Shown here: positions 1-59,755 of the stretch, one piece after another | Layout of the letters: each line of letters begins with the position of its first letter | Numbering within the stretch: position 1 is the first letter of the stretch | IMG/VR virus record: IMGVR_UViG_3300042924_007750 | Location: 1 to 59,755 of that record | Strand: one strand, 5' to 3' | Source of the DNA: a virus | Lineage: Duplodnaviria; Caudoviricetes | DNA length: 59,755 nt | Made by a program: the position numbers and the translations under genes | The notes under the pieces: generated by a model | Database searches by the model: none | What the model was told of the DNA's origin: nothing | Seen by the model: the letters and a program-made list of their open reading frames with translations, nothing else

Positions 1-1107
1 AGTTTGAGTATTAGTTGGTGTTACACTCGCAGTTGGAGTATTAGTTGGTGTTTCTGACTCAGTTGGAGTATTAGTTGGTGTTTCCGTAGGAGTTTCAGTC
101 ACCGTTGGTGTTGGTGTTTCTGACTCAGTTGGAGTATTAGTTGGTGTTTCCGTAGGAGTTTCAGTCACCGTTGGTGTTGGTGTTTCTGACTCAGTTGGAG
201 TATTAGTTGGTGTTTCAGAATTGGTAGGTGTATTTGTAGGTGTTTCAGTTGGAGTTGGAGTTTGAGTTTCAGTTGCGGTCGGTGTGATTCCTGGGGTTGC
301 AGTTGTGCTCGGTGTCGGAGTTTCAGTAATGGTTGGTGTTGGTGTCCCAGTTGGTGTTACTGTGGGGGTTTGGGTTGGACAAACGGTCAAAGAAGGTTCA
401 TTGGTAAAACAATCATCACAATTACCAAATGGACCACTAGTTAAATCAGAAATTACCCAAGTGTAGTCACTAAAAATATCAGAAGGTGAAATTATTGTGT
501 AACATCCATTGTTCGGATTTAGTCCGCCAGGGGAGGATAATACCACACTACGAATTTCTGTTTCCTGCCAACTTAAATCGGTGAAGGAGGTAATTCGCCA
601 AACATCTGCAGCATTACAACAATTTCGTATAAAATACGTATAAATAACTGGTGTTTCAGTAGGAGTTGGTGTTGGAGTTGATGTTGGAGTATCAGTTGGT
701 GTTTCAGTATTTGTTGGAGTTGGTGTTTCAGTAGGTGTAGATGTTGGAGTGTCAGTGGGTGTCTCAGTATTGGTTGGAGTTGGTGTTTCTGTTGGCGTTT
801 CAGTAGGTGTTCCAGAATTGGTTGGAGTTGGCGTTGCAGTTAATGTTGGCGTTGATGTTAAAGATGCTGTGGGTGAATTACTGGGTGTGGGAGAAGGAGG
901 AATAAGAAACGGAAAATTTCCTAAATCATCAATGGTTATTATGCTTGATGTTGCAGTAGCAAAAGTTCCTGTTATTAACCAAATATTAAGAGAAACATTG
1001 GGTTCAATTACTGTGTCATAAACCCAAATTTGGTTTGAACACTCTTGGTATGAAAACACACCTTTAGAGTTGGTTGTGTTGGTTAAAACATATTTTTTAC
1101 AAGCCAT
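1..1107 (-). CDS. Thr/Pro-rich (mucin-like) putative virion protein with Cys-rich domains, 3' end outside window
   Basis: Absent from the ORF track because it has no stop in the window. Manual translation from ATG 1107 gives [25 protein letters not shown]..., a PT/ETPT linker, a second Cys-rich domain (RNCC...GCYTI...GPFGNCDDC) and further PT repeats running to position 1. Confidence 0.85.
44..216. repeat. Exact 66-bp tandem repeat (~2.6 copies) encoding a 22-aa T/P/E unit
   Basis: gttggagtattagttggtgtttc starts at 62, 128 and 194; identity at 66-bp offset holds from 44 to 216. Confidence 0.9.
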
Positions 1108-1154
1108 TACTGATGATTATAAAAGTAAATATCTAAGATTATTTATTATTCTGA

Positions 1155-1721
1155 CTAACAGGTGCCTGTATTGATAATTAATGTACCACTAATTTGTATT
1201 ATTTTTACCCCATCTGAAATTGTGAAGTTTGCTCCAACTGGTGGTATTGAAAATTCTCGGTTACCATAAACATGGTCTCCAACTGTTAATTGGCGAAATG
1301 GCTTTGCGGAATAAACAGTAACATTTGCAGGAAATCCTCCGAATTGATTGATAGACTGGCACACATCCTGGTAATATCCACCAGTTCTTAAATTTTGCAC
1401 ATAATAAGGTGATGGTGTAGTTGACGGAGTTGTTGTGTTAGTGGGTGTTGGTGTTTGTGTTGTGGGTGTCGAAGTTAAACTAACTGTGGGAGTAACTGTT
1501 GGTGTAATACTTGGCGTTGGTGTTGAAGAAGGGCAAAGTCCAATATCAACAATATCCAAAGGTGCTCCATAGGGCTCCACAGTTATTGATTCTGCACAGA
1601 TGTTTTCAGAAAATAAAGGAACAATTTTAGTTATACTCACACTACCAGTGCAACCAGTCCATTTATAATAACCATCTTGGATGGAATTAAAATTGGTTAT
1701 TCTGTAGTATAAACAAGACAT
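1155..1721 (-). CDS. Thr/Pro-linker putative virion protein
   Basis: 189-codon ORF: Cys-containing N-domain resembling that of the 1..1107 protein, TPTP linker, small C-domain. Confidence 0.8.
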   Translation of the reverse strand: MSCLYYRITNFNSIQDGYYKWTGCTGSVSITKIVPLFSENICAESITVEPYGAPLDIVDIGLCPSSTPTPSITPTVTPTVSLTSTPTTQTPTPTNTTTPSTTPSPYYVQNLRTGGYYQDVCQSINQFGGFPANVTVYSAKPFRQLTVGDHVYGNREFSIPPVGANFTISDGVKIIQISGTLIINTGTC

Positions 1722-1756
1722 GTAGAGTTGATTGATAAAGTGAATTCAAAAATTTT

Positions 1757-2326
1757 TTAAACTTGTGTGACCGTAACGATTACTGAAGGAATGGCCGGTC
1801 TAGTTGGATTTGCTTGAGCAATATCGTATGCAAACCCTAATCTAATATCACTAACCCTAAATTTTAATTCCATGTAATCACCAGCGTTTAGTGGCTCAAC
1901 AAAATTCCAAGCAGCCACACTCCTTCCATTGTTGGAATTACCAACAACTTGTGTATTCGAATTATCAACATTATTACCATTTACCGCTAACCAAATATCC
2001 ATAGTTTGTGCAGAACCTCCTCCAGTTGATTCTATTTGACAAGAAAATTGTAAATTATATGTTCCCGCACTTGCAACTACAAATCTTGTATCGGCTGAAA
2101 CTATTACCCCATTTCCCGATGTTTGTGTTGCGGCACTCATTGAATACGCGGTTGTGGTACTATTAACATATTGACTTTGCGTTGAAATAAAAGAACCCCA
2201 AAGTCCGTTTGTATTCAAGTTACTATTTTTTATTCGATATGTAACGCCATTCTGCGCGACAGCAAATTCAGCATTTGAAGTTAAGCCTGTTATTTCAGGT
2301 AACTCGGATATTGGTAAATCTGACAT
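1757..2326 (-). CDS. Putative fibre/decoration protein with C1q/BclA-like C-terminal domain
   Basis: N-terminal DLPISELP motif typical of phage fibre proteins; C-terminal AGTYNLQFSCQI...IWLAVNG...LNAGDYMEL pattern of a C1q/TNF-like jelly roll. Confidence 0.65.
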   Translation of the reverse strand: MSDLPISELPEITGLTSNAEFAVAQNGVTYRIKNSNLNTNGLWGSFISTQSQYVNSTTTAYSMSAATQTSGNGVIVSADTRFVVASAGTYNLQFSCQIESTGGGSAQTMDIWLAVNGNNVDNSNTQVVGNSNNGRSVAAWNFVEPLNAGDYMELKFRVSDIRLGFAYDIAQANPTRPAIPSVIVTVTQV

Positions 2327-2333
2327 GGTTTTT

Positions 2334-5054
2334 TTATGTTAATATAATTTTAGAGCCGTCTTCTTGTAATAAATAGAATCCGTCTTCTTGTAATAAATAG
2401 TATATTGGCGTTGAAGTTGGAGTTGGAGTATATGTTGAAGTTGGAGTTGGAGTATATGTTGAAGTTGGAGTTGATGTATACGTTGGGGTTGGCGTAGGTG
2501 TTTCAGTTTCAGTAGGAGTCTGAGTTGGAGTTTCCGTATTTGTTGGGGTTAATGTGGGAGTTTGAGTATTAGTTACACTTGAAGTTGGTGTTTCAGTATT
2601 TGTTGGGGTTGGTGTATTTGTTGGCGTTTCACTTGGCGTATTAGTAGGTGTCTCAGACGGAGTATTTGTTGGAGTACCTGTTGGAGTTTCAGATGGGGTT
2701 GGTGTAGGAGTCTCAGTCTGAGTTGGAGTATTTGTTGGCGTTTCAGTTGGTGTTTCTGTTGGTGTATTTGTTGGAGTTTCCGTATTAGTCGGAGTATTAG
2801 TTGGTGTTGAAGTTGCGGTTTCCGTAGGTGTATTTGTAGGTGTTTGGGATGGGGTATTTGTAGGGGTGCTTGTAGGTGTCTCAGACGGGGTATTTGTCGG
2901 AGTTTCAGTATTAGTAGGGGTGTTGGTGGGTGTTTCTGTTGGAGTTTCTGTTGGTGTGTTTGTAGGAGTTTCCGTATTTGTTGGGGTATTAGTTGGTGTT
3001 TCAGTTGGTGTTGGAGTTTGAATTTCAGTTGCAGTCGGGGTCAATCCAATTGTTGCTGTTGGACTTGGTGTTACTGTTGAAGTTGGCGTATTAGTTGGTG
3101 TCTCCGTTGTTGTGGGAGTGTTGGTTGGAGTTTGAGTATTAGTCGGAGTAACCGTAGGTGTAACTGTTGTACTTGGTGTGGGAGGAATTATAATAAAACA
3201 ATCAGGACAATCTGGGTCCAACAAGTTGTATTTGTTTTTGAGTATTCTAAAATTGTGTTTTACCTCAGAAGCATCCAAGGGTTCAACATACATTCTAAAA
3301 GCACTAATTTCACCAATAAAACTTCCCCCAAAAACTTCCTCTAGAAATATGTTTGTTGTTAGTCCGGAATAAATTGTATTATCTAAATCTTCGGTTGTTA
3401 AACATTCTGGGTCTTGCTGGTAAGTCATACCAGAAAGTTCGGCAGGACAGGTTCCCGATAATGTTAAATTATCTTTTAATCCTTGGGTACCACCCCCAAC
3501 TGAAATATTAAATGGGACACCCACTTGACGTTCTTTGAACGTATTCAAAGGTCGGGGTATAATTTCCTCGAAATCTTCGCAGACCATAAAGAGTTGTCCA
3601 TTAACAAAAATCTTCAGAGTTCCTTTTCTAAAGTTTTTCTGTTCAAGCCACAAATCAGTAATTTTGACCTCAGTTGTTTTGGCTGGTGTGTATCCAGAAT
3701 ATCCTTCAGCGTGAGTGATTGGAGGCATAACCAAACTTACGCTGTTGTTAGCTGGAGTGGCAGTGAATATTGGGAATTCTACCTGGCCTAGACCCCCCAG
3801 ATAAAAAAGGTCGCCACAATCAAAATATACATCCCTTTCAAATACAGCATCAATTTGTACCCAGTGTTCTATTTCAGGATAAAGTGTGTTGACACAACTA
3901 TCAAAAATCCCTTTAGTTGAACACCACTCAACAGTTGTAACTCCAGTAACATAACTCGTTCCTGTTAAACAAGTTCCTGATGGCACACAACTTCCAGTGA
4001 TAAGATATTCTTTTACGCATACTCTGGGATTTCCAGTATCTCCGCTAAATCTTATGGACATCGCATTTGACACACCGTCATATAATGGGTCTAAATCCGG
4101 CACAGAAACAGAACTCGCGCAACTACAAGAACATTCGCATGCACAACTATTAACTGTCGTTCCAGTTGGTTGGTAAACAGAAATACAATCAGCACCAGTC
4201 CCCCCCGTTTTAGTACAACCACAAGTATGCATGCACGTAAGTCCTGAAGTTACTCGAGTATATCCACTGTCAGATTCAGGACTCCCACTTGCGTGGTGAT
4301 AAAATTTATTTTCGGCACGAGAACCCATAAAGAAAAACGTTCCCTTGTTATCTGGGTACCTAGCATTTAATCCAACATTTGTATCACCAGTAAATTGGTA
4401 TTTGAGAAGCATCTCTACTGACCATCCTTGACTTACTCTTGTCGGGAATACTTCATAATCATAACCTTGAAGTTTGTAGAAACCCTGGTAAAAACCCCCA
4501 TTTAACTTAGCAACCGTTCCGATATCCCCTCCGGCATTAACATAAGACAAACCATAAGAATATGAGTCGTCGTTCCATAATCTATTTGTTGGTGTTGTGT
4601 TACCAGAAATTGGGTGCATCTTGAACCTGCGGTCATAAACATATCTGTTATATGTCTGTGCGGTTGTGGTATACAATCCAGTGTACGCTGTCATTGTAAT
4701 CCCAGACAATTCGGTTGTCAAACCATTATCAATTCCAGTTAAACCAACATCACAAATTTCGGTGGTAACAGGGCAAAAATTTGGGTCAATATCGTCTGGG
4801 TTATAATAGTTCTCAGAAACAACAGTATCATAAAGAAACTCGTTGACCAAAGGGGAGATTGTTGTTCCTGTTGAATTAAAGTCAAACTTGAATGGCATTT
4901 TATTACCATCATCCTCGGCAATCAATAAAGGTGAGAAAATAACCTCTTGGTTAAAATCTCTAGCGTCGTCAGCCAAACAGAAATCTAAAATTTCGTTGAC
5001 TGGTTTTAGACCAATTTTCCTATAATTGTATTGATTGATATTTTGGTATGCCAT
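2334..5054 (-). CDS. Large putative virion protein: LamG/ConA-like region, Cys-rich insert and ~260-aa Thr/Pro-rich tail
   Basis: LKIFVNG...[11 protein letters not shown]...LDASEV is a LamG-like signature; long TPTNTPTET repeats; C-terminal LLQEDG x2. Confidence 0.75.
2356..2400. repeat. 21-nt direct repeat at 24-bp spacing encoding YLLQEDG x2
   Basis: ccgtcttcttgtaataaatag at 2356 and 2380. Confidence 0.85.
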
Positions 5055-5063
5055 AAGTTATAG

Positions 5064-5090
5064 ATAAATACCTTTCTTTTGAGTATTTAT
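5064..5090. promoter_or_regulatory. Back-to-back TATTTAT motifs serving divergent genes (putative late promoters)
   Basis: ATAAATA at 5064-5070 (minus strand, upstream of ATG 5054) and TATTTAT at 5084-5090 (plus strand, upstream of ATG 5103). Confidence 0.7.
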
Positions 5091-5102
5091 AGTAAAAAAA
5101 CT

Positions 5103-5864
5103 ATGCTGAAATTGAATGAGGAATATTTCGGTTCTAACTACTACTTCCTTCTTAGAGAAAAAAAGGATGGGGGACACCTATGGTTTTCTGTGGCTAACAC
5201 TATCACTGAGGCCAGAAAAAACGATGAATACATCAAAGTTCCCAAAGAAAAAATTGAAGCATTGAAAAGCCATCTTGAAAAGATTGTAAAATCAAAAAAG
5301 AAAAAATCAGCAAAAGAAGTAAAAGGTGAGGTTGAAGAAATTGTAAATTCAGACGGAACCCTTTCAACTTCGAATGTACCTATTCTTGACCCCAAGGTTA
5401 CTCCTCGTAAAACCATGGACCAAACAGTTCAAGCCACAACTCAACCAGGAAACTATCTTGCGTGGTCTTATAGAGGTGGTAGAACTTACTATTCTGAGTC
5501 TGAGATGAAGGAAGAAGATATGTCAGGCGCTTTTGGTTATGAAGAAACTAAAGATTTATCACCTGAAGACACAATAGAAAAGCTTGATGATATGGGTGTA
5601 GATAACCCAGTAGAAAGAGCTATGGAATTTGGAAAAGACCCAAAAATTTCTCAGGATAAAAAAAAGAAAGGAAGTGACATGAGAATTCGTCTTCAAGAGA
5701 AAGACGCTCTAAAAAAACTTCAAAAGGAACAAATGTCAAAAATTATTGAGGATTTGTTGCTCCTGAAAAAAAAGAAAAAAGATTTCGTTAATAAGAAAAA
5801 AAACATTGAGGTTTTATCCAAAGGTGAAATTATAGATTTAATCAAATCAAAACGTGAACAGTAA
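5103..5864 (+). CDS. Hypothetical phage protein (MLKLNEE start, charged)
   Basis: ORF; ATG 5103 chosen because it follows an A-rich leader and the TATTTAT motif. Confidence 0.8.
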   Translation: MLKLNEEYFGSNYYFLLREKKDGGHLWFSVANTITEARKNDEYIKVPKEKIEALKSHLEKIVKSKKKKSAKEVKGEVEEIVNSDGTLSTSNVPILDPKVTPRKTMDQTVQATTQPGNYLAWSYRGGRTYYSESEMKEEDMSGAFGYEETKDLSPEDTIEKLDDMGVDNPVERAMEFGKDPKISQDKKKKGSDMRIRLQEKDALKKLQKEQMSKIIEDLLLLKKKKKDFVNKKKNIEVLSKGEIIDLIKSKREQ

Positions 5865-6342
5865 ATTATACGATACAAGTATTGGTGAGGTGTTGATACC
5901 TAAGCAAATCAAGCAACACCTTAGAAATTCTTTTGCCCAAGCGCAAGGTGCTAATCAAAACACTGAAGGGTTTAGGAGAAACCAGGAACTGCAGTCCCAA
6001 GAAAAAATTACATACAAACAACTCAAAAGAATTAAAAACTTTTTTGACACTTTTAAAGGCGAGCCAACAGACATAACGTTCATTTTAAATGGCGGAGTCT
6101 TGATGAGAAACTGGGTCAATAATACTCTCACTAACATGAGAAACAATACTCAAACAAACCAACAAGACACTCGTCCAGAAGACCCAACAATTACTTCTAA
6201 CGACCTCAAAACAAATGTCAAAGACTTAGCCAGACCTTCGCAACAACACAAAAGAACAACTCAAAGGCATGCAACAGCAACTTATGAACAAACAGTTGTG
6301 GAGAGTTTAAGAAGGATAAACGATTTAATTTCTAAAATTTAA
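5854..6342 (+). CDS. Hypothetical phage protein, possibly head-associated
   Basis: GTG start coupled to the upstream stop; KRIKNFFD...LNGG..MRNWV resembles a small recurrent phage domain. Confidence 0.75.
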   Translation: MNSKLYDTSIGEVLIPKQIKQHLRNSFAQAQGANQNTEGFRRNQELQSQEKITYKQLKRIKNFFDTFKGEPTDITFILNGGVLMRNWVNNTLTNMRNNTQTNQQDTRPEDPTITSNDLKTNVKDLARPSQQHKRTTQRHATATYEQTVVESLRRINDLISKI

Positions 6343-6343
6343 C

Positions 6344-6649
6344 ATGGCAAACAATCCTAAGGTTTACGAACCACTTGATTTAGCGCAAAGCGAACAAAAT
6401 AATTTGACAGCAATAGCTGACATCGAGAGAAAAAGGTTAATCACCAGAAATGATTTTCAACAAGGGGCTGATGAATATGGTGTAACTAATTCCCAAGCAT
6501 TAGCTGATGGTGATGACATGGGTAGAGGCACTGGTGTCTATTTGGATGTATACAACGATACTGCAGGAACCTCCCTTGATGTTGCTGAAAGAAAAGACGA
6601 CATCAAAATCAACAAATACAATAGATTTAAAACCTATCCAAACTTCTAA
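6344..6649 (+). CDS. Hypothetical protein
   Basis: ORF tightly packed in an operon. Confidence 0.8.
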   Translation: MANNPKVYEPLDLAQSEQNNLTAIADIERKRLITRNDFQQGADEYGVTNSQALADGDDMGRGTGVYLDVYNDTAGTSLDVAERKDDIKINKYNRFKTYPNF

Positions 6650-7029
6650 TGAAACTCACCGAAGTCTTTAAGAATTTAATTACTGAAATCGCATCTGTCG
6701 ACTCGGTAAGAAAATCTATTGAGGACAAACAAAAAATAATCATGTATTATGACGGTGATGAACCCGGAGGTAAAGGTCTCCGATTGATTGAACCAGTAGC
6801 TTTGGGTAGAAGTAAAAAAGGGAATCTAGTTGTACGTGCTTGGGACGAAGAAGGTGCTTCGCACCGTGGTTACTTGGGTACAAGGCCAATGCCAGGTTGG
6901 AGATTATTCAAACTGGATAAAATTGTTTCTTACAAACCATCCGGAGAAAATTTTGATACTCCAAGACCAAATTTTAATCCAAATGGTGACAAAGACATGA
7001 CAAGCATTATTATTATAGCAAAATTCTAA
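6649..7029 (+). CDS. Stand-alone WYL-domain protein
   Basis: IIMYY...RLIEPVALG...LVVRAWD...WRLFKLDKI matches the WYL fold consensus (R.I.P..L...YL.A...R.F.LDRI). Confidence 0.75.
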   Translation: MKLTEVFKNLITEIASVDSVRKSIEDKQKIIMYYDGDEPGGKGLRLIEPVALGRSKKGNLVVRAWDEEGASHRGYLGTRPMPGWRLFKLDKIVSYKPSGENFDTPRPNFNPNGDKDMTSIIIIAKF

Positions 7030-7032
7030 GTT

Positions 7033-7617
7033 ATGGACTTACAAAAAATTATGATGTCAAAAGCCATTATGGACAGACTTAACCAAATGGGCGACGGAAC
7101 TACACCAAAAGTTAAAAGTAATCCAGTAATGGAAAATTTTGATTTGCCAAATGCTAAGTATAATATTCCGCAAGATATGTTGGGTGAAAGTCCAAGAGCG
7201 GCACAATTTGCGCAACAACCTGTTGCGCCATCAAGTCAGTTTATGAACAAACCATATCCAGCAGCTTCGTCAGATGCAATCAAAAACTCAAGATTACCAG
7301 ATGCAATCAAAAAACTTATGATTGAACACCCAATCGAACAACCAACATCTATGGGAGGTTCGGTAACTTTATCTGATGAGTTGGTCGAAAGAGCATCCAG
7401 ACTTATGGGTCAAAACAAAAAACCTGTTGTGGAACAAGCCACAGTTCAATATGATTCTGATAATTTGAAAAATGTTCTCAAAGAGGTTGTAAAAGAGGTA
7501 TTATCTGAAAATGGTTTAATTGTTGAAAACGTGGAAAAGTCAAATGACAATTTTAGATTCCAAGTAGGCAAACACATTTTTGAAGGAAAACTTACAAAAG
7601 TTAAAAAGTTGTCTTAG
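7033..7617 (+). CDS. Hypothetical phage protein
   Basis: ORF with an internal LKEVVKEVLSE segment resembling the leader family. Confidence 0.8.
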   Translation: MDLQKIMMSKAIMDRLNQMGDGTTPKVKSNPVMENFDLPNAKYNIPQDMLGESPRAAQFAQQPVAPSSQFMNKPYPAASSDAIKNSRLPDAIKKLMIEHPIEQPTSMGGSVTLSDELVERASRLMGQNKKPVVEQATVQYDSDNLKNVLKEVVKEVLSENGLIVENVEKSNDNFRFQVGKHIFEGKLTKVKKLS

Positions 7618-7671
7618 TCGCTTTTCATTTGCCTTTTAAGTTCTTATATTTTAAGGACAAAAAATAGGTAA

Positions 7672-8886
7672 ATGTCAAAAATTAAAATATTAGTAGTTCC
7701 CTCAGATAGATTTGGTGTGGGAAAATTTCGTTCTATCGAACCCCATATATTCTTACAAAACAAATTTCCTGAAGATTTTCACGTGGAAATTGATTTGGAC
7801 CCACCAATGGACAATTTGGAATTTTTTAAACAATTTCAAATTGTTGTATACCATAGAAGTATCACTAACGATTTTGAAAAGTCGTTTGAGTTAGTGGAAA
7901 AACTTAAGACTGAAGGGATAGTCACCATTTGTGACATGGATGATTATTGGGCGCCCACTAAAGACCACCCTATTCATGACATTATCATGTTTAACAAAAT
8001 CAACGAAAAGATTGTTGCGAGCATTAAACAAGCTAATTATGTGACTACAACTACACCCTTGTTTGCTGATGAAATTAGAAAATACAATAAAAATGTATTT
8101 GTATTACCAAACGCAATTAATCCTGACGAATCTCAATTCAAGGAACCTATACTACCCTCTGATAAACTTAGAGTCGGGTGGTTAGGTGGTTCATCCCACT
8201 TAGGGGATTTGCAACTTCTCAACGGCTCTTTCGCAAAGCTCCACGATTATCACAAAGATTTGCAATTTGTAATCTGTGGATTTGATACTAGAGGAACCAT
8301 CACAGAAATTAATGGTCAAACTGGAGAACATAAGAAGAGACCTATTCGACCTGAAGAAACTGTTTGGGCTAGATATGAAGAAATTTTTACTCAAAACTAT
8401 AAGTTTGTAAGTCCAGAGTATGAAAAAGCGTTAAAAAAATATGCTCAAGAGGAATATCCAGAATTTGGAAATGAGTCCTACCGTAGAGTTTGGACATTGC
8501 CCGTGACCTCGTATGCTAAGAACTATGCAAAACTTGACGTATCTTTGGCGCCTATTAAAAATCACATGTTTAACAAAATGAAATCGCAATTAAAAGTTAT
8601 TGAAGCAGGTTTTTATAAAAAAGCTTTAATTGCTAGCGATTTAGGTCCTTACACAATCGATTTGAAGCATTGTTTGAAGCAAGGAGAATTCGTTGACGGA
8701 AATGCACTTTTGGTTGATGAAAATAGGAACCATGGTGATTGGGCTAAGTTTATTGTTAAGCTTCTCAAAAACCCAAACCTTGTAACGGACATGGGTGAAC
8801 GTCTTTATGAAACAGTAAGTAAGAAATATGATTTGAATATCGTAACTTTAGACCGTGCAGAATTCTACAAAAGTTTAATCAAATAA
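7672..8886 (+). CDS. GT-B glycosyltransferase (GT4-like)
   Basis: DMDDYW, VTTTT..FA, VGWLGGSSH, DVSLAP...FN.MKS.LK.IEAG motifs. Confidence 0.85.
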   Translation: MSKIKILVVPSDRFGVGKFRSIEPHIFLQNKFPEDFHVEIDLDPPMDNLEFFKQFQIVVYHRSITNDFEKSFELVEKLKTEGIVTICDMDDYWAPTKDHPIHDIIMFNKINEKIVASIKQANYVTTTTPLFADEIRKYNKNVFVLPNAINPDESQFKEPILPSDKLRVGWLGGSSHLGDLQLLNGSFAKLHDYHKDLQFVICGFDTRGTITEINGQTGEHKKRPIRPEETVWARYEEIFTQNYKFVSPEYEKALKKYAQEEYPEFGNESYRRVWTLPVTSYAKNYAKLDVSLAPIKNHMFNKMKSQLKVIEAGFYKKALIASDLGPYTIDLKHCLKQGEFVDGNALLVDENRNHGDWAKFIVKLLKNPNLVTDMGERLYETVSKKYDLNIVTLDRAEFYKSLIK

Positions 8887-8895
8887 TTATAAACC

Positions 8896-9606
8896 ATGAT
8901 TACAATCCCCACACACAAAATCTTGTTTCTAGATATTGAAACTGTCGGACTTGAAAAGAATTACGATGATTTGGTTACAAACCATCCTCGTATGGCTGAC
9001 CAGTTTGATAAGTATTTTGATTGGTTCCTCAAACGTTTTCCCGAAGATAAGGAAATTACTACGGACCAAAAGAATATTGTATTTTCAACTAGAGCGGCAT
9101 TGGTACCAGAGTTTGCTAAAATTGTAACTGTATCAGTTGCTTTTGTAACTGAAAGTAATGAAATCAAACGTCAAACCTTTGCTGGTGATGATGAACACAA
9201 ACTCCTACGTGACGTTCAAGTTCTTTTAGATAGAACAGGAAAATTAGATTTTTGGTTGTGCGGACATAACCTTAAGAATTTTGATATTCCAATGCTTGCA
9301 AAACGGATGTTAATTCAAAATATTTTACCACCATCTATCCTACCAGCCTTCAACACCAAACCGTGGGAGATTAGAGCAATTGATACAAAAGAAGTATGGC
9401 AATTTGGTGCATATACAGCAATTGGTTCCCTAGACTTACTTTGTGCTAGTATGGATGTTCCTTCACCAAAAGAAGGTGAAGTTGTCGGCTCAAAAGTACA
9501 TGACGCATATTGGAACAAGGGTATGTTAAAAGAAATTGCTGAGTATTGCGAACGAGATGTTCAAGTACTAGTAGATGTAATTTTAAAATTAAAGTCATTG
9601 AAATGA
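8896..9606 (+). CDS. DnaQ-like / PolB-type 3'-5' exonuclease
   Basis: FLDIET (ExoI), GHNLKNFDIP (ExoII), YCERDV (ExoIII). Confidence 0.85.
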   Translation: MITIPTHKILFLDIETVGLEKNYDDLVTNHPRMADQFDKYFDWFLKRFPEDKEITTDQKNIVFSTRAALVPEFAKIVTVSVAFVTESNEIKRQTFAGDDEHKLLRDVQVLLDRTGKLDFWLCGHNLKNFDIPMLAKRMLIQNILPPSILPAFNTKPWEIRAIDTKEVWQFGAYTAIGSLDLLCASMDVPSPKEGEVVGSKVHDAYWNKGMLKEIAEYCERDVQVLVDVILKLKSLK

Positions 9607-10214
9607 GTGAAAATTTTGATATCAACGAAGAGCTGGATGCTGAACTAAACAAATTACTCGAGGTTATTGAAAATTTGAACTTTAACCCTGATGATGATGA
9701 CCAGGATATTGAATCTGATGAAGTTAATAAAAGCTTGTCTGAGCTCGATGATTATATGAATCAAGAGTTACTCAAAGTTGAATTGCCTTACAAAAAACTT
9801 CAGCCTGACGCTATCGTACCCACTTATGCTTATGATTTAGATTCTGGTTTTGATTTTTACAGTGTTGAAGAAATCCAACTTCCTGCTTTTGGACGAGCTT
9901 TAGTTCCTACTGGTTTAGCTTTTGAAGTTCCGGACGGTACCGAATTACAAGTGCGAAGTAAAAGTGGTCTTGCAATCAATCAAGGATTAATGGTGCTTAA
10001 CAGCCCTGGAACTGTGGATTGTGGTTATTTAGGTGAAATTAAGGTAATTGTTATGAATATGAACAATCATGCGGTAAGAATCGAGAAATATCAAAAAGTG
10101 GCTCAAGGAGTTTTGTGCCCAGTATTTAACGGCAAAAAAGTTAAATTAACTGAAAAAAATAATTTAGGAAAATCAGATAGAGGAGAAAATGGATTTGGGT
10201 CAACAGGAATATAA
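9603..10214 (+). CDS. dut: dUTPase with acidic N-terminal extension
   Basis: SGFD, RSKSG, NSPGTVD..Y.GEI, VAQ and RGENGFGSTG motifs; start reassigned to ATG 9603. Confidence 0.92.
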   Translation: MSENFDINEELDAELNKLLEVIENLNFNPDDDDQDIESDEVNKSLSELDDYMNQELLKVELPYKKLQPDAIVPTYAYDLDSGFDFYSVEEIQLPAFGRALVPTGLAFEVPDGTELQVRSKSGLAINQGLMVLNSPGTVDCGYLGEIKVIVMNMNNHAVRIEKYQKVAQGVLCPVFNGKKVKLTEKNNLGKSDRGENGFGSTGI

Positions 10215-10599
10215 TGGTAACGCAATTAGCCTAGTTTTACCGGACGGACAAAAAAACTATCTTATTGATATTGATGGTACAATAACCGACGACGTTCCAA
10301 ATGAAGAACCATGGAGAATGGAAACATGCCTCCCGTACGAGGGGTCAATTGAACTAATCAACAGTTGGTATAACGAGGGTCATATAATAACATTTTTCAC
10401 ATCTAGGACAGAATCACACCGCAAGGTTACTGAAGACTGGCTCAAAAAACACAGTTACTCTTACCACAATTTATTGATGAATAAACCCCAAGGTGGAAAT
10501 TATCATTGGATTGATAACCATATTGTTAGGGCAACAAGATATGAGGGTAAATGGACCAAAATGACAAAGAAAAAATTAAACATAGAAGTTTTTGAATAA
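10189..10599 (+). CDS. Small HAD-superfamily phosphatase
   Basis: DIDGTI motif I, FTSR motif II, LLMNKP...IDN. Confidence 0.8.
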   Translation: MDLGQQEYNGNAISLVLPDGQKNYLIDIDGTITDDVPNEEPWRMETCLPYEGSIELINSWYNEGHIITFFTSRTESHRKVTEDWLKKHSYSYHNLLMNKPQGGNYHWIDNHIVRATRYEGKWTKMTKKKLNIEVFE

Positions 10600-12233
10600 T
10601 GATTACAATTGGATATTCAACAAGAAATCATAACCCAGAATTTATCGAATACCTCAAAAAATCGTCTGGAAATCCCAAGTACGTTGAGGTTATTGAGAAG
10701 ATAAACAACGGTGAAAAGTCTCTTTCCCAAACCTATAATGAAATAATTGCAGAAGCTAAAGGTGAAATAGTAATTTTGTGTCATGATGACATTTACTTTG
10801 ACACAAATGCGTGGTATCCTAAAATTCAAAAAAACTTTGAAAAAAATGACTTTGGTATCATCGGTGTTGCTGGAACAACACACCTTCCCGAAAGTGGAAA
10901 GTGGTGGGAAAACAGGAGAAAAATGTTTGGTATCGTTAATCATGAGGCTGAAGGACGCAAATGGGAATCCAAATATTCTAGCAGTCTCGGTAACGAAATA
11001 AAAGAAGTTGCAATCGTCGATGGAGTTTTCATAGCAATTCACAAAAATCGCATAAAAAAGAATTTTGTTGAAGACTTCCTAGGATTTCATTTTTACGATT
11101 TACCCTTTTGTTTGGAAAACCATCTCGAAGGAGTTAAAGTTGGTATTTGCACAAACATTAGAATTACACATAAATCGATTGGACAAACAAACCAACAATG
11201 GGAGGATAATCGTCAGTTGTTTGTTGAAAAATACGCAGACCATTTACCGGTTAAAATCCCATTTGACCCAAAAAGTCAAATGAAAGTTTTAATTTCCTCA
11301 ATGTTTTTTAGAACTTTTACCGGCTCTGAAATTTATGTGTATGAGCTAGCTAAAGCATTACAAAAAGAAAATTGCCAAGTTACCATACTATCTCAAATAG
11401 GCGGTCCACTCACTGATTTAGCAAGAAAAGAGGGTATAAAATGTTTATCATTTGAGGAATCTCCCGGATTCAAAATGGGAGATGGAAAATGGATGGTTAT
11501 GGGTCCCGACGGCGTACCGCAAGTTTCAAACCCAACAACTTTATACAAAATAGCTGAAGTTGATTTTGATATCATTCATGTCCAACACAAACCTGTGGCA
11601 GAAAGGATTGTTAATTTATATCCATTGATTGACAAAATTGCTACAATACATTCTGAAGTAATAGAATTAGAAGACCCTGTAATTCACGAATCTATAAAGC
11701 AATATGTTGCTATTAGACCGGAAATAAAGGACCATCTTGTTAATAAATTTAGTATAGAAGAGGACAAAATTTCCGTAATTTATAACCCAGTTGACAAAAA
11801 TAGATTTCCAACATTACAAAAAAATCAAAATGGATATATTTTGTTTATTGGAACTGTCGATTATTTGAGAGAATTTGCAATTAGAGATGCGGCAGAATAT
11901 GCAATGTCATTAGGTAAAGAGCTTTGGTTAGTTGGGGACGATAAATCCATATACTTAAAAAGCTATTTAGAAAATCCAAATATAAAACATTTCCCTTCAA
12001 CATGGAATTTGAAACCCTTTATCGAAGGAGCTTATGAGACGGCAGGTATTCAATTAGGTAGAACTACTATTGAAAGTTGGATGAGTGGAAAAGATAGTTG
12101 GATTTATAAAGTAAATGAGAATGGTGATATTATGTCTAAGGAAAAAACATCACCCCCTGAAGATATAGAAAAGTTCTACTCTGAAAATGTTGCAAAACAA
12201 ATAAAACAAGAGTTTTTGAAAATATTATCATAA
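10599..12233 (+). CDS. Bifunctional glycosyltransferase (GT2-like + GT4-like)
   Basis: N-half HDDI...DGVFIA...FHFYD; C-half GSEIYVYELAKAL...VIYNPVD...GRTTIE. Confidence 0.85.
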   Translation: MITIGYSTRNHNPEFIEYLKKSSGNPKYVEVIEKINNGEKSLSQTYNEIIAEAKGEIVILCHDDIYFDTNAWYPKIQKNFEKNDFGIIGVAGTTHLPESGKWWENRRKMFGIVNHEAEGRKWESKYSSSLGNEIKEVAIVDGVFIAIHKNRIKKNFVEDFLGFHFYDLPFCLENHLEGVKVGICTNIRITHKSIGQTNQQWEDNRQLFVEKYADHLPVKIPFDPKSQMKVLISSMFFRTFTGSEIYVYELAKALQKENCQVTILSQIGGPLTDLARKEGIKCLSFEESPGFKMGDGKWMVMGPDGVPQVSNPTTLYKIAEVDFDIIHVQHKPVAERIVNLYPLIDKIATIHSEVIELEDPVIHESIKQYVAIRPEIKDHLVNKFSIEEDKISVIYNPVDKNRFPTLQKNQNGYILFIGTVDYLREFAIRDAAEYAMSLGKELWLVGDDKSIYLKSYLENPNIKHFPSTWNLKPFIEGAYETAGIQLGRTTIESWMSGKDSWIYKVNENGDIMSKEKTSPPEDIEKFYSENVAKQIKQEFLKILS

Positions 12234-12943
12234 TGACCATTCTGACTACCGCTTATAATTGTGAGACATTCATAGAAAAGTCGTTGTATAGCATCATGTC
12301 ACAACAATATAAAGATTTTAAATGTTACGTATTTGATGATTTATCCAGTGATAATACAAGCCAAAAAGTCCAAGATATTATCAAAGATGACCCAAGATTC
12401 TTTCTAATACAAAACACAAAAAAGTTATATCAACCAGGAAACTATGATTTAGTTATACGACACATGAATTTACCGGACGATGAAATTTGTATCGAGGTTG
12501 ATGGTGATGATTGGTTGCCCAATTCTAAAGTTTTTTCATTCATAAATGATTTGTATAGAAATGAAGATGTGTGGATAACAAGCGGTTCTTTTTCTTACCA
12601 TGATGGTCGACAAGGGTTTGCAAGTCCACCAACAACAATTGAAAATTTAAGAAAACAGGCATTCACTTTATCGCATTTACGAACTTGGAAATCCTGGCTT
12701 TGGAAAAAAATCCAAGAAGAAGATTTAAAAGATTCAACGGGGGAATACTGGTCCGTATCTGGAGATTTAGCTTTTATGTTTCCAATGTTAGAGATGTCTG
12801 GTTTAGAACACTTTAAATTTTTAGCAGAGAAACTCTACATCTACAATGAATCCAATCCTTTGAATGACCACAAAGTTAATATGTCAAATGTGGTAAAAAC
12901 CACTAACATTATAAGAAATAAAATTCCGTATAAAAAAATCTAA
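12233..12943 (+). CDS. GT2 glycosyltransferase
   Basis: TTAYNCE, DDLSSD, VDGDDW. Confidence 0.88.
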   Translation: MTILTTAYNCETFIEKSLYSIMSQQYKDFKCYVFDDLSSDNTSQKVQDIIKDDPRFFLIQNTKKLYQPGNYDLVIRHMNLPDDEICIEVDGDDWLPNSKVFSFINDLYRNEDVWITSGSFSYHDGRQGFASPPTTIENLRKQAFTLSHLRTWKSWLWKKIQEEDLKDSTGEYWSVSGDLAFMFPMLEMSGLEHFKFLAEKLYIYNESNPLNDHKVNMSNVVKTTNIIRNKIPYKKI

Positions 12944-13654
12944 ATGAATCACACACCAAAAATATCTATTTGTATACCAACTTACGAAGCCAATGGTAGA
13001 GGCGTTGAATTTTTATCAAAAAATATCACCTCTATATTAGAGCAAAGTTACGAAAACTTTGAGATTGTAATTTCTGACCACTCGAAAAATGAGGAAATTG
13101 AGAAATTTGTTGAGTCATTAAATGACAATAAAATTGTATATTTAAGAAATTTAGAAAATGTTGGATGGCCCGCACACAATACCAATAATGCAATAAAAAA
13201 CTCTAGTGGAGATTACATCAAACTGATGAATCTTGACGATTATATTGAAGGTTCCGATTCAATACAATTGATGGTGGATTTGTTAAATCAAGGAAATAAA
13301 TGGGTTATTAGCGGGTGCAAGCACTTAAATTATGGTAATGGTGAATGGTCAAATCCAATAATTCCTCGTATTGAAAATGATGGTAGACATCTTTTACTAG
13401 GTATTAATTATGTTGGATGTCCCAGTGTTGGATTAATACCCCGAGAAGAATATTTTGACCCAGAAGTAATCTATATGATAGATTGTGAATTATGGTACAG
13501 AATGTTCATTAAATATGGTTATCCTGGTGTCTTGAAAGATTACAGAATTGTAATTGGAATTGGTGACCATACGCTTACCAATCAACTTGTTTCTAAACAT
13601 TCTGAGTGGTTAAACCAAGATATAAAATACTGTCAAATAAAATACCCTCTATGA
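12944..13654 (+). CDS. GT2 glycosyltransferase
   Basis: ISICIPTY, EIVISDHS, NLDD. Confidence 0.88.
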   Translation: MNHTPKISICIPTYEANGRGVEFLSKNITSILEQSYENFEIVISDHSKNEEIEKFVESLNDNKIVYLRNLENVGWPAHNTNNAIKNSSGDYIKLMNLDDYIEGSDSIQLMVDLLNQGNKWVISGCKHLNYGNGEWSNPIIPRIENDGRHLLLGINYVGCPSVGLIPREEYFDPEVIYMIDCELWYRMFIKYGYPGVLKDYRIVIGIGDHTLTNQLVSKHSEWLNQDIKYCQIKYPL

Positions 13655-14811
13655 AAAATATCCAACTTTTTATTCCCAAATTCAGAAAAGAAGAAATTCT
13701 TGAGCATATGTCCGTTTGTTTAGATAAAGGATGGACTGGACTAGGTTTCAAAACTGTAGAAATCGAAGAAATGTGGAAACAGTACACAAATCTACCATTT
13801 GCACACTTTATTAATTCAAATACCTCAGGATTACATCTTGCGATAAAAATTTTAAAAGACGCTAATAAATGGGCTGATGGTGATGAAATTATCACTAGTC
13901 CACTAACTTTTGTGTCTTCAAATCATGCAATAATGTATGAAAATTTGAAACCGGTCTTTGCAGACGTTGATGATTACTTGTGTTTGGACCCAACTTCAAT
14001 CGAATCTAAAATTACCAAAAAAACTAAAGCAATTTTATTCATTGGAATCGGTGGTAACACCGGTCAGCTGAACGCTGTAATTGAACTTGCAAAGAAACAT
14101 AAGCTAAAAGTTATTTTGGACGCAGCTCACATGGCGGGAACATTTATTAAAAATCCAAACACTGGAAAACCCGAACATGTTGGGCATAGAGTAGATGTGA
14201 GCGTTTTCAGTTTTCAAGCTGTTAAGAATTTACCAACGGCAGACTCAGGGATGATATGTTTTAATACCGAAGATTATGATATTTTGGTCCGCAAACTTTC
14301 CTGGTTAGGAATCGATAAAGACACGTATCAAAGAACAAATGATAAAGGTAGTTACAAGTGGGAATATGAACTCGTTGATGTCGGGTACAAATACCATGGA
14401 AACTCAATTATGGCATCCATGGCATTGGTTGGGTTAAAATACCTGGAAGAAGATAATCAAAGGAGAAGAGAAATTTGTGAAAAATATGAAAAAGAACTTA
14501 CCAAAAAAGGAGTTAAGGTTATCGTGTCGCACGACGATTGTATAAGTTCATCCAGACACCTTTTTCAAATAGTCGTTGATGAGCGTAATAAATTTATGGA
14601 ATTATTAAATTCAAGCGGGGTTTATCCGGGAGTACACTACCGAGACAATACCAACTATAAAATGTATAATGAATCATTTGGTCAATCTCCAAATTCACAT
14701 CACATTTCCGAAAAATTAATTTCATTACCATTGCATATGTATTTAACGGATACTGATGTTGAGTATGTAATTGAACAAGTTATTCGCGTTAATAATATTT
14801 TGAAAAAATGA
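13651..14811 (+). CDS. DegT/DnrJ/EryC1/StrS sugar aminotransferase
   Basis: NSNTSGLHLA, DAAH, FSFQAVKNL (catalytic Lys retained), LISLPLH; ATG 13651 overlaps the upstream stop. Confidence 0.9.
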   Translation: MKNIQLFIPKFRKEEILEHMSVCLDKGWTGLGFKTVEIEEMWKQYTNLPFAHFINSNTSGLHLAIKILKDANKWADGDEIITSPLTFVSSNHAIMYENLKPVFADVDDYLCLDPTSIESKITKKTKAILFIGIGGNTGQLNAVIELAKKHKLKVILDAAHMAGTFIKNPNTGKPEHVGHRVDVSVFSFQAVKNLPTADSGMICFNTEDYDILVRKLSWLGIDKDTYQRTNDKGSYKWEYELVDVGYKYHGNSIMASMALVGLKYLEEDNQRRREICEKYEKELTKKGVKVIVSHDDCISSSRHLFQIVVDERNKFMELLNSSGVYPGVHYRDNTNYKMYNESFGQSPNSHHISEKLISLPLHMYLTDTDVEYVIEQVIRVNNILKK

Positions 14812-15452
14812 AAGGAGCTATAATTTTAGGCGCTGCTGGTTTAGCTAAAGAATTTTACTATTACGTCAAAAGAGCTAAGCCACAAATCGAGGACTTTTTT
14901 TTCGTCAACGACATTGATGACGGACAAACTGAATTAGAAATAGATGGTACTATTTTCCCGGTAATCAAAAATTGGAAATTCCCCAAAAAATACCCTTTTA
15001 TTGTTGCTGTTGGAAATCCAAAAATAAAAAAAATTTTGGTGCAGAAAGCGCTTAATTGTGATTTATTTGCTTGTGATACAATTGTGGACCCTTCTGCCAT
15101 TGTTTTAATGGATAAAAAAAATTTAAGTAAAGGAGGTATGATTGCCCCTGGGTGTGTAGTAACATCTAATATAATTTTTGGTGATTATGTTACCTTGAAT
15201 TTGAACACAACTGTCGGCCACGACACAAAAATTGGAGATTATTGTACAACAAATCCTGGGGTTCATATTTCGGGCCAAATTGACATTGGTGAAAGTAATG
15301 AGTTCGGAACTGGATGTATTATCCGAGACAGATTATCAATAGGTTCTAACAAAACTTTTGGAGCTCAAACCGCAGTAGTCAAATCTATTTTAGGAAATAA
15401 CGAGGAAACTTATATTGGTATTCCAGCAAAAAAATTAGAAAAAAATGTATAA
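14808..15452 (+). CDS. PglD/NeuD-family sugar acetyltransferase
   Basis: GAAGLAKE, VAVGNP, hexapeptide repeats, VGHD, GIPAK. Confidence 0.88.
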   Translation: MKGAIILGAAGLAKEFYYYVKRAKPQIEDFFFVNDIDDGQTELEIDGTIFPVIKNWKFPKKYPFIVAVGNPKIKKILVQKALNCDLFACDTIVDPSAIVLMDKKNLSKGGMIAPGCVVTSNIIFGDYVTLNLNTTVGHDTKIGDYCTTNPGVHISGQIDIGESNEFGTGCIIRDRLSIGSNKTFGAQTAVVKSILGNNEETYIGIPAKKLEKNV

Positions 15453-16245
15453 CGTTGAAAAAATTTCAAATTGGGACTTACGAGTCAATATAGAAACAAA
15501 CAAACCCTGTGAATTGTATGTTGATAATTTTCCAAACACACCAAAAAATTCTTTGAGGGTGTTATGGGTGGTAGAGCCTGATGAAGTAAGTACAATTAAG
15601 ACTATTGTGTTTGGAAGACATCAAGAATTTGATTTAATCTTAACCTATGATGAAGATATCTTAAACAATTGTCCAAACGCAAAACTATATCCTCATGGAA
15701 TGAGTTGGATTCTTGATTTTGATTTTTCTAAAGAAAAAGAATTTGTAATCACATCTTTAGTTGGGGGAAAACAACTATCTCCAAATCATTTTTTGAGACA
15801 ACAATTACCCACTATTCAAAATCAAATAAATTCAGTTCCAGTTCATTTATTTAATAGTTTGAACAACCCTTACCCCGGTGAAGGAATTGAACGAACAATG
15901 ATGGACCGAGATAGAAAAAACGAATTGTTTTATTCTCAGTTCCACATAGCAATAGAGAATTTTTCAAAGAAAAATTATTTTAGTGAAAAATTAGTAGATT
16001 GTTTTCAAACCAAAACGGTTCCAATATATGTTGGTTGCCCCAATATTGGTGATTTTTATGATACTAGAGGAATGTTGATTGCTAACACAGCAGAAGAACT
16101 TATTGAAATTTGTAATTCGATTACACCAGAAACTTATAATAATATGTTGGAGTTTGTTGAAAAAAATTATGAATTGAGTATGCCCCATGCCTTGTTCAGA
16201 GAAGCTTTGAAAAATGAAGTGATAAATTTTGTAAACGCTAATTGA
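15445..16245 (+). CDS. GT10-like (alpha-1,3/4-fucosyltransferase family) glycosyltransferase
   Basis: FHIAIEN...YFSEKL.DCF...VPIYVG is the GT10 signature. Confidence 0.8.
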   Translation: MYNVEKISNWDLRVNIETNKPCELYVDNFPNTPKNSLRVLWVVEPDEVSTIKTIVFGRHQEFDLILTYDEDILNNCPNAKLYPHGMSWILDFDFSKEKEFVITSLVGGKQLSPNHFLRQQLPTIQNQINSVPVHLFNSLNNPYPGEGIERTMMDRDRKNELFYSQFHIAIENFSKKNYFSEKLVDCFQTKTVPIYVGCPNIGDFYDTRGMLIANTAEELIEICNSITPETYNNMLEFVEKNYELSMPHALFREALKNEVINFVNAN

Positions 16246-16246
16246 T

Positions 16247-16864
16247 ATGGACAATGAAATTGAATTAAATTTACAGAAGATAGTTGATGGACACCATAAG
16301 GTGACCTATCGGGGGATTAAAATGATAAAAAATCCTTTTGATTATTTGTTATATCAAATGATTATTAATGAAGTAAAACCAGATTTGATAATTGAAGTCG
16401 GAACTAATCACGGGGGTACGGCTCTTTATATGGCGGACATATTAGACATTATTGGACATGGCGAGATTCATACTATCGATGTTATGGAATATCCGATGGA
16501 CGAATTAATTTTGAACAACAAAAGAATTAAAAGATTTTTAGGAGGTTACGATTCATATGATTTGAAAAATTGTGAAAATTACCAAAAAATTTTAGTAATA
16601 GATGATGGCTCACATCTCTACAGTCATTCATTAGAAATACTACACAAGTTCAAAGATGTTGTAAGTGTTAATTCATACTTCATTGTTGAAGATGGTGCAT
16701 TAATACATATTGGTCTAACCAAAGATTATGGTGGTGGTCCAGTTCGTGCAATCGAGGAGTTTATGACTCAAAATGACGACTACATAATTGATAGAAAATG
16801 GTGTGATTTTTTTGGGACCAACGCAACTTTTAATACAAACGGGTTTTTAAAAAAAATTAAGTAA
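16247..16864 (+). CDS. CmcI-family (sugar O-)methyltransferase
   Basis: YRG...KNPFD..LYQ.II..VKPDLIIEVG, VIDDGSH, IVED. Confidence 0.85.
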   Translation: MDNEIELNLQKIVDGHHKVTYRGIKMIKNPFDYLLYQMIINEVKPDLIIEVGTNHGGTALYMADILDIIGHGEIHTIDVMEYPMDELILNNKRIKRFLGGYDSYDLKNCENYQKILVIDDGSHLYSHSLEILHKFKDVVSVNSYFIVEDGALIHIGLTKDYGGGPVRAIEEFMTQNDDYIIDRKWCDFFGTNATFNTNGFLKKIK

Positions 16865-17646
16865 TGGGTATTATTTCTACAAAATTGATGGGTGGTCTTG
16901 GAAATTATATGTTTCAAATTAGTGCCGCATTTGCGATTTCGTTGAGAGATAATAAAGAACTTATCTGTGAAACTTACGACACTCAAGTACCGCAGAAACC
17001 CGTACAAACGTATGAAAATAATTTATTCAAAAAGGTGAAATTTACCTCAGAACATATTGCACATATACCTTACGGAGAACCCAAATTTTCTTTTTCTGAA
17101 ATTCCATTTATTGAAGGTAACATGCGTCTGTATGGATATTTTCAAAGTGAAAAATATTTTACAAATTATAGAAAAGAAGTTTTAGAATTATTTGACTTGA
17201 ATCAAGAAATTCAAGAAAAAATCCAAGAAAAATACCAAGAAGTATTATCAAAAAATCCTACTTCACTTCATGTTAGAAGGGGAGACTATGTTTGGTTAAA
17301 TGATTATCATGCTAATCAACAAGTAAGTTATTATCAAGAAGCTATGAATTTGATTGGGTCGGAAGAACATTATTTAATTTTTTCAGATGACATTTCATGG
17401 TGTGAAGAAAATTTAAATTTTATAAAAAACAAAACGTTTGTTAAGGATAATTTAGACTATGAAGACCTTTTTCTAATGTCTTTTTGTTTGAATCATATAA
17501 TAGCAAATTCAAGTTTCAGTTGGTGGGGTGCGTGGCTGAATAAAAATGAAAATAAAAAAGTTGTTGCACCAAAACAATGGTTTGGTAAATCGAATTCACA
17601 TCTTGAAACAACAGACCTATATTGTGAAAAATGGCATATAATATGA
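16864..17646 (+). CDS. GT11 alpha-1,2-fucosyltransferase family
   Basis: GGLGNYMFQ, GYFQSEKYF, HVRRGDY, FSDD, NSSFSWWGAWL. Confidence 0.92.
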   Translation: MGIISTKLMGGLGNYMFQISAAFAISLRDNKELICETYDTQVPQKPVQTYENNLFKKVKFTSEHIAHIPYGEPKFSFSEIPFIEGNMRLYGYFQSEKYFTNYRKEVLELFDLNQEIQEKIQEKYQEVLSKNPTSLHVRRGDYVWLNDYHANQQVSYYQEAMNLIGSEEHYLIFSDDISWCEENLNFIKNKTFVKDNLDYEDLFLMSFCLNHIIANSSFSWWGAWLNKNENKKVVAPKQWFGKSNSHLETTDLYCEKWHII

Positions 17647-18566
17647 AAGCTTTAATCACTGGCTCAAATGGATTAGTCGGTTCTGCCTTAAAAAAAATTC
17701 TTGGTGAAAATCATGTTTATCACACAAGAAAAGATGCAGACTTAACTAATGAAATTCAAACAAAGGAATACATAAAAAATCAGATTGAGAATTTTGGCGT
17801 CGATACAATAATACACTGTGCTGCTAGAGTCGGCGGAGTGCAAGCTAATACCAGCAATAACCAAGGATTTTTTCTAGACAATTATTTAATCAATAATAAC
17901 ATTCTAAAATCTGCTTACGAATTTAATGTCCCAAACTTTGTCAACATACTATCCACTTGTATTTTTCCAGATAAAGAAATTACATATCCACTCACAGCAG
18001 ACCAAATAGATAAAGGCGCACCTCACCCTTCAAACTATGGATACTCGTACGCTAAAAGATTGGCGGGCTATGAAACCAAAATTTTTAGAAACTTAACTAA
18101 CGCCAATTGGATTAACATAGTACCAACAAACGTCTACGGGCCTAATGATAATTTTCATTTGATTGATAGTCATATGATACCTGGAATGATTCATAGAGCG
18201 TACCTTGCAAAAGAAAATAACGAAAAATTTGTGATTTGGGGTGATGGTACCCCCCTTAGACAATTTATTCATTCTGAAGATTTGGCAAGAAATATTCTTT
18301 GGGCTTTGAACAATTGGAATTCCGACACTCATTTTATGGCGATAAACGAAAAAGAAGTTTCTGTGATGGATATTGCCAATATAATCACAGAAAAATTTGA
18401 GTTAGCACAAGACCAATTAGTATTTGACGCCAGCAAGCCAAAAGGTCAATTCAGAAAACCAGCTAAAACAGACATACCATCCGACTATAATTTTGTGAGT
18501 CTCAAAGAAGGAATTTTTGAAACAATAGATTGGTTCATTAAAAATTATAGTAACGCTAGAAAATGA
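17643..18566 (+). CDS. fcl: GDP-L-fucose synthase (Fcl/WcaG) or ColC-type reductase
   Basis: TGSNGLVGSA, AARVGGV.AN, STCIFP, YSYAKR, PTNVYGPNDNF, WGDGTPLRQF. Confidence 0.88.
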   Translation: MKALITGSNGLVGSALKKILGENHVYHTRKDADLTNEIQTKEYIKNQIENFGVDTIIHCAARVGGVQANTSNNQGFFLDNYLINNNILKSAYEFNVPNFVNILSTCIFPDKEITYPLTADQIDKGAPHPSNYGYSYAKRLAGYETKIFRNLTNANWINIVPTNVYGPNDNFHLIDSHMIPGMIHRAYLAKENNEKFVIWGDGTPLRQFIHSEDLARNILWALNNWNSDTHFMAINEKEVSVMDIANIITEKFELAQDQLVFDASKPKGQFRKPAKTDIPSDYNFVSLKEGIFETIDWFIKNYSNARK

Positions 18567-19726
18567 AAAAAATTAATTTAGTAGAGGATACAATCACCAG
18601 AGAAGATATAAATTCATTGATTACTTGGTTGTCTGATTATCCACAACTCACGAAAGGACCAAAGACAATTGAGTTCGAAAAAAATTGGTCAGAATGGTTA
18701 GGTTCAAAATATTCTGTGTTTGTTAATTCAGGTTCATCAGCAAATTTACTTATGTTATATGCCCTAAAACATTTGGGTTTACTGAAAAATAAAAAAATTT
18801 GTGTACCTTCTTTATCCTGGGCAACAGACTTAGCACCGGTATTACAATTTGATTTGGAACCCATTCTCATTGATTGTAACCTGGATAATCTGTCTGTAGA
18901 TTTGAACCATCTAGAAACAACATTTAAGGAACAAAACCCATCAGTCCTGATTTTGGTTTCAGTTCTTGGACTTTCCCCCGATATGGATTCTATATCAAAA
19001 CTATGCGAACAATACGATGTTATTTTGTTGGAGGATAATTGTGAATCGCAGGGAACATCTTACAAAGGAAAAAAACTTGGAAACTTCGGATTGATGTCAT
19101 CTTTTTCGACTTTTTTTGGTCATACTATGAGTACGATAGAAGGGGGGGTTATTACAACAAATGATGAAAAAATTTACCACACATTACTTCAATTGCGCAG
19201 CCATGGTTGGTCAAGAGATTTACCAATTACCGAACAAAAAAAATTGCAGAAAGAATGGAATTGTGATGACTTTTCTAACCTTTATACTTTTTTCATCCCC
19301 GGATTTAATCTGAGAAGTACGGATTTGCAAGCACAAATTGGTATAAATCAATTAGCAAAAATAGATGAAATTATTGCAAAACGTAACGAAAACTTCAAAA
19401 CTTACCAAAAAATTTTAAGTTCAGAAGTTTGGTTCCCAAATGAAATTGAACATTCGTATACCGCAAATTTTGCAATACCAATTTTGACTTCTAATTCAGA
19501 ATCGAAAAAGAATTTGATAAAAGAATTGATTAAAAATGAAATTGCTTGCAGACCTCTAATTTCTGGTTCTATGGGTACACAACCTTTTTATAAGAAATTA
19601 TATGGTGAAACAAAATTACCAAATTGCACTATTGTTGATAACTGTGGTATCTATGTCCCTAATCACCCAAACTTGAAGCAAAAAGAAATCAAACTAATTT
19701 GTGATATCATTTTGAATAACAAATAA
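18563..19726 (+). CDS. ColD/RfbH-like PLP/PMP-dependent 3-dehydratase (DegT superfamily, His at the Lys position)
   Basis: VNSGSSANLL, EDNCES, SFSTFFGHTMSTIEGG (H instead of K), LRSHGW, GFNLRSTD. Confidence 0.8.
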   Translation: MKKINLVEDTITREDINSLITWLSDYPQLTKGPKTIEFEKNWSEWLGSKYSVFVNSGSSANLLMLYALKHLGLLKNKKICVPSLSWATDLAPVLQFDLEPILIDCNLDNLSVDLNHLETTFKEQNPSVLILVSVLGLSPDMDSISKLCEQYDVILLEDNCESQGTSYKGKKLGNFGLMSSFSTFFGHTMSTIEGGVITTNDEKIYHTLLQLRSHGWSRDLPITEQKKLQKEWNCDDFSNLYTFFIPGFNLRSTDLQAQIGINQLAKIDEIIAKRNENFKTYQKILSSEVWFPNEIEHSYTANFAIPILTSNSESKKNLIKELIKNEIACRPLISGSMGTQPFYKKLYGETKLPNCTIVDNCGIYVPNHPNLKQKEIKLICDIILNNK

Positions 19727-19727
19727 A

Positions 19728-20516
19728 ATGGTTAGATTAGTCAAAACTATAAGGCAAGAATGGGAAGTGAGGGGCTATTACTCGTATTTGGGTGAAGCTG
19801 TTATTGAAATCATGTGGGCAAAACAAAAATTTCCTGGAGAGGAAATTAAAGTTTTTTTTGATTTAAGAAATATTCATCATTACAAACAAGACAATTTATT
19901 TGACGTTTGTTTTGAACAAGACCATGAAGACTATAATGAATATAGAAATGAATACATTAACATTGAAAGTCTAAATTCTGAAATACTACTCAACCATTAT
20001 GATTTAACAATTTTTCCGCAGGATATTAGAGAACTTTCAGAACCAATCATCAAAGACTATTTTTGTTTAAAACCTAAATTGTCGGCTGAGTTAGAAAGAA
20101 GACTTCAGTTGATTGATTTGGAAAATACAATATCAGTTCATAGACGCGATACTGACATGAAAATTGGGCATGGAATAACCGCGCCAGTCCTTCAACAATT
20201 TTATTCAATAATTGACGAAGGTAATTATACCAATATTTTTGTAATGTCTGACAACAAACCAGACCTAGACCTTTTTGTTAAGAAATATTCAAATAGAGTT
20301 ATTTCATTTGAGGAAGATACTACAAGTACTGATATCAATTACCCATATTTTCTCATAGGGGGGACTGGACCTGAAGAAATGCAAAAACACATTGAAAATT
20401 TAACACTCAACACTATTATCTTGAGTAAAACAAAAAAATTGATTTGTAGTAAGTCAAATTTATCAACTTTTGCAATTCTTGCTAACCCTAAACTAGAATA
20501 TATTAAATTAAATTAA
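19728..20516 (+). CDS. NodZ/GT23-like fucosyltransferase-superfamily protein
   Basis: ISVHRRDTD, IFVMSD, LICSKSNLS match the three conserved fucosyltransferase motifs. Confidence 0.65.
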   Translation: MVRLVKTIRQEWEVRGYYSYLGEAVIEIMWAKQKFPGEEIKVFFDLRNIHHYKQDNLFDVCFEQDHEDYNEYRNEYINIESLNSEILLNHYDLTIFPQDIRELSEPIIKDYFCLKPKLSAELERRLQLIDLENTISVHRRDTDMKIGHGITAPVLQQFYSIIDEGNYTNIFVMSDNKPDLDLFVKKYSNRVISFEEDTTSTDINYPYFLIGGTGPEEMQKHIENLTLNTIILSKTKKLICSKSNLSTFAILANPKLEYIKLN

Positions 20517-20521
20517 AAAAC

Positions 20522-21154
20522 ATGTACAACTCACAAATTGGGCAAGATAAATTCATAGATGAATTTTTTGAAAAAAAAGAAGGATTAACTTTCTTAGATA
20601 TTGGTGCTCACGATGGAGTTTCAATTTCTAACACCTTTTTTTTAGAAAAGGAAAGAAACTGGAACGGAATCTGTATCGAAGCGCAACCCTCTGAATTTGA
20701 AAAATTGAAATCAAATAGGAAATGTATTTGTGTTAACGTTGCTGTTTCAAATTATAATGGAGAAACGGATTTTATTTATGTAGAAGGATATGCAAATATG
20801 CTATCAGGAATATCGGACGATTACAATCTTTCACACAAGCATAGAATTGAAAATGAAGTAAGAGCTTATGGTGGTGCTATTAATACCATCAAGGTTCCGG
20901 TTAAAACTCTCCAGAGCATACTAGATGACCATAACATACACAATATAGATTTCTGTTCAATTGACACTGAAGGCTCAGAATTTAATATTATCAAATCAAT
21001 TGACTTTGATAAAACAGAAATTAAGGTTTTTATAATCGAAAACAATTACGGCGAAAAAAATATAGAAAACTTTCTTATTGAAAAGGGATATGCTCTCTAT
21101 AAAAAAATCGAATGGGACGATGTTTTTGTAAAACAAAAATATATTAATAATTAA
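20522..21154 (+). CDS. FkbM-family methyltransferase
   Basis: SQIGQD, FLDIGAHDG..SNT, SIDTEGSE. Confidence 0.9.
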   Translation: MYNSQIGQDKFIDEFFEKKEGLTFLDIGAHDGVSISNTFFLEKERNWNGICIEAQPSEFEKLKSNRKCICVNVAVSNYNGETDFIYVEGYANMLSGISDDYNLSHKHRIENEVRAYGGAINTIKVPVKTLQSILDDHNIHNIDFCSIDTEGSEFNIIKSIDFDKTEIKVFIIENNYGEKNIENFLIEKGYALYKKIEWDDVFVKQKYINN

Positions 21155-21156
21155 TA

Positions 21157-22137
21157 ATGGAACAAAAAAAAGCCCTTATTACAGGAATAAATGGTCAGGA
21201 CGGGTCCTACCTTGCAGAATTTTTATTGACAAAAGGATATCAAGTTCATGGAACATTGAAAAGAAATTCTGTGAGCGAAAATCAAACTGCAAGACTAGAT
21301 AGTATTTTTCATAAAATAACTTTGCATTATGCGGACTTAACCGATTTATCTTCGTTGATTTCTGTTATCCAAAAAATTCAACCTGACGAAATTTACAATT
21401 TAGCCGCACAATCGCATGTTAGAATTTCTTTTGACCAACCAATTTATACTGCTCAAGTTACAGGTTTGGGAACCCTTAATTTATTAGAAGCTGTTAGGCT
21501 GCTTAATCCTAAAATAAAAATTTACCAAGCCTCTTCATCTGAAATGTTTGGTAACTCAATCGATGCTGATGGATTTCAAAGGGAAACTACACCAATGACA
21601 CCAGTATCGCCTTACGGATGTGCTAAGGTTTTTTCATACAACATTTGCAAAAACTACAGAAATTCGTACAACATGTTTATATCAAATGGGATTTTATTTA
21701 ACCATGAATCACCAAGAAGGGGAACTAATTTTGTAACCAACAAAGTTGTCAAAGAAGCTGTAAAAATCAAATACGGGATTTCTTCTGAATTAAGACTTGG
21801 AAATCTAGATGCAACAAGGGACTGGGGTCATGCTAAAGATTATGTGGAGGCTATGTGGCTAATCTTGCAAGAGGAAAATCCTGATGATTTTGTTTGTTCA
21901 ACAGGTATTTCGCATTCTGTAAAAGAATTGTGTGAATACACCTTTTCTAAACTTGGCTTAAATTACCAGGACTGGGTGAAATTGGATGAGAAGTTTCTTA
22001 GACCGGAAGAATTACATGACTTAAAAGGAGATTCATCTAAATTGAAAAAAGTTACCAAGTGGAGTCCCAAGTACACGTTTGAAACAATGATTGATGAAAT
22101 GATAGAATATTGGCTTGAATTCTATAATAAAAAATGA
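21157..22137 (+). CDS. gmd: GDP-mannose 4,6-dehydratase
   Basis: ITGINGQDGSYLAE, NLAAQSHV, YQASSSEMFG, GILFNHESPRRG, RDWGHAKDYV. Confidence 0.96.
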   Translation: MEQKKALITGINGQDGSYLAEFLLTKGYQVHGTLKRNSVSENQTARLDSIFHKITLHYADLTDLSSLISVIQKIQPDEIYNLAAQSHVRISFDQPIYTAQVTGLGTLNLLEAVRLLNPKIKIYQASSSEMFGNSIDADGFQRETTPMTPVSPYGCAKVFSYNICKNYRNSYNMFISNGILFNHESPRRGTNFVTNKVVKEAVKIKYGISSELRLGNLDATRDWGHAKDYVEAMWLILQEENPDDFVCSTGISHSVKELCEYTFSKLGLNYQDWVKLDEKFLRPEELHDLKGDSSKLKKVTKWSPKYTFETMIDEMIEYWLEFYNKK

Positions 22138-22574
22138 TTAAACACTACATTTCACATCGAGGAAACGTCGATGGTAAAATTAAAAACATAGAGAATTCTC
22201 CAGATTATGTCCAAAGAGCTTTGTCTTTGGGTTACGAAGTTGAAATAGATGTTTGGTTCGTTGATGGCTCATTTTATTTGGGCCACGACGAGCCGCTTTA
22301 TTTGGTACAAGAATCTTTTTTAGAAAATGAAAATTTTTGGTGTCATGCAAAGAACGAAGAGGCTTTTAATAAAATGATGGTAAACTCTAACATTCATTGT
22401 TTCTGGCACCAGACAGATGATTATACTTTGACATCAAAAGGTATACCCTGGGTTTTCCCAGGTAAAAAAGTTCATAATAATAGTATTTGGGTTTTACCCG
22501 AAAATACAATTTATAAGAACATCATGATAAATTGTTTGGGTATTTGTTCCGATTATATTTCACAATACAAATGA
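22134..22574 (+). CDS. Short GDPD/PLC-like phosphodiesterase-fold protein
   Basis: ISHRGN...EN...VEIDVW...LGHD...GICSDY. Confidence 0.75.
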   Translation: MIKHYISHRGNVDGKIKNIENSPDYVQRALSLGYEVEIDVWFVDGSFYLGHDEPLYLVQESFLENENFWCHAKNEEAFNKMMVNSNIHCFWHQTDDYTLTSKGIPWVFPGKKVHNNSIWVLPENTIYKNIMINCLGICSDYISQYK

Positions 22575-23935
22575 TTAAGTTAATTATCTTTGATTTGGAT
22601 GGGGTTTTAATTGAAGCAAAACAATTTCATTATGAAGCTTTGAATGATGCCTTGATTAATCATGCACCAAACTGCGTAATTTCTTGGAATGAGCATTTGT
22701 CAAAGTATGATGGACTGAAAACCAAACAAAAATTGGCCATGCTTACCAATGACAAAGGACTTGACATCAAACTCCACAAAACCATTTGGGAAGAAAAACA
22801 AAAGATTACAAATGAAAAATTAAGAACAATAACCCCCAATTCTAATCTAACCACTTTATTAAAAAAACTCTCTGAGGATGGATTCAAAATAGCGTGTTGC
22901 AGCAATTCAATAAGAAAGACTGTTTTAACAGTTCTAGCCAAATTAGAAATCATAGAATATTTTGACCAAATCCTTTCCAACGAAGATGTGAAAAATAGCA
23001 AACCGCATCCGGAAATTTACTGGAAAGTAATTTCAGAGATGGGTGTTATCGCAGAAGAAACATTAATAGTTGAGGATTCACCTTATGGACTTTTAGCCGC
23101 ATCTAGAACTCATGCCCCTATACTGAGAGTTTCATCTCCAAAAGATGTTACCATAGAAAATCTCTATGGAAAATTAAAAGATTTAAATACGAAGTTTAAA
23201 ATGAAGAAACCCAAATGGACCGATGAAAAACTAAACGTTTTGATTCCAATGGCGGGAGCTGGTTCAAGATTTGAAAAAGCTGGTTTTACATTCCCTAAAC
23301 CGCTTATTGATGTTGAGGGGGACCCTATGATTAAATTGGTCACAGAGAACTTGAATCTACGAGCAAACTTTATTTACATAGTTCAAAAATCCCACCGGGA
23401 AAAATATAACCTTGATACATTGCTTAATCTAATATCCCCCAACTGTAAAATCGTTGAGGTTGATGGTCTTACAGAAGGTGCTGCGTGCACAACCTTATTA
23501 GCTAAAGAATTTATTGACAACGACAATCCATTGGTTATGGCAAATTCGGACCAGTATATTGAATGGGACTCCAATGAGTTTATGTATAAGATGATGGAAA
23601 CCAATTGTGATGGGGGGATAGTTACTTTCAAATCTACTCACCCTAAATGGTCTTTTGCTAAGGTTAATGAAAATGGTCTAGTCAGTGAAGTAGCTGAGAA
23701 AAATCCCATTTCTGACATTGCCACAGTCGGAATATACTACTGGAATAGGGGGGCTGATTATGTAAAGTATGCTCAGCAAATGATTGAAAAAAATATAAGG
23801 GTAAATAACGAGTTTTATGTGTGCCCAGTATTCAACGAAGCAATAGGCGATGGAAAAGAAATTAGAACCTTTGAAATCCAAAAAATGATGGGTCTTGGAA
23901 CCCCAGAGGATTTAACAACTTATTTAAGGCGATAA
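22571..23935 (+). CDS. HAD phosphatase fused to sugar-phosphate nucleotidyltransferase
   Basis: N-half FDLDGVL, KPHPEIY, VEDS; C-half IPMAGAGSRF...PKPLI, EGAACT, AEK, GLGTPEDL. Confidence 0.88.
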   Translation: MIKLIIFDLDGVLIEAKQFHYEALNDALINHAPNCVISWNEHLSKYDGLKTKQKLAMLTNDKGLDIKLHKTIWEEKQKITNEKLRTITPNSNLTTLLKKLSEDGFKIACCSNSIRKTVLTVLAKLEIIEYFDQILSNEDVKNSKPHPEIYWKVISEMGVIAEETLIVEDSPYGLLAASRTHAPILRVSSPKDVTIENLYGKLKDLNTKFKMKKPKWTDEKLNVLIPMAGAGSRFEKAGFTFPKPLIDVEGDPMIKLVTENLNLRANFIYIVQKSHREKYNLDTLLNLISPNCKIVEVDGLTEGAACTTLLAKEFIDNDNPLVMANSDQYIEWDSNEFMYKMMETNCDGGIVTFKSTHPKWSFAKVNENGLVSEVAEKNPISDIATVGIYYWNRGADYVKYAQQMIEKNIRVNNEFYVCPVFNEAIGDGKEIRTFEIQKMMGLGTPEDLTTYLRR

Positions 23936-23982
23936 TTGTTTTTTTTCTAAATAAAACACCTATTTTCAAAAAAAAAACATAA

Positions 23983-24369
23983 ATGATATCAATTCCAGTA
24001 AGTGTTGGCGAACTGCTAGACAAACTATCTATTTTGCGTATAAAAACAATAAAAATTCAAAATCCTGAGAAATTAGAAAAAGTAACTCACGAATATAAAT
24101 TATTGCATGAACTATCCCAAAATTATTTGGGAGTAAAAGAATACTTTAATTTATATGACGATTTGATTGCAACTAATTCAAAACTCTGGGAAATTGAAGA
24201 TAAATTAAGAGTTTTAGAAAAGCAAAAAATCTTCAACAAAGAATTTATTGAGTTAGCCCGAAAAGTTTATTATACAAATGATGAACGTTTCGAAATTAAA
24301 AATAAAATTAATCTTCTGTTGGACTCAGAAATTCAAGAACAAAAAAGTTACGAAGATTACAAAAATTAA
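23983..24369 (+). CDS. DUF6165-like protein
   Basis: IPVSVGELLDKLSIL...LWEIED...FIELAR.VY.TNDER...EQKSY; family often found next to glycosyltransferases. Confidence 0.75.
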   Translation: MISIPVSVGELLDKLSILRIKTIKIQNPEKLEKVTHEYKLLHELSQNYLGVKEYFNLYDDLIATNSKLWEIEDKLRVLEKQKIFNKEFIELARKVYYTNDERFEIKNKINLLLDSEIQEQKSYEDYKN

Positions 24370-24372
24370 AAT

Positions 24373-25098
24373 ATGAGAAGAAAACCATCTCCAACACCTT
24401 CCTACCTGGTGCAGGAAAATCCAAGAACTAAAAAAGAAATTATTCAATCTATATTGAAGAAAAAAACTAAGGAAAAGTTCTTGTCTGAAAGTCAAAAAGA
24501 ATATTACAACAAACTTCAGGAAGCTCAAATTACAATATGTTCCGGACCTGCGGGTGTTGGTAAAAGTTATATTGCGATGAAAGCTGCAATTGATTTATTG
24601 GTTGACCCAAGTACTCCTTATGAAAAAATCATTATTGTAAGACCGGCAGTAGAAGCTGAAGAAAAATTGGGTTCTCTTCCAGGCAACGTCGAAGAAAAGT
24701 TAGACCCTTACATTTTCCCAACCTATTATCTGTTGAACAAAATTATTGGTAAGGACGCTAGAGAAAAACTAAAAGAAATGGAAGTTATTGAAGTCTTTGC
24801 TCTTGCATATATGCGAGGAATGAATATTGATAATTCAATTCTGATATTTGAAGAAGCTCAAAACTCTACACCCAACCAAATGAAATTGTTGTTAACAAGA
24901 ATTGGATTCAACTCTAAATTCTTTATATCTGGAGATTTGGAACAAACTGATAGATACAAGGATAAAACCCACTCAGGGCTTTATGATGCGATTAATAGAT
25001 TTAACAACGTAAAACAAATCATGTGTCATGAATTTTCTCAAGGTGACGTTGTACGTAATCCGTTAATTACAAAAATTCTAGAAAAATACGAAGAATGA
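24373..25098 (+). CDS. phoH: PhoH-family ATPase
   Basis: GPAGVGKS, RPAVEA.EKLG.LPG, AYMRG, EAQN, GDLEQ.D, VVRNP. Confidence 0.95.
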   Translation: MRRKPSPTPSYLVQENPRTKKEIIQSILKKKTKEKFLSESQKEYYNKLQEAQITICSGPAGVGKSYIAMKAAIDLLVDPSTPYEKIIIVRPAVEAEEKLGSLPGNVEEKLDPYIFPTYYLLNKIIGKDAREKLKEMEVIEVFALAYMRGMNIDNSILIFEEAQNSTPNQMKLLLTRIGFNSKFFISGDLEQTDRYKDKTHSGLYDAINRFNNVKQIMCHEFSQGDVVRNPLITKILEKYEE

Positions 25099-25673
25099 AA
25101 ATAGCTATTGAAATCAACGGGGTATTGAGAGATACTGTAAAAAAAATCGAACAAGTCTATGAGAAATTCTATATTGAAAATATTCTCAATGAGGTTAGAG
25201 ATTTTGAATATGAAAAAATCTCCGACATCACTTCTTTGAAATTACAAGACCATTTAAAATTCAAAGATAATGATGAGCTCTATGATTTTCTTTACACGGA
25301 ACATTGCATGGAAGTTTTTGGTCATGCTCCATCTACTGAGTATAATAGCTTTATTGATTTGAATGATTTTTATGTCGACCATAGAGATAATCATGAAATT
25401 CTACTGGTTTCTGACGAGATTGGTAAATCCAAACCAGCGACTTTATTTTTCTTGTCTAAGTTTGGATGTCAAATAGAAAAAATAGTTTTTTACAACCAAA
25501 TTACATTAAATTCTGTGTGGAATGAAATAGACCTTTTACTTACAGCTAATCCTGATTTATTATTGAATCATCCACAAGATAAGAAAGTAATAAAATATAA
25601 TACAAATTATAATACAGAAATAACTGACTTACCAAGTATAGAAACCCTAAAAGACCTAAAAAACTTTATTTGA
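25095..25673 (+). CDS. 5'(3')-nucleotidase-like HAD protein with degenerate motif I
   Basis: MKIAIEINGVLRD matches NT5C-type IxIDxDGVLxD but has E/N at the catalytic Asp positions. Confidence 0.6.
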   Translation: MKIAIEINGVLRDTVKKIEQVYEKFYIENILNEVRDFEYEKISDITSLKLQDHLKFKDNDELYDFLYTEHCMEVFGHAPSTEYNSFIDLNDFYVDHRDNHEILLVSDEIGKSKPATLFFLSKFGCQIEKIVFYNQITLNSVWNEIDLLLTANPDLLLNHPQDKKVIKYNTNYNTEITDLPSIETLKDLKNFI

Positions 25674-25952
25674 ATGATACCAATCTGGGATGAAAATTAT
25701 TTTATTGACTTAGACAGAATCGAAGAATTTATCGATTTGACTAATGTTATTAATGATGAAATTAGTGGTAACACTAATGACCACAAAATAAATGTGGTAA
25801 AATATGAAATGGTTAAACTGATGCTAGATGTCATTATGAGTGAACAAGCCGAGCCCGATGAAAAAATCGGAATCGCAAACGCACAGCTTTCAATCCCATT
25901 CCGATTAGCCTTCAATTCTTTATTGAATAAAAAAATTATATCAAGTTATTAA
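25674..25952 (+). CDS. Hypothetical protein
   Basis: ORF in operon. Confidence 0.8.
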   Translation: MIPIWDENYFIDLDRIEEFIDLTNVINDEISGNTNDHKINVVKYEMVKLMLDVIMSEQAEPDEKIGIANAQLSIPFRLAFNSLLNKKIISSY

Positions 25953-25953
25953 T

Positions 25954-27009
25954 ATGGAACAATCACAAATAGAAAAAGTAAAACTTTCCATTCAAAATCT
26001 TAGAAGTAAAAAATCTAAGGTATACTTTTTTGTGCATGACACAAAAGGTAATGCTAAGGCATCAATTAAGTATATTTACGACTTAGCGTTAGCACTTAAA
26101 AACGAAGGTTTCAATGCAATTATTTTGCACGAGAAATCTGATTATACTGGTGTAGGTTCTTGGTTAGGTGAAAACTATATGACCGAATTGACCCACCAAA
26201 CTATCGAAGGTCAGAATCTTGAGATTGCTCCCGAAGATTTCTTGGTAGTACCTGAAATTTTTAGTTTTATGATGGACCAGGTCAAAAACCTTCCATGTGG
26301 AAAGATTGTCTTAACACAATCCTACGCATACATGCTAGAAACACTTCAACCAGGTCAAACTTGGAACCAATTTGGTTTCTTGAAAACAATTACAACCTCT
26401 GAGATACAAAAAGAACAAATTGCAAAAGTTATGCGAGGTCAAAGCTACGACATTCTTGAGCCAGTAATTTCTGATTCGTTTGTAAAAAGAGAGTTACCGC
26501 CACTTCCAATTATCGGGGTTCATACCCGAGAGCAATCGGATACTATCAACTTGATTAAGACTTTTTACTTGAGATTCCCACAATATCGTTGGTTTACTTT
26601 TAGAGATTTGAGAGGACTTTCACAAGAAGAATTTGCAAACGCAATTTCGGAATGTTACGTTTCTGTTTGGATGGATAGAGAAAGTGCATATGGTACTTTC
26701 CCACTTGAATCCATGAAAGTTGGTGTTCCGGTAATTGGACTAACACCTAATTTGATACCAGAGTGGATGAATGAAACAAATGGTATTTGGATTAAAGACC
26801 AACTTTTACTTCCTGAAGTTATTGCAGATTGGACACAAAATTGGTTGGAGGATAATATCTCTCCAGAAATTTATGCTAGTATGGAAGAAACTGTAAGTAA
26901 ACTACCTTCGCAAGAAACATTTAATAATAAAGCCGTTGAGCTCTTTTCTCAGTATCTTGATATGAGAGCACAAGCAATGGAAGAACAAATTTCTAAATTC
27001 GCTGAATAA
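25954..27009 (+). CDS. GT-B glycosyltransferase-like protein
   Basis: VVPE, C-terminal ESAYGTFPLESMKVGVPVIG (E-x7-E motif). Confidence 0.75.
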   Translation: MEQSQIEKVKLSIQNLRSKKSKVYFFVHDTKGNAKASIKYIYDLALALKNEGFNAIILHEKSDYTGVGSWLGENYMTELTHQTIEGQNLEIAPEDFLVVPEIFSFMMDQVKNLPCGKIVLTQSYAYMLETLQPGQTWNQFGFLKTITTSEIQKEQIAKVMRGQSYDILEPVISDSFVKRELPPLPIIGVHTREQSDTINLIKTFYLRFPQYRWFTFRDLRGLSQEEFANAISECYVSVWMDRESAYGTFPLESMKVGVPVIGLTPNLIPEWMNETNGIWIKDQLLLPEVIADWTQNWLEDNISPEIYASMEETVSKLPSQETFNNKAVELFSQYLDMRAQAMEEQISKFAE

Positions 27010-27011
27010 TT

Positions 27012-27818
27012 ATGGAAAATATTTTAGACATTACAATTATCCTCCCAATCAAATCTTCTGTCGTAAGAGATTTCGACGAATATTTTGATAAAGCTGTAAC
27101 ATCAGTTAAAAACCAAAAGGTAAAGATTAAAGAACTTCTGATTGTTACCACTCCTGAGGAAAAACTAAATGCTCATATTGAAGCATACGATTTTGGTGAT
27201 TTGAATTTCAGAAAAATTGTTTGGGATAAAGAACCTAGTTTTTCAGCCCAAGTAAACTTCGGAGTTGAAAATGCAAACTCTAAATGGATTTCTATATTTG
27301 AGTTTGATGATGAATACGCAAATATTTGGTTTGATAACGTAAGAAAATACATGGAATACTATCCAATGGTTCAAGCGTTTCTTCCAGTTGTTGTGGATAC
27401 AGATGAAAAAGGTGCTTTTGCTGGATTTACTAATGAAGCTGTATTTGCTGCAAACTTTGCTCAAGAAGTTGGTTACCTAACAAATGATATTCTTCAAGAC
27501 TATCAAAATTTTCAAACTGCTGGAATGGTAATTCGTAAAGACGTTCTTGAAGATTTTGGTGGTTTCAAAGCTTCCATCAAACTTACCTTTGTATATGAAT
27601 TCTTATTAAGACTCACCTACAATTCAACATCAATTATGACAATCCCAAGAATTGGGTACAAACACACAAACATGAGAGAAGGTTCTCTATTCTGGAACTA
27701 CAAATTTGGTAGTGACAAAATGGTTGATGAAGAAGTTAAGTTTTGGGTTCAAACAGCAAAGAAAGAATATTTCTTCAAAGACGATAGAACCATAAAATAC
27801 CAATCACAAAATGATTAA
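27012..27818 (+). CDS. GT2 glycosyltransferase
   Basis: ITIILPI, VNFGV...WISIFEFDD, GGFK, EFLLRL. Confidence 0.8.
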   Translation: MENILDITIILPIKSSVVRDFDEYFDKAVTSVKNQKVKIKELLIVTTPEEKLNAHIEAYDFGDLNFRKIVWDKEPSFSAQVNFGVENANSKWISIFEFDDEYANIWFDNVRKYMEYYPMVQAFLPVVVDTDEKGAFAGFTNEAVFAANFAQEVGYLTNDILQDYQNFQTAGMVIRKDVLEDFGGFKASIKLTFVYEFLLRLTYNSTSIMTIPRIGYKHTNMREGSLFWNYKFGSDKMVDEEVKFWVQTAKKEYFFKDDRTIKYQSQND

Positions 27819-28564
27819 TGTCAGAAACATTAACGGCAAGTACCGAGGATGTTTCATCAAAAAAAAGGGGTCGTAAAGCAACAACCACTAACTATTTTGA
27901 TGTGCGTGAGGAGGAGGCTGTAAAAGCCTTCCTCATCGCAGAAACATATGAGGAAAAAAACAAAATCTACAACGAGTTTTTGAGAGGACCTTTGGATAAA
28001 ATGATTTCATCAATTATCCGAAGGTACAAGCTATATCGTAAAGATATGGAATTTAGAGAGATTCATGTTGACACGCATTCGTTCTTAATGACCAAAGTTG
28101 ATAAGTTCAAGCCGGCAAAAAACAAAAAAGCTTATTCTTACTTTGGGACTATATGTAAAAATTATTTGATGGGTCAAATAATAAAAGACCAGAAAGATTT
28201 AAATAGAAAAGTTTCTTACGAAGATATTTCTGCCTCTTTGGAACAAAGACCTGACATGATGTATACCATTGACTCAGATGTACTGGAGATGGAAGTTGTT
28301 ATAAAAAAATATCTAGAGGAATTAAAAGATTTTGTAAACACTGAAGCCCTTTCTGAAAATGAAACTAAATTAGGTTATGCCCTGGTTGATTTGTTTGAGA
28401 ATTATGAAACTATTTTTAGTGGTGCAGATAATAACAAATTCAATAAAAATATTATCCTGCTTTCTTTGAGAGAAATGACTAATCTTTCAACTAAAGAAAT
28501 AAGAAACTCGATGAAAAAGTTTAAAAAGTTATATTCAATAGTCCAATTGAAAATGAAATATTAA
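27818..28564 (+). CDS. Putative phage sigma factor (gp55-like, late transcription)
   Basis: KVDKFKPAKNKKAYSYFGTICKNYL resembles sigma region 2.3-2.4; C-terminal LREMTNLSTKEI HTH-like segment. Confidence 0.65.
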   Translation: MSETLTASTEDVSSKKRGRKATTTNYFDVREEEAVKAFLIAETYEEKNKIYNEFLRGPLDKMISSIIRRYKLYRKDMEFREIHVDTHSFLMTKVDKFKPAKNKKAYSYFGTICKNYLMGQIIKDQKDLNRKVSYEDISASLEQRPDMMYTIDSDVLEMEVVIKKYLEELKDFVNTEALSENETKLGYALVDLFENYETIFSGADNNKFNKNIILLSLREMTNLSTKEIRNSMKKFKKLYSIVQLKMKY

Positions 28565-28591
28565 CTTTTTTATCGATAATTTAATTATAGG

Positions 28592-28598
28592 TATTTAT
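28592..28598 (+). promoter_or_regulatory. TATTTAT motif (putative late promoter)
   Basis: Intergenic, 4 nt before ATG 28603. Confidence 0.65.
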
Positions 28599-28602
28599 AG
28601 AT

Positions 28603-28968
28603 ATGCCACGTCCACAACGCAAAGAAATCAATTTTAGCAAAGATTCAATTTTATCTTTGATGCAAGAAATCTACAATGAACTTGTAGAACAGAGAAATAC
28701 TGCAATCCGTATTCAAAATAAAATGATATCAATGATGAAGGATGCTGATGACATGAAAGAAATAGGTCCGGTAATTGAAAAGCAACAAAAAATCGTCAAT
28801 GATTGTGTTGAAAAAAAATTAAGTTTATCAAGACTTCAAAGCTCTATTTGGGAAAAGACGACAAACAATCAAGAGAGTTTTTCTTTATCCGATATGGATG
28901 AGGATGTATTGGAAAAATTATTAGACAGAGATTCTGAAGTTGAGGACAATTCAAATTACAGAATGTAA
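28603..28968 (+). CDS. Hypothetical coiled-coil protein
   Basis: ORF following the TATTTAT motif. Confidence 0.8.
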   Translation: MPRPQRKEINFSKDSILSLMQEIYNELVEQRNTAIRIQNKMISMMKDADDMKEIGPVIEKQQKIVNDCVEKKLSLSRLQSSIWEKTTNNQESFSLSDMDEDVLEKLLDRDSEVEDNSNYRM

Positions 28969-28973
28969 GTCAT

Positions 28974-31151
28974 ATGCCAATATTCAATAGTCAATCCATA
29001 GATATAGGTGGTGGTTACGAAGCAATTTCGAACCGAATTGCTGCTCTGCAAGCTTATAACGAAGCTAGACAACTTACTCAAGAAAGTGATAAAAAAAGAG
29101 GTGATAGCCTTGCCCAATCAGTAAGTCTTCTAGCTGGGCAAAAATCTTCAGTAGAGGCTAATCAAAGTAGGGACAAGAGAAATCAGCCAACAAGTTTTGA
29201 CAAACTTGTTAAATTAATTAATCAATCTAATCCTAATTCAAGATTTCCAAATACGGAAAAAGAAATTAGAAAAAATCTTCTACAACTTGTTTTTCAATTA
29301 AAAGCTGAGATTAATAAAATTGTAAAAGAAGAAACAATTAAAGTTTTGGGTTGTTCACAAGAACAAACTTATAAAGGACTTTCTGCAGCACAAGTTGCAG
29401 CAATTCCATCATTATCCCTTCTCCCAGAACAAGACGGAATATACATTAAGGTTGCAGAATTAGATTTTAACAAAAATTTGACCATAAGTGCTCAAACACA
29501 AATTGGTAGACTTTATTATGAAACAACGGGGATTACAACCCTTTCAAATTATGTAAATTATCCTGGAACCCCAGTAGGAGGTCCTAATGCAAAGAAAAAA
29601 CCATTTCCTATGAACTTTGAGTTGCATGAAAGATTAATCAATGGAACTCAGACTTTTAAAAACGAATATGGTGTTAATTACAATGGTAGAAGTAGACAAT
29701 CCGTTTTTGATATTGAATACACAACCACGGATGGTGTAGGTGCTTCTGGAGATTTTTTCAGAGTGTTTCTTCTCGATAGAGAAGGTTCACCAGTAAATAC
29801 GAACCCAACACAAGCCACATTACAATTTTCTGCAAACACAATTGTGTCTGCAATTGGCGACTACATTGATTCAATCGAGCTTTTCAATGCTAAAACATTC
29901 TTAGGAGTCTTACTCAATCAAGTAACTGGTCTATTAGCTAGTGGGCTATCAATTCAACAAATACAAGCCCAAAACCAATTTACCACAATTATTTTCAGAA
30001 TTATGGGAATTTGTGAACCAGGTTCATCAGAAATTGATGTGTCCGGAGTTGCTAAAATTTCTGAACTTGATAATCTTGACGACAACTTTTTTACCTTCAC
30101 TGAAACAGAATTAAATGACATCAATCAATTATCGGACAACCAAAAAAAAGGTGTAGTAACTTATGTTGCCTGTGACAACGTTGAGCTTCCAGTCAATAAT
30201 CAAATTTTATTGCAACAACTAGATGCGTTATCTAACACAATAGATGATTTGCCGATTGAGGACCAGGTAGCTGAAATAGAAAGAGTTTTAGATTCTATCC
30301 CCCAAGCTTGGGCGCAAGAAGGATTTGCCGGTTTGGATTTTGTAGGACGACCATTTAATGACGATATTATAAGACAAATACCCGCCGCTTTATTTTCAGG
30401 AATACTTACACCAAAGACACTTTTACCATTGTTTATTTTCTTTGAATATTTACAAAATCAAGTTGTTGGATTTAGCAATCAATTGATTGTTTCTGCCAAC
30501 ACAATCATTTCATCTGCAAACACTCTTATTAATTCCGCAAACACTTTGAATACGTTAGTATCAACGTCTATAACTAACGGTGTTGATTTTGCGAGGAAAT
30601 TCAGAAAATTTCTTTTTAATGTAATTGGAAGAATTATGAATAAGTTTCTCGAGCTACTTTTTATTATGCTTAAAAAAAATATCTTGAAACTACTTAGAGA
30701 AATTATACGAGATATTGCTCGAACAAGTAGAAACGCCAAGTTAAAAGCCATTAATGCTATTTTAAATTATGCCGAACCTCTTATTCAAGGGTTTTTAAAT
30801 TATCGAGAATGTAAATCATTAATTAAACAAATTCAAAGAATATTAGATTTAATTAGAGGAGAACCAAGGACCCCACCTTCACCATTGTCCACAGCTCTTC
30901 TTGTTCTCTCAGAATTTTTACCCGGTATGTCACCTGAGAGAGGGGTTCTTAATACTATAGAATATATGCAACAATATGGTCTTAAAACTGGTGCACTTCC
31001 AGATGGTAGTCCTAATCGAATGGTTGCCTTTACCACCGCAATGCAAAAGGGTGGTTATGACGAGTTTATTCAGAATGGTAAAGTAGAAGGTGCGGTATTT
31101 GTTCCTCCAATTACAGGGGGGGTATTAAAAGTGTGGGCTAAAGGAAAATGA
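28974..31151 (+). CDS. Hypothetical, probable structural (baseplate-region) protein
   Basis: 725-aa ORF co-oriented upstream of the gp5-like gene. Confidence 0.75.
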   Translation: MPIFNSQSIDIGGGYEAISNRIAALQAYNEARQLTQESDKKRGDSLAQSVSLLAGQKSSVEANQSRDKRNQPTSFDKLVKLINQSNPNSRFPNTEKEIRKNLLQLVFQLKAEINKIVKEETIKVLGCSQEQTYKGLSAAQVAAIPSLSLLPEQDGIYIKVAELDFNKNLTISAQTQIGRLYYETTGITTLSNYVNYPGTPVGGPNAKKKPFPMNFELHERLINGTQTFKNEYGVNYNGRSRQSVFDIEYTTTDGVGASGDFFRVFLLDREGSPVNTNPTQATLQFSANTIVSAIGDYIDSIELFNAKTFLGVLLNQVTGLLASGLSIQQIQAQNQFTTIIFRIMGICEPGSSEIDVSGVAKISELDNLDDNFFTFTETELNDINQLSDNQKKGVVTYVACDNVELPVNNQILLQQLDALSNTIDDLPIEDQVAEIERVLDSIPQAWAQEGFAGLDFVGRPFNDDIIRQIPAALFSGILTPKTLLPLFIFFEYLQNQVVGFSNQLIVSANTIISSANTLINSANTLNTLVSTSITNGVDFARKFRKFLFNVIGRIMNKFLELLFIMLKKNILKLLREIIRDIARTSRNAKLKAINAILNYAEPLIQGFLNYRECKSLIKQIQRILDLIRGEPRTPPSPLSTALLVLSEFLPGMSPERGVLNTIEYMQQYGLKTGALPDGSPNRMVAFTTAMQKGGYDEFIQNGKVEGAVFVPPITGGVLKVWAKGK

Positions 31152-31152
31152 T

Positions 31153-31362
31153 ATGACACAAGAAGAATTTAAAGTATTTGTTGAGGTAGCCAAAGATGCT
31201 AAAAATGTTCCGAATCAAAGGTTGGAACAAACTATGGATAAACTTGCTGAAGAGTTTGAAACCACCAAACAAAGTATTTTGGGGTTAAGCGTTTATTTAG
31301 ATAAAGTTGAAGAATTGTATAACTCAATATTAAAAGAATATCAGGATAGGAATGTCAAGTAG
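31153..31362 (+). CDS. Hypothetical protein
   Basis: ORF translationally coupled on both sides. Confidence 0.75.
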   Translation: MTQEEFKVFVEVAKDAKNVPNQRLEQTMDKLAEEFETTKQSILGLSVYLDKVEELYNSILKEYQDRNVK

Positions 31363-32851
31363 GATTTGGTTTTATGGTGTTGTTATAGATAATCAGGACC
31401 CTTTAAATTTGGGTCGTGTCAGAGTGCATATACTGACTGATGATATCACAGCAATCAAAAAAAGCTATGATGGTTTTGGTCCTGCAGATTATTGGACCGA
31501 GAAAGACCCATTTGTATTCAATTCAATGCTACCATTATATGTTTGGACGGTTCCGAAAGTTGATGAATTAGTACAAGTATATTACCACGAGCCAAACAAC
31601 ACCCAGTTCTTAAACCAATATTATATTCAGGGTCCGTTTAATAGAATCCAAAATATTGTTCAGGAAAACTACAACGAATCCCAAAAATATACGGACATAT
31701 CAGGGGTTCAGATTATAGGTTCCAAGAATTTAAGAAACCCTAATGGAACTTACAAAAATCCAGACCCAGATGGTGTATTCCCCGACCCAGGGGATGTTGC
31801 AATTTTAGGAAGAGGTAGCACGGATATTGTTCTCAAGGAAGATACCACATTAATCAGAGCTGGAAAATACAATGGGGAATTAGTTTCTGACAGAGACCCA
31901 GTCGGAAATAAAAACAGAGCTTTCATTCAATTAAGCAAATTCCGCACAAAAACTTCAATTGGGGAAAGGGTCAGACAAGCGGACCTCAAAGTTCAGAATC
32001 TTCAGGTAAATTATCTTGTTGAATACGAAATTACCAATCCCGAAAATACTTTTGATTTGTTCAGTGGAACTGTAAGATTATACAAATTACTACCCAACGC
32101 TGCAACAACATCACAAAACTTGAAGGTGGATTCTAATGTTGAGCAATACAAATTCATTCGAGCATCCCAAAGTTTCAACTTATTGAACCTGCAGCAAACG
32201 ATTGCCTATATCAACAACTTTATACAAGATTGTAATTCTGTAACCAAAACCAAAACTGGGACACTTTTATTTAACGTGTTAGATGAACGTTTTCCAATTT
32301 ACTTTAGACCTTCCAACAACTTTTACCAATCAATGCAGACTTCTACTGTAAATCAGGTCCGTTCTACTTTGACTAGTGTGTTTAGCAAAATTAAACTTAA
32401 TCCACCAGATAAAATTGGTGGATATGGTCTCATCTATCAACAAGGGCTTGTTGGGGACCCAATTAAGATAACACCCAAGAGTTTCAGAAAAATTGAAACC
32501 AACGCACTACCAGAAACATATATGGCTTTGGGCGGCCAACACTTATATCTGCTTTCACAGCTTTCCCAAATTCCGGGTAAAAACAAAATAAACTTCAGCA
32601 ATTCTTTATATGGAATTGACGAACAAACATTTGCTCTGCAGATTCAACCAAATACTTCAAGTTCCGTAAGGGGAGAAGAACTTTTAGAGTTACTTAATGT
32701 AATTGTAAGGTTCCTAGTTTCTCACACCCACGGTTTCCCAGGAGAAGCCCCCGTCCCAATCACAGAAGATGGTTCTAGCGTAGATAATCTTATTCAACAA
32801 CTTAATGAGGCATACAGTAAGGTATTAAATCAATATATTCGATTGAATTGA
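31352..32851 (+). CDS. gp5/VgrG-like baseplate central spike protein
   Basis: N-terminal OB fold GVVIDNQDPLNLGRVRV...VPKVDELV; C-terminal SHTH (HxH spike-tip motif). Confidence 0.75.
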   Translation: MSSRIWFYGVVIDNQDPLNLGRVRVHILTDDITAIKKSYDGFGPADYWTEKDPFVFNSMLPLYVWTVPKVDELVQVYYHEPNNTQFLNQYYIQGPFNRIQNIVQENYNESQKYTDISGVQIIGSKNLRNPNGTYKNPDPDGVFPDPGDVAILGRGSTDIVLKEDTTLIRAGKYNGELVSDRDPVGNKNRAFIQLSKFRTKTSIGERVRQADLKVQNLQVNYLVEYEITNPENTFDLFSGTVRLYKLLPNAATTSQNLKVDSNVEQYKFIRASQSFNLLNLQQTIAYINNFIQDCNSVTKTKTGTLLFNVLDERFPIYFRPSNNFYQSMQTSTVNQVRSTLTSVFSKIKLNPPDKIGGYGLIYQQGLVGDPIKITPKSFRKIETNALPETYMALGGQHLYLLSQLSQIPGKNKINFSNSLYGIDEQTFALQIQPNTSSSVRGEELLELLNVIVRFLVSHTHGFPGEAPVPITEDGSSVDNLIQQLNEAYSKVLNQYIRLN

Positions 32852-32858
32852 TATTTAT
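32852..32858 (+). promoter_or_regulatory. TATTTAT motif (putative late promoter)
   Basis: Intergenic, 14 nt before ATG 32873. Confidence 0.65.
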
Positions 32859-32872
32859 TAAAAAAAAGTATA

Positions 32873-34387
32873 ATGTCAATTTACAGGTCGTATTTTAGTA
32901 GAAACAATACACTCCTTTCCAATTTATACACAAACACCGCTAGAAACCCAGTGGTCGAGCTTAATTTTGGTAGCTCAGACCTAATCACCCCCAATTTTGG
33001 ATTCACTCGTTTTATTTTTGACTTAGACCTTGATGGTCTTAGACAAATGTATTTAGACAAATACATCTCAACAGGATGTACCACAGCCATCACCCATACC
33101 CTTTTGATGACAAACACATCATCATTTGACGACGACCTTATCAATACCAATATGAATAATGGGAGAAAGAGAGCAACATCTTTTGACCTTATACTTTTCA
33201 GAATACCAAAATTCTCAGGCACAACCGGAATCCCCCAAGCTTGGGATGAAGGTGTTGGATACGATTACAATGATTTTGGGACCACCGTCAATGGAGTCTC
33301 AGGTTCACAAACAGCAATTGAGCAATACAACAACAAAAGCTTCTCTCTAAGGCCATCAAACTGGTATCAGACAACAACTGTTGCAAACTGGTCTCAACCT
33401 GGCATATACGACAACAAAAACACCTTAACGGGGCTAACTGGATTGAACTACTCATCCATAACAATTGTCGATGAACAACATTTTGAACTTGGGAACGAAG
33501 ATATTCAGTTTGACATGACAAATGAAATTACTGGAATCCTAAACGGAACAATCACAGGTGTAACAGGATGGGGTGTTGCTTACAAACCAGACATTGAAAA
33601 CCTAAGTGGTTTAACCGATGCCTACTCTGTTGGTTTCTTTGGAAAATATACCCAAACATTCTACCAGCCATATCTTCTTACCGATTATAATGACTTAATC
33701 CAAGATGACAGAAACGTATTCCTAAAAAACCAAACTAACAAACTGTACCTTTACGTTTACCAGAATGGAGACTTTGTCAATCTAGATAATCTACCTGGGG
33801 TAAACATCGAAGACCAAAATGGTGATGTTGTTCCTGGTGGTTCAGGATTAACAACCTGTCTGGCTACAAGGGGGGTTTATGAAGTTACCGTGCCAAATAT
33901 TTTTACAAATCAGCCCGTACCTTGTTTATTCTACGACGTTTGGACAGGACTTACAGTCAATGGACAGTCCCTACCAAATGTTACAAACCAATTTGTTTTG
34001 CAGAACTACTCTGCCGGAATACAAATCGGTAGCTTATCTAAAGAGCCAAGTAAATATGGATTTAGTTTCTACGGCATCTTACAAAACGAAAAGATTCTTA
34101 ACACGGAAGTTCGTAAAGTGGGGGTTGTGGTTAAAAAAGAATGGTCTTCTCAAGTATTGCTTGAGAATATTGATGTGTATTATAGAGTATACGTCACTGA
34201 AGGTACAACAGAAGTTCAAGTACAAAACTGGACACCAGTTAATCGCACACCGAATGAATATTATTTCATGTTTGACATGAGAGACAAGATTCCTAATGAA
34301 TACTATGTTGATATCAAGGTGAATACAAGCGGAGAAAAAGATATTTATAAAGACACATTAAGATTCCAAATCGTCAACAAAAAATGA
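32873..34387 (+). CDS. Putative virion structural protein (beta-rich)
   Basis: 504-aa T/G/N-rich ORF with a WDEG.G motif, downstream of a TATTTAT motif. Confidence 0.7.
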   Translation: MSIYRSYFSRNNTLLSNLYTNTARNPVVELNFGSSDLITPNFGFTRFIFDLDLDGLRQMYLDKYISTGCTTAITHTLLMTNTSSFDDDLINTNMNNGRKRATSFDLILFRIPKFSGTTGIPQAWDEGVGYDYNDFGTTVNGVSGSQTAIEQYNNKSFSLRPSNWYQTTTVANWSQPGIYDNKNTLTGLTGLNYSSITIVDEQHFELGNEDIQFDMTNEITGILNGTITGVTGWGVAYKPDIENLSGLTDAYSVGFFGKYTQTFYQPYLLTDYNDLIQDDRNVFLKNQTNKLYLYVYQNGDFVNLDNLPGVNIEDQNGDVVPGGSGLTTCLATRGVYEVTVPNIFTNQPVPCLFYDVWTGLTVNGQSLPNVTNQFVLQNYSAGIQIGSLSKEPSKYGFSFYGILQNEKILNTEVRKVGVVVKKEWSSQVLLENIDVYYRVYVTEGTTEVQVQNWTPVNRTPNEYYFMFDMRDKIPNEYYVDIKVNTSGEKDIYKDTLRFQIVNKK

Positions 34388-34866
34388 AAAAAGTAATAAA
34401 ACTTTCGGAAACAGATTTAAAAAACATCATTCGTGTAGCTTTGAAAGAAGCAGAGCATGAACATAATCGTTACATGTTCTTCAGTAATCTGGAGCAAATG
34501 AAAAGACAAGCTGAATTACTTTTAGATTTAGACCCAGACCAAATTCATTCAATTCTTGAAAATGGACATGACTGGGCTGATGACCACATTACCGTTGCTA
34601 AAGAAAATCTTGACCAAGTATTTGATTTCATGATGAATGAAATTAACGGTGAAGATGATGAAGACATGATAATGATGGATGATATTGCTGTAATGGAAGG
34701 TAGAAAGAAAACCGGAACGAAACTTTGTGCTAGAGGTAAAGCCGCTGCTAAAGCAAAGTTTGACGTGTACCCTTCTGCTTATGCGAACGGTTATGCTGTG
34801 CAAGTTTGTAAGGGAACAAAACCTGGCCTTGACGGAAAAAAAAGATGTTCGGGGGTATATTGCTAA
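34384..34866 (+). CDS. Leader-family protein (MKKVIKLSETDL) with basic KFDVYPSAYA domain
   Basis: Shared N-terminal leader; C-terminal CARGKAAAKAKFDVYPSAYANG..C. Confidence 0.8.
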   Translation: MKKVIKLSETDLKNIIRVALKEAEHEHNRYMFFSNLEQMKRQAELLLDLDPDQIHSILENGHDWADDHITVAKENLDQVFDFMMNEINGEDDEDMIMMDDIAVMEGRKKTGTKLCARGKAAAKAKFDVYPSAYANGYAVQVCKGTKPGLDGKKRCSGVYC

Positions 34867-34890
34867 ATTAAAAAATTTGTCTTACCTTTG
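34860..34890 (+). promoter_or_regulatory. Bacteroidota sigma70-type promoter
   Basis: TTG (34860-62), N20, TACCTTTG (34883-90), upstream of ATG 34909. Confidence 0.65.
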
Positions 34891-34908
34891 TCGTCTAAGA
34901 TTAAGGTA

Positions 34909-35313
34909 ATGAAAAAACTAAACCACACTTTTCGTCGTTTCGTTCAGAAACAGATGATACACCTTTTTCGGTACGTAAGCACCGAACAAGAAAAGTCCGT
35001 CTATGAACGAGACTGTATTGCAGTTTGTAAGAAGTTTATCAATCAGCCAGATTCGATTATGCTTCTAACACCTATTAGCGGAAAACGTTATATTAGAAGT
35101 GAAAAGAGTGAAATCTTTATCATTCTTGAATCGCATCGAGTAAAGATTATCAATCACGTATACGCCTATGATGTACACATAAATGATAAATCGTGGAATC
35201 AAATCATCTCGTTATTTGACAACGAAGTTGAAAAACGTAGAGAAGAGTTTGAATCACAAATTACTTCCAACATTAAATCCTCACTTCAAAAAATCATTAA
35301 AGAAAAGTTATGA
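34909..35313 (+). CDS. Hypothetical protein
   Basis: ORF; ATG 34909 lies downstream of a host-type promoter. Confidence 0.75.
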   Translation: MKKLNHTFRRFVQKQMIHLFRYVSTEQEKSVYERDCIAVCKKFINQPDSIMLLTPISGKRYIRSEKSEIFIILESHRVKIINHVYAYDVHINDKSWNQIISLFDNEVEKRREEFESQITSNIKSSLQKIIKEKL

Positions 35314-35648
35314 AAAACACTTTCAATATTCTCTATTATACCGGAATCAGTATCATGATGGTCTTTGTGTTGATAATTAGTTTGTTTGCAATGAACATAC
35401 AAAATATTCTAGTAACTTTTACAAAAGATAAGCCACAAGTAGACACATATGTTAAGGATAGTTCTGCTTTCGTAATACAACCCAAAAAAGAAGATAAAAT
35501 CTCTGTTCCAGTAACAAAACCAGTTGTAAAGGAAACTAAAAAAATTCAAACAATAATTGAAGTAGTATCTGTTAAACCTACAAATTTGGACACAACAAAC
35601 TTGCCAACCCAAACTAATCCACCCGATACTACGAAACCGACTCCCTGA
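35310..35648 (+). CDS. Small membrane-anchored protein
   Basis: N-terminal hydrophobic helix (ILYYTGISIMMVFVLIISLFAM) and P/T/K-rich tail. Confidence 0.7.
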   Translation: MKNTFNILYYTGISIMMVFVLIISLFAMNIQNILVTFTKDKPQVDTYVKDSSAFVIQPKKEDKISVPVTKPVVKETKKIQTIIEVVSVKPTNLDTTNLPTQTNPPDTTKPTP

Positions 35649-36252
35649 GAACTTTCGAGATTAAATCTCGTAATCCTTCATTTTTCTTTTTTGGCTTATA
35701 AGATACCATGGTAGGTTTGTTCCCCTTACCTACCTTGGGATTCTTTTTTTCGGCAGCCCTTTTCTGAGCACAAGCAGATTTTTTTTGAGCATCTGTCATT
35801 TTAGCAGCAACACCTGCTGCTCTACATTTTGGGTATGCTTTTGATTCTCCTTCGGGTCTTCCACAAGGTGGATGTCCACCACCTTCTTTTTTCCTACATA
35901 TGTTTACCCATGGCCCCTTTGGTTGATTACTTCCTTTAGGTTTTTTCTTAGTTCCAAACCAAACCGCTAAATCTTCTTTTAAAATATCATCTTTAAAAAT
36001 TTTTTTTCTCATTTTTTGAACTTTAACCATATTGGTTTTAGTTTTTTTTTCGTCTCGTGAAATTTCACTTTTTTCTTTTTTTACATTACCATCATATGAA
36101 TCGAAGGCTGTACCATTATTAAAGTAATTAGAAATTTTTACAATAAATGGTTGCAATTGTTTATCACTCCAAACTTGAGGTGTAATATTCAATTTTCCTT
36201 TGTAAGCTCCATCACTAGAAGATGTTGTTCCCTCGTTGATTTTCTGGTTCAT
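35629..36252 (-). CDS. Basic hypothetical protein (DUF5872-like LxxWF...CGR...YPKC domain)
   Basis: EDLAVWF...PWVNIC...PCGR...YPKCR; preceded by TATTTAT at 36267-36273. Confidence 0.75.
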   Translation of the reverse strand: MNQKINEGTTSSSDGAYKGKLNITPQVWSDKQLQPFIVKISNYFNNGTAFDSYDGNVKKEKSEISRDEKKTKTNMVKVQKMRKKIFKDDILKEDLAVWFGTKKKPKGSNQPKGPWVNICRKKEGGGHPPCGRPEGESKAYPKCRAAGVAAKMTDAQKKSACAQKRAAEKKNPKVGKGNKPTMVSYKPKKKNEGLRDLISKVLRESVS

Positions 36253-36284
36253 GAGACTATTATTCTATAAATATCACATTAATT

Positions 36285-36497
36285 ATGCAAGAGTTTGTAC
36301 CCTTTCCCCTTTTTGATAGAATCAATATTCAAAGTTCTGAGGATTTTGAAAAGTTAATCGATGAGCTAAATGTTGGCCAAGCAAACTTTATAATTCAAGT
36401 TGCTTTGGAAAAAGCATATAGTTCTGGAATATTTACTTTGAGTGAATCTGAAATTTTGTCTAAAGCTCTCAGATTAAAAAATAATAAGGAGGAATAA
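36285..36497 (+). CDS. Hypothetical protein
   Basis: 70-aa ORF with ATG filling an intergenic gap. Confidence 0.7.
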   Translation: MQEFVPFPLFDRINIQSSEDFEKLIDELNVGQANFIIQVALEKAYSSGIFTLSESEILSKALRLKNNKEE

Positions 36498-36510
36498 ATC
36501 AATTTTAAGC

Positions 36511-36696
36511 ATGAGTCCGGAAGAAATAAGTAAAAGGATTGTTGAAGGAGAATATAATCTAACACAAGTCGTAAGAAACGGCCACAAGCCATATTACGGA
36601 GATGAATACGAAACAATAAGGACAGAGGTGGGTGTTTTACGATGTTTATATTTTGGAAATGAATCAAAATATTGTAATCCAAGATATAAGAAATAA
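36511..36696 (+). CDS. Hypothetical protein
   Basis: 61-aa ORF ending at a terminator. Confidence 0.65.
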   Translation: MSPEEISKRIVEGEYNLTQVVRNGHKPYYGDEYETIRTEVGVLRCLYFGNESKYCNPRYKK

Positions 36697-36726
36697 AAAA
36701 AGGGGACCGAAGTCCCCTTTCTTTTT
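36695..36726. terminator. Bidirectional intrinsic terminator after the major capsid gene
   Basis: Minus strand reads GGGGAC-TTCG-GTCCCC followed by a T run; there is also a T tract on the plus side. Confidence 0.9.
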
Positions 36727-36739
36727 GTAGTTTGAGATA

Positions 36740-38533
36740 TTATCTCAATTCTCTCAAGTCGAACGTTCTAACACCATCAACTGTGATACGACCGTAGAAA
36801 CGGTTGTTTACAACCTTCTTAGCGTATCTAGTCATGATACCCTTGATAGGTGTAAAGTTGAATGGGTTATACATCGTAGGAGTGAGCTGTAAAGGTACGT
36901 ATGGAGCGTAGATGTATCCAGTGTCAAGTAACGAAGTACCTTTGTGTCCTAACAACACCTGGTTTGCAGGGAAGTAAGGGTCACGGTAAACTTGATATCT
37001 ACCAGCCAAAGTACCAACTCTTTCGATACCCATGTTGTATTGGTCTTGCTCAGGAGCTGCGTTTGATACGTGGAAGTACTCCAAGTCATCAAAGATTGCA
37101 GAAACCTCAGAAGATACAACAATCCAGTTTGCGCCACCTCTTAGAGTTGACTTGTGGATTTGTGCAGAGATTTGGTTGATTGCAGTGATAAGAGTCTGGT
37201 TCCAGTCCTTTTGAGTGTAAGGAGTTGTACCAGCAGAGAATCTCTTCCATCCGTTGTAGTCCCAACGAAGGTTCCAAGATGCAGCTTTTCTCAAGTCTCT
37301 TAAGATTTCGCGGTCGATTTCAGCAGCCACTTGCTCAGACAATAAAGCTGTCAATTCAGCTTCAGCGTCGATGTTGTGGAATGCTGCAACGTCTTGCGCC
37401 ATTTCTGGAGACCATTGAGCTCTAAGTTTTCTTTCAGTAACCGAAACAGTCACAGACTGAAGGTCGAAAGAAACTTCACCAATTTTATCTTCGAATTCAA
37501 GATTCTTATAGATTCTGTAAGTTGCAGTGAATGCCTGACTGTTAGCAGTTGTTGAAGAGAATGTAGAACCTGTGTAGCCGTCAAGTGATGAATCACCACA
37601 AGAAATACATACAGGAACTTGCAAATCAACTTCAAGATAGATTTTACCTTCAGCATCACAAACATTGTAGTAAGTACCACCATCAGTCAAACTGTTAGGG
37701 AATACCAACGTAGTGTCTTGACCGTAGTCAACGATACCTTTACCGTATCTTTGTGTAACAACTCTAAACAAGTAATTGTTATTTACGTTAGCAGATGTGT
37801 AAACGTTTCCAGCAGCACCACGGATTTGAAGGTCAGTCAAGAATTCTTCAGTATCCATTGGTTGACCGTTAGGTCCGATAAGTTGACCAGCTCCAGCAGA
37901 AGCAAAGCCAGACATCATGATAAGAACTTTTCTGTAGTTATCCACACCGTAAGCTGAAACAACCAATTCAGAACCTACCCATGCAACAGTTCTAGTTCCA
38001 GCAGTAATTGCTGAGAAAGAACCTTTAGAGTAGTCATAAAGACCTGGAGGGTCCAAAGCTGGTTCGTTACCTTCGTAGAATCTATCGTAAAGGTCTTTTT
38101 GAGTGTTATAGTCATAACCACTGTTTGGAACTTGACCTTCTGCTGCGTTTGGTGCTCCGTAAGGTGCCCAGTGCTCGTTATCATTTGCTCCAGTGTAAGA
38201 CTGAATGTTAGGTACGAAGTAGAACAACTTACCGATAGGAAGGTTCATTGCTTGTACAGAAACGATGTCGTTAGCCAAAAGCTTAGAGAAAACTCTACGT
38301 ACGATTGGGAAAACAACAGTTTCGAATGAACCTGAGTCAGCTGTTGATGATGCTTCGTTAATCAAATATGACGCTTGGTTTTCATACAACTGCGCGATAT
38401 TTTCTTTAAGGTGACCGTTAAGTCCTTCGAGGAAACCTAACTTGTCCCATTTGTTAATTGTATCTTCTTTGATAACTTTAAGGTGCTTAAGACCGATGTT
38501 ACCAACAAGACCACTTTCTAATAATGCTCCCAT
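36740..38533 (-). CDS. gp23: Major capsid protein (T4 gp23-like)
   Basis: VFPIVRRV...DIVSVQAM..P.G.LF, RKLRAQWSPEMAQD, AEIDREI, YAPYVPL, GIMTRY. Confidence 0.96.
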   Translation of the reverse strand: MGALLESGLVGNIGLKHLKVIKEDTINKWDKLGFLEGLNGHLKENIAQLYENQASYLINEASSTADSGSFETVVFPIVRRVFSKLLANDIVSVQAMNLPIGKLFYFVPNIQSYTGANDNEHWAPYGAPNAAEGQVPNSGYDYNTQKDLYDRFYEGNEPALDPPGLYDYSKGSFSAITAGTRTVAWVGSELVVSAYGVDNYRKVLIMMSGFASAGAGQLIGPNGQPMDTEEFLTDLQIRGAAGNVYTSANVNNNYLFRVVTQRYGKGIVDYGQDTTLVFPNSLTDGGTYYNVCDAEGKIYLEVDLQVPVCISCGDSSLDGYTGSTFSSTTANSQAFTATYRIYKNLEFEDKIGEVSFDLQSVTVSVTERKLRAQWSPEMAQDVAAFHNIDAEAELTALLSEQVAAEIDREILRDLRKAASWNLRWDYNGWKRFSAGTTPYTQKDWNQTLITAINQISAQIHKSTLRGGANWIVVSSEVSAIFDDLEYFHVSNAAPEQDQYNMGIERVGTLAGRYQVYRDPYFPANQVLLGHKGTSLLDTGYIYAPYVPLQLTPTMYNPFNFTPIKGIMTRYAKKVVNNRFYGRITVDGVRTFDLRELR

Positions 38534-38566
38534 TTTTGTTTTTTTTTATTTAGGATTTTTATTTTT

Positions 38567-40111
38567 TTACAATTTAGACATCAAATCCTTAATTCTTAAA
38601 TATTGAGGATTTTCGTATGTCTTAGACTCTATAAGAGTAGTTGCAGAACCAGAAGTTTTTGTTGTGTTCAACTGTCTCTCAACGTTTTCAGAAATGTTCT
38701 TCGTTTCAACGTGTGCAAGTTCATCTTTAAGAGTTTTGTAGAGTTGCTTTGATTCTTTTAGAGATTCTACCGAATCAAATCTTCTCAAGATGTTAATTTT
38801 TTCTTTCTTGGTAGTGGAATGCTCTGTGAACAATCTTGTAGCATAAGCTAAGTTAGAATTAAATACAGCAACTTCATTAAGTTTTTCTCTGAACACGTTC
38901 AAAGCTTTTCTATATTCTTCATTCTTTTCTCTGAGCATTTTCAACTCAACATCGATTGATTCTACTTTAACACCATTATCACCATAAACATAATTTCTGT
39001 TGTTTGTGATACCTTTTCTTAAACCTCTACCTTCTTTCGAACCCATACCATAAGTTCTAGCAGCTTCTTTTGTTTCTTCTTTGGTTTCATAGTCTTTTTT
39101 ACCAGGATGTGTTTTTGACTTGTCACCTTTGTTACCACCAACTTTTCCTTCGTAGTCTTTAAAGTGTCCATCTTTACCCTCACCAGCTTTCTTTTCAACA
39201 CCGTCTACTTTCTTACGTCTGTATTCGTGTTTCTTAGAATCTTCTTCCATTTCACCTTCTTTGAACTCAAATTTTGCTTTACCAGTTCCCATAGTTTTAG
39301 GTCCAGCCTTTTTGTGGTCATCAAATCCTTTCTTTGGTAATGTACTATCGTACCCAAACTTAGGTTTGCCCATTCCAACGCCTTTTGGTTTTACAGTCAT
39401 TTTAGCTTCGGATAGGTCGTAGTCCTCGCCCATCATGTCCGAATCTTCATCGTCCATCATGTCTTCAAGTTCTTCTTCCATTTCTTCCTCATCCATTTCT
39501 ATTTCGTACATGATTTCGTCTTCTGACTCACCTTCCATATACAAAGCGTCTAACACAGCTTCTAAATCCGCATCTTCTTGCATATCTAGTTCTGTAAAAT
39601 CCATTCCGTATTCCATCATGTCTTCACCTTCTTCCATTTCTTCGTCCATTTCCATCATGTCTTCGTCTTCCTCCATTTCGGATTCTTCAAGTTTCACGAT
39701 GTACTCAACGTCTTCATTTTCGTCGGTTAAATGAATATCATCACCATCTTTTACCACAACAATTCCATCTTCTGGACTCATCGCTTTAAAAGCTTTAATA
39801 ACTTCATCATCAGACATGCTGGTCATATCAATAGTTTCCTCCGAATCATCGAAGTCCATATCAATACCCATGTCTAGTTCATTAGAGTCTTCCATATCTT
39901 CACTTTCATCACCCATGTCTAAATCCATGTCCAATTCTGTGTCGATTTCAACCTCGTCTTCTTCTTGTTCAGAAAGAGATTCCTTTACTAACTGACTGAT
40001 TTCTTCCTTCATAGTAGAAGCAAGTATTCCTTTTGCGTTCTCGGCAATTACCTCTTCAACATTTTTCATTTGAATGAGTGCCTCTTCAACTAAATTTTTA
40101 GTTTCTTGCAT
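38567..40111 (-). CDS. Prohead core/scaffold protein (gp22-like)
   Basis: Very acidic, coiled-coil C-terminus, immediately upstream of the capsid gene, many [LIV]xE sites. Confidence 0.75.
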   Translation of the reverse strand: MQETKNLVEEALIQMKNVEEVIAENAKGILASTMKEEISQLVKESLSEQEEDEVEIDTELDMDLDMGDESEDMEDSNELDMGIDMDFDDSEETIDMTSMSDDEVIKAFKAMSPEDGIVVVKDGDDIHLTDENEDVEYIVKLEESEMEEDEDMMEMDEEMEEGEDMMEYGMDFTELDMQEDADLEAVLDALYMEGESEDEIMYEIEMDEEEMEEELEDMMDDEDSDMMGEDYDLSEAKMTVKPKGVGMGKPKFGYDSTLPKKGFDDHKKAGPKTMGTGKAKFEFKEGEMEEDSKKHEYRRKKVDGVEKKAGEGKDGHFKDYEGKVGGNKGDKSKTHPGKKDYETKEETKEAARTYGMGSKEGRGLRKGITNNRNYVYGDNGVKVESIDVELKMLREKNEEYRKALNVFREKLNEVAVFNSNLAYATRLFTEHSTTKKEKINILRRFDSVESLKESKQLYKTLKDELAHVETKNISENVERQLNTTKTSGSATTLIESKTYENPQYLRIKDLMSKL

Positions 40112-40127
40112 GTAAATTGTTTTCCTA

Positions 40128-40134
40128 ATAAATA
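40128..40134 (-). promoter_or_regulatory. TATTTAT motif upstream of the scaffold-capsid operon
   Basis: ATAAATA on the plus strand, 16 nt before ATG 40111. Confidence 0.7.
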
Positions 40135-40196
40135 GTGTTTAAAATAAAAAAATCCGTCTAAACCCATTTCTAAAAAGAAAAAGGTATAAACGGAAA

Positions 40197-40224
40197 ATAA
40201 AAAAGGTGGGTTTCCCCACCTTTT
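40197..40224 (-). terminator. Intrinsic terminator
   Basis: Minus strand GGTGGG-GAAA-CCCACC followed by TTTTTT; a second imperfect hairpin with T run lies at 40153-40194. Confidence 0.8.
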
Positions 40225-40229
40225 AACGA

Positions 40230-40439
40230 TTACTCGATTACCTCATCGATTTTACTTTCTACTACTGAGACAATCCGCCAGTCGTGTTGGAAGCCGGTAT
40301 ACTTTGTAGTAACCTTTGCTTCTACATCAGTGACTGAGAACCCGTTTACGAGTTTCTCCTCTCTGATTTTTTTTACGCGACCAGAGTTCTCATCTGGTAA
40401 ATCATAAACGATTTTAGCAACGAAGAATTTTTCATTCAT
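40230..40439 (-). CDS. DUF4494-like small protein
   Basis: F..KI.Y....E.G.VKK..E..LV.G.S.T..EA resembles the Bacteroidota DUF4494 N-half. Confidence 0.6.
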   Translation of the reverse strand: MNEKFFVAKIVYDLPDENSGRVKKIREEKLVNGFSVTDVEAKVTTKYTGFQHDWRIVSVVESKIDEVIE

Positions 40440-40455
40440 AATAAAGTGTATTAAA

Positions 40456-41175
40456 TTAACGATTTAAATAATCGGTTAATTTTTTCATTAAATCAACTGA
40501 CTTACCCATTCCAGAGTCAGAAATTTTTTTATTTTTTTCTTCATCCAGGTTTTCTTCATACATACTTCTTTCTTCAGGGTTACCAAAAAGGTATGCTCCA
40601 GGTGTTGAAGGCGAGGATACTAGGTCAAAACAGATTAGTTCAAAATCATCTTGAACTTCATTTTGCTCACCAATTTTTTTCAATGAACCAACCCCCCTTG
40701 AAGACACACCCATAGTAACGCCTTGGCGCATAAGGTTAGCTGCGATGTCTCCTTTTGTTGAAACAATACCGCTCTCATGAAAACCAGGTGACGTAAGAAG
40801 CTTTAATTTACCCATAAGGATATGTCCGTCCCACCAAATGTCTGTGATGATGTGAGCAACTCTATCAAGGTCAATTAAGGATGATTCTGGGTGGTTAAGC
40901 TCAGAGGTTGACAAACCTTTTTTAATCGCAGTTTTGTATCTATCAGCCTCACGTTTTAAAATCCTCTCAGGATAGACACGACCATTACGATTTGGTACTC
41001 CATATTTTTGAAGTACGGCATAAAATTCAAATGGATTTCTGTAATCCATATCTTTTTTTTCCGAAAGGAATGCCTCGTTAAGTGGGTCTTTTGGTGAAAC
41101 ATACCCAGCATCCATTTCAACAAGGATACCTTTACCGCTCTCTCGGGGGCCTAGTATACGTAAATCTTTCATCAT
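40456..41175 (-). CDS. gp21: Prohead core protease (T4 gp21-like)
   Basis: NRNGRVYP, ELNHP, GVSSRGVGS, DLVSSPSTPGA. Confidence 0.95.
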   Translation of the reverse strand: MMKDLRILGPRESGKGILVEMDAGYVSPKDPLNEAFLSEKKDMDYRNPFEFYAVLQKYGVPNRNGRVYPERILKREADRYKTAIKKGLSTSELNHPESSLIDLDRVAHIITDIWWDGHILMGKLKLLTSPGFHESGIVSTKGDIAANLMRQGVTMGVSSRGVGSLKKIGEQNEVQDDFELICFDLVSSPSTPGAYLFGNPEERSMYEENLDEEKNKKISDSGMGKSVDLMKKLTDYLNR

Positions 41176-41199
41176 ATCTTTTTAAAGATAAATATTATA

Positions 41200-41652
41200 C
41201 TAGTTGATAGTTTTTACTTTTGATTTTTCTTTAGTGGAACTAAATGTGAAATAATCGTTTTTTATAATACAATCCCGGTAAATTTCTTTAATAATTTTTT
41301 TAATAGCTTCTTTGAGTTGTGAGCCCTTGAAATCCATTTCTTGTTTTGCAAACAAATTAATTTCTAAATTCATAAATGATTTTTTGTTGAGCTGGATACC
41401 ACTAGTTCTTAAATCCAGGTCGACAATAAATTTTTCAGAAAACAATTCTTGGTTAATACTATGGTAAACAGAATGTTTTATATTTCGAGATAGATTTCCA
41501 ACAACACGCTCCCAATTTTCACTGTCTTGTTTTGGACAAACCCAAGTCTGGAGGTTAATGTACATGGACTTTAGGTTTTTTGAGTCTACGGTGCCGTATG
41601 ATGTTTTTAAGGATTCATATTGGTTTAATTTTACCGTTTTACCTTTCTTCAT
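41200..41652 (-). CDS. Hypothetical protein
   Basis: 150-aa ORF in the head module. Confidence 0.8.
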   Translation of the reverse strand: MKKGKTVKLNQYESLKTSYGTVDSKNLKSMYINLQTWVCPKQDSENWERVVGNLSRNIKHSVYHSINQELFSEKFIVDLDLRTSGIQLNKKSFMNLEINLFAKQEMDFKGSQLKEAIKKIIKEIYRDCIIKNDYFTFSSTKEKSKVKTIN

Positions 41653-41729
41653 TTATATCAATATTGTAATATAATTTATTTTAATGAAAAAATAGCAAAC
41701 TTTTGAACAATTCCAAATATTTCTAATAT

Positions 41730-41915
41730 ATGCTAATTGTTTTTGTAAATAATAATATAGAAAAAGCCCTGAAACAGCTTAAGTCAAAGGTCATAAAAAC
41801 CAGACAAAATCAGCTACTTAATTCCAAAAAAGAATTTGTAAAAAAATCAGTGCAAAAACGCAACAACAAAATTAAAGCTTGTTATGTTGAGCAATTTAAG
41901 CGTCAAGAAGAATAG
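41730..41915 (+). CDS. rpsU: Ribosomal protein bS21
   Basis: MLIV...NIEKALK.LK.KV.KT...L..KKEFVKKSV.KR....KA.Y; size, basicity and motif match Bacteroidota bS21. Confidence 0.85.
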   Translation: MLIVFVNNNIEKALKQLKSKVIKTRQNQLLNSKKEFVKKSVQKRNNKIKACYVEQFKRQEE

Positions 41916-42603
41916 ATTCCTCTAACTTCTTAAGCCTAACATAATTGATTTGGTCGTATTTTTCTGATTCTATTTTACCGATAGTTTCAGTAATCTTTGT
42001 TTTCAATTCAGAATCGGTTTGCTTATCAGAAAGTACCTTCAATTTATTGACCGCAGATTCTTTTAGATTGTCAAACTCACTTTCTAAATCTGAATTGTTT
42101 GTTGCCAAAATATGGAAAATTTCTTTTCTCGAAGATTCATCCAATCCTTCAACATACCTTGATAATGTTTGGTTTGCAATTGAAACCATGGATTTGATAG
42201 GAATTTTAGGAGTATCTTTTACTTGGCTCTTGCTTTCCATTAACTTAGAAATAATTGCTTTTTTCGAAACAACACGCTCCTTGATGTCTACTTTGTTGAA
42301 ATAAACAATGTTGTCAATATTTTCATAGATGTTTTTAGATTTTTCTCCATTTTTAGGTAATGAAGTTTTTTCTAGAAGATGTCTGATAACATTGATGGCT
42401 TCATCTAAAAACTCTCTTGCATCACTTTCGGTTAAACCTTGTGGCGAAGATAAGTCATCGTAGATTGAATAAATCTTTGAAAAAGATTTATTGGACAAAA
42501 CATTATGTTTGAATTCTTTAAGTGTTTGCTTGAAAGAATAGGTATCCTTGTAGGATTCTACCAGGTTTTTTTCGATGATGGATTTTATTTGTCCGAAAGT
42601 CAT
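41896..42603 (-). CDS. Hypothetical head-module protein
   Basis: ORF downstream of portal (alternative GTG start at 42621); TATTTAT at 42624-42630. Confidence 0.8.
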   Translation of the reverse strand: MTFGQIKSIIEKNLVESYKDTYSFKQTLKEFKHNVLSNKSFSKIYSIYDDLSSPQGLTESDAREFLDEAINVIRHLLEKTSLPKNGEKSKNIYENIDNIVYFNKVDIKERVVSKKAIISKLMESKSQVKDTPKIPIKSMVSIANQTLSRYVEGLDESSRKEIFHILATNNSDLESEFDNLKESAVNKLKVLSDKQTDSELKTKITETIGKIESEKYDQINYVRLKKLEESILLDA

Positions 42604-42630
42604 GAGCTCGTTATTATTCACTAATAAATA

Positions 42631-44493
42631 TTATGAATTTAACAACTTGTCCAACTCCTCCTCTATTTTACCTAAACTTTGTTGAGCAATCCCTAGATTC
42701 AAATATTTGCTCCCATAAAGGTCTGTCTCAATTAGTATGTTCATATCCCTATTTTTTACAGATTCAGGGGTTATTTCACCTTCCTCTGGTGCAGGAGCAC
42801 CACCAGCTTCAGGGCCTCCAGCAGGTGGCCCACCAGCGAGTTCGCCACCTAAATCAGGTAATGCTCCCCCACCTCCAAAGGAAGCCGCAGCGGGTTCACT
42901 AACTTCTCCCGGAGGAGCAGCAGGTGCACCGCCTTCACCGGGCTTGTTACCATATAAGGCATCAAGCTGGTCAAATATACCAGTTTTAGAAATTGTGGCT
43001 GGAGTGTTTTTGAGTTCCTCACCGATTGCTCTTTCCATTCTTTGCTGCAGAAGGTCTGTTCTGATTTCATCATCAGACCAGTTAAAGATATGTTTCTTAG
43101 CCCAAGTTGATGATGATGGTTGAATGCCGTTACCAGGGTCTGAAACCAAATCACGATAAAGCAAAACTTTTTCTTTCCAAATATCAACCTTAAGCAAGTC
43201 AGCTTGAGTGGATGGGTTGGTAAGACCAAGAGTAAAGTTTGAAATCTCTTCTTCAAATCCTAGCAAGAACAGGTGAACAATAGCAATCTTGTTAAGTTCT
43301 TGAATCATGGATTTTTGAATCCTGTTGATGGTACGAGCAAAACGAATATCTTGCAACGCTAGATTTTTACCATCTCCAACAACTTCTTCAAATCCAAGGA
43401 AAGCCTTTGGAATACGAAGTGCTGTTACCAGTTTTTTCTGAATGTATTCAATGTCAGCAATCTCCGAAAGGTTTTGAGCTCCTGGAAGAGTGTCAATTGG
43501 GCTTGGTTGTGCTGGGTCACGAACTGGAATGAAATAATCTTGGTCAACAGCCATTTGGTTAAATCGCATGTCAACGTTACCAGTTTTTGAATCAACAATT
43601 TGTTCTCTCTTGAACTTGTTGGCAACACGTTGTACATACGCTTCAACATCATCGTCAGCCATGTTTCCAACATAAACTTTAAATATTCTTCTCTCAGGAG
43701 CACGTGATGTACGATAAATCAACATCGCATCCTCAGATAAAAGAAGTTGTTTCCAGATTCTTCTTGATTTTTCAAGCATAGAAGTACCATAAGGAAGTTT
43801 TCTATCATCACCTAAAAGTCTAAAGTGAGCAATTTCCCATGGTTGGAATTCCATGTTTTGTGTTTTCCAAGTAAATCTCAACCCCTTATCGTCGGTATTT
43901 TGAGGAACACCGACCGAAGAATTTCTTGTAGCCAAACCCTGTTCAAATCTTTCAACTTCAATGTTTGGTAATTGCTGACAACCAATAACACCCTTTTCTG
44001 GGTCCAATCTCATGTAAACAAAATTATCACCATACTTACAGGTGTTTCTTGTCCACATGGCTAAGTTGGTGTTGATATCCAATACGTTATTGAACAAATC
44101 AACAAGAACTGATTTAATTCTTTTTGACTCAGAATAAACCTGCAGAATTATACCGTCCTCATTAGGTGTTGTAGATTCTTCAGCATAAATGTCCAACGCA
44201 GCAGAAATCTCAGGAGTGTATTCCATCGACTCGTAGTCGTAATAAGACGCTAATCTGTTTGGCTCGTAATAGATTGCCTGAGTGTAAAGGTTGTTTTCAA
44301 CCTTAGCAAACTGGTTGGCTAAATAAAAAGATTGTTTGGCTTGTAATTTCTCTCTTTCATATTCTGCCTTATCAGTTGTTCTAAGAAGTTCTTTCTTATC
44401 TAACTTATAAACAGGGAAATCTTGATTCATCAAAGCATCAGGACCCAGAGCCCTGCTTAATCTTTGCCAAACCGTCATACTTCTATTCTCCAT
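42631..44493 (-). CDS. gp20: Portal protein (T4 gp20-like)
   Basis: PEISAALD, EDAMLIYR.SRAPERRIF.V.VGN, DYFIP.R, IDTLPGA.NL.EI.DIEY..KKL..AL.IP. Confidence 0.95.
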   Translation of the reverse strand: MENRSMTVWQRLSRALGPDALMNQDFPVYKLDKKELLRTTDKAEYEREKLQAKQSFYLANQFAKVENNLYTQAIYYEPNRLASYYDYESMEYTPEISAALDIYAEESTTPNEDGIILQVYSESKRIKSVLVDLFNNVLDINTNLAMWTRNTCKYGDNFVYMRLDPEKGVIGCQQLPNIEVERFEQGLATRNSSVGVPQNTDDKGLRFTWKTQNMEFQPWEIAHFRLLGDDRKLPYGTSMLEKSRRIWKQLLLSEDAMLIYRTSRAPERRIFKVYVGNMADDDVEAYVQRVANKFKREQIVDSKTGNVDMRFNQMAVDQDYFIPVRDPAQPSPIDTLPGAQNLSEIADIEYIQKKLVTALRIPKAFLGFEEVVGDGKNLALQDIRFARTINRIQKSMIQELNKIAIVHLFLLGFEEEISNFTLGLTNPSTQADLLKVDIWKEKVLLYRDLVSDPGNGIQPSSSTWAKKHIFNWSDDEIRTDLLQQRMERAIGEELKNTPATISKTGIFDQLDALYGNKPGEGGAPAAPPGEVSEPAAASFGGGGALPDLGGELAGGPPAGGPEAGGAPAPEEGEITPESVKNRDMNILIETDLYGSKYLNLGIAQQSLGKIEEELDKLLNS

Positions 44494-44533
44494 TGTCCTA
44501 AACTTAAACTAAGTGAGTTTAATATAAATAGTT

Positions 44534-46294
44534 TTACCTACCGAATAACCAACCGTATTTCTCATAATCAGCCCTTGATGCTGAGTAGTTTCTTTGATTT
44601 GGCATTCCTGGTTGTGAAAACTGAGGTAATGCCGGATTGAAATATTCTGACTTTTCTTTATTTTCACTAACAACCGTGCTCCAAGAGTTAAGCATAGCTT
44701 TAGTGTGATTAACAACTTTTACTAATGATGGAAAAGCGGCTTCAGCAACATACAATGCCATTGAAATTGACATAATACAGTCATCATGGTGTCCCTTCTG
44801 GTGGTCAGGTCTTCCATTGATATAAACAAATGTTCCCATTTCATTAATCAAACGATTAGACCTAATTTTAAAATCATGACGTACAGCTTCTTCTAGGGAA
44901 GCAATAATCTGAACACGCTTGTTGTTGAAATTAATTCCCGGAATTTTTTCTTTGATTTTTGGGTCGTATTTCCATTTATTGCTCATATCAACACCATCAT
45001 AATAGAAACTTTCGTAACCTAACTCCTGAAGTTTTCTAGCCGTCGCAACACCCATTCCACCAGTCAAATCAATAACGCAAAGAGCACTATACATAATACC
45101 CCACTTGTATGCAATTTCGGCTAATGTATCGGGGGGGAGTTTTCCAACAAATTCTAATACTTGTTCTCTTGTATCAAAATCAATGATTTCAATACAAGAA
45201 AAATCTTCAGAATCACCTCTAGAAACGTCAATACCCATAACATACTTGTGTCCATTTTCTGGCTCTTTCCAAATCCAAAGTTGACCTCCAACTAGTTTTG
45301 CTTCAGGCTCTTTAACGTCGTTTTTAACTATTGTCTGCAGCATTTGCGCATCAAAAACGTTATCACCAGAACCCAAGAAATTACATTCTAATTCTTGCGC
45401 GACCTTTCTGCGGTCATACTTTAACTTTTTTACCATGCTCTCGAACCAAGAAGAACAAGGTTTATACCCGTCTTCGATGTATTTGTGTAAAGTTGTAAGT
45501 TGCCTCTCTCTTCTATCTTCACCAGATAAATCCAGAATAACATCTTTGGGATATTCTTCTTTATTCAGTAGATAATGAACGAGGTCATTAGTTTTGACCA
45601 TATACAAATCTTTTGTATAACGAGGGTCTCTATACCAATACATTTCCGTAATCTTGAAATCATTCATGTTACGCAACGCTTGGTCGTAAATTTCGTAGTA
45701 AATTGGGTCAAACCCGTTGGGAGTTGAAATCACAATCACTTTACCTCCGGTAGATAAAGATGCCATACAAGCTGCCCAGAAATCACTATCAGCTTCGATA
45801 AAGGCAGCCTCGTCAAAAATAAGAGTTGTTGGTGTGTAACCTCTAAGTGCGTCCTTTGAGGTTGCTACAGCTTTTACCTCACACCCATTTGAAAGTTTAA
45901 AGTGTCTTGCTGAGTTTTTTTCCGGTGAAAACCCGATACCAACCCATTGTGGCCATTGCTCAGTAAACCCTCTAATCTTATTCGCAAATTCAACCGAGGT
46001 ATCAAGTTTGTTTGCAATAATGAGGACTTTTTCTGGTTTTTCTTTTCTGGCAAAAGCAAGTCTTTTACTCGCCCAAGCAGCTGTAACGGTAGATACACCT
46101 GCCTGACGATATTTCAATGCAATGTTTTCATTATATTCCTCATAATCCTGAACTAACTGAACTTGGTCTTGAAATAGCTCCAAAGGAACATAACGTGAAA
46201 CAGTGTTGTCGTAAGTTTGGAGATAAGTTTTCAGAGCATAAGGTGTGCTTTTCATGCACTTCTTATACTCAATTATTACTTGTTCTTTTGTCAT
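44534..46294 (-). CDS. terL: Terminase large subunit
   Basis: KYRQAGVST (variant Walker A), IFDEAAF, ISTPNG, GIDVSRG, HDDCIM. Confidence 0.93.
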   Translation of the reverse strand: MTKEQVIIEYKKCMKSTPYALKTYLQTYDNTVSRYVPLELFQDQVQLVQDYEEYNENIALKYRQAGVSTVTAAWASKRLAFARKEKPEKVLIIANKLDTSVEFANKIRGFTEQWPQWVGIGFSPEKNSARHFKLSNGCEVKAVATSKDALRGYTPTTLIFDEAAFIEADSDFWAACMASLSTGGKVIVISTPNGFDPIYYEIYDQALRNMNDFKITEMYWYRDPRYTKDLYMVKTNDLVHYLLNKEEYPKDVILDLSGEDRRERQLTTLHKYIEDGYKPCSSWFESMVKKLKYDRRKVAQELECNFLGSGDNVFDAQMLQTIVKNDVKEPEAKLVGGQLWIWKEPENGHKYVMGIDVSRGDSEDFSCIEIIDFDTREQVLEFVGKLPPDTLAEIAYKWGIMYSALCVIDLTGGMGVATARKLQELGYESFYYDGVDMSNKWKYDPKIKEKIPGINFNNKRVQIIASLEEAVRHDFKIRSNRLINEMGTFVYINGRPDHQKGHHDDCIMSISMALYVAEAAFPSLVKVVNHTKAMLNSWSTVVSENKEKSEYFNPALPQFSQPGMPNQRNYSASRADYEKYGWLFGR

Positions 46295-46300
46295 AAATTC

Positions 46301-47590
46301 TTAGTCAGGACGGGAAATCCCCAAACCTGCTAAGAAATCTAATCCATCATCTTCAGAATCCTCTGATGAATCAAAACTTTCATATTCCTCCTTATTCTTT
46401 TTAGCAATTGAAATCAGTTCTTTGAACTTACTTGTTGCTTTTGAATTTTTCTCTGAGTCATCGGAAATTGCATTTCCAACTATTTCTAGGAATTCCTCAG
46501 CAGGGAGTTTATAGAGCTCCATTTGGAACCAGTTGATAAGCCCTTTATTTTTTTCGTCAAACATTTCGTCCGGCAAAGCAAAACGAATTTTTTCAACAAC
46601 TTGCGGCCCTATTCTAAGTGACCAGGCTTCCATAGGTAAAGTATCCGTTTGACCCATAACCTTTTCTCTAGTTTCGGGGTCTTCGGGAAGACCGTATCTA
46701 CCTTTAGCTTCTTCAATACCTTTAAGGATTTCGTGGCAAAGCATGGGGAACATTAACCCATAAGCACGAATGACAGTATCAGCAGACTCTTCGCCACCTT
46801 CACCTTCACCACCATCTTCACCATCAGCATCATCTAATTCTACCATAGCAGCAACACCTTGACCGGTATTACTCATCATATCCACCATGTCATCCATAGT
46901 AAAATACATAAAATCGTTAAGAGCCATGATTTCCAAATACATCTGATACAGACGTGGGTCAATTTCATCCAGTTTGGCTTTAACCTCGGGCTTTTGAAAT
47001 AAAAAGTGTCCTTTTTTTGCGGTTCCTTGGATAATAGCATTGATAATGTTACGCTTGTCTTTTTCTAATTCCAAAATTTCCTTAGGAGTTAGTTCGTCAA
47101 TATTGAAACCAGCTTTAATCATCAACTCTTTTGCCTCTTCCTCATTTTCTTCTTTGAGTTCTTCAGCGGCCAATCTAAAATTGCTGGTATCAATCGGCTC
47201 GCGATTCAGGTAGGATTCGATAACAAACCAATCTTTAGGAATTTGAGCTTCATCAACAGAGGCATCAATCGATAATTTTTCGAGAGCGTCTTTGTGACGA
47301 GATTCAATAGAAATAATTTGTGGGATTTTTTGGTAGACCTCAGAAATTAACATTCTAGCAACCATCGGAGAGTTAATTGCCTCTCTACCGGTCACTTGTC
47401 TTACTTTATCAACAACTTGTTTAAATCTTCGAGTCGCTAAACGCTGAATTTCTTCTGACCCTTGTTGGAAAGCAGGATTTTTAGCAAATGGATGTTCAGG
47501 GTCACGCAATTTGCGCTCCAATCCTGGGTCCATGCGTTCGGGATAATCCCCGTAATCAATCTGTTCCAGTATTTTTCTATTTTTTGCCAT
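46301..47590 (-). CDS. Hypothetical protein
   Basis: ~430-aa ORF in the head operon; contains HEILKGIEE. Confidence 0.8.
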   Translation of the reverse strand: MAKNRKILEQIDYGDYPERMDPGLERKLRDPEHPFAKNPAFQQGSEEIQRLATRRFKQVVDKVRQVTGREAINSPMVARMLISEVYQKIPQIISIESRHKDALEKLSIDASVDEAQIPKDWFVIESYLNREPIDTSNFRLAAEELKEENEEEAKELMIKAGFNIDELTPKEILELEKDKRNIINAIIQGTAKKGHFLFQKPEVKAKLDEIDPRLYQMYLEIMALNDFMYFTMDDMVDMMSNTGQGVAAMVELDDADGEDGGEGEGGEESADTVIRAYGLMFPMLCHEILKGIEEAKGRYGLPEDPETREKVMGQTDTLPMEAWSLRIGPQVVEKIRFALPDEMFDEKNKGLINWFQMELYKLPAEEFLEIVGNAISDDSEKNSKATSKFKELISIAKKNKEEYESFDSSEDSEDDGLDFLAGLGISRPD

Positions 47591-48497
47591 CACGAAGAAT
47601 TCCTTGAATTAATTTTAAAACATCATTTTTGGCTTTCTCGATTTCTTTCTTAGAAGCCTTAGGTGCAGGATTTGGACCTTCAAAAGGTTTTTTACCTGGG
47701 TGTGCTGGTCTAACGGATGGTTTAGTATCCGGTTTTGTTGTTGGTTTTACTGGTGCTGTTTCAGTTTCAGCCTCAGCCATAGATTTAAAAGATGTCAAAC
47801 TTCCTACTGGTTTGCTCATTCTAACTGATTTACCCTTCTTAGCTTTTGGTTTGTATACAGAACGGCTAATGACACCTTGTTCTGCAATAGTCTCAATAAA
47901 TTCTCCTTTGGTCATTTTTGGTTCTAAATAATTTTCGACCAAAGATACGATTCTTTCTTCAATAAAAAAATCCATCGGTGAATTTCCTTCATTTAAACTT
48001 TTCTTAACTGCTTTGACACATCTTTCAAACTTAGCATTCTTTTTTGGGCCAAGTTGGGCGTGACAAATAGCGTAAGGGTTATTTGTATCTTCTTCCCCCT
48101 CGGTCATATCCTCGTATTTGTCAATCTGAGCATCACTATCATCACCCATTCCATCTGGTGACATTATTTGGTGAGGAGCTTGCGTTGTTGCTCCACCCAG
48201 AGCCGAACCCATAACATCAACGTTATCCTCTTTCATTTCGCCCTCTTGAGCTTGCATTACAACAATGTTACCCGCACCATCAGTTTTGATTGATGCACCA
48301 TCAACAACAGCGCCAGTTACACGGGCTGTAGAAGAAGGGATTGTTGTTGTTTTAACTGTCTTGGTGGTTTGTTTTACTTGTTCAGCCAAAGAAATTTTTT
48401 TGAACAAAACATCAATCTGAGTTTCATTCAACTTAGAAACTGTTTCGGGTGATAAACCCATTTCAACTAACTGGATAATTTTATCTTTAGTTTTCAT
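47577..48497 (-). CDS. Hypothetical, possible internal head protein
   Basis: Multiple [LIM]xE sites (LAEQ, MKED, LNEG, IAEQ); small NPYAIC...KFERCV domain. Confidence 0.75.
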   Translation of the reverse strand: MKTKDKIIQLVEMGLSPETVSKLNETQIDVLFKKISLAEQVKQTTKTVKTTTIPSSTARVTGAVVDGASIKTDGAGNIVVMQAQEGEMKEDNVDVMGSALGGATTQAPHQIMSPDGMGDDSDAQIDKYEDMTEGEEDTNNPYAICHAQLGPKKNAKFERCVKAVKKSLNEGNSPMDFFIEERIVSLVENYLEPKMTKGEFIETIAEQGVISRSVYKPKAKKGKSVRMSKPVGSLTSFKSMAEAETETAPVKPTTKPDTKPSVRPAHPGKKPFEGPNPAPKASKKEIEKAKNDVLKLIQGILRDGKK

Positions 48498-48882
48498 AAA
48501 CGACATTTTTTTCAAATTCGAGAATTAAATCTTTCTCGTATAATTTATCTTTGACTGAATCTTCTTCTTGTCCAAAACGGAAAACCAATCTATTGTTCTC
48601 GTCATATTCACCAACTTCCCAACCTAAAGCGACAACTCCGTCCATGGCATCGGACATACTGAAGAAGTCGGAATTTTGTGCTAATTCGAGTTTTATATTT
48701 GATTTTCTCAACACACCAACTTTTTGAATGTGTTCTAGGTCTGGGGGTGATGGGTAACCATTTGCGGGTGCAGCTTCCCAAGAGTCACCCCAGACTTCTA
48801 GATTTTCTGAAAAAATGAATTCATAGAGATTGTCTCCCTTATAATCAGGACCTAGTCCGTTGATATAAGTTAGATACCTCAT
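48487..48882 (-). CDS. Hypothetical protein
   Basis: ORF coupled on both sides. Confidence 0.8.
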   Translation of the reverse strand: MRYLTYINGLGPDYKGDNLYEFIFSENLEVWGDSWEAAPANGYPSPPDLEHIQKVGVLRKSNIKLELAQNSDFFSMSDAMDGVVALGWEVGEYDENNRLVFRFGQEEDSVKDKLYEKDLILEFEKNVVYEN

Positions 48883-50069
48883 AAAACAATACCTTCAATA
48901 GAAATTTTTACTTGTTTATTGTTATTTTCAAAAACCAAATTTTTCTTGTTTGTTCTTCCAACGAACTCGAAACCTTTATTTTCTTCTAAAAACTTCTTGC
49001 TTGCTAATTCTTGTTCGATTGTTTCTGACAAATTTTCAATTTTGTTTAGCATCGAACTAAATTTTGTCTTGGTAGAACCTTGTCTTTCTTCAAACAATTT
49101 CTTTGCATGCTCAACCTCTGAAGAACTTACTTCGAAATACTTGCTCAACACTTTGTCAATTTTGCTTTCTTTCATTGACATGCCGAAATTGTAATCTTCA
49201 GAACCCATGCCTTCCATAGGTTCTTCTGGAGAAATTTCAGCATCCATTTCAAAATCCATTTCAGCACCTGGTTCTTCCATTCCCATGTCCATATCCATTT
49301 CAGAGTCAGCTTCAACGTCTTCGAACTTAGCCATGATGTCTTCCATGTCTTCTGGTTCGAGTTTAGTCAAATCAACCGCAGATAAAACCATGTTGATTAC
49401 ATATTTGATATCCTCAGAAGTCATTCCATCCTGAGATTCAAGTGCTCTCATTTTTTGAGTGAGCTTGCCTGTCAATTTTTGGATAAGTCTGAAAGAAACT
49501 TTCTCTTCCATATCTTGCTCCATACCAGCAGGCTCTTCCATAGAAGTGTCTACGTCCATATCAACATCCATTCCTAAGTCCATACCCATGTCACCACCAG
49601 CGTCATCAGTAGCATCAACAGAAGGTAATTCTGGTTCTGGAAGTGGAGCTGGTTCAGCTGGAACAGGTGGAATCTCAGCAACTGGTGCTGGTGGGGTTGG
49701 AGTTTTTAAAACAAATTTCTTTTGTTCACCAAATAATTTAACCTCTTCATCTTGTCCATTCATCTCATTGTTTTCCTTGATAATCAAGTTGAGTTTTCTT
49801 AGAGCTTGGGCATAAGATGAGTGATATTTTCTATTTTTCATAGGCTCCATGTAATCCAAAGAAGATTCGTTGATACCTTTCTTGATGATGTATCCTTGCT
49901 TCTCTTTTACAATGTGGTAATCCATTCCATCAGCTAAGTTGATGGAATATTCGGATGCACCTTCATTGACGCTTGTTGAAGTCGTCTTGTAGGTGGCAAT
50001 CTCCATAATTCTTTTTAATTTGTCGACACCTTCAAGTTTTTCGCTGCCGATTGGTTTTAATTTTGCCAT
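48879..50069 (-). CDS. Acidic putative prohead core protein
   Basis: D/E/M-rich low-complexity segments like the scaffold; many [LIV]xE sites. Confidence 0.7.
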   Translation of the reverse strand: MAKLKPIGSEKLEGVDKLKRIMEIATYKTTSTSVNEGASEYSINLADGMDYHIVKEKQGYIIKKGINESSLDYMEPMKNRKYHSSYAQALRKLNLIIKENNEMNGQDEEVKLFGEQKKFVLKTPTPPAPVAEIPPVPAEPAPLPEPELPSVDATDDAGGDMGMDLGMDVDMDVDTSMEEPAGMEQDMEEKVSFRLIQKLTGKLTQKMRALESQDGMTSEDIKYVINMVLSAVDLTKLEPEDMEDIMAKFEDVEADSEMDMDMGMEEPGAEMDFEMDAEISPEEPMEGMGSEDYNFGMSMKESKIDKVLSKYFEVSSSEVEHAKKLFEERQGSTKTKFSSMLNKIENLSETIEQELASKKFLEENKGFEFVGRTNKKNLVFENNNKQVKISIEGIVL

Positions 50070-50089
50070 GGTTTTTTATTATTTAAATT

Positions 50090-50968
50090 TTAATTATTAA
50101 GGCCGTGCATACCCCCTAGTTCAACAGCACTCAAGTCAACTACAGTACCTTGTCTATTACCATCTGGGCCGATAGGTACCCAATCAACTGGGTGAGGATA
50201 TTCTGCGGTGTAGGTTACACCACTACAAGTTATGCAAGCTTCGGCTTCATACTGAACATTAACATCGAACACTCCAAATGGAGTTGCTGACGGAGTAGGG
50301 GTCATTGTTTGCGTTTGAGTCTGCGTAGGGGTAGCAGTATTTGTTGTGGTTTGTGTTGGCGTTGCAGTTTTTGTTGGTGTTTGTGTGGGGGTTGCTGTAT
50401 TAGTTGTTGTTTGTGTTGGTGTTTGTGTTTGAGTATTAGTTGGAGTCAAAGTTGGTGATGCTGTAATACTAGGGGTTGGAGTGTTAGATGCGGTAATACT
50501 CGGGGTTGGAGTGTTTGTTGGTGTTTGAGTTTGAGTATTGGTTGGTGTTGCAGTGTTAGTTGTTGTTGGTGTTTGAGTTTGAGTTGCTGTCTGACTTGGT
50601 GTCTGTGTATTAGTATTTGTTGGGGTTTGCGTTTGAGTTGGTGTTGGTGTTTGTGTCGCAGTCCTTGTAGGTGTTTGAGTATTCGTTGGTGTATTGGATG
50701 GGGTTTGAGTAGGGGTAGAAGTCGGAGATTCTGTTGGGGTTGGTGTTAAGTCTCCAAGACATTCAACGCAGTTAATCCAAGGACCATTAAATACCGTTAC
50801 AACTGTGGCTAAAGGGGTTTCATCAATTGGTGCAAGAGTCCAACAACCTATGTTTGTAGACCCTACTAATAATTCATAAATTCTACCCGAAACAATTGCA
50901 GCTTCGGTAGCAAAAAATCTTGACGGTTGCCCAATACAAGAAGTTCCAACAAAATAATTCAACGCCAT
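50090..50968 (-). CDS. Thr/Pro-rich (mucin-like) putative virion protein
   Basis: Cys-rich N-domain (GCWTL...GPWINCVEC), ~150-aa TPTQT linker, CxxC C-domain; TATTTAT at 50983-50989. Confidence 0.8.
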
Positions 50969-51035
50969 GGACTTTTTTTTCTATAAATATTGCTCGTTTT
51001 ATAATAAACTTAATAAATAAATATCAAACAATAGT

Positions 51036-51788
51036 TTAATCCAACATTTTTACTTCAACAGAAAGCTCTTTATCGGTTTGACGGTTGACAGTATCGTAAA
51101 GTTTTTCCAAAAGTCCGGACCTACGCAAGTATTTAAAAACCAAATTTTCGTAGGAATATTCTCCCTCTTTTTCTAGTCCTGACTTGCGATAGTCTTTCAA
51201 TTTTTCTTTTAGTTTCTGAATATTTTCTTCGTTGGCTTTGAGCCCCCCCTTTTTAATGCTGGTAATAAGGCTTTCAATTTTATCTACCCAGGAGTCAATT
51301 TTTTTGGTTAGTACCAAACTCTCGAGTTGGGGTTTTTCTTTTGATGGTTTGCTCACCCATTTGTTGTCTTGGATAGAATACACCCCTGAAGCAAAATGTG
51401 CTTCTTCAGCATCTTGTGGGTAGAGTTCAACAGGATAGTCGTAGATGGTGATATCGTGCTTGTCGTTATAAAGCTGTTTTTTTAGACCAAACAAATCTTT
51501 GTAGAGTTGGGCTTGTTTTCCGTATTGTTTGAAATCGATAATAAGATGCAGGTCAAAATCAGAAAACTCTGACCAGTTGTAATTGGATAGACTTCCTGTT
51601 AGAACAATATCATCTACTTTAACATCTTCCCCTAGGGTATCCTCAAAATCTTTTGCAATTTTAAGAAGAGCATCTTTGACTTTTGGTTTGAGGGTTGCTT
51701 TCTCACCATCGTTAGGGTTTTCCCACACCTTTTGGTTGAGGGTATCTCTTACTTTGAAACTCTTAAGGATTGTGGATATCTGGGCCAT
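51036..51788 (-). CDS. Pol-beta-superfamily nucleotidyltransferase
   Basis: LTGSLSNYNW..SDFDLH (GS...DxD) plus downstream PVELY. Confidence 0.85.
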   Translation of the reverse strand: MAQISTILKSFKVRDTLNQKVWENPNDGEKATLKPKVKDALLKIAKDFEDTLGEDVKVDDIVLTGSLSNYNWSEFSDFDLHLIIDFKQYGKQAQLYKDLFGLKKQLYNDKHDITIYDYPVELYPQDAEEAHFASGVYSIQDNKWVSKPSKEKPQLESLVLTKKIDSWVDKIESLITSIKKGGLKANEENIQKLKEKLKDYRKSGLEKEGEYSYENLVFKYLRRSGLLEKLYDTVNRQTDKELSVEVKMLD

Positions 51789-51808
51789 CCTTTATAAATA
51801 CCCAAACT

Positions 51809-52051
51809 TTAAAGTTTATTGTATTTAAATGTTTTGGCAATTTCCCCGGAAAAATATTTCCCTTGTGATTCTGCCATTCTAAATTTTGTGTAGATTGCGT
51901 GGGGGACCTCAAGATATTGGTATCGAGTTCCGTTTTTAAATTCGACAATCATGTCCTTGTTTTCGGTGTCGTACTGTGAGCGCACAATTGTTCCAGATTC
52001 AATTTCGTTAAGGATAACCGTCCCTTTTATTTCTTCTCTTTTTATTCCCAT
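51809..52051 (-). CDS. KTSC-domain protein
   Basis: ES..I....YD.....VEFKNG..YQY..VP...Y..F..AES.GKYF; start reassigned to ATG 52051. Confidence 0.85.
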   Translation of the reverse strand: MGIKREEIKGTVILNEIESGTIVRSQYDTENKDMIVEFKNGTRYQYLEVPHAIYTKFRMAESQGKYFSGEIAKTFKYNKL

Positions 52052-52091
52052 AATAATAAAGTTTAAATTAAGCTTATAATAGATAAATACC

Positions 52092-52124
52092 AAAAACCCC
52101 CAGCTTTCGCCAGGGGTCAAAAAA
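52092..52124 (-). terminator. Intrinsic terminator
   Basis: Minus strand ACCCCTGGC-GAAA-GCTGGGGGT followed by TTTT, after the UVR-domain gene. Confidence 0.7.
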
Positions 52125-52139
52125 TCATGGGTTTTTTAA

Positions 52140-52565
52140 CTATTTTAATTTTTTTATTTCATCCCTAATTTCAATAGCTTTTTCAAAATCTTGTTTATTG
52201 ATTGCTTCCTTAAGGTCATTTTCCAAACCGTTAATTTTTTCCTTATTTGCTTCAAGGTTTTTAATGCGGTCACGCAATTCCACAGCCATTTCAAATTCTT
52301 GTTCCTCAATAGCCTTTTGCAAAAGATTTTGAAGTTTGTTAATATCGGAATTGTTTTCCGATGGTTGTGGATTACCCGAGCTTCTATAAATGGTTGTAAA
52401 TTGTATCATACCATCTTCTGATGTGAAAGTTTCCTTGGACCAATTACCGAGGTCGTCTTTACCTGTTTCAGTTTTAGTTGACCGTATTACAAACGGGTCG
52501 AATTGATTTCTTAAGAAAGAGTTTAGAATGGAATCTAAATCTTCGAAAATTCTTTTTTTTGCCAT
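52140..52565 (-). CDS. Tandem UvrB/UvrC (UVR) motif protein, McsA-like putative Clp adaptor
   Basis: Two copies: LQKAIEEQEFEMAVELRDRIK and LKEAINKQDFEKAIEIRDEIK. Confidence 0.85.
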   Translation of the reverse strand: MAKKRIFEDLDSILNSFLRNQFDPFVIRSTKTETGKDDLGNWSKETFTSEDGMIQFTTIYRSSGNPQPSENNSDINKLQNLLQKAIEEQEFEMAVELRDRIKNLEANKEKINGLENDLKEAINKQDFEKAIEIRDEIKKLK

Positions 52566-52602
52566 TTTTGTTTTTGTTAATTTTTATTTGCCATTACAAT
52601 AC

Positions 52603-52618
52603 GCAATGCAAATGCCAA
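52603..52618 (-). promoter_or_regulatory. Sigma54-type (-24/-12) promoter
   Basis: Minus strand TTGGCATTTGCATTGC = GG-N10-GC, 37 nt upstream of ATG 52565. Confidence 0.65.
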
Positions 52619-52629
52619 AACAAGAGTTA

Positions 52630-52684
52630 TGACACTTTGTCAGGTAATTTTAGTTTAGGTAACCTAATACATGACAAACTGTCA
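52630..52684. promoter_or_regulatory. Two TGACA-N3-TGTCA palindromes flanking a TTAGGT-A-ACCTAA palindrome
   Basis: TGACActtTGTCA 52630-52642, TTAGGTaACCTAA 52655-52667, TGACAaacTGTCA 52672-52684. Confidence 0.75.
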
Positions 52685-52762
52685 ATTAATAAATATTTTT
52701 TACAGTGCGTTTGGAAATGTGCGTTTTTTGTTTAACCTTTGTACAAATCAAATTATGAAACC

Positions 52763-54766
52763 ATGAGCGAAACTATGGACGACGACGACGATAAGGCCCT
52801 CGGTAGGAAGAAACCCTCTTCCGATTCTAGAACTCCTGTTCTGGATAATTTTTCCCGTGACCTTAATAAACTTGCTGAGCAAGGAAAGCTCGACCCAGTA
52901 ATTGGTCGAGAAAAAGAAATCGTGCGCATTGCACAGATTCTCTCTCGTAGAAAAAAGAACAACCCTATCATCCTAGGTGAACCGGGTTGTGGTAAAACCG
53001 CAATTGTGGAGGGTCTTGCGAGCTTGATTGTAAATGGAAGCTGTCCCAAGAACCTTCTTGATAAGCGCATCGTCACCCTTGACCTTACAGCAGTTGTTGC
53101 TGGTACAAAATACCGTGGTCAGTTTGAGGAGCGTCTTAAGGTTATCTTGGAGGAACTTTCCCAAAACCCCAACATCGTCATCTTCATTGATGAAATCCAT
53201 ACCTTAATTGGTTCGGGTAACTCTTCCGGTAGCCTAGATGGTTCCAACATCTTTAAACCTGCTTTGGCTAGAGGGGAAATCCAGTGCATCGGCGCTACCA
53301 CGTTGGATGAATACCGCAAATCATTTGAAAAGGACGGAGCTTTGGAGCGTCGCTTCCAAAAGGTAATGGTGGACCCATCCACCGTTGCTGAAACCATTCA
53401 AATTCTCACCAACATCCGAGACCGCTACGAGGCATTTCACAAGGTATCGTACTCTGATGAAGTCATCGAGCTGTGTGTAAAGCTCGCTGACCGTTACATC
53501 ACCGACCGAGAATTCCCTGACAAAGCATTTGATATCCTTGATGAAGTGGGAGCTCGCAGTCAGACCGAGCAGAAGATTCCAGAGATAATTGAGGAGCTTA
53601 AACATAAAGCTGCTGATATTAAGCTTCAGAAGATGGAAGTTGTAAAAAAGCAGAACTACGAAGAAGCTGCGGCACTTCGTGATAAAGAACGGAATATTCT
53701 TGTAAAACTTCAAAATGAGAAGAAGAAGTTCGAACAAGAGTCCGCAACCCATCGTGTTCCAATTACCGTGGAGCAGGTATACGATGTCGTATCTAATATG
53801 ACCAAAATCCCGGTGAGCAAAATGTCAATTGATGACACCAACGCTCTTATCAATATGGACAAGGTTCTTATGAGCAAGGTCATTGGTCAAGATGAAGCGG
53901 TCTCCAAGATTGTTAAATCAATCCGTAGAAACCGCATCGGAATTAAAGACCCCAACCGTCCGATTGGTTCGTTTATATTCCTTGGTTCAACGGGAGTTGG
54001 TAAGACTCACCTGGCAAAGCAAATTGCAAAGGAAATGTTTGGTTCGGAAAGCGCTCTTATCCGCGTTGACATGAGCGAATACCAGGAGAAGCACACAATT
54101 TCCCGATTGGTTGGAGCGCCTCCGGGATATGTGGGTTACGAAGAAGGTGGACAGCTGACCGAACAAGTCAAAAACAAACCTTATGCTGTAATCCTATTCG
54201 ATGAAGTTGAAAAGGCACACAAGGACATCTTTTCGATTTTGCTCCAAATTCTAGATGATGGTCACGCAACCGATTCATTGGGACGCAAAATCAACTTCAA
54301 GAACACCTTGATTATCATGACCACAAACCTTGGGGTTAAGAAACTACAGGATTTTGGTTCCGGAATCGGTTTTTCTTCCAACAAGTATTCAAACGAGGAG
54401 GCAAAAAAACAAATTTTGATGAAGGAAATGAAGAACTTCTTCTCACCTGAATTCATCAACCGTATCGACGATACAATTGTTTTTGAAACTTTATCACAAG
54501 AAAATATCCAACAAATCGTTGGTTTGGAATTAGAAAAGCTTTCCAAGCGTTTGGGTGAAATGAAATATAAGATTGTGATGGATAAAACTGTAACCGAATA
54601 CATCGCAAAAGTTGGATTCGACCAGGTTTATGGTGCACGTCCAATCAAGCGTGCCATCCAGGATAAAATCGAGGACTTCCTGTCCGAACTTATCCTAATT
54701 GGCAAACTCAAAGAAAACCGCAAATATACCATCAAGGTGGTGGACGAGCAGGTGAAAATCTCTTAA
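52763..54766 (+). CDS. clpC: ClpC-like AAA+ unfoldase lacking the Clp N-domain
   Basis: GKLDPVIGR, GEPGCGKT, FIDEIH, UVR-type M-domain (QNYEEAAALRD), GSTGVGKT, FDEVEKAH, GIGF ClpP-docking loop, YGARP. Confidence 0.92.
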   Translation: MSETMDDDDDKALGRKKPSSDSRTPVLDNFSRDLNKLAEQGKLDPVIGREKEIVRIAQILSRRKKNNPIILGEPGCGKTAIVEGLASLIVNGSCPKNLLDKRIVTLDLTAVVAGTKYRGQFEERLKVILEELSQNPNIVIFIDEIHTLIGSGNSSGSLDGSNIFKPALARGEIQCIGATTLDEYRKSFEKDGALERRFQKVMVDPSTVAETIQILTNIRDRYEAFHKVSYSDEVIELCVKLADRYITDREFPDKAFDILDEVGARSQTEQKIPEIIEELKHKAADIKLQKMEVVKKQNYEEAAALRDKERNILVKLQNEKKKFEQESATHRVPITVEQVYDVVSNMTKIPVSKMSIDDTNALINMDKVLMSKVIGQDEAVSKIVKSIRRNRIGIKDPNRPIGSFIFLGSTGVGKTHLAKQIAKEMFGSESALIRVDMSEYQEKHTISRLVGAPPGYVGYEEGGQLTEQVKNKPYAVILFDEVEKAHKDIFSILLQILDDGHATDSLGRKINFKNTLIIMTTNLGVKKLQDFGSGIGFSSNKYSNEEAKKQILMKEMKNFFSPEFINRIDDTIVFETLSQENIQQIVGLELEKLSKRLGEMKYKIVMDKTVTEYIAKVGFDQVYGARPIKRAIQDKIEDFLSELILIGKLKENRKYTIKVVDEQVKIS

Positions 54767-54771
54767 CATAG

Positions 54772-54800
54772 AAGGGGGAACGAAAGTTCCCCTTTTTTAT
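54772..54800 (+). terminator. Intrinsic terminator after clpC
   Basis: GGGGAAC-GAAA-GTTCCCC followed by TTTTTT. Confidence 0.9.
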
Positions 54801-54830
54801 TTTCAAAGGTATTTATAACAAAATGCTTTA

Positions 54831-55427
54831 GTGAAAAAATACATAAAATTAACTGAAAGTGACCTTACAAGAATTATTAAAAGAGTTATTTCAGAACAAG
54901 AAAATGATGATGCGTGTGTTCAAGAAGAACTTGATACCCTGAATGATTTTTTGGGTGGAATCGTCACATTAGAGCCCCAAGACATCGGTGGAGAATTAAG
55001 TCATGAGGACTTGTTATCTTCGGTCACTGACCCCAAACAAAAAAATATTTTGTCCAGGGTCCTTAGCAACATCTCACAAATGAACATGAACCAGTTAAAG
55101 GAGGAACTCAAAAAAGTCATGTCAATGAAAAATCTCAAAGAACAACAAACTCCGTATATGGATAGAACAACTGAAATCGGTGGAGTTCAAGTACCCACAG
55201 TTCTGGTCCACGGGTCATTAGGTTTATTGGCAATTGCAATTCTAACCAAAATGATTAAAGGTCTAGTAAATATTCAATCAAATTCTGGTTCAAGAAGAAA
55301 AAGAAGCAGTCGTATCTTTTCAAAAGCAGTAGGGTGCCAAGGAGGAGCGGCACGCGCAAGACTCGTTAGAATGAGACGAAGAAGAGAAAACTGGAGAAGT
55401 TTCCTTAAAAAAATTGGACTAAGATAA
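54831..55427 (+). CDS. Leader-family protein with hydrophobic helix and Arg-rich tail
   Basis: (M)KKYIKLTESDLTRIIKRVISEQ leader; TATTTAT at 54810-54816. Confidence 0.8.
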   Translation: MKKYIKLTESDLTRIIKRVISEQENDDACVQEELDTLNDFLGGIVTLEPQDIGGELSHEDLLSSVTDPKQKNILSRVLSNISQMNMNQLKEELKKVMSMKNLKEQQTPYMDRTTEIGGVQVPTVLVHGSLGLLAIAILTKMIKGLVNIQSNSGSRRKRSSRIFSKAVGCQGGAARARLVRMRRRRENWRSFLKKIGLR

Positions 55428-55447
55428 AAAAAATTAAAAATACAAAA

Positions 55448-55789
55448 ATGAAAAAAGTAATCAGATTTACAGAATCAGATTTGACAAAAATTATTCAAAA
55501 AGTTATTGAAGAACAGGAGCAACCTATTTCATTACCATCAAAGGGACTCAAACCTGTTTTTGATTCGTCAAAAATCGCACAAATAAAATCACAGGCAGAT
55601 GTTTTAGCAAAAGACACCGAACTTATCAAACAAGTACTAGAAACATTGAAAAAGTGGGACCCAGAAGCTTATTATATGCTTACACGTGGTGATGACCCCA
55701 TAAAAAAAACAGTACTAGGTGACCTTATCACCTATGGAAGTATAATTGGTATGATTTACGGAATTGTACAAGAACTAAGAGGAAGATAA
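55448..55789 (+). CDS. Leader-family protein with C-terminal hydrophobic helix
   Basis: MKKVIRFTESDLTKIIQKVIEEQ leader. Confidence 0.8.
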   Translation: MKKVIRFTESDLTKIIQKVIEEQEQPISLPSKGLKPVFDSSKIAQIKSQADVLAKDTELIKQVLETLKKWDPEAYYMLTRGDDPIKKTVLGDLITYGSIIGMIYGIVQELRGR

Positions 55790-55790
55790 A

Positions 55791-56270
55791 ATGAAAAAAG
55801 TTATTAGATTATCAGAAAATGATTTGGTTAGATTGATTGAAAGAGTTATCAATGAACAACCAACACAAACTAAAAGTCCTGAAGAGTGTATAAGGTTACG
55901 CAAAAAGATAGATATTGCAAAATCTCGCGCACAAAGCGTTATTGCAATGGCACCTAGACAACTCCAGGATATCCTGAAGAAAGCATTTGAAACCGGAGTA
56001 AACCAGGGTCCTGAGGCATTTAAGAATGCATTACCAAGAGAAGCAAGAGAAACCCTGGACAAAAAGATTAGAACAACCAGAATGCCAAAGACCAACTCTG
56101 AAATTGAATCTATGATATCCCAAGCTCAACAGGAAGTGGAAAACATTCAAGAACAAGTGAAATCTTGGCTAGGTTTATTTATAAACATCGGAATAATATT
56201 GATGGTACTTTGGGTTTTATTAATCATTATCGGAAATACAGGTGGTGATATAGCCGGTTACTGCGGTTAA
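55791..56270 (+). CDS. Leader-family protein with C-terminal transmembrane helix
   Basis: MKKVIRLSENDLVRLIERVINEQ leader; WLGLFINIGIILMVLWVLLIII. Confidence 0.8.
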   Translation: MKKVIRLSENDLVRLIERVINEQPTQTKSPEECIRLRKKIDIAKSRAQSVIAMAPRQLQDILKKAFETGVNQGPEAFKNALPREARETLDKKIRTTRMPKTNSEIESMISQAQQEVENIQEQVKSWLGLFINIGIILMVLWVLLIIIGNTGGDIAGYCG

Positions 56271-56286
56271 AATACCAACTAAAACA

Positions 56287-56321
56287 AAAAACCCCCACAT
56301 AAAATGGGGGTTTATTTTTTT
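56287..56321 (+). terminator. Intrinsic terminator
   Basis: AAACCCCCA...TGGGGGTTT followed by ATTTTTTT. Confidence 0.75.
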
Positions 56322-56339
56322 AAACATATTTATAAACAG

Positions 56340-57065
56340 ATGAAAAATCTTATTTTAAAAATATTACACGAAGAAGTAAAAAACGGTAATGTTATCTGCG
56401 ATAACTGTGGTTGGTCTTGGAGTTTAAAAGAGGGGGGTCACGACCCTTATATCTGCCATCAATGCAATCATAATAATGAGCCGAAGAAAACCAAAACTAT
56501 CAAAGAAGATACAGAAGGGTCTTCTAATTCTACTGAATCCAATCCTCCAGATTTCAAACAAAAGTTATACGATTTTTTGAAGAAAAAATGGGACGAAAAT
56601 GGATTTAATCTTAAAGATGTAGTTAAACTTAAAAGAATTTTAGGTAAGTTCAACGAACATATCTATATTACAAAATACTTTGGTGGTATTGAAAATATAA
56701 TGAACAAATACGTAAAAAAACTACAGAGTTGTTTGAATTGTAGTTTTGGTAATTTATCTTTTGAGTTTGTTATAGACTATTATGAACTAAATTCTAATTA
56801 TAATTATACAGGTGCTATTAACTTATACGTTGACGTTTCTGAAGATGTGTTTGGTACGTTTTATAGTTATAATGACAAAACAATTTCCGCCAGGAAAGTT
56901 ATGAAAGACGATGATTATTCGGAATATTCAGATGACCTTGAAAGAGCGATAATCGACTCAATTGAAATCAAAATGAATCAATCACTAAATCCATATGGAG
57001 TAAGTGTTGAAGTTGTTGACCTAGTATTTGTTCCATTCAGACTTTTATCAAAAAACAAGATTTGA
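56340..57065 (+). CDS. Hypothetical protein with short leader and Zn-ribbon
   Basis: MKNLILKILHEE leader; CDNC...CHQC; TATTTAT at 56327-56333. Confidence 0.75.
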   Translation: MKNLILKILHEEVKNGNVICDNCGWSWSLKEGGHDPYICHQCNHNNEPKKTKTIKEDTEGSSNSTESNPPDFKQKLYDFLKKKWDENGFNLKDVVKLKRILGKFNEHIYITKYFGGIENIMNKYVKKLQSCLNCSFGNLSFEFVIDYYELNSNYNYTGAINLYVDVSEDVFGTFYSYNDKTISARKVMKDDDYSEYSDDLERAIIDSIEIKMNQSLNPYGVSVEVVDLVFVPFRLLSKNKI

Positions 57066-57878
57066 GGAAAAACGTGTTCCACGCTTTTTGTAGTGCAGTT
57101 TATAACCCAACTCAGCAATCATTTTTTTCCCAATTTCAATTCCGTTGAAGACATCTTCAAGAACAACATATTCGTTACGAGTGTGGTAATTATAATATCC
57201 GATGGATATGTTAATACAAGAAAAGTCAAACTTTCCGCGCAAAGAATAAACATCAGTATAAGGGTGAACAAGATATTCCAAGCTTTCCCCAACATTTTCA
57301 ACGAGAATTTTATCACAAGTTTCAAAAAACTCGGATTCCCTGTCAAAAAGTTGTTGACCAAAACAATATTCTGTCACCATCCAATTTTCTGGACCATCGA
57401 ATTGGATACCGTACCCAACGTTTTGAAAAAACTCAACATCAGCTTTAGCGGAACCAAGGCATCCGGTTTCTTCCGCAACAAAAAATGCTGCTTTTACATT
57501 TGGAAGTTCTTCCAATACTTGCAAACATGCAAAAACGCCAGCCTTATCATCACCACCAATGCCAGTTGGGTTTCCGTGATTATCATAAGCTTTAAATGAT
57601 GGTTTAAGTTCACCCTGGGCATTTTCATGCATTTCCTCACGGACATTAATTTCGTTTAATCCATGAACGGTATCAGTATGAGCAATAACACAAGGAAAAT
57701 ATTCCACATCTGCATCAGTTTGCTTTGTGGCATAGACATTTAGCATGTCATCAATATAATATTCAATATTGTTTTCTTTGAGCCAATCGCAAATAAATTC
57801 GACAAGCAAACCCTCTCTATGAGTTGCTGTGGGAACCGATAGTACCTCTTTTAGGAGTTGAATTTTTTCGTGAAGCAT
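57048..57878 (-). CDS. M20/M28-family Zn peptidase
   Basis: AHTDTVH, GGDDKAGV, EETGCLGS, YTD, GYYNYHT; start reassigned to ATG 57878. Confidence 0.85.
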   Translation of the reverse strand: MLHEKIQLLKEVLSVPTATHREGLLVEFICDWLKENNIEYYIDDMLNVYATKQTDADVEYFPCVIAHTDTVHGLNEINVREEMHENAQGELKPSFKAYDNHGNPTGIGGDDKAGVFACLQVLEELPNVKAAFFVAEETGCLGSAKADVEFFQNVGYGIQFDGPENWMVTEYCFGQQLFDRESEFFETCDKILVENVGESLEYLVHPYTDVYSLRGKFDFSCINISIGYYNYHTRNEYVVLEDVFNGIEIGKKMIAELGYKLHYKKRGTRFSSNLVF

Positions 57879-59304
57879 CTTCAAGTATTTGTTGCAAAGA
57901 TAATAAAATATTTTTACTTTCAAAATTAAATCTTGGGTTGTTATACCAATTCAAAAAATCTTCTCGCGACATTTTGACTATCTTTCCCCAATTAGGCCCA
58001 TTTGTCACCCTAAATTCAACAATATCGTCATCTATATCATAACTTAAAACAGAGAAATTTTCTTTAGTGTGGGGGTTTTCAGGGTAACCCCAGGAACTTT
58101 TTAAAGATGCCAAAAAATTTAAAAATGATTTTCTATCAGAAAAGTTAGAACTTTGCAATTTTTCCAAAATGTAATTTAAATCATCCTCGGTTTCGACGCC
58201 CAAAGAATCATAATCCATAAATTCATCATCGAAAAAATTATATTTATCTTCTTCCCAGCCTGACAAATCCCATTGATTATTTTTTAGCAAATACTTTGAC
58301 AAAACTTCTTTCATTGAGGCGTGAGTTAAATTTTGCATTTGCATAAATAGGTATAGTGGAACCATTGGAATTTCGAGGGTTCTATCAAGAGGTCTGAACC
58401 TTATTCCGGTATTTTTTTGAAACTTTGCCAATTCTTCTAAAATTCGTCTCCGCATATTTTTAAAACTAGCTTCATCTTCGTGCCTTGCAAAATAATTTAA
58501 AATATTTTCCATAGAATTCCTAAAAGAACCAAAAAGAATCTGGTTGGCACTTTTTACCTCATCATCACTAACGACCGGTTTACCCCCATTAATAATTTTA
58601 TAAATTGTATTAGCAACCTCCAACAAACGGGGATTTCCCTGGAAAATATATCCTAAAGTAAAGCTTCCATCCATAAAATTGTCGTACACACCACTAAGGT
58701 CTTCAGCGTTAATAAAACACTCAAGGTTAGGGTTTAGCGCACAGTCCATCATACCCAAATCCCAATCATACAATTTTAAAATTTCGATTAAGAATTCCTC
58801 GTCAGTTTCAAAATTCAAAACTAACGTAGATTTGTTTCGCGGCTCCTTTTCATTAACATAATCCACAAATTCAGTTCTGTCAAAAATTTCATCAGAAGCA
58901 CCACCCAACAAAAATCTTTTTAAGTTATAATTTAAAAAATCAGGTCTTTTAGTAAAAAAATCAAAAACTTCTTCTTTTTTATCATTATCCACCGGATAAT
59001 AAAATAACGCCTCATTTGAATGAAGGAAATCTGCAGGATTTAAAAAAGACCCATCTTTGTCCGAAACAACATTCCCAGCGTCAGTAACTTCATCAGAATA
59101 CCTCAAAAGTAAAAATTTACTGTCATCCTCATTTTTTATAATATAAACCTCATCGGTGTTTTGTATCGGAACAATAAACTCATTATAAAATTCTGGTTCA
59201 CACCATTTTGTACCCTCAGCATCTGAACAAAAACTTTCACGGTTCATGTATTTTGTAACCTCACCACCAGAAGTTTTTAAAATTTTTCTTTTTGGATTTG
59301 CCAT
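57817..59304 (-). CDS. Hypothetical protein
   Basis: 495-aa ORF; TATTTAT at 59311-59317, 6 nt before the ATG. Confidence 0.8.
   Translation of the reverse strand: MANPKRKILKTSGGEVTKYMNRESFCSDAEGTKWCEPEFYNEFIVPIQNTDEVYIIKNEDDSKFLLLRYSDEVTDAGNVVSDKDGSFLNPADFLHSNEALFYYPVDNDKKEEVFDFFTKRPDFLNYNLKRFLLGGASDEIFDRTEFVDYVNEKEPRNKSTLVLNFETDEEFLIEILKLYDWDLGMMDCALNPNLECFINAEDLSGVYDNFMDGSFTLGYIFQGNPRLLEVANTIYKIINGGKPVVSDDEVKSANQILFGSFRNSMENILNYFARHEDEASFKNMRRRILEELAKFQKNTGIRFRPLDRTLEIPMVPLYLFMQMQNLTHASMKEVLSKYLLKNNQWDLSGWEEDKYNFFDDEFMDYDSLGVETEDDLNYILEKLQSSNFSDRKSFLNFLASLKSSWGYPENPHTKENFSVLSYDIDDDIVEFRVTNGPNWGKIVKMSREDFLNWYNNPRFNFESKNILLSLQQILEDASRKNSTPKRGTIGSHSNS
57895..57924 (-). promoter_or_regulatory. 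Bacteroidota sigma70-type promoter embedded in the upstream gene
   Basis: Minus strand TTTG-N18-TATCTTTG, 16 nt before ATG 57878. Confidence 0.6.
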
Positions 59305-59327
59305 AATAATATAAATACTTATATTTG
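59297..59327 (+). promoter_or_regulatory. Consensus Bacteroidota sigma70 promoter for the ncRNA/tmRNA unit
   Basis: TTTG (59297-59300), N19, TATATTTG (59320-59327). Confidence 0.75.
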
Positions 59328-59333
59328 TACTAT

Positions 59334-59416
59334 GAAATCACAGGTGGCTCCCTTAATAGTTAAGGCTGACCTTAAGCATCTGACGTTATGTCTATACAGG
59401 GGGCGAAAGTGATTTC
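59334..59416 (+). ncRNA. Unassigned structured RNA candidate
   Basis: Nested stems GAAATCAC/GTGATTTC, GCTCCCT/AGGGGGC and ATAG/CTAT enclose two hairpins whose loops begin CTGA; starts at the predicted TSS. Confidence 0.6.
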
Positions 59417-59436
59417 TTATTGTTCTTTGAAAAAAT

Positions 59437-59755
59437 GGGGGTGACCGGTATTGATTGGCAGAGTTATTCATACGGGGCATGCAGTGAGAAGTTTCCTATC
59501 ACTTTAATCTATGGGGGCGAATTTCAAACGGCGAAACTTTCGCAAAACTCGAGGCAGTGGGTCTTCTCGCTGCTGAGGAAGTTACTGTAGCCTAAGGCAA
59601 CAGCAACAATGGGTCGATGGACATATAACCTAGAAACAGAAGTCCGTACGGTGTGGTTTCTACCTTAAAAGGAATGGAGGTCATGTTTGGTGTTCTACCG
59701 ATTTGAGTGAACATCCCACAGTTGCTGGTAACGATGGAAAAATTGGAACCAAATA
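59437..59755 (+). ncRNA. ssrA: tmRNA, 3' end beyond the window; tag ORF 59530-59595 = GETFAKLEAVGLLAAEEVTVA*
   Basis: 5' GGGGGTGACCGGTATTGA, GCATGC, pk1 (AGTGA/TCACT, TTTCC/GGGGG), resume context AAAC-GGC, stop codon TAA in the loop of hairpin GTTACTGTAGCC/GGCAACAGCAAC. Confidence 0.88.

Follow-up and report, generated by a model that had tools for sequence, protein, structure and literature searches.

An 83-nt element of a T4-like phage, read directly at positions 59334-59416 (plus strand) of the window, by which is meant the whole 59,755-bp stretch of DNA analysed, is a member of a family of small, autonomous RNA modules that has not been catalogued before, as shown by comparison of its sequence with those of its relatives. 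The same comparison shows a fold that is a nested double pseudoknot, with helices P1 and P2 interleaved around P3 and a variable P4. The core of about 67 nt, accompanied by a closing helix, was nearly invariant whatever the flanks, hosts or connectivity, and almost all of its unpaired nucleotides were fixed; few small RNAs are so strongly conserved yet missing from Rfam. Among the readings of its function we place first, tentatively, a self-cleaving or processing ribozyme with HDV-like topology that would cut at the 5' edge of P1.

The window is an IMG/VR record with an estimated completeness of 19% (CheckV), and it encodes a T4-type major capsid protein, portal and large terminase (gp23, gp20 and a T4-type terminase), which assigns it to a T4-like phage. 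A sugar-modifying cluster at 10599-23935, including glycosyltransferases, two DegT-type aminotransferases and a HAD and nucleotidyl-transferase fusion, is unusual cargo beside T4-like structural genes. A previous sequence-only reading of this DNA had described an 83-nt structured RNA beginning after a TTTG-N19-TATATTTG motif and ending ahead of a tmRNA gene, and its coordinates, the motif, the 6-nt gap from the motif to the start of the element and the 20-nt gap from the end of the element to GGGGGUGACC at 59437 were all found as it had given them. We take the motif to be a Bacteroidota-type promoter consensus. A sigma-70 scan of the window also marked 59298-59325, TAnnTTTG-type motifs lie at equal distance before the element in relatives, and the transcript carrying the element and the tmRNA would likely start at this promoter-like site. 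No terminator-like site was detected in the window by the site scan. The motif GUUCUUUGAA in the spacer before the tmRNA was also found within approximately 75 nt downstream of the core in 26/86 loci and within 85 nt upstream in 13/86 loci, while across the whole window it was not enriched (16 matches compared to 14 expected), and it may represent a processing or promoter-related signal between RNA modules.

Neither ARAGORN nor Rfam called a tmRNA in the window, because the boundary truncates the gene. Complete homologues (403-412 nt) immediately after the element were called as tmRNA by ARAGORN in four loci (L016, L027, L036 and L037) and by Rfam in three of these (L016, L036 and L037), and the window encodes the matching tag GETFAKLEAVGLLAAEEVTVA*. 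The tag is unusually long. A two-domain Clp-type AAA+ ATPase (AAA_2, ClpB_D2-small) is encoded at 52739-54766, about 5 kb upstream, and together with the tmRNA it may give the phage a tagging and unfolding system of its own. The features of this region are collected in Table 1.

Table 1. Features of the element and its flanks in the window.
Feature	Position	Strand	Remarks
Promoter-like TTTG-N19-TATATTTG	59297..59327	+	TTTG at 59297-59300, TATATTTG at 59320-59327, read directly
P0 5' strand, GAAAUCAC (P1 of the sequence-only reading)	59334..59341	+	pairs with 59409-59416
P1 5' strand, AGGUG (pseudoknot)	59342..59346	+	pairs with 59377-59381
P2 5' strand, GCUCCCU	59347..59353	+	pairs with 59398-59404
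Junction UAAUAG (P2 to P3)	59354..59359	+	A59358 and G59359 covary with U59367 and C59366
P3 hairpin (hairpin 1 of the sequence-only reading)	59360..59375	+	four variable pairs, invariant GG/CC, loop CUGA
P1 3' strand, CAUCU	59377..59381	+	pairs with 59342-59346
P4 hairpin, GAC-GUUAU-GUC, peripheral, variable	59382..59392	+	starts directly after CAUCY
Junction (U)AUAC before the P2 3' strand	59393..59397	+	AUA nearly invariant
P2 3' strand, AGGGGGC	59398..59404	+	pairs with 59347-59353
GAAA linker (GAAN in the family)	59405..59408	+	between the P2 3' strand and the P0 3' strand
P0 3' strand, GUGAUUUC	59409..59416	+	pairs with 59334-59341
Spacer before tmRNA	59417..59436	+	contains GUUCUUUGAA at 59422-59431
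tmRNA gene, 3' end cut by the window boundary	59437..59755	+	homology to full-length tmRNAs; tag frame 59530-59595

The minimum free energy of the element was -26.3 kcal/mol (z = -3.2) with equally stable shuffles in 0/200, and this, together with the recurrence of the core in many unrelated flanks, indicates a fold beyond chance. Within an alignment of 70 distinct rows, standard pairs occupied 98.8% of cells as compared to 91.8% with shuffled partners, where the observed value was reached in 0/500 shuffles, and at most 59.7% when the partners were slid along the alignment. Compensatory changes were found in four helices. Fold statistics and covariation among homologues thus both support the proposal of a structured RNA, and conservation is at the level of structure rather than of a peptide. 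The covariation gave the strand order P1a-P2a-P3-P1b-P4-P2b, in which P2a follows P1a, and P4 follows P1b, without any linker.

The helix assignments of the sequence-only reading were partly retained. Its outermost helix, here P0, held up well, with 15 distinct 5' strands among 46 type A sequences and complementarity always kept; across all 75 distinct sequences the mean number of P0 pairs was 5.4 of 7 as compared to 3.68 with shuffled partners (largest shuffle 4.08). Its P2 likewise stands, with standard pairs in 99.2% of cells, a first pair that was GC in 53, GU in 10, AU in 5 and other in 2 of the 70 distinct rows, and other pairs that were nearly invariant including the U.G third pair. Its first hairpin (UUAAGG-CUGA-CCUUAA), here P3, is upheld by changes on both sides in 4/6 pairs in the 70 distinct rows, and the loop in relatives is YYGA or AUGA where it is not CUGA. 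The AGGUG strand had been placed opposite GAAA in an internal loop and instead pairs with CAUCU as the pseudoknot P1 (RGGUG/CAUCY in the family, 98.9% of cells paired), in which the first position features five standard pair types (GC 25, AU 22, GU 17, CG 3, UA 2, other 1) and the third is GU in 60 and AU in 10 of the 70 rows. The second hairpin that had been drawn, GCAU/AUGU with a CUGAC loop, is replaced by P4, a GAC-loop-GUC hairpin that varies in length and sequence, with 2 to 8 pairs in relatives and a cap that is often GAAA or another tetraloop. A further short helix, AUAG/CUAU, is not retained, as its A and G covary with the loop of the first hairpin and the CU of CUAU is not kept in relatives.

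The linkers between the helices were also fixed to a large extent. The UAAU of the P2 to P3 junction was invariant (70/70 rows), in part because the search patterns demanded it. The two junction-loop pairs, at positions 17-26 and 18-25 in the numbering of alignment A4, were AU 60, GC 8, CG 1 and GU 1, and GC 65, GU 2, AU 1 and other 2, respectively, in the 70 rows. On geometric reasoning a contact of 59358-59359 with 59366-59367 within one molecule beside a 6-bp stem is sterically hard, and it may be that the GG/CC are not simple pairs, that the fold differs, or that the contact is made between two molecules of a dimer. The (U)AUAC junction ended in C in 68/70 rows and in A in 2, and the GAAN linker consisted of G (70/70), A (69), A (69) and a last position that was A in 57, U in 6, G in 5 and C in 2.

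The same core was found in two connectivities. In type A, to which the window belongs, the strand directly 5' of P1 pairs with the strand directly 3' of GAAN to form P0, with at least 6 of 7 pairs in 46/75 distinct sequences representing 15 different helices. In type B both P0 and the P4 hairpin are missing and the strand at the P4 position pairs with the 3' tail over 6-10 bp in an X-type helix. The automatic assignment placed fourteen sequences in type B, of which L124 is really type A, and the type B copies comprise 6/7 MAG copies together with the viral loci L080, L095, L114, L116, L117, L123 and L129; a further four (L081, L086, L104 and L131) were assigned by eye. The Beckwithbacteria MAG copy (L066/L072) is type A; in the region 1501-1724 of L072 it lies about 50 nt upstream of an ORF, the N-terminus of which presumably resembles an IS1595-type transposase. 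Copies located inside tmRNA keep P4 and have just 3-5 of the 7 P0 pairs. The two connectivities fit a fold that places the first nucleotides of the (U)AUAC junction next to the 5' end of P1.

The search for homologues used several patterns. A 21-base exact stretch of the element was found in 38 viral contigs, the two outer core segments with the hairpins left free in 61, the inner segments with P1, P2 and the 3' half left free in 99 (80 of the 99 among the matches listed), and a looser pattern in 117 (80 of the 117 among the matches listed). Most homologues were retrieved by patterns that fixed parts of the core, and the invariance of those parts is therefore partly by construction; each pattern left other core parts free, and those parts stayed fixed too. 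Two loci found by the covariance model alone (L075 and L076) differ at few core positions. This model, of 67 core positions, found exactly one copy per locus in 87/87 and in 78/78 loci. One pattern searched against one genome each of 185,579 prokaryote species gave 5 stretches in 5 contigs, all from MAGs of 0.7-1.2 Mb with Saccharibacteria, Beckwithbacteria, Patescibacteria and Gammaproteobacteria labels and one labelled 'bacterium'. Around one carrier MAG (G006) the core model had hits in 2/151 genomes across the phylum and 4/121 across the order, carriers included, indicating that the RNA is sporadic and not housekeeping in those genomes.

DNA carrying the family came from lake and freshwater metagenomes, and the element is common to T4-like lake phages and small (0.7-1.2 Mb) MAGs and travels with phage-borne translation RNAs. 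RNA-library contigs (Logan) contain core relatives, one at a depth of 15.7 covering 59346-59409 and one at a depth of 3.6 covering 59311-59381, and they hint that the element is expressed; these contigs carry neither end nor strand information, the one of depth 3.6 extends upstream of the putative promoter, and they speak neither for nor against cleavage. A blastn search of INPHARED phages with the element region had no match. The 495-aa protein encoded upstream was used as a query and led to one locus that ended before the element; searching that record at the DNA level gave no match. A large catalogue of phage structured RNAs has been published (PMC10690425). No description of the motif was found in a full-text literature search; the supplementary motif lists of PMC10690425 and PMC10879173 may include it with no function assigned.

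The genomic contexts of 87 loci were compared. The 5' end of a same-strand tmRNA, identified by nhmmer match to the window tmRNA sequence, lay 26-56 nt downstream of the core in 30/87 loci, while ten copies were inside the PK2 region of a 466-472-nt tmRNA called by ARAGORN. A same-strand tRNA was located within 300 nt downstream in twenty-one loci, and in three loci a tRNA was present upstream only, at 4-86 nt, such that 24/87 loci were beside same-strand tRNAs. The twenty-one included eight with tRNA-Glu at 17 nt and others with tRNA-Gln, Pro or Arg at 12-15 nt. Type B copies began 4-8 nt after a tRNA 3' end in 5/8 cases (L074, L081, L116, L123 and L131). None of these contexts applied in 23/87 loci, consisting of 4 cut by contig ends, 3 with an uncalled tmRNA-like sequence and 16 without a nearby stable-RNA gene. 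Among these sixteen and later loci the element was found between ORFs, including L101 where the P0 3' strand abuts a start codon; in L044, L050 and L054 it was upstream of unrelated small ORFs, and in L082, L114 and L115 directly before intrinsic-terminator-like hairpins. No opposite-strand tRNA or tmRNA was found within 1.5 kb in any of the 87 loci, and no shared protein was found among the neighbouring genes.

Several other RNA features were observed in these contigs. L071 (1040-1210) features a complete tRNA-Thr followed by a partial tRNA 3' fragment with T arm and acceptor strand, a hairpin and the element, and the duplicated fragment may be an integration scar at a tRNA gene. In L073 (minus strand), some 20-130 nt after the element, a stretch of about 110 nt ends in a T-arm and an acceptor-like 3' strand with no ARAGORN or Rfam call, and may represent a tRNA-like RNA of aberrant form. 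In the tRNA-array contexts of L039 and L032, further short GC-rich hairpins follow the promoter-like motif and precede the element, and they are probably small RNAs too. GOLLD RNA genes were present in phage contigs that also carry the element and tRNA arrays (L031 9607-10019 and L025 1998-2418).

These mixed contexts point to an autonomous module rather than an ssrA-specific leader. The sequence-only reading had offered a regulatory leader for ssrA as one option, and a cis-acting 5' leader is close to it, with a compact paired 5' end that would shield the tmRNA or tRNA precursor from decay or aid its folding or transcription read-through. Such a role is in keeping with the thirty loci including the window in which a promoter-like motif lies a few nucleotides before the element and a tmRNA shortly after it, and with twelve more (the eight tRNA-Glu loci, L085, L092, L095 and L108) where a tRNA follows the element at 12-17 nt. 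We consider it unlikely, since the module also occurs within tmRNA, with tRNAs on its upstream side only, in 3' UTRs before terminators, before unrelated ORFs or within arrays, and a simple protective hairpin needs neither about 45 fixed nucleotides nor three tertiary pairings.

A riboswitch aptamer in which the closing helix P0 controls downstream expression was judged very improbable. The variable closing helix, fixed pseudoknotted core and variable peripheral hairpin are aptamer-like, and the start codon of L101 and the terminator-like hairpins after L082, L114 and L115 are placed where such control might act. The genes downstream are however tmRNA, unrelated ORFs and tRNAs of at least seven specificities (Glu, Met, Pro, Gln, Arg, Phe and Gly), there is no expression platform before the window tmRNA, and some copies are inside tmRNA. 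A riboswitch of the usual kind was rejected on this heterogeneity of downstream gene classes and on a window that has neither a terminator-like site nor an expression platform.

The module was present in the PK2 region of a 467-nt tmRNA in 10 viral contigs, and tmRNA-internal copies probably amount to 13 viral contigs as three more loci are of the same sequence class with no ARAGORN call. In these copies the Rfam model aligned P2 loosely to PK2 with low posterior probability. The module differs from a tmRNA PK2 in that it also occurs without a tmRNA nearby, and the downstream tmRNAs, that of the window included, have their own PK2. The element is a cause of annotation errors, with ARAGORN misreading it as the tag in 7/10 tmRNA-internal copies called among 24 loci scanned; the false tag VKADLEHLIV..DLYRGRK in L047, L048, L049, L053, L056, L062 and L063 is the translated element, while true tags, ending in AVAA, were seen in L057 and L064. 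An acceptor piece of a two-piece (permuted) tmRNA was rejected: neither a T-arm nor an acceptor strand is present in the element, and the tmRNAs that follow it are complete.

The possibility that the conserved stretch is a DNA-level or coding feature, whether a tmRNA fragment, an attachment site or the 26-codon ORF, was given hardly any weight. The ORF that the sequence-only reading had seen overlapping the element at 59332-59412 does exist, the element lies within the tmRNA gene in one phage group, and the duplicated tRNA-Thr 3' fragment of L071 is beside it. Against this are the compensatory changes in four helices, the completeness of the downstream tmRNAs without the element, and the search of 185,579 species, each represented by a single genome, in which the exact core occurred in only 5 stretches and in none of the called tmRNAs. 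As a peptide gene the ORF was rejected on the same RNA changes and because P4 indels break the frame and the ATG is absent from most relatives; the middle segment is 8 to 23 nt in relatives and does not vary in multiples of three, so a common reading frame is broken.

Known RNA families did not account for the element, in agreement with the earlier failure to match it to tRNA, SRP, 6S, hammerhead or a riboswitch. An Rfam 15 scan of the whole window at gathering thresholds gave no match, and cmscan at E <= 10 of window positions 59000-59755 and of the type B locus L074 (1380-1640) gave no known ribozyme family, HDV-like and hammerhead included. The permissive scans returned chance-level matches only, of snoRNA type in the window and of plastid UTR and lncRNA type in L074. 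In the related loci Rfam matched only tRNA, tmRNA and GOLLD, and outside tmRNA none of these overlapped the element. No tRNA or tmRNA cloverleaf or tRNA-like domain was found on the element by ARAGORN or Rfam in the window or the loci, and an inspection by eye for K-turn, SRP, 6S, T-loop and anticodon-arm mimicry gave no supporting match. A hammerhead, classic or permuted, was rejected as there is no CUGAnGA block, CUGA occurs solely as the P3 loop, and the three blocks cannot be placed.

A stable, non-catalytic trans-acting small RNA is also a tentative possibility. It would be excised from tRNA or tmRNA precursors by RNase P and 3' processing, or else end at a terminator, and through its rigid pseudoknotted core it would engage a conserved protein or ligand, with a decoy, scaffold or cofactor role connected to translation or RNA metabolism. 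We regard this as nearly as likely as a ribozyme, and it better explains the fixed P2 and the window context: a constant P2 sequence and constant junctions are what a recognition surface would show, and the window element is at the transcript start, leaving little for a processing ribozyme to process. It is also consistent with the invariable co-orientation with stable-RNA genes (opposite-strand tRNA in 0/87), with copies that stand alone before terminator-like hairpins in L082, L114 and L115, with the tolerated graft into the PK2 region of tmRNA and, weakly, with the core relatives in RNA-library contigs. The sporadic distribution around G006 argues against a housekeeping partner function, the neighbouring genes have no protein in common, and two connectivities with the same core are left unexplained. 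If the RNA does not cleave, it would be a new stable RNA, the partner of which is probably conserved.

The ribozyme reading was ranked first on the HDV-like strand order, the zero-length linkers, the freely varying P4, the two connectivities and the scattered contexts. The length variation of P4 and its frequent GNRA cap are as expected of a peripheral ribozyme domain, and heterogeneous contexts are as for small ribozymes. In the window, the cut would fall between 59341 and 59342, separating the element and the downstream RNA from the upstream RNA; it would remove a triphosphate leader of about 8 nt, which would stay paired in P0, and the tmRNA, beginning 20 nt downstream, would next be freed by RNase P. 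For type B copies that follow a tRNA 3' end at 4-8 nt, cleavage would shorten the trailer of that tRNA, and for tmRNA-internal copies it would yield a two-piece tmRNA. The reading is weakened by the invariant P2 sequence, uncommon among ribozyme helices, by the commonest context, in which the element lies at the start of the transcript and no more than about 8 nt would be lost on cleavage, and by the absent J4/2 C, the rare G.U pair in P1, the lack of a matching Rfam ribozyme model and the awkward junction-loop geometry. As a compact object of about 80 nt the element is testable, and its four covarying helices give clear mutational predictions.

Small stable RNAs, species 1 and 2 (rnaC/rnaD), are encoded in the tRNA gene cluster of phage T4. 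They resemble the element as small stable RNAs co-transcribed with phage tRNAs, a likeness drawn by description only, and they are longer than the element. We know of no T4 small stable RNA with the fold described here.

In HDV-like ribozymes a G.U wobble closes P1 at the cleavage site, and in the HDV active site the J4/2 junction starts right beside the 5' end of P1. That conserved G.U pair contrasts with the element, where the closing pair is G.U in only 17/70 rows. The element also has a P1 of 5 bp and an extra closing helix (P0 or X), and its fixed 6-nt J2/3 pairs with the 4-nt L3 whereas the P1.1 of HDV-like ribozymes is built from J1/4.

Hammerheads are made up of three blocks, one with CUGAnGA that joins stems I and II, one with GAAA and one that holds the cleavage site, and non-circular permutation has been documented for them, as outlined in PMC10085705. 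The element has in common with the permuted hammerheads of that report one core in different pseudoknotting connectivities, one helix of fixed sequence and a helix-GAAA-helix block, and it differs in having no CUGAnGA between two helices. HDV-like ribozymes, as presented in PMC10879173, are double pseudoknots with the strand order P1a-P2a-P3-P1b-P4-P2b and a catalytic cytosine at the first position of J4/2, and the HDV-like theta ribozymes adjoin tRNAs in gut phages. The strand order, the nested double pseudoknot, the variable or dispensable P4 and the small size are common to HDV-like ribozymes and the element, which shares its phage origin and tRNA-adjacent position with theta ribozymes; the type B copies 4-8 nt behind tRNA 3' ends are reminiscent of the latter. 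The position after P4 in the element is by contrast U, C, G or A, and its only conserved junction C is the fourth or fifth nucleotide (A in 2/70 rows). A further difference is that most copies are 5' of tRNA or tmRNA, not 3', and the HDV-like Rfam models did not match. If catalytic, the element would therefore be a new class or a very divergent branch, failing as it does on the catalytic C, the G.U closing pair and the model match. A more specific proposal, put forward with greater reserve than the ribozyme reading as such, is a new self-cleaving class with HDV-type topology, a different active site and two non-circularly permuted connectivities (P0 and X), with which phages and some tiny-genome bacteria would cut tRNA and tmRNA precursors and which would yield a two-piece tmRNA in one phage group. 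Self-cleavage would make the family a naturally permuted addition to the known ribozymes, as a class of its own or as a far-diverged branch of the HDV-like ones, and would provide an RNA-only route for tRNA and tmRNA maturation.

Follow-up and report, generated by a model that had tools for sequence, protein, structure and literature searches.

Few degradation signals are understood as well as tmRNA tags, yet the tmRNAs that phages carry are usually listed and then passed over. In the current study, we describe a phage tmRNA gene, located at the very end of the viral record IMGVR_UViG_3300042924_007750, whose tag is 21 residues long, and ask whether such an RNA tops up ribosome rescue or also sets the fate of the rescued chains. 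The window, meaning the whole stretch of DNA that was analyzed, is the complete 59,755-base record, and its relevant features are collected in Table 1. The gene is best explained as a functional tmRNA of the one-piece type, with its 5′ three quarters preserved, from a T4-like freshwater jumbo phage of about 300 kb. What is new is that a large family keeps a tag more than twice as long as that of the host, with selection on the peptide and a conserved internal core.

Table 1. Features of the window that bear on the tmRNA and its tag
Feature	Position	Strand	Basis
Phage ribosomal protein bS21	41730..41915	+	Pfam Ribosomal_S21, 34.7 bits; in 5/5 large relatives
Subclade-specific small protein carrying two UVR motifs, oriented divergently from ClpC	52140..52565	-	Pfam UVR, 66 bits
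ClpC-type double-AAA+ unfoldase without N-domain, 675 aa	52739..54766	+	Pfam AAA, AAA_lid_9, AAA_2, ClpB_D2-small
M20-family metallopeptidase, between ClpC and tmRNA	57048..57923	-	Pfam Peptidase_M20, 27.3 bits; same position in G004
TATATTTG box, promoter-like, conserved about 7-10 nt ahead of the leader in relatives	59320..59327	+	Alignment of relatives
Leader RNA, about 80 nt, near-invariant, structured, between the TATATTTG box and the tmRNA	59335..59415	+	26-nt core exact in 31 viral contigs
tmRNA gene, 5′ part: acceptor 5′ strand, P2, PK1, tag frame, helix 5, PK2 region	59437..59755	+	Homology to L002 and G004/L037; RNA-library contigs
Frame-setting A four bases ahead of the resume codon, counterpart of E. 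coli A86	59526	+	A in 83/83 distinct family sequences
Tag reading frame, 21 codons, GETFAKLEAVGLLAAEEVTVA, stop TAA 59593-59595	59530..59595 (codons 59530-59592)	+	Per-codon conservation; Rfam alignment
Helix 5, 12-bp hairpin with the stop codon as its 3-nt loop; 5′ strand = codons 18-21	59581..59607	+	Folding and pairing counts

A tmRNA gene cut by the end of the record

The sequence from position 59437 starts with GGGGGTGACCGG and runs off the end of the record. It represents, on the plus strand, the 5′ 319 nt, or about the first three quarters, of a one-piece tmRNA of approximately 411 nt. The initial annotation had called it a phage tmRNA with a 21-codon tag ending in EEVTVA, and this reading is borne out by homology to full-length relatives that belong to Rfam family RF00023. 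For example, the tmRNA of L002 is 92.5% identical to that of the window over 319 nt and matches RF00023 along its full length (88.9 bits, E 3e-34, model positions 1–374); its canonical T-arm and its 3′ ACCA align to the model, and its 3′ acceptor strand gives a G3-U70 pair, as read by eye. The tmRNA of the closest relative (genome G004, locus L037) is 92.0% identical over 338 nt and scores 84.6 bits on the same model, and 17 of 20 family representatives score between 69 and 133 bits. We consider it almost certain that the stretch is a genuine tmRNA with a 21-residue tag.

Of the acceptor stem, the window retains the 5′ strand only (GGGGGUG), the 3′ tRNA-like half having been lost at the contig end. 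ARAGORN called no tmRNA in the window, Rfam returned no match there at its gathering threshold, and RF00023 was not matched within 59200–59755 at E<=10; since the tRNA-like half is missing, this silence is not counted against a tmRNA. The confirmation by ARAGORN and Rfam that had been proposed for an extended contig was thus not obtained on the window itself, and Rfam matches come from its 92%-identical full-length relatives (85–89 bits). An incomplete gene on which both programs are silent could also be a dead fragment, either host tmRNA sequence that the phage has acquired or a pseudogene in decay, but the break in the gene coincides with the end of the record, the full-length relatives score as given above, the tag frame is kept in 155 loci, and RNA-library contigs are present on the gene; this reading can for practical purposes be set aside. 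The RNA-library contigs, which come from four runs in three studies, cover 59445–59755, with strand, ends and level not readable from them and with DNA possible in such libraries. The same four runs gave no cover on the neighboring gene (58700–59311), which is not evidence, many of the contigs being from relatives with a different flank.

Resume codon and tag frame

The internal frame of the window has a G-initial resume codon (GGC at 59530), an A at 59526, and a TAA stop at 59593, as is characteristic of tmRNAs, and with the Ala carried by the tmRNA itself its 21 codons give 22 appended residues. Both the frame proposed by the initial annotation and its resume codon were upheld as written. 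In the E. coli RNA, A86 sets the frame four nucleotides downstream (PMC2481249, excerpt), and when the L002 sequence is aligned to the Rfam model, GGC coincides with the consensus resume codon and the A at −4 with A86. The first base of the resume codon is G in 83/83 distinct family sequences. In 57 distinct sequences that had not been selected on the tag, and that serve below as the sample for selection, peptide conservation starts at the GGC codon; amino acids are not conserved at positions −1 to −4, and 6 of the 57 sequences have a stop at position −4.

ARAGORN, by comparison, started the tag from an internal Ala for 4 of the 11 relatives in which it called a tmRNA. Ala is the most frequent resume codon in bacteria, and resumption at the internal GCA of the window (codon 5) would leave a 17-residue tag, AKLEAVGLLAAEEVTVA. 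However, codon 5 encodes N, D, K, S, E or T instead of Ala in 39/57 family sequences. In the window, a U stands four bases ahead of this GCA, whereas GGC is preceded at that distance by the invariant A of Table 1. Furthermore, the first residue is G in 55/57 sequences and D in the remaining two, residues 2–4 are conserved as amino acids, and the Rfam alignment favors GGC; a start at codon 5 is thus very improbable. ARAGORN also found no tmRNA gene in the closest relatives (L002, L037, L015 and L056). It misses or mis-starts many genes of this family, and surveys based on it therefore undercount these tmRNAs and misreport their tags.

The initial annotation also placed the stop codon in the loop of the canonical helix, a claim that fared less evenly. 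In seven distinct subclade sequences, 89% of the cells of this hairpin are paired, compared with 20–57% when the partner is slid, a count made on a helix that we named ourselves after RNAalifold had given none at the stop. Taken by itself, the window sequence gives a fold of −9.9 kcal/mol (z −1.42), a stability matched by 19 of 200 shuffles. RNAalifold found no consensus helix at the stop in 38 diverse sequences, the alignment of which is poor downstream of it, and chose a different weak pairing in 14 subclade sequences. As the seven sequences contain no two-sided covariation, a stop codon in a hairpin loop is consistent with the data rather than proven.

A selected tag, almost confined to phages

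Searching with the back-translated last six codons and stop yielded 70 viral loci, 65 of which are tmRNA homologues, which goes beyond chance, and the tag family comprises 155 loci on approximately 138 distinct viral contigs, as judged by name comparison. The tag has 21 residues in 145 loci, 20 in five and 22 in five. Its last residue is A in 149 loci, I in five and V in one, giving the hydrophobic or small end of a tmRNA tag in 155/155 (VTVA in the window), and the last two residues are VA in 128 loci and AA in six. The general pattern is G-N/E-V/T-φ-x-K/N-L/M-x-x-φ-G-L-φ-…-V-x-V-A, that is, a conserved amphipathic core (φ4, L/M7, φ10, G11, L12, φ13), followed by a polar or acidic stretch and the hydrophobic V-x-V-A end. 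This core is kept across RNAs down to about 70% identity.

Codon usage in the 57-sequence sample speaks for the peptide. G11 is invariant through four different codons and A21 through three, V18 is found in 50/57 sequences through three codons, L12 is encoded by both Leu codon families, and the penultimate residue is V in 47/57. Such synonymous changes indicate selection on the tag peptide, which is very probably a functional signal in its own right. The pN/pS ratio is 0.69 in frame compared with 0.81 and 1.13 in the shifted frames, a contrast that is modest because synonymous sites are near saturation; in the EEVTVA set, the corresponding values are 0.43, 0.89 and 2.40.

Less importance attaches to the LAA within the window's tag, which the initial annotation had described as buried and as possibly exposed by trimming. 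In relatives, positions 14–15 read AA, SA, QA, RT, TT, AT, ST, RE and others, so the internal LAA is best seen as a subclade accident. The exact tag of the window, with LAA at its position, recurs in two other contigs only, and LAA occurs anywhere in just 1/69 tags of a sample not selected on the tag; because of this rarity, exposure of LAA by trimming appears unlikely from the sequences. The tag also departs from the canonical ...ALAA degron of ClpXP, the C-terminus in the window being T-V-A and the internal LAA neither terminal nor conserved.

So far, the tag family is almost phage-only. A scan of 185,579 cellular species genomes, which covered the EEVTVA ending only, produced a single match, on a stray contig of 668 bp; the MAG to which it was assigned carries a tmRNA of its own, scoring 152 bits, at another place. 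Full matches to the tag family numbered zero in 50,697 GenBank phage records. Of two published huge phages, LR745206.1 (634 kb), the ClpC of which is 57% identical, contains no tmRNA above the cut-off, and LR756508.1 contains one of another family. The strings EEVTVA, GLIRTEEV and ATSNVAVA were not found in the literature searched.

With respect to the host, the nearest cultured capsids are those of a Microcystis phage (43%), Flavobacterium phages (41%) and the Rhodothermus phage RM378 (36%), and the bS21 atlas neighbors are all viral. A host among the Bacteroidota is presumed. The promoter motif TANNTTTG was considered as a further indication and dropped, since its 90 matches across the window, the box at 59320–59327 among them, against 85 ± 8.5 expected, show no enrichment and therefore give no host evidence.

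An optional leader RNA

The box upstream of the gene presumably resembles the Bacteroidota −7 consensus. The leader that follows it is an optional module that precedes phage tRNA genes as well as the tmRNA: in 30 of its 31 occurrences, the core is followed on its own strand by a gene for a tmRNA or a tRNA. Its consensus fold contains 22 bp, no Rfam family was matched by it, riboswitches included, and a separate RNA-library contig covers 59346–59409. The leader is a candidate for a new RNA motif ahead of tmRNA and tRNA genes.

Clp proteins and their neighbors

The presence in the window of bS21, a ClpC-type ATPase and a UVR-motif protein, all claimed by the initial annotation, was confirmed by Pfam. 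The best solved relatives of the phage ClpC are S. aureus ClpC, B. subtilis ClpC and M. tuberculosis ClpC1, with about 740 bits in one continuous alignment, and the protein possesses the two AAA+ modules and short M-domain of this group; its own UVR motif scores 20.4 bits, slightly below the cut-off. No Pfam match to Clp_N was obtained in the protein, the alignment begins at approximately ClpC residue 153, and its 675 residues compare with about 810–818. The N-domain of ClpC is the usual site for adaptors and substrates, phospho-arginine among them, and its loss speaks against a link between the phage ClpC and the tag. In D2, the phage segment S-G-I-G-F-S aligns with F-A-G-F-G-G of S. aureus ClpC, which we take to be the ClpP-docking loop.

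An orthologue of this ClpC was found in 30/30 tmRNA-bearing records and in 23/33 of a second set, in which most of the ten records without it are fragments, whereas all four contigs whose tag is of an unrelated type lack ClpC, including one that is 77% complete. A distance of 14–27 kb separates ClpC from the tmRNA in the ...NVAVA subclade. Since all carriers belong to one T4-like lineage, the co-occurrence of ClpC and tmRNA is inseparable from common descent; on sequence evidence, routing of tagged proteins to the phage ClpC is plausible, albeit confounded by this shared ancestry. In G004, which encodes a phage ClpP, the order is UVR, ClpC, small ORFs, M20, an ORF, the tmRNA, 26 tRNAs and ClpP. 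Across the lineage, ClpP was detected in 9/40 records; among the ten records with a completeness of 45% or more, six have it, but it was not found in the two most complete ones (82% and 76%). SmpB was detected neither in the window nor in any of 40 related records.

Regarding the ClpC/UVR pair suggested by the initial annotation, both members do occur in the window, but the UVR protein is not constant. It was matched in 11/24 records, with about eight clear orthologues, and no clear orthologue was present in the tested records from the largest EEVTVA clade; its match to the C-terminus of McsA is weak (40.6 bits against a cut-off of 210). Because it was matched in just these 11 records, the UVR protein was set aside as a general explanation for an adaptor of the tag.

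Fate of the tagged chains

From these observations, a course of events can be proposed. Transcription of the tmRNA would probably start at the conserved 59320 box and run through the optional structured leader, and the tRNA-like domain of the RNA, with the G3-U70 pair of full-length relatives, would be charged with alanine by the host enzyme. It would enter stalled ribosomes with host SmpB, given that the phage lineage encodes none. Translation would resume at GGC 59530, four bases past the invariant A, so that Ala and the 21 residues GETFAKLEAVGLLAAEEVTVA are added before termination at the UAA in the hairpin loop. The tag would then act as a two-part degron, with a C-terminal hydrophobic end for the pore of an unfoldase and a conserved upstream core that may confer a reader other than the default recognition of ...LAA in the host. 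The best candidate for this reader would be the phage N-domain-less ClpC, paired with a ClpP from either the phage or the host, and its products could be finished by the M20 peptidase. That the tag is a degron is probable; the entire course, as far as a degradation tag that is under selection and is recognized by something else than the default reader of the host, ClpC not included, has about an even chance of being right. Phage ClpC as the main reader is a tentative proposal, somewhat short of even. It is unlikely that the most elaborate version holds in full, namely a private tag-and-recycle pathway in which a phage-only 21-residue degron is read through its core and V-x-V-A by the N-domain-less ClpC, degraded to amino acids by phage or host ClpP and M20, and insulated from the ...LAA/ClpXP code of the host, with the new leader RNA of about 80 nt governing expression of the tmRNA and of tRNA operons.

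Alternatively, the sequence could be an ordinary degradation tag for host proteases (ClpXP, Lon, FtsH or a tail-specific protease), its extra length and core being a lineage peculiarity or a host-adaptor site, and the phage ClpC would have other clients. ClpP is not universal in the lineage, ClpC is distant from the tmRNA in one subclade, and the tmRNA of G004 is the first gene of a tRNA island, which may be why it happens to be near ClpC. Host ClpXP may still recognize a V-A end; LVA versions of the E. coli tag serve as degrons (PMC9382460, excerpt). In addition, the small hydrophobic end, with its prevalent final A, is that of all known tags, which end hydrophobic with one exception (Hudson, 2014, excerpt), and the tag of the window opens with G-E-T as does that of Bacteroides. 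However, the prevalent penultimate residue is V and not A, and E. coli ClpXP has a strong preference for terminal Ala-Ala (PMC10862746, excerpt). Likewise, the short host-type tag lacks the core that persists to about 70% RNA identity, and, but for the stray contig, no cellular genome scanned has the EEVTVA type. A tag addressed to host proteases is possible, though on this evidence doubtful, and we keep to a degron with a reader of its own as the working interpretation.

A tag that does not lead to degradation would have the phage tmRNA free ribosomes and spare or mark the chains, for instance for a chaperone, membrane association or aggregation, or compete with the host tmRNA. The lack of a terminal Ala-Ala and the amphipathic pattern of the core would suit such a role, and the function of the tag is dispensable for some phage-related roles of tmRNA (PMC2481249, excerpt). 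By contrast, the strongly conserved hydrophobic V-x-V-A terminus resembles a degron engaged by a pore, and the lineage invests in ClpC, ClpP and a peptidase; a non-degradative tag is improbable next to the degron proposed above.

Comparison with known systems

The phage RNA resembles the one-piece tmRNA of Bacteroidota (RF00023) in its build, in the full-model Rfam match of its relatives, in a Gly resume codon after the frame-setting A, in a stop within a hairpin, and presumably in its dependence on SmpB, which the phage does not encode. The native tag of Bacteroides is GETNYALAA (bioRxiv 10.1101/2025.03.18.644028, excerpt), in agreement with the earlier claim that Bacteroidota tags are short. 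The tag of the window shares its opening G-E-T but differs in having 21 residues rather than nine, a conserved internal core, and a V-A instead of an A-A end. The phage RNA is, moreover, phage-borne, and the stray contig is the one exception to the absence of EEVTVA from cellular genomes.

In Mollicutes, long tags ending in NYAFA are read by Lon and not by ClpXP (PMC9382460, excerpt). There, a lengthened tag with an altered end goes with a change of protease, making this the best precedent for a re-aimed tag. The Mollicutes, however, are a cellular lineage that lost ClpXP and the reader was demonstrated by experiment, whereas the phage sequences are unrelated to theirs and the candidate reader is ClpC. 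The E. coli ssrA tag is also bipartite, an N-terminal part binding SspB and the LAA end binding ClpX (PMC9382460, excerpt), and the phage tag has the same two conserved parts, an upstream segment and a hydrophobic C-terminal end. It differs in sequence, no SspB-like adaptor was identified for it, and the UVR protein beside ClpC is not constant.

Among phages, tmRNAs are known from cluster C mycobacteriophages and Bacillus phage G (PMC4131195, excerpt) and from huge phages (PMC7162821, excerpt), and Melnitz-like phages carry a two-piece tmRNA with a glutamine riboswitch (PMC9004378, excerpt). Like the present family, these belong to large genomes rich in tRNAs and translation genes, and the Melnitz RNA likewise has a structured element attached to the tmRNA gene, although the leader described here, unlike the Melnitz element, matches no Rfam family. 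Tag peptides of the present kind are not described in the excerpts of these three sources, and, unlike the known phage tmRNAs, this RNA family has no representative in the GenBank phage records searched.

Implications

With both the tag peptide and its internal core under selection, the long tag argues that these phages choose the fate of rescued chains, beyond topping up ribosome rescue. Should the reader prove to be a phage unfoldase, this would be the second natural case of a re-aimed tag, after that of Mollicutes and Lon, and the phage would offer a ready-made orthogonal degron-unfoldase pair both for Bacteroidota and for synthetic biology.

tmRNA gene at the contig end

The initial annotation placed a phage tmRNA at the end of the window, and this identification is borne out by homology to two Rfam-scored relatives; its wider interpretation is supported in part. 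The window makes up the whole of a 59,755-base viral record, estimated to be 19% complete; sequence resembling a tmRNA 5' end begins at position 59437 and leaves the record at 59755 (see table). ARAGORN found no tmRNA in the window, Rfam matched nothing there at gathering scores, and RF00023 (tmRNA) was not matched in 59200-59755 even at E<=10, as expected for a gene without its 3' tRNA-like half. With a 37-nt piece, locus L002 was recovered from a second viral contig; its region homologous to the window scores as a complete Rfam tmRNA (88.9 bits, E 3e-34, model 1-374) and is 92.5% identical to the window across all 319 nt. Likewise, the corresponding locus (L037) in G004, the closest relative of the window phage, is 92.0% identical across 338 nt and scores 84.6 bits. 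Rfam confirmation, which had been proposed alongside ARAGORN, was thus obtained on these full-length relatives and not on the window itself. The gene is therefore real, its truncation being due only to the contig end. Full-length members of the family possess the canonical tRNA-like end. RNA-library contigs from four runs in three studies cover 59445-59755, although strand, ends and level are not readable from such contigs.

Coordinates of features in the window and in related viral contigs
Feature	Location	Remarks
Sugar-nucleotide and glycosyltransferase genes	window 7672-28564	20-kb block
ClpC-type ATPase	window 52739-54766	
Three adjacent small ORFs	window 54831-55427, 55448-55789, 55791-56270	between ClpC and peptidase
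Conserved TATATTTG box	window 59320-59327	upstream of leader
Leader element	window 59335-59415	80 nt; between TATATTTG box and tmRNA
tmRNA, 5' part	window 59437-59755 (+)	319 nt
Tag frame	window 59530-59592	TAA stop 59593-59595
Putative stop-codon hairpin	window 59581-59607	12 bp, TAA as loop
Group I introns	L029 842-1059; L036 825-1041; L040 842-1068	interrupt tmRNA 3' part
tmRNA of phage LR756508.1	L237 1501-1944	different family
Four-base-anticodon tRNA call	G004, L202 11621-11697	inside 26-tRNA island
ClpC orthologue match	G054 45288-50772	three pieces across 5.5 kb

An element upstream of the tmRNA is nearly invariant even between differing tmRNAs, and an exact copy of its 26-nt core is present in 31 viral contigs (L204-L234). 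Downstream of the core lies a long-tag tmRNA within ~100 nt in 22 of these contigs and tRNA genes (Glu-Arg, Met or Pro) in 8, the last being cut by the contig end. The consensus fold has 22 bp with one covarying pair, no Rfam family was matched, and a separate RNA-library contig covers the element, which was not found at the same spot in the close relative L002. It is an optional module, a leader or small RNA associated with phage genes of the tRNA type.

Tag frame and stop codon

The 21-codon tag frame claimed in the initial annotation holds at its exact place, and four supporting lines indicate that GGC is the resume codon. When L002 is aligned to the Rfam model, GGC takes the place of the consensus resume codon, and the equivalent of E. 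coli A86 is the A lying four bases before it; A86, as the chief determinant of the frame, fixes it four nucleotides further downstream (Miller et al. 2008, PMC2481249). All 83 distinct family sequences have A at -4 and G as the first codon base. Amino acid conservation starts at the GGC codon, with position 1 being Gly in 55 of 57 sequences and Asp in 2, and positions -1 to -4 vary freely, including a stop at position -4 in 6 of 57. Codon 5, the alternative Ala start that ARAGORN selects in some relatives, is non-Ala in 39/57 sequences. ARAGORN is unreliable on this long-tag family: of 20 representatives it recognized the tmRNA in 11, with the tag beginning at G in 5 of these calls, at the internal Ala in 4 and at other places in 2, and it overlooked both L002 and the closest relatives.

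The further proposal that the stop lies in a helix loop is consistent with the 12-bp hairpin and remains unproven. This hairpin folds at -9.9 kcal/mol (z -1.42; 19 of 200 shuffles fold equally well), and in the subclade of the window 89% of cells pair, compared to 20-57% with slid partners; two-sided covariation is absent from the subclade, variation being confined to the non-coding strand.

A family of long phage tags

Scanning viral contigs with the back-translated EEVTVA-stop yielded 70 loci, comprising 65 tmRNA homologues (RNA identity down to ~70%) and 5 protein-gene ends. Rfam tmRNA matches over the full model were obtained for 17 of 20 representatives (69-133 bits), and the other three carry a group I intron (RF00028, 68-87 bits) within the 3' part of the tmRNA. 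In several other family members, matching stops at the same position as the introns (~390 of 411). Bacterial tmRNA genes split by introns are known.

A second sample, unselected on the tag, was obtained by scanning with the conserved block downstream of it; from more than 119 matches 80 loci were taken, and 69 of these bear the same kind of frame. The rest comprise two cut loci, four with an unrelated tag ending ...YAVAA or ...LAVAA, three diverged and two frameless. A second phage tag type, in L093, L096, L124 and L138, shares the conserved RNA block; its frame is open far upstream with the visible end ...MTFEDLMAFVGADYAVAA, and these contigs lack a ClpC gene. All scans pooled gave at least 155 loci with a tag frame, on ~138 distinct contigs (by name comparison) and with 68 distinct peptides. 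Tags are 21 residues long in 145 of the 155 loci, 20 in 5 and 22 in 5; the terminal residue is mostly A (149 loci), with I in 5 and V in 1, and VA makes up the final two residues in 128.

The tag pattern is G-[N/E/D]-[V/T]-φ-x-[K/N]-[L/M]-x-x-φ-G-[L/I]-φ-x-x-x-x-V-x-V-A. Invariant G11 is encoded by four codons and invariant A21 by three; V18 is likewise written with three codons, and for L12 codons of both leucine families occur. Of the three frames, that of the tag has the lowest pN/pS, at 0.69 versus 0.81 and 1.13 in the other frames, a modest contrast because synonymous sites are near saturation; for the EEVTVA set it is 0.43 in frame versus 0.89 and 2.40. Codon use and substitution patterns indicate that selection acts on the tag peptide, with the core and the V-x-V-A end as its conserved parts.

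The same samples remove the significance attached to a buried LAA (residues 13-15 of the window tag). Positions 14-15 are SA, QA, RT, TT, AT, ST, RE and others elsewhere in the family, and LAA occurs anywhere in the tag in only 1 of the 69 unselected tags (80 loci taken from >119 matches). The exact tag of the window was found in two other contigs. Given this rarity and variability, the LAA is incidental, and the suggestion that trimming exposes it loses its basis.

Distribution

The tag family was found almost only in phages, cellular genomes having been scanned for the EEVTVA ending. G-L-x-x-x-EEVTVA-stop has one match in 185,579 species-representative genomes, on a 668-bp MAG contig with a 5'-cut tmRNA of the long-tag family; the same MAG has its own canonical tmRNA elsewhere (152 bits), and the simplest reading of the stray contig is a phage piece binned by mistake. 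In 50,697 GenBank phage genomes the family RNA was not found, save for a 49-nt match to the tRNA-like end. The 484-kb published uncultured phage LR756508.1 carries a tmRNA of a different family (72 bits) with, by eye, a ~36-codon frame from GGC, A at -4 and the end ...PAAV; ARAGORN assigns it a different, 8-residue tag. It may represent another long phage tag.

Phage tmRNAs are known from mycobacteriophages and Bacillus phage G (PMC4131195), from huge phages together with SmpB (PMC7162821), and from 402 of 18,146 phage genomes, some of whose tmRNAs are two-piece and have a glutamine riboswitch (PMC9004378). The strings EEVTVA, GLIRTEEV and ATSNVAVA were not found in the papers searched, nor were tag peptides like these found described in these phage-tmRNA papers, whose supplementary tables may list tags. 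The tmRNA itself is of a known kind; what is new is its phage-specific tag class.

Gene neighborhood and candidate tag reader

By Pfam, the window phage is T4-like (Gp23 capsid, Gp20 portal, terminase, prohead protease) and further encodes bS21, a sugar/glycosyltransferase cluster, a small protein with two UVR motifs, a double-AAA+ ATPase and an M20 peptidase; neither SmpB nor ClpP was found. The sugar block holds GDP-mannose dehydratase, DegT-type aminotransferases, several genes of GT2, GT4, GT10 and GT11, plus methyltransferases. The ATPase is ClpC-type (best solved relatives S. aureus ClpC, B. subtilis ClpC and M. tuberculosis ClpC1) and aligns in one piece from ClpC residue ~153, so the N-domain is absent; a G-I-G-F loop stands at the place of ClpC's F-A-G-F-G. 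The gene order in G004 is UVR, ClpC, four small ORFs, M20, ORF, tmRNA, 26 tRNA genes (17 kb) and ClpP; the window ends just short of such a tRNA island. One tRNA called by ARAGORN in the G004 island has an anticodon of four bases (taat) and was given no amino acid, and could be a mis-call or a frameshift/suppressor-type tRNA. The three small window ORFs share near-identical N-terminal ~22 residues (MKK.I.LTESDL..II..VI.EQ) and hydrophobic C-terminal segments and match neither Pfam nor NCBIfam; a comparable set occurs in G004.

An orthologue of ClpC lies 2-6 kb from the tmRNA in 30 of 30 EEVTVA records, at 14-27 kb in the ...NVAVA subclade, and is present in 23 of 33 records searched of the broader set; the four contigs bearing the unrelated tag type, of which one is 77% complete, gave none. 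The split match in G054 points to inserted sequence, for example inteins, introns or homing genes, and the matches of G013, G025, G046, G051 and G056 contain one or two in-frame stop codons. bS21 was found in 5/5 records, SmpB in 0/40, and the UVR protein in 11 of 24 (~8 clear orthologues), with no clear orthologue in tested records of the largest EEVTVA clade.

In the proposed working, a host enzyme would charge the tmRNA with alanine, host SmpB would be used, and the tag would act as a two-part degron; a non-degradative role for the tag seems improbable. The best candidate reader, put forward tentatively, is the N-less ClpC of the phage together with ClpP, the M20 peptidase acting downstream of them. 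This proposal draws on the constant presence of ClpC, a tag end other than Ala-Ala and the precedent of Mollicutes, where long tags are read by Lon (PMC9382460). Against it, ClpP is not universal in the lineage: it was found in 9 of 40 records, including 6 of the 10 that are at least 45% complete, and not in the two most complete (82% and 76%). Moreover, the co-occurrence with ClpC may be inheritance, since all carriers belong to one lineage, and the adjacency may be a consequence of the tmRNA's place heading the tRNA island. Reading by host proteases is only slightly less likely. E. coli ClpXP strongly prefers Ala-Ala (PMC10862746), which speaks for the phage ClpC, yet host ClpXP might still accept the V-A end. 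Were the phage Clp machine to prove the private reader of this tag as a degron, the finding would be of higher interest than its present moderate one.
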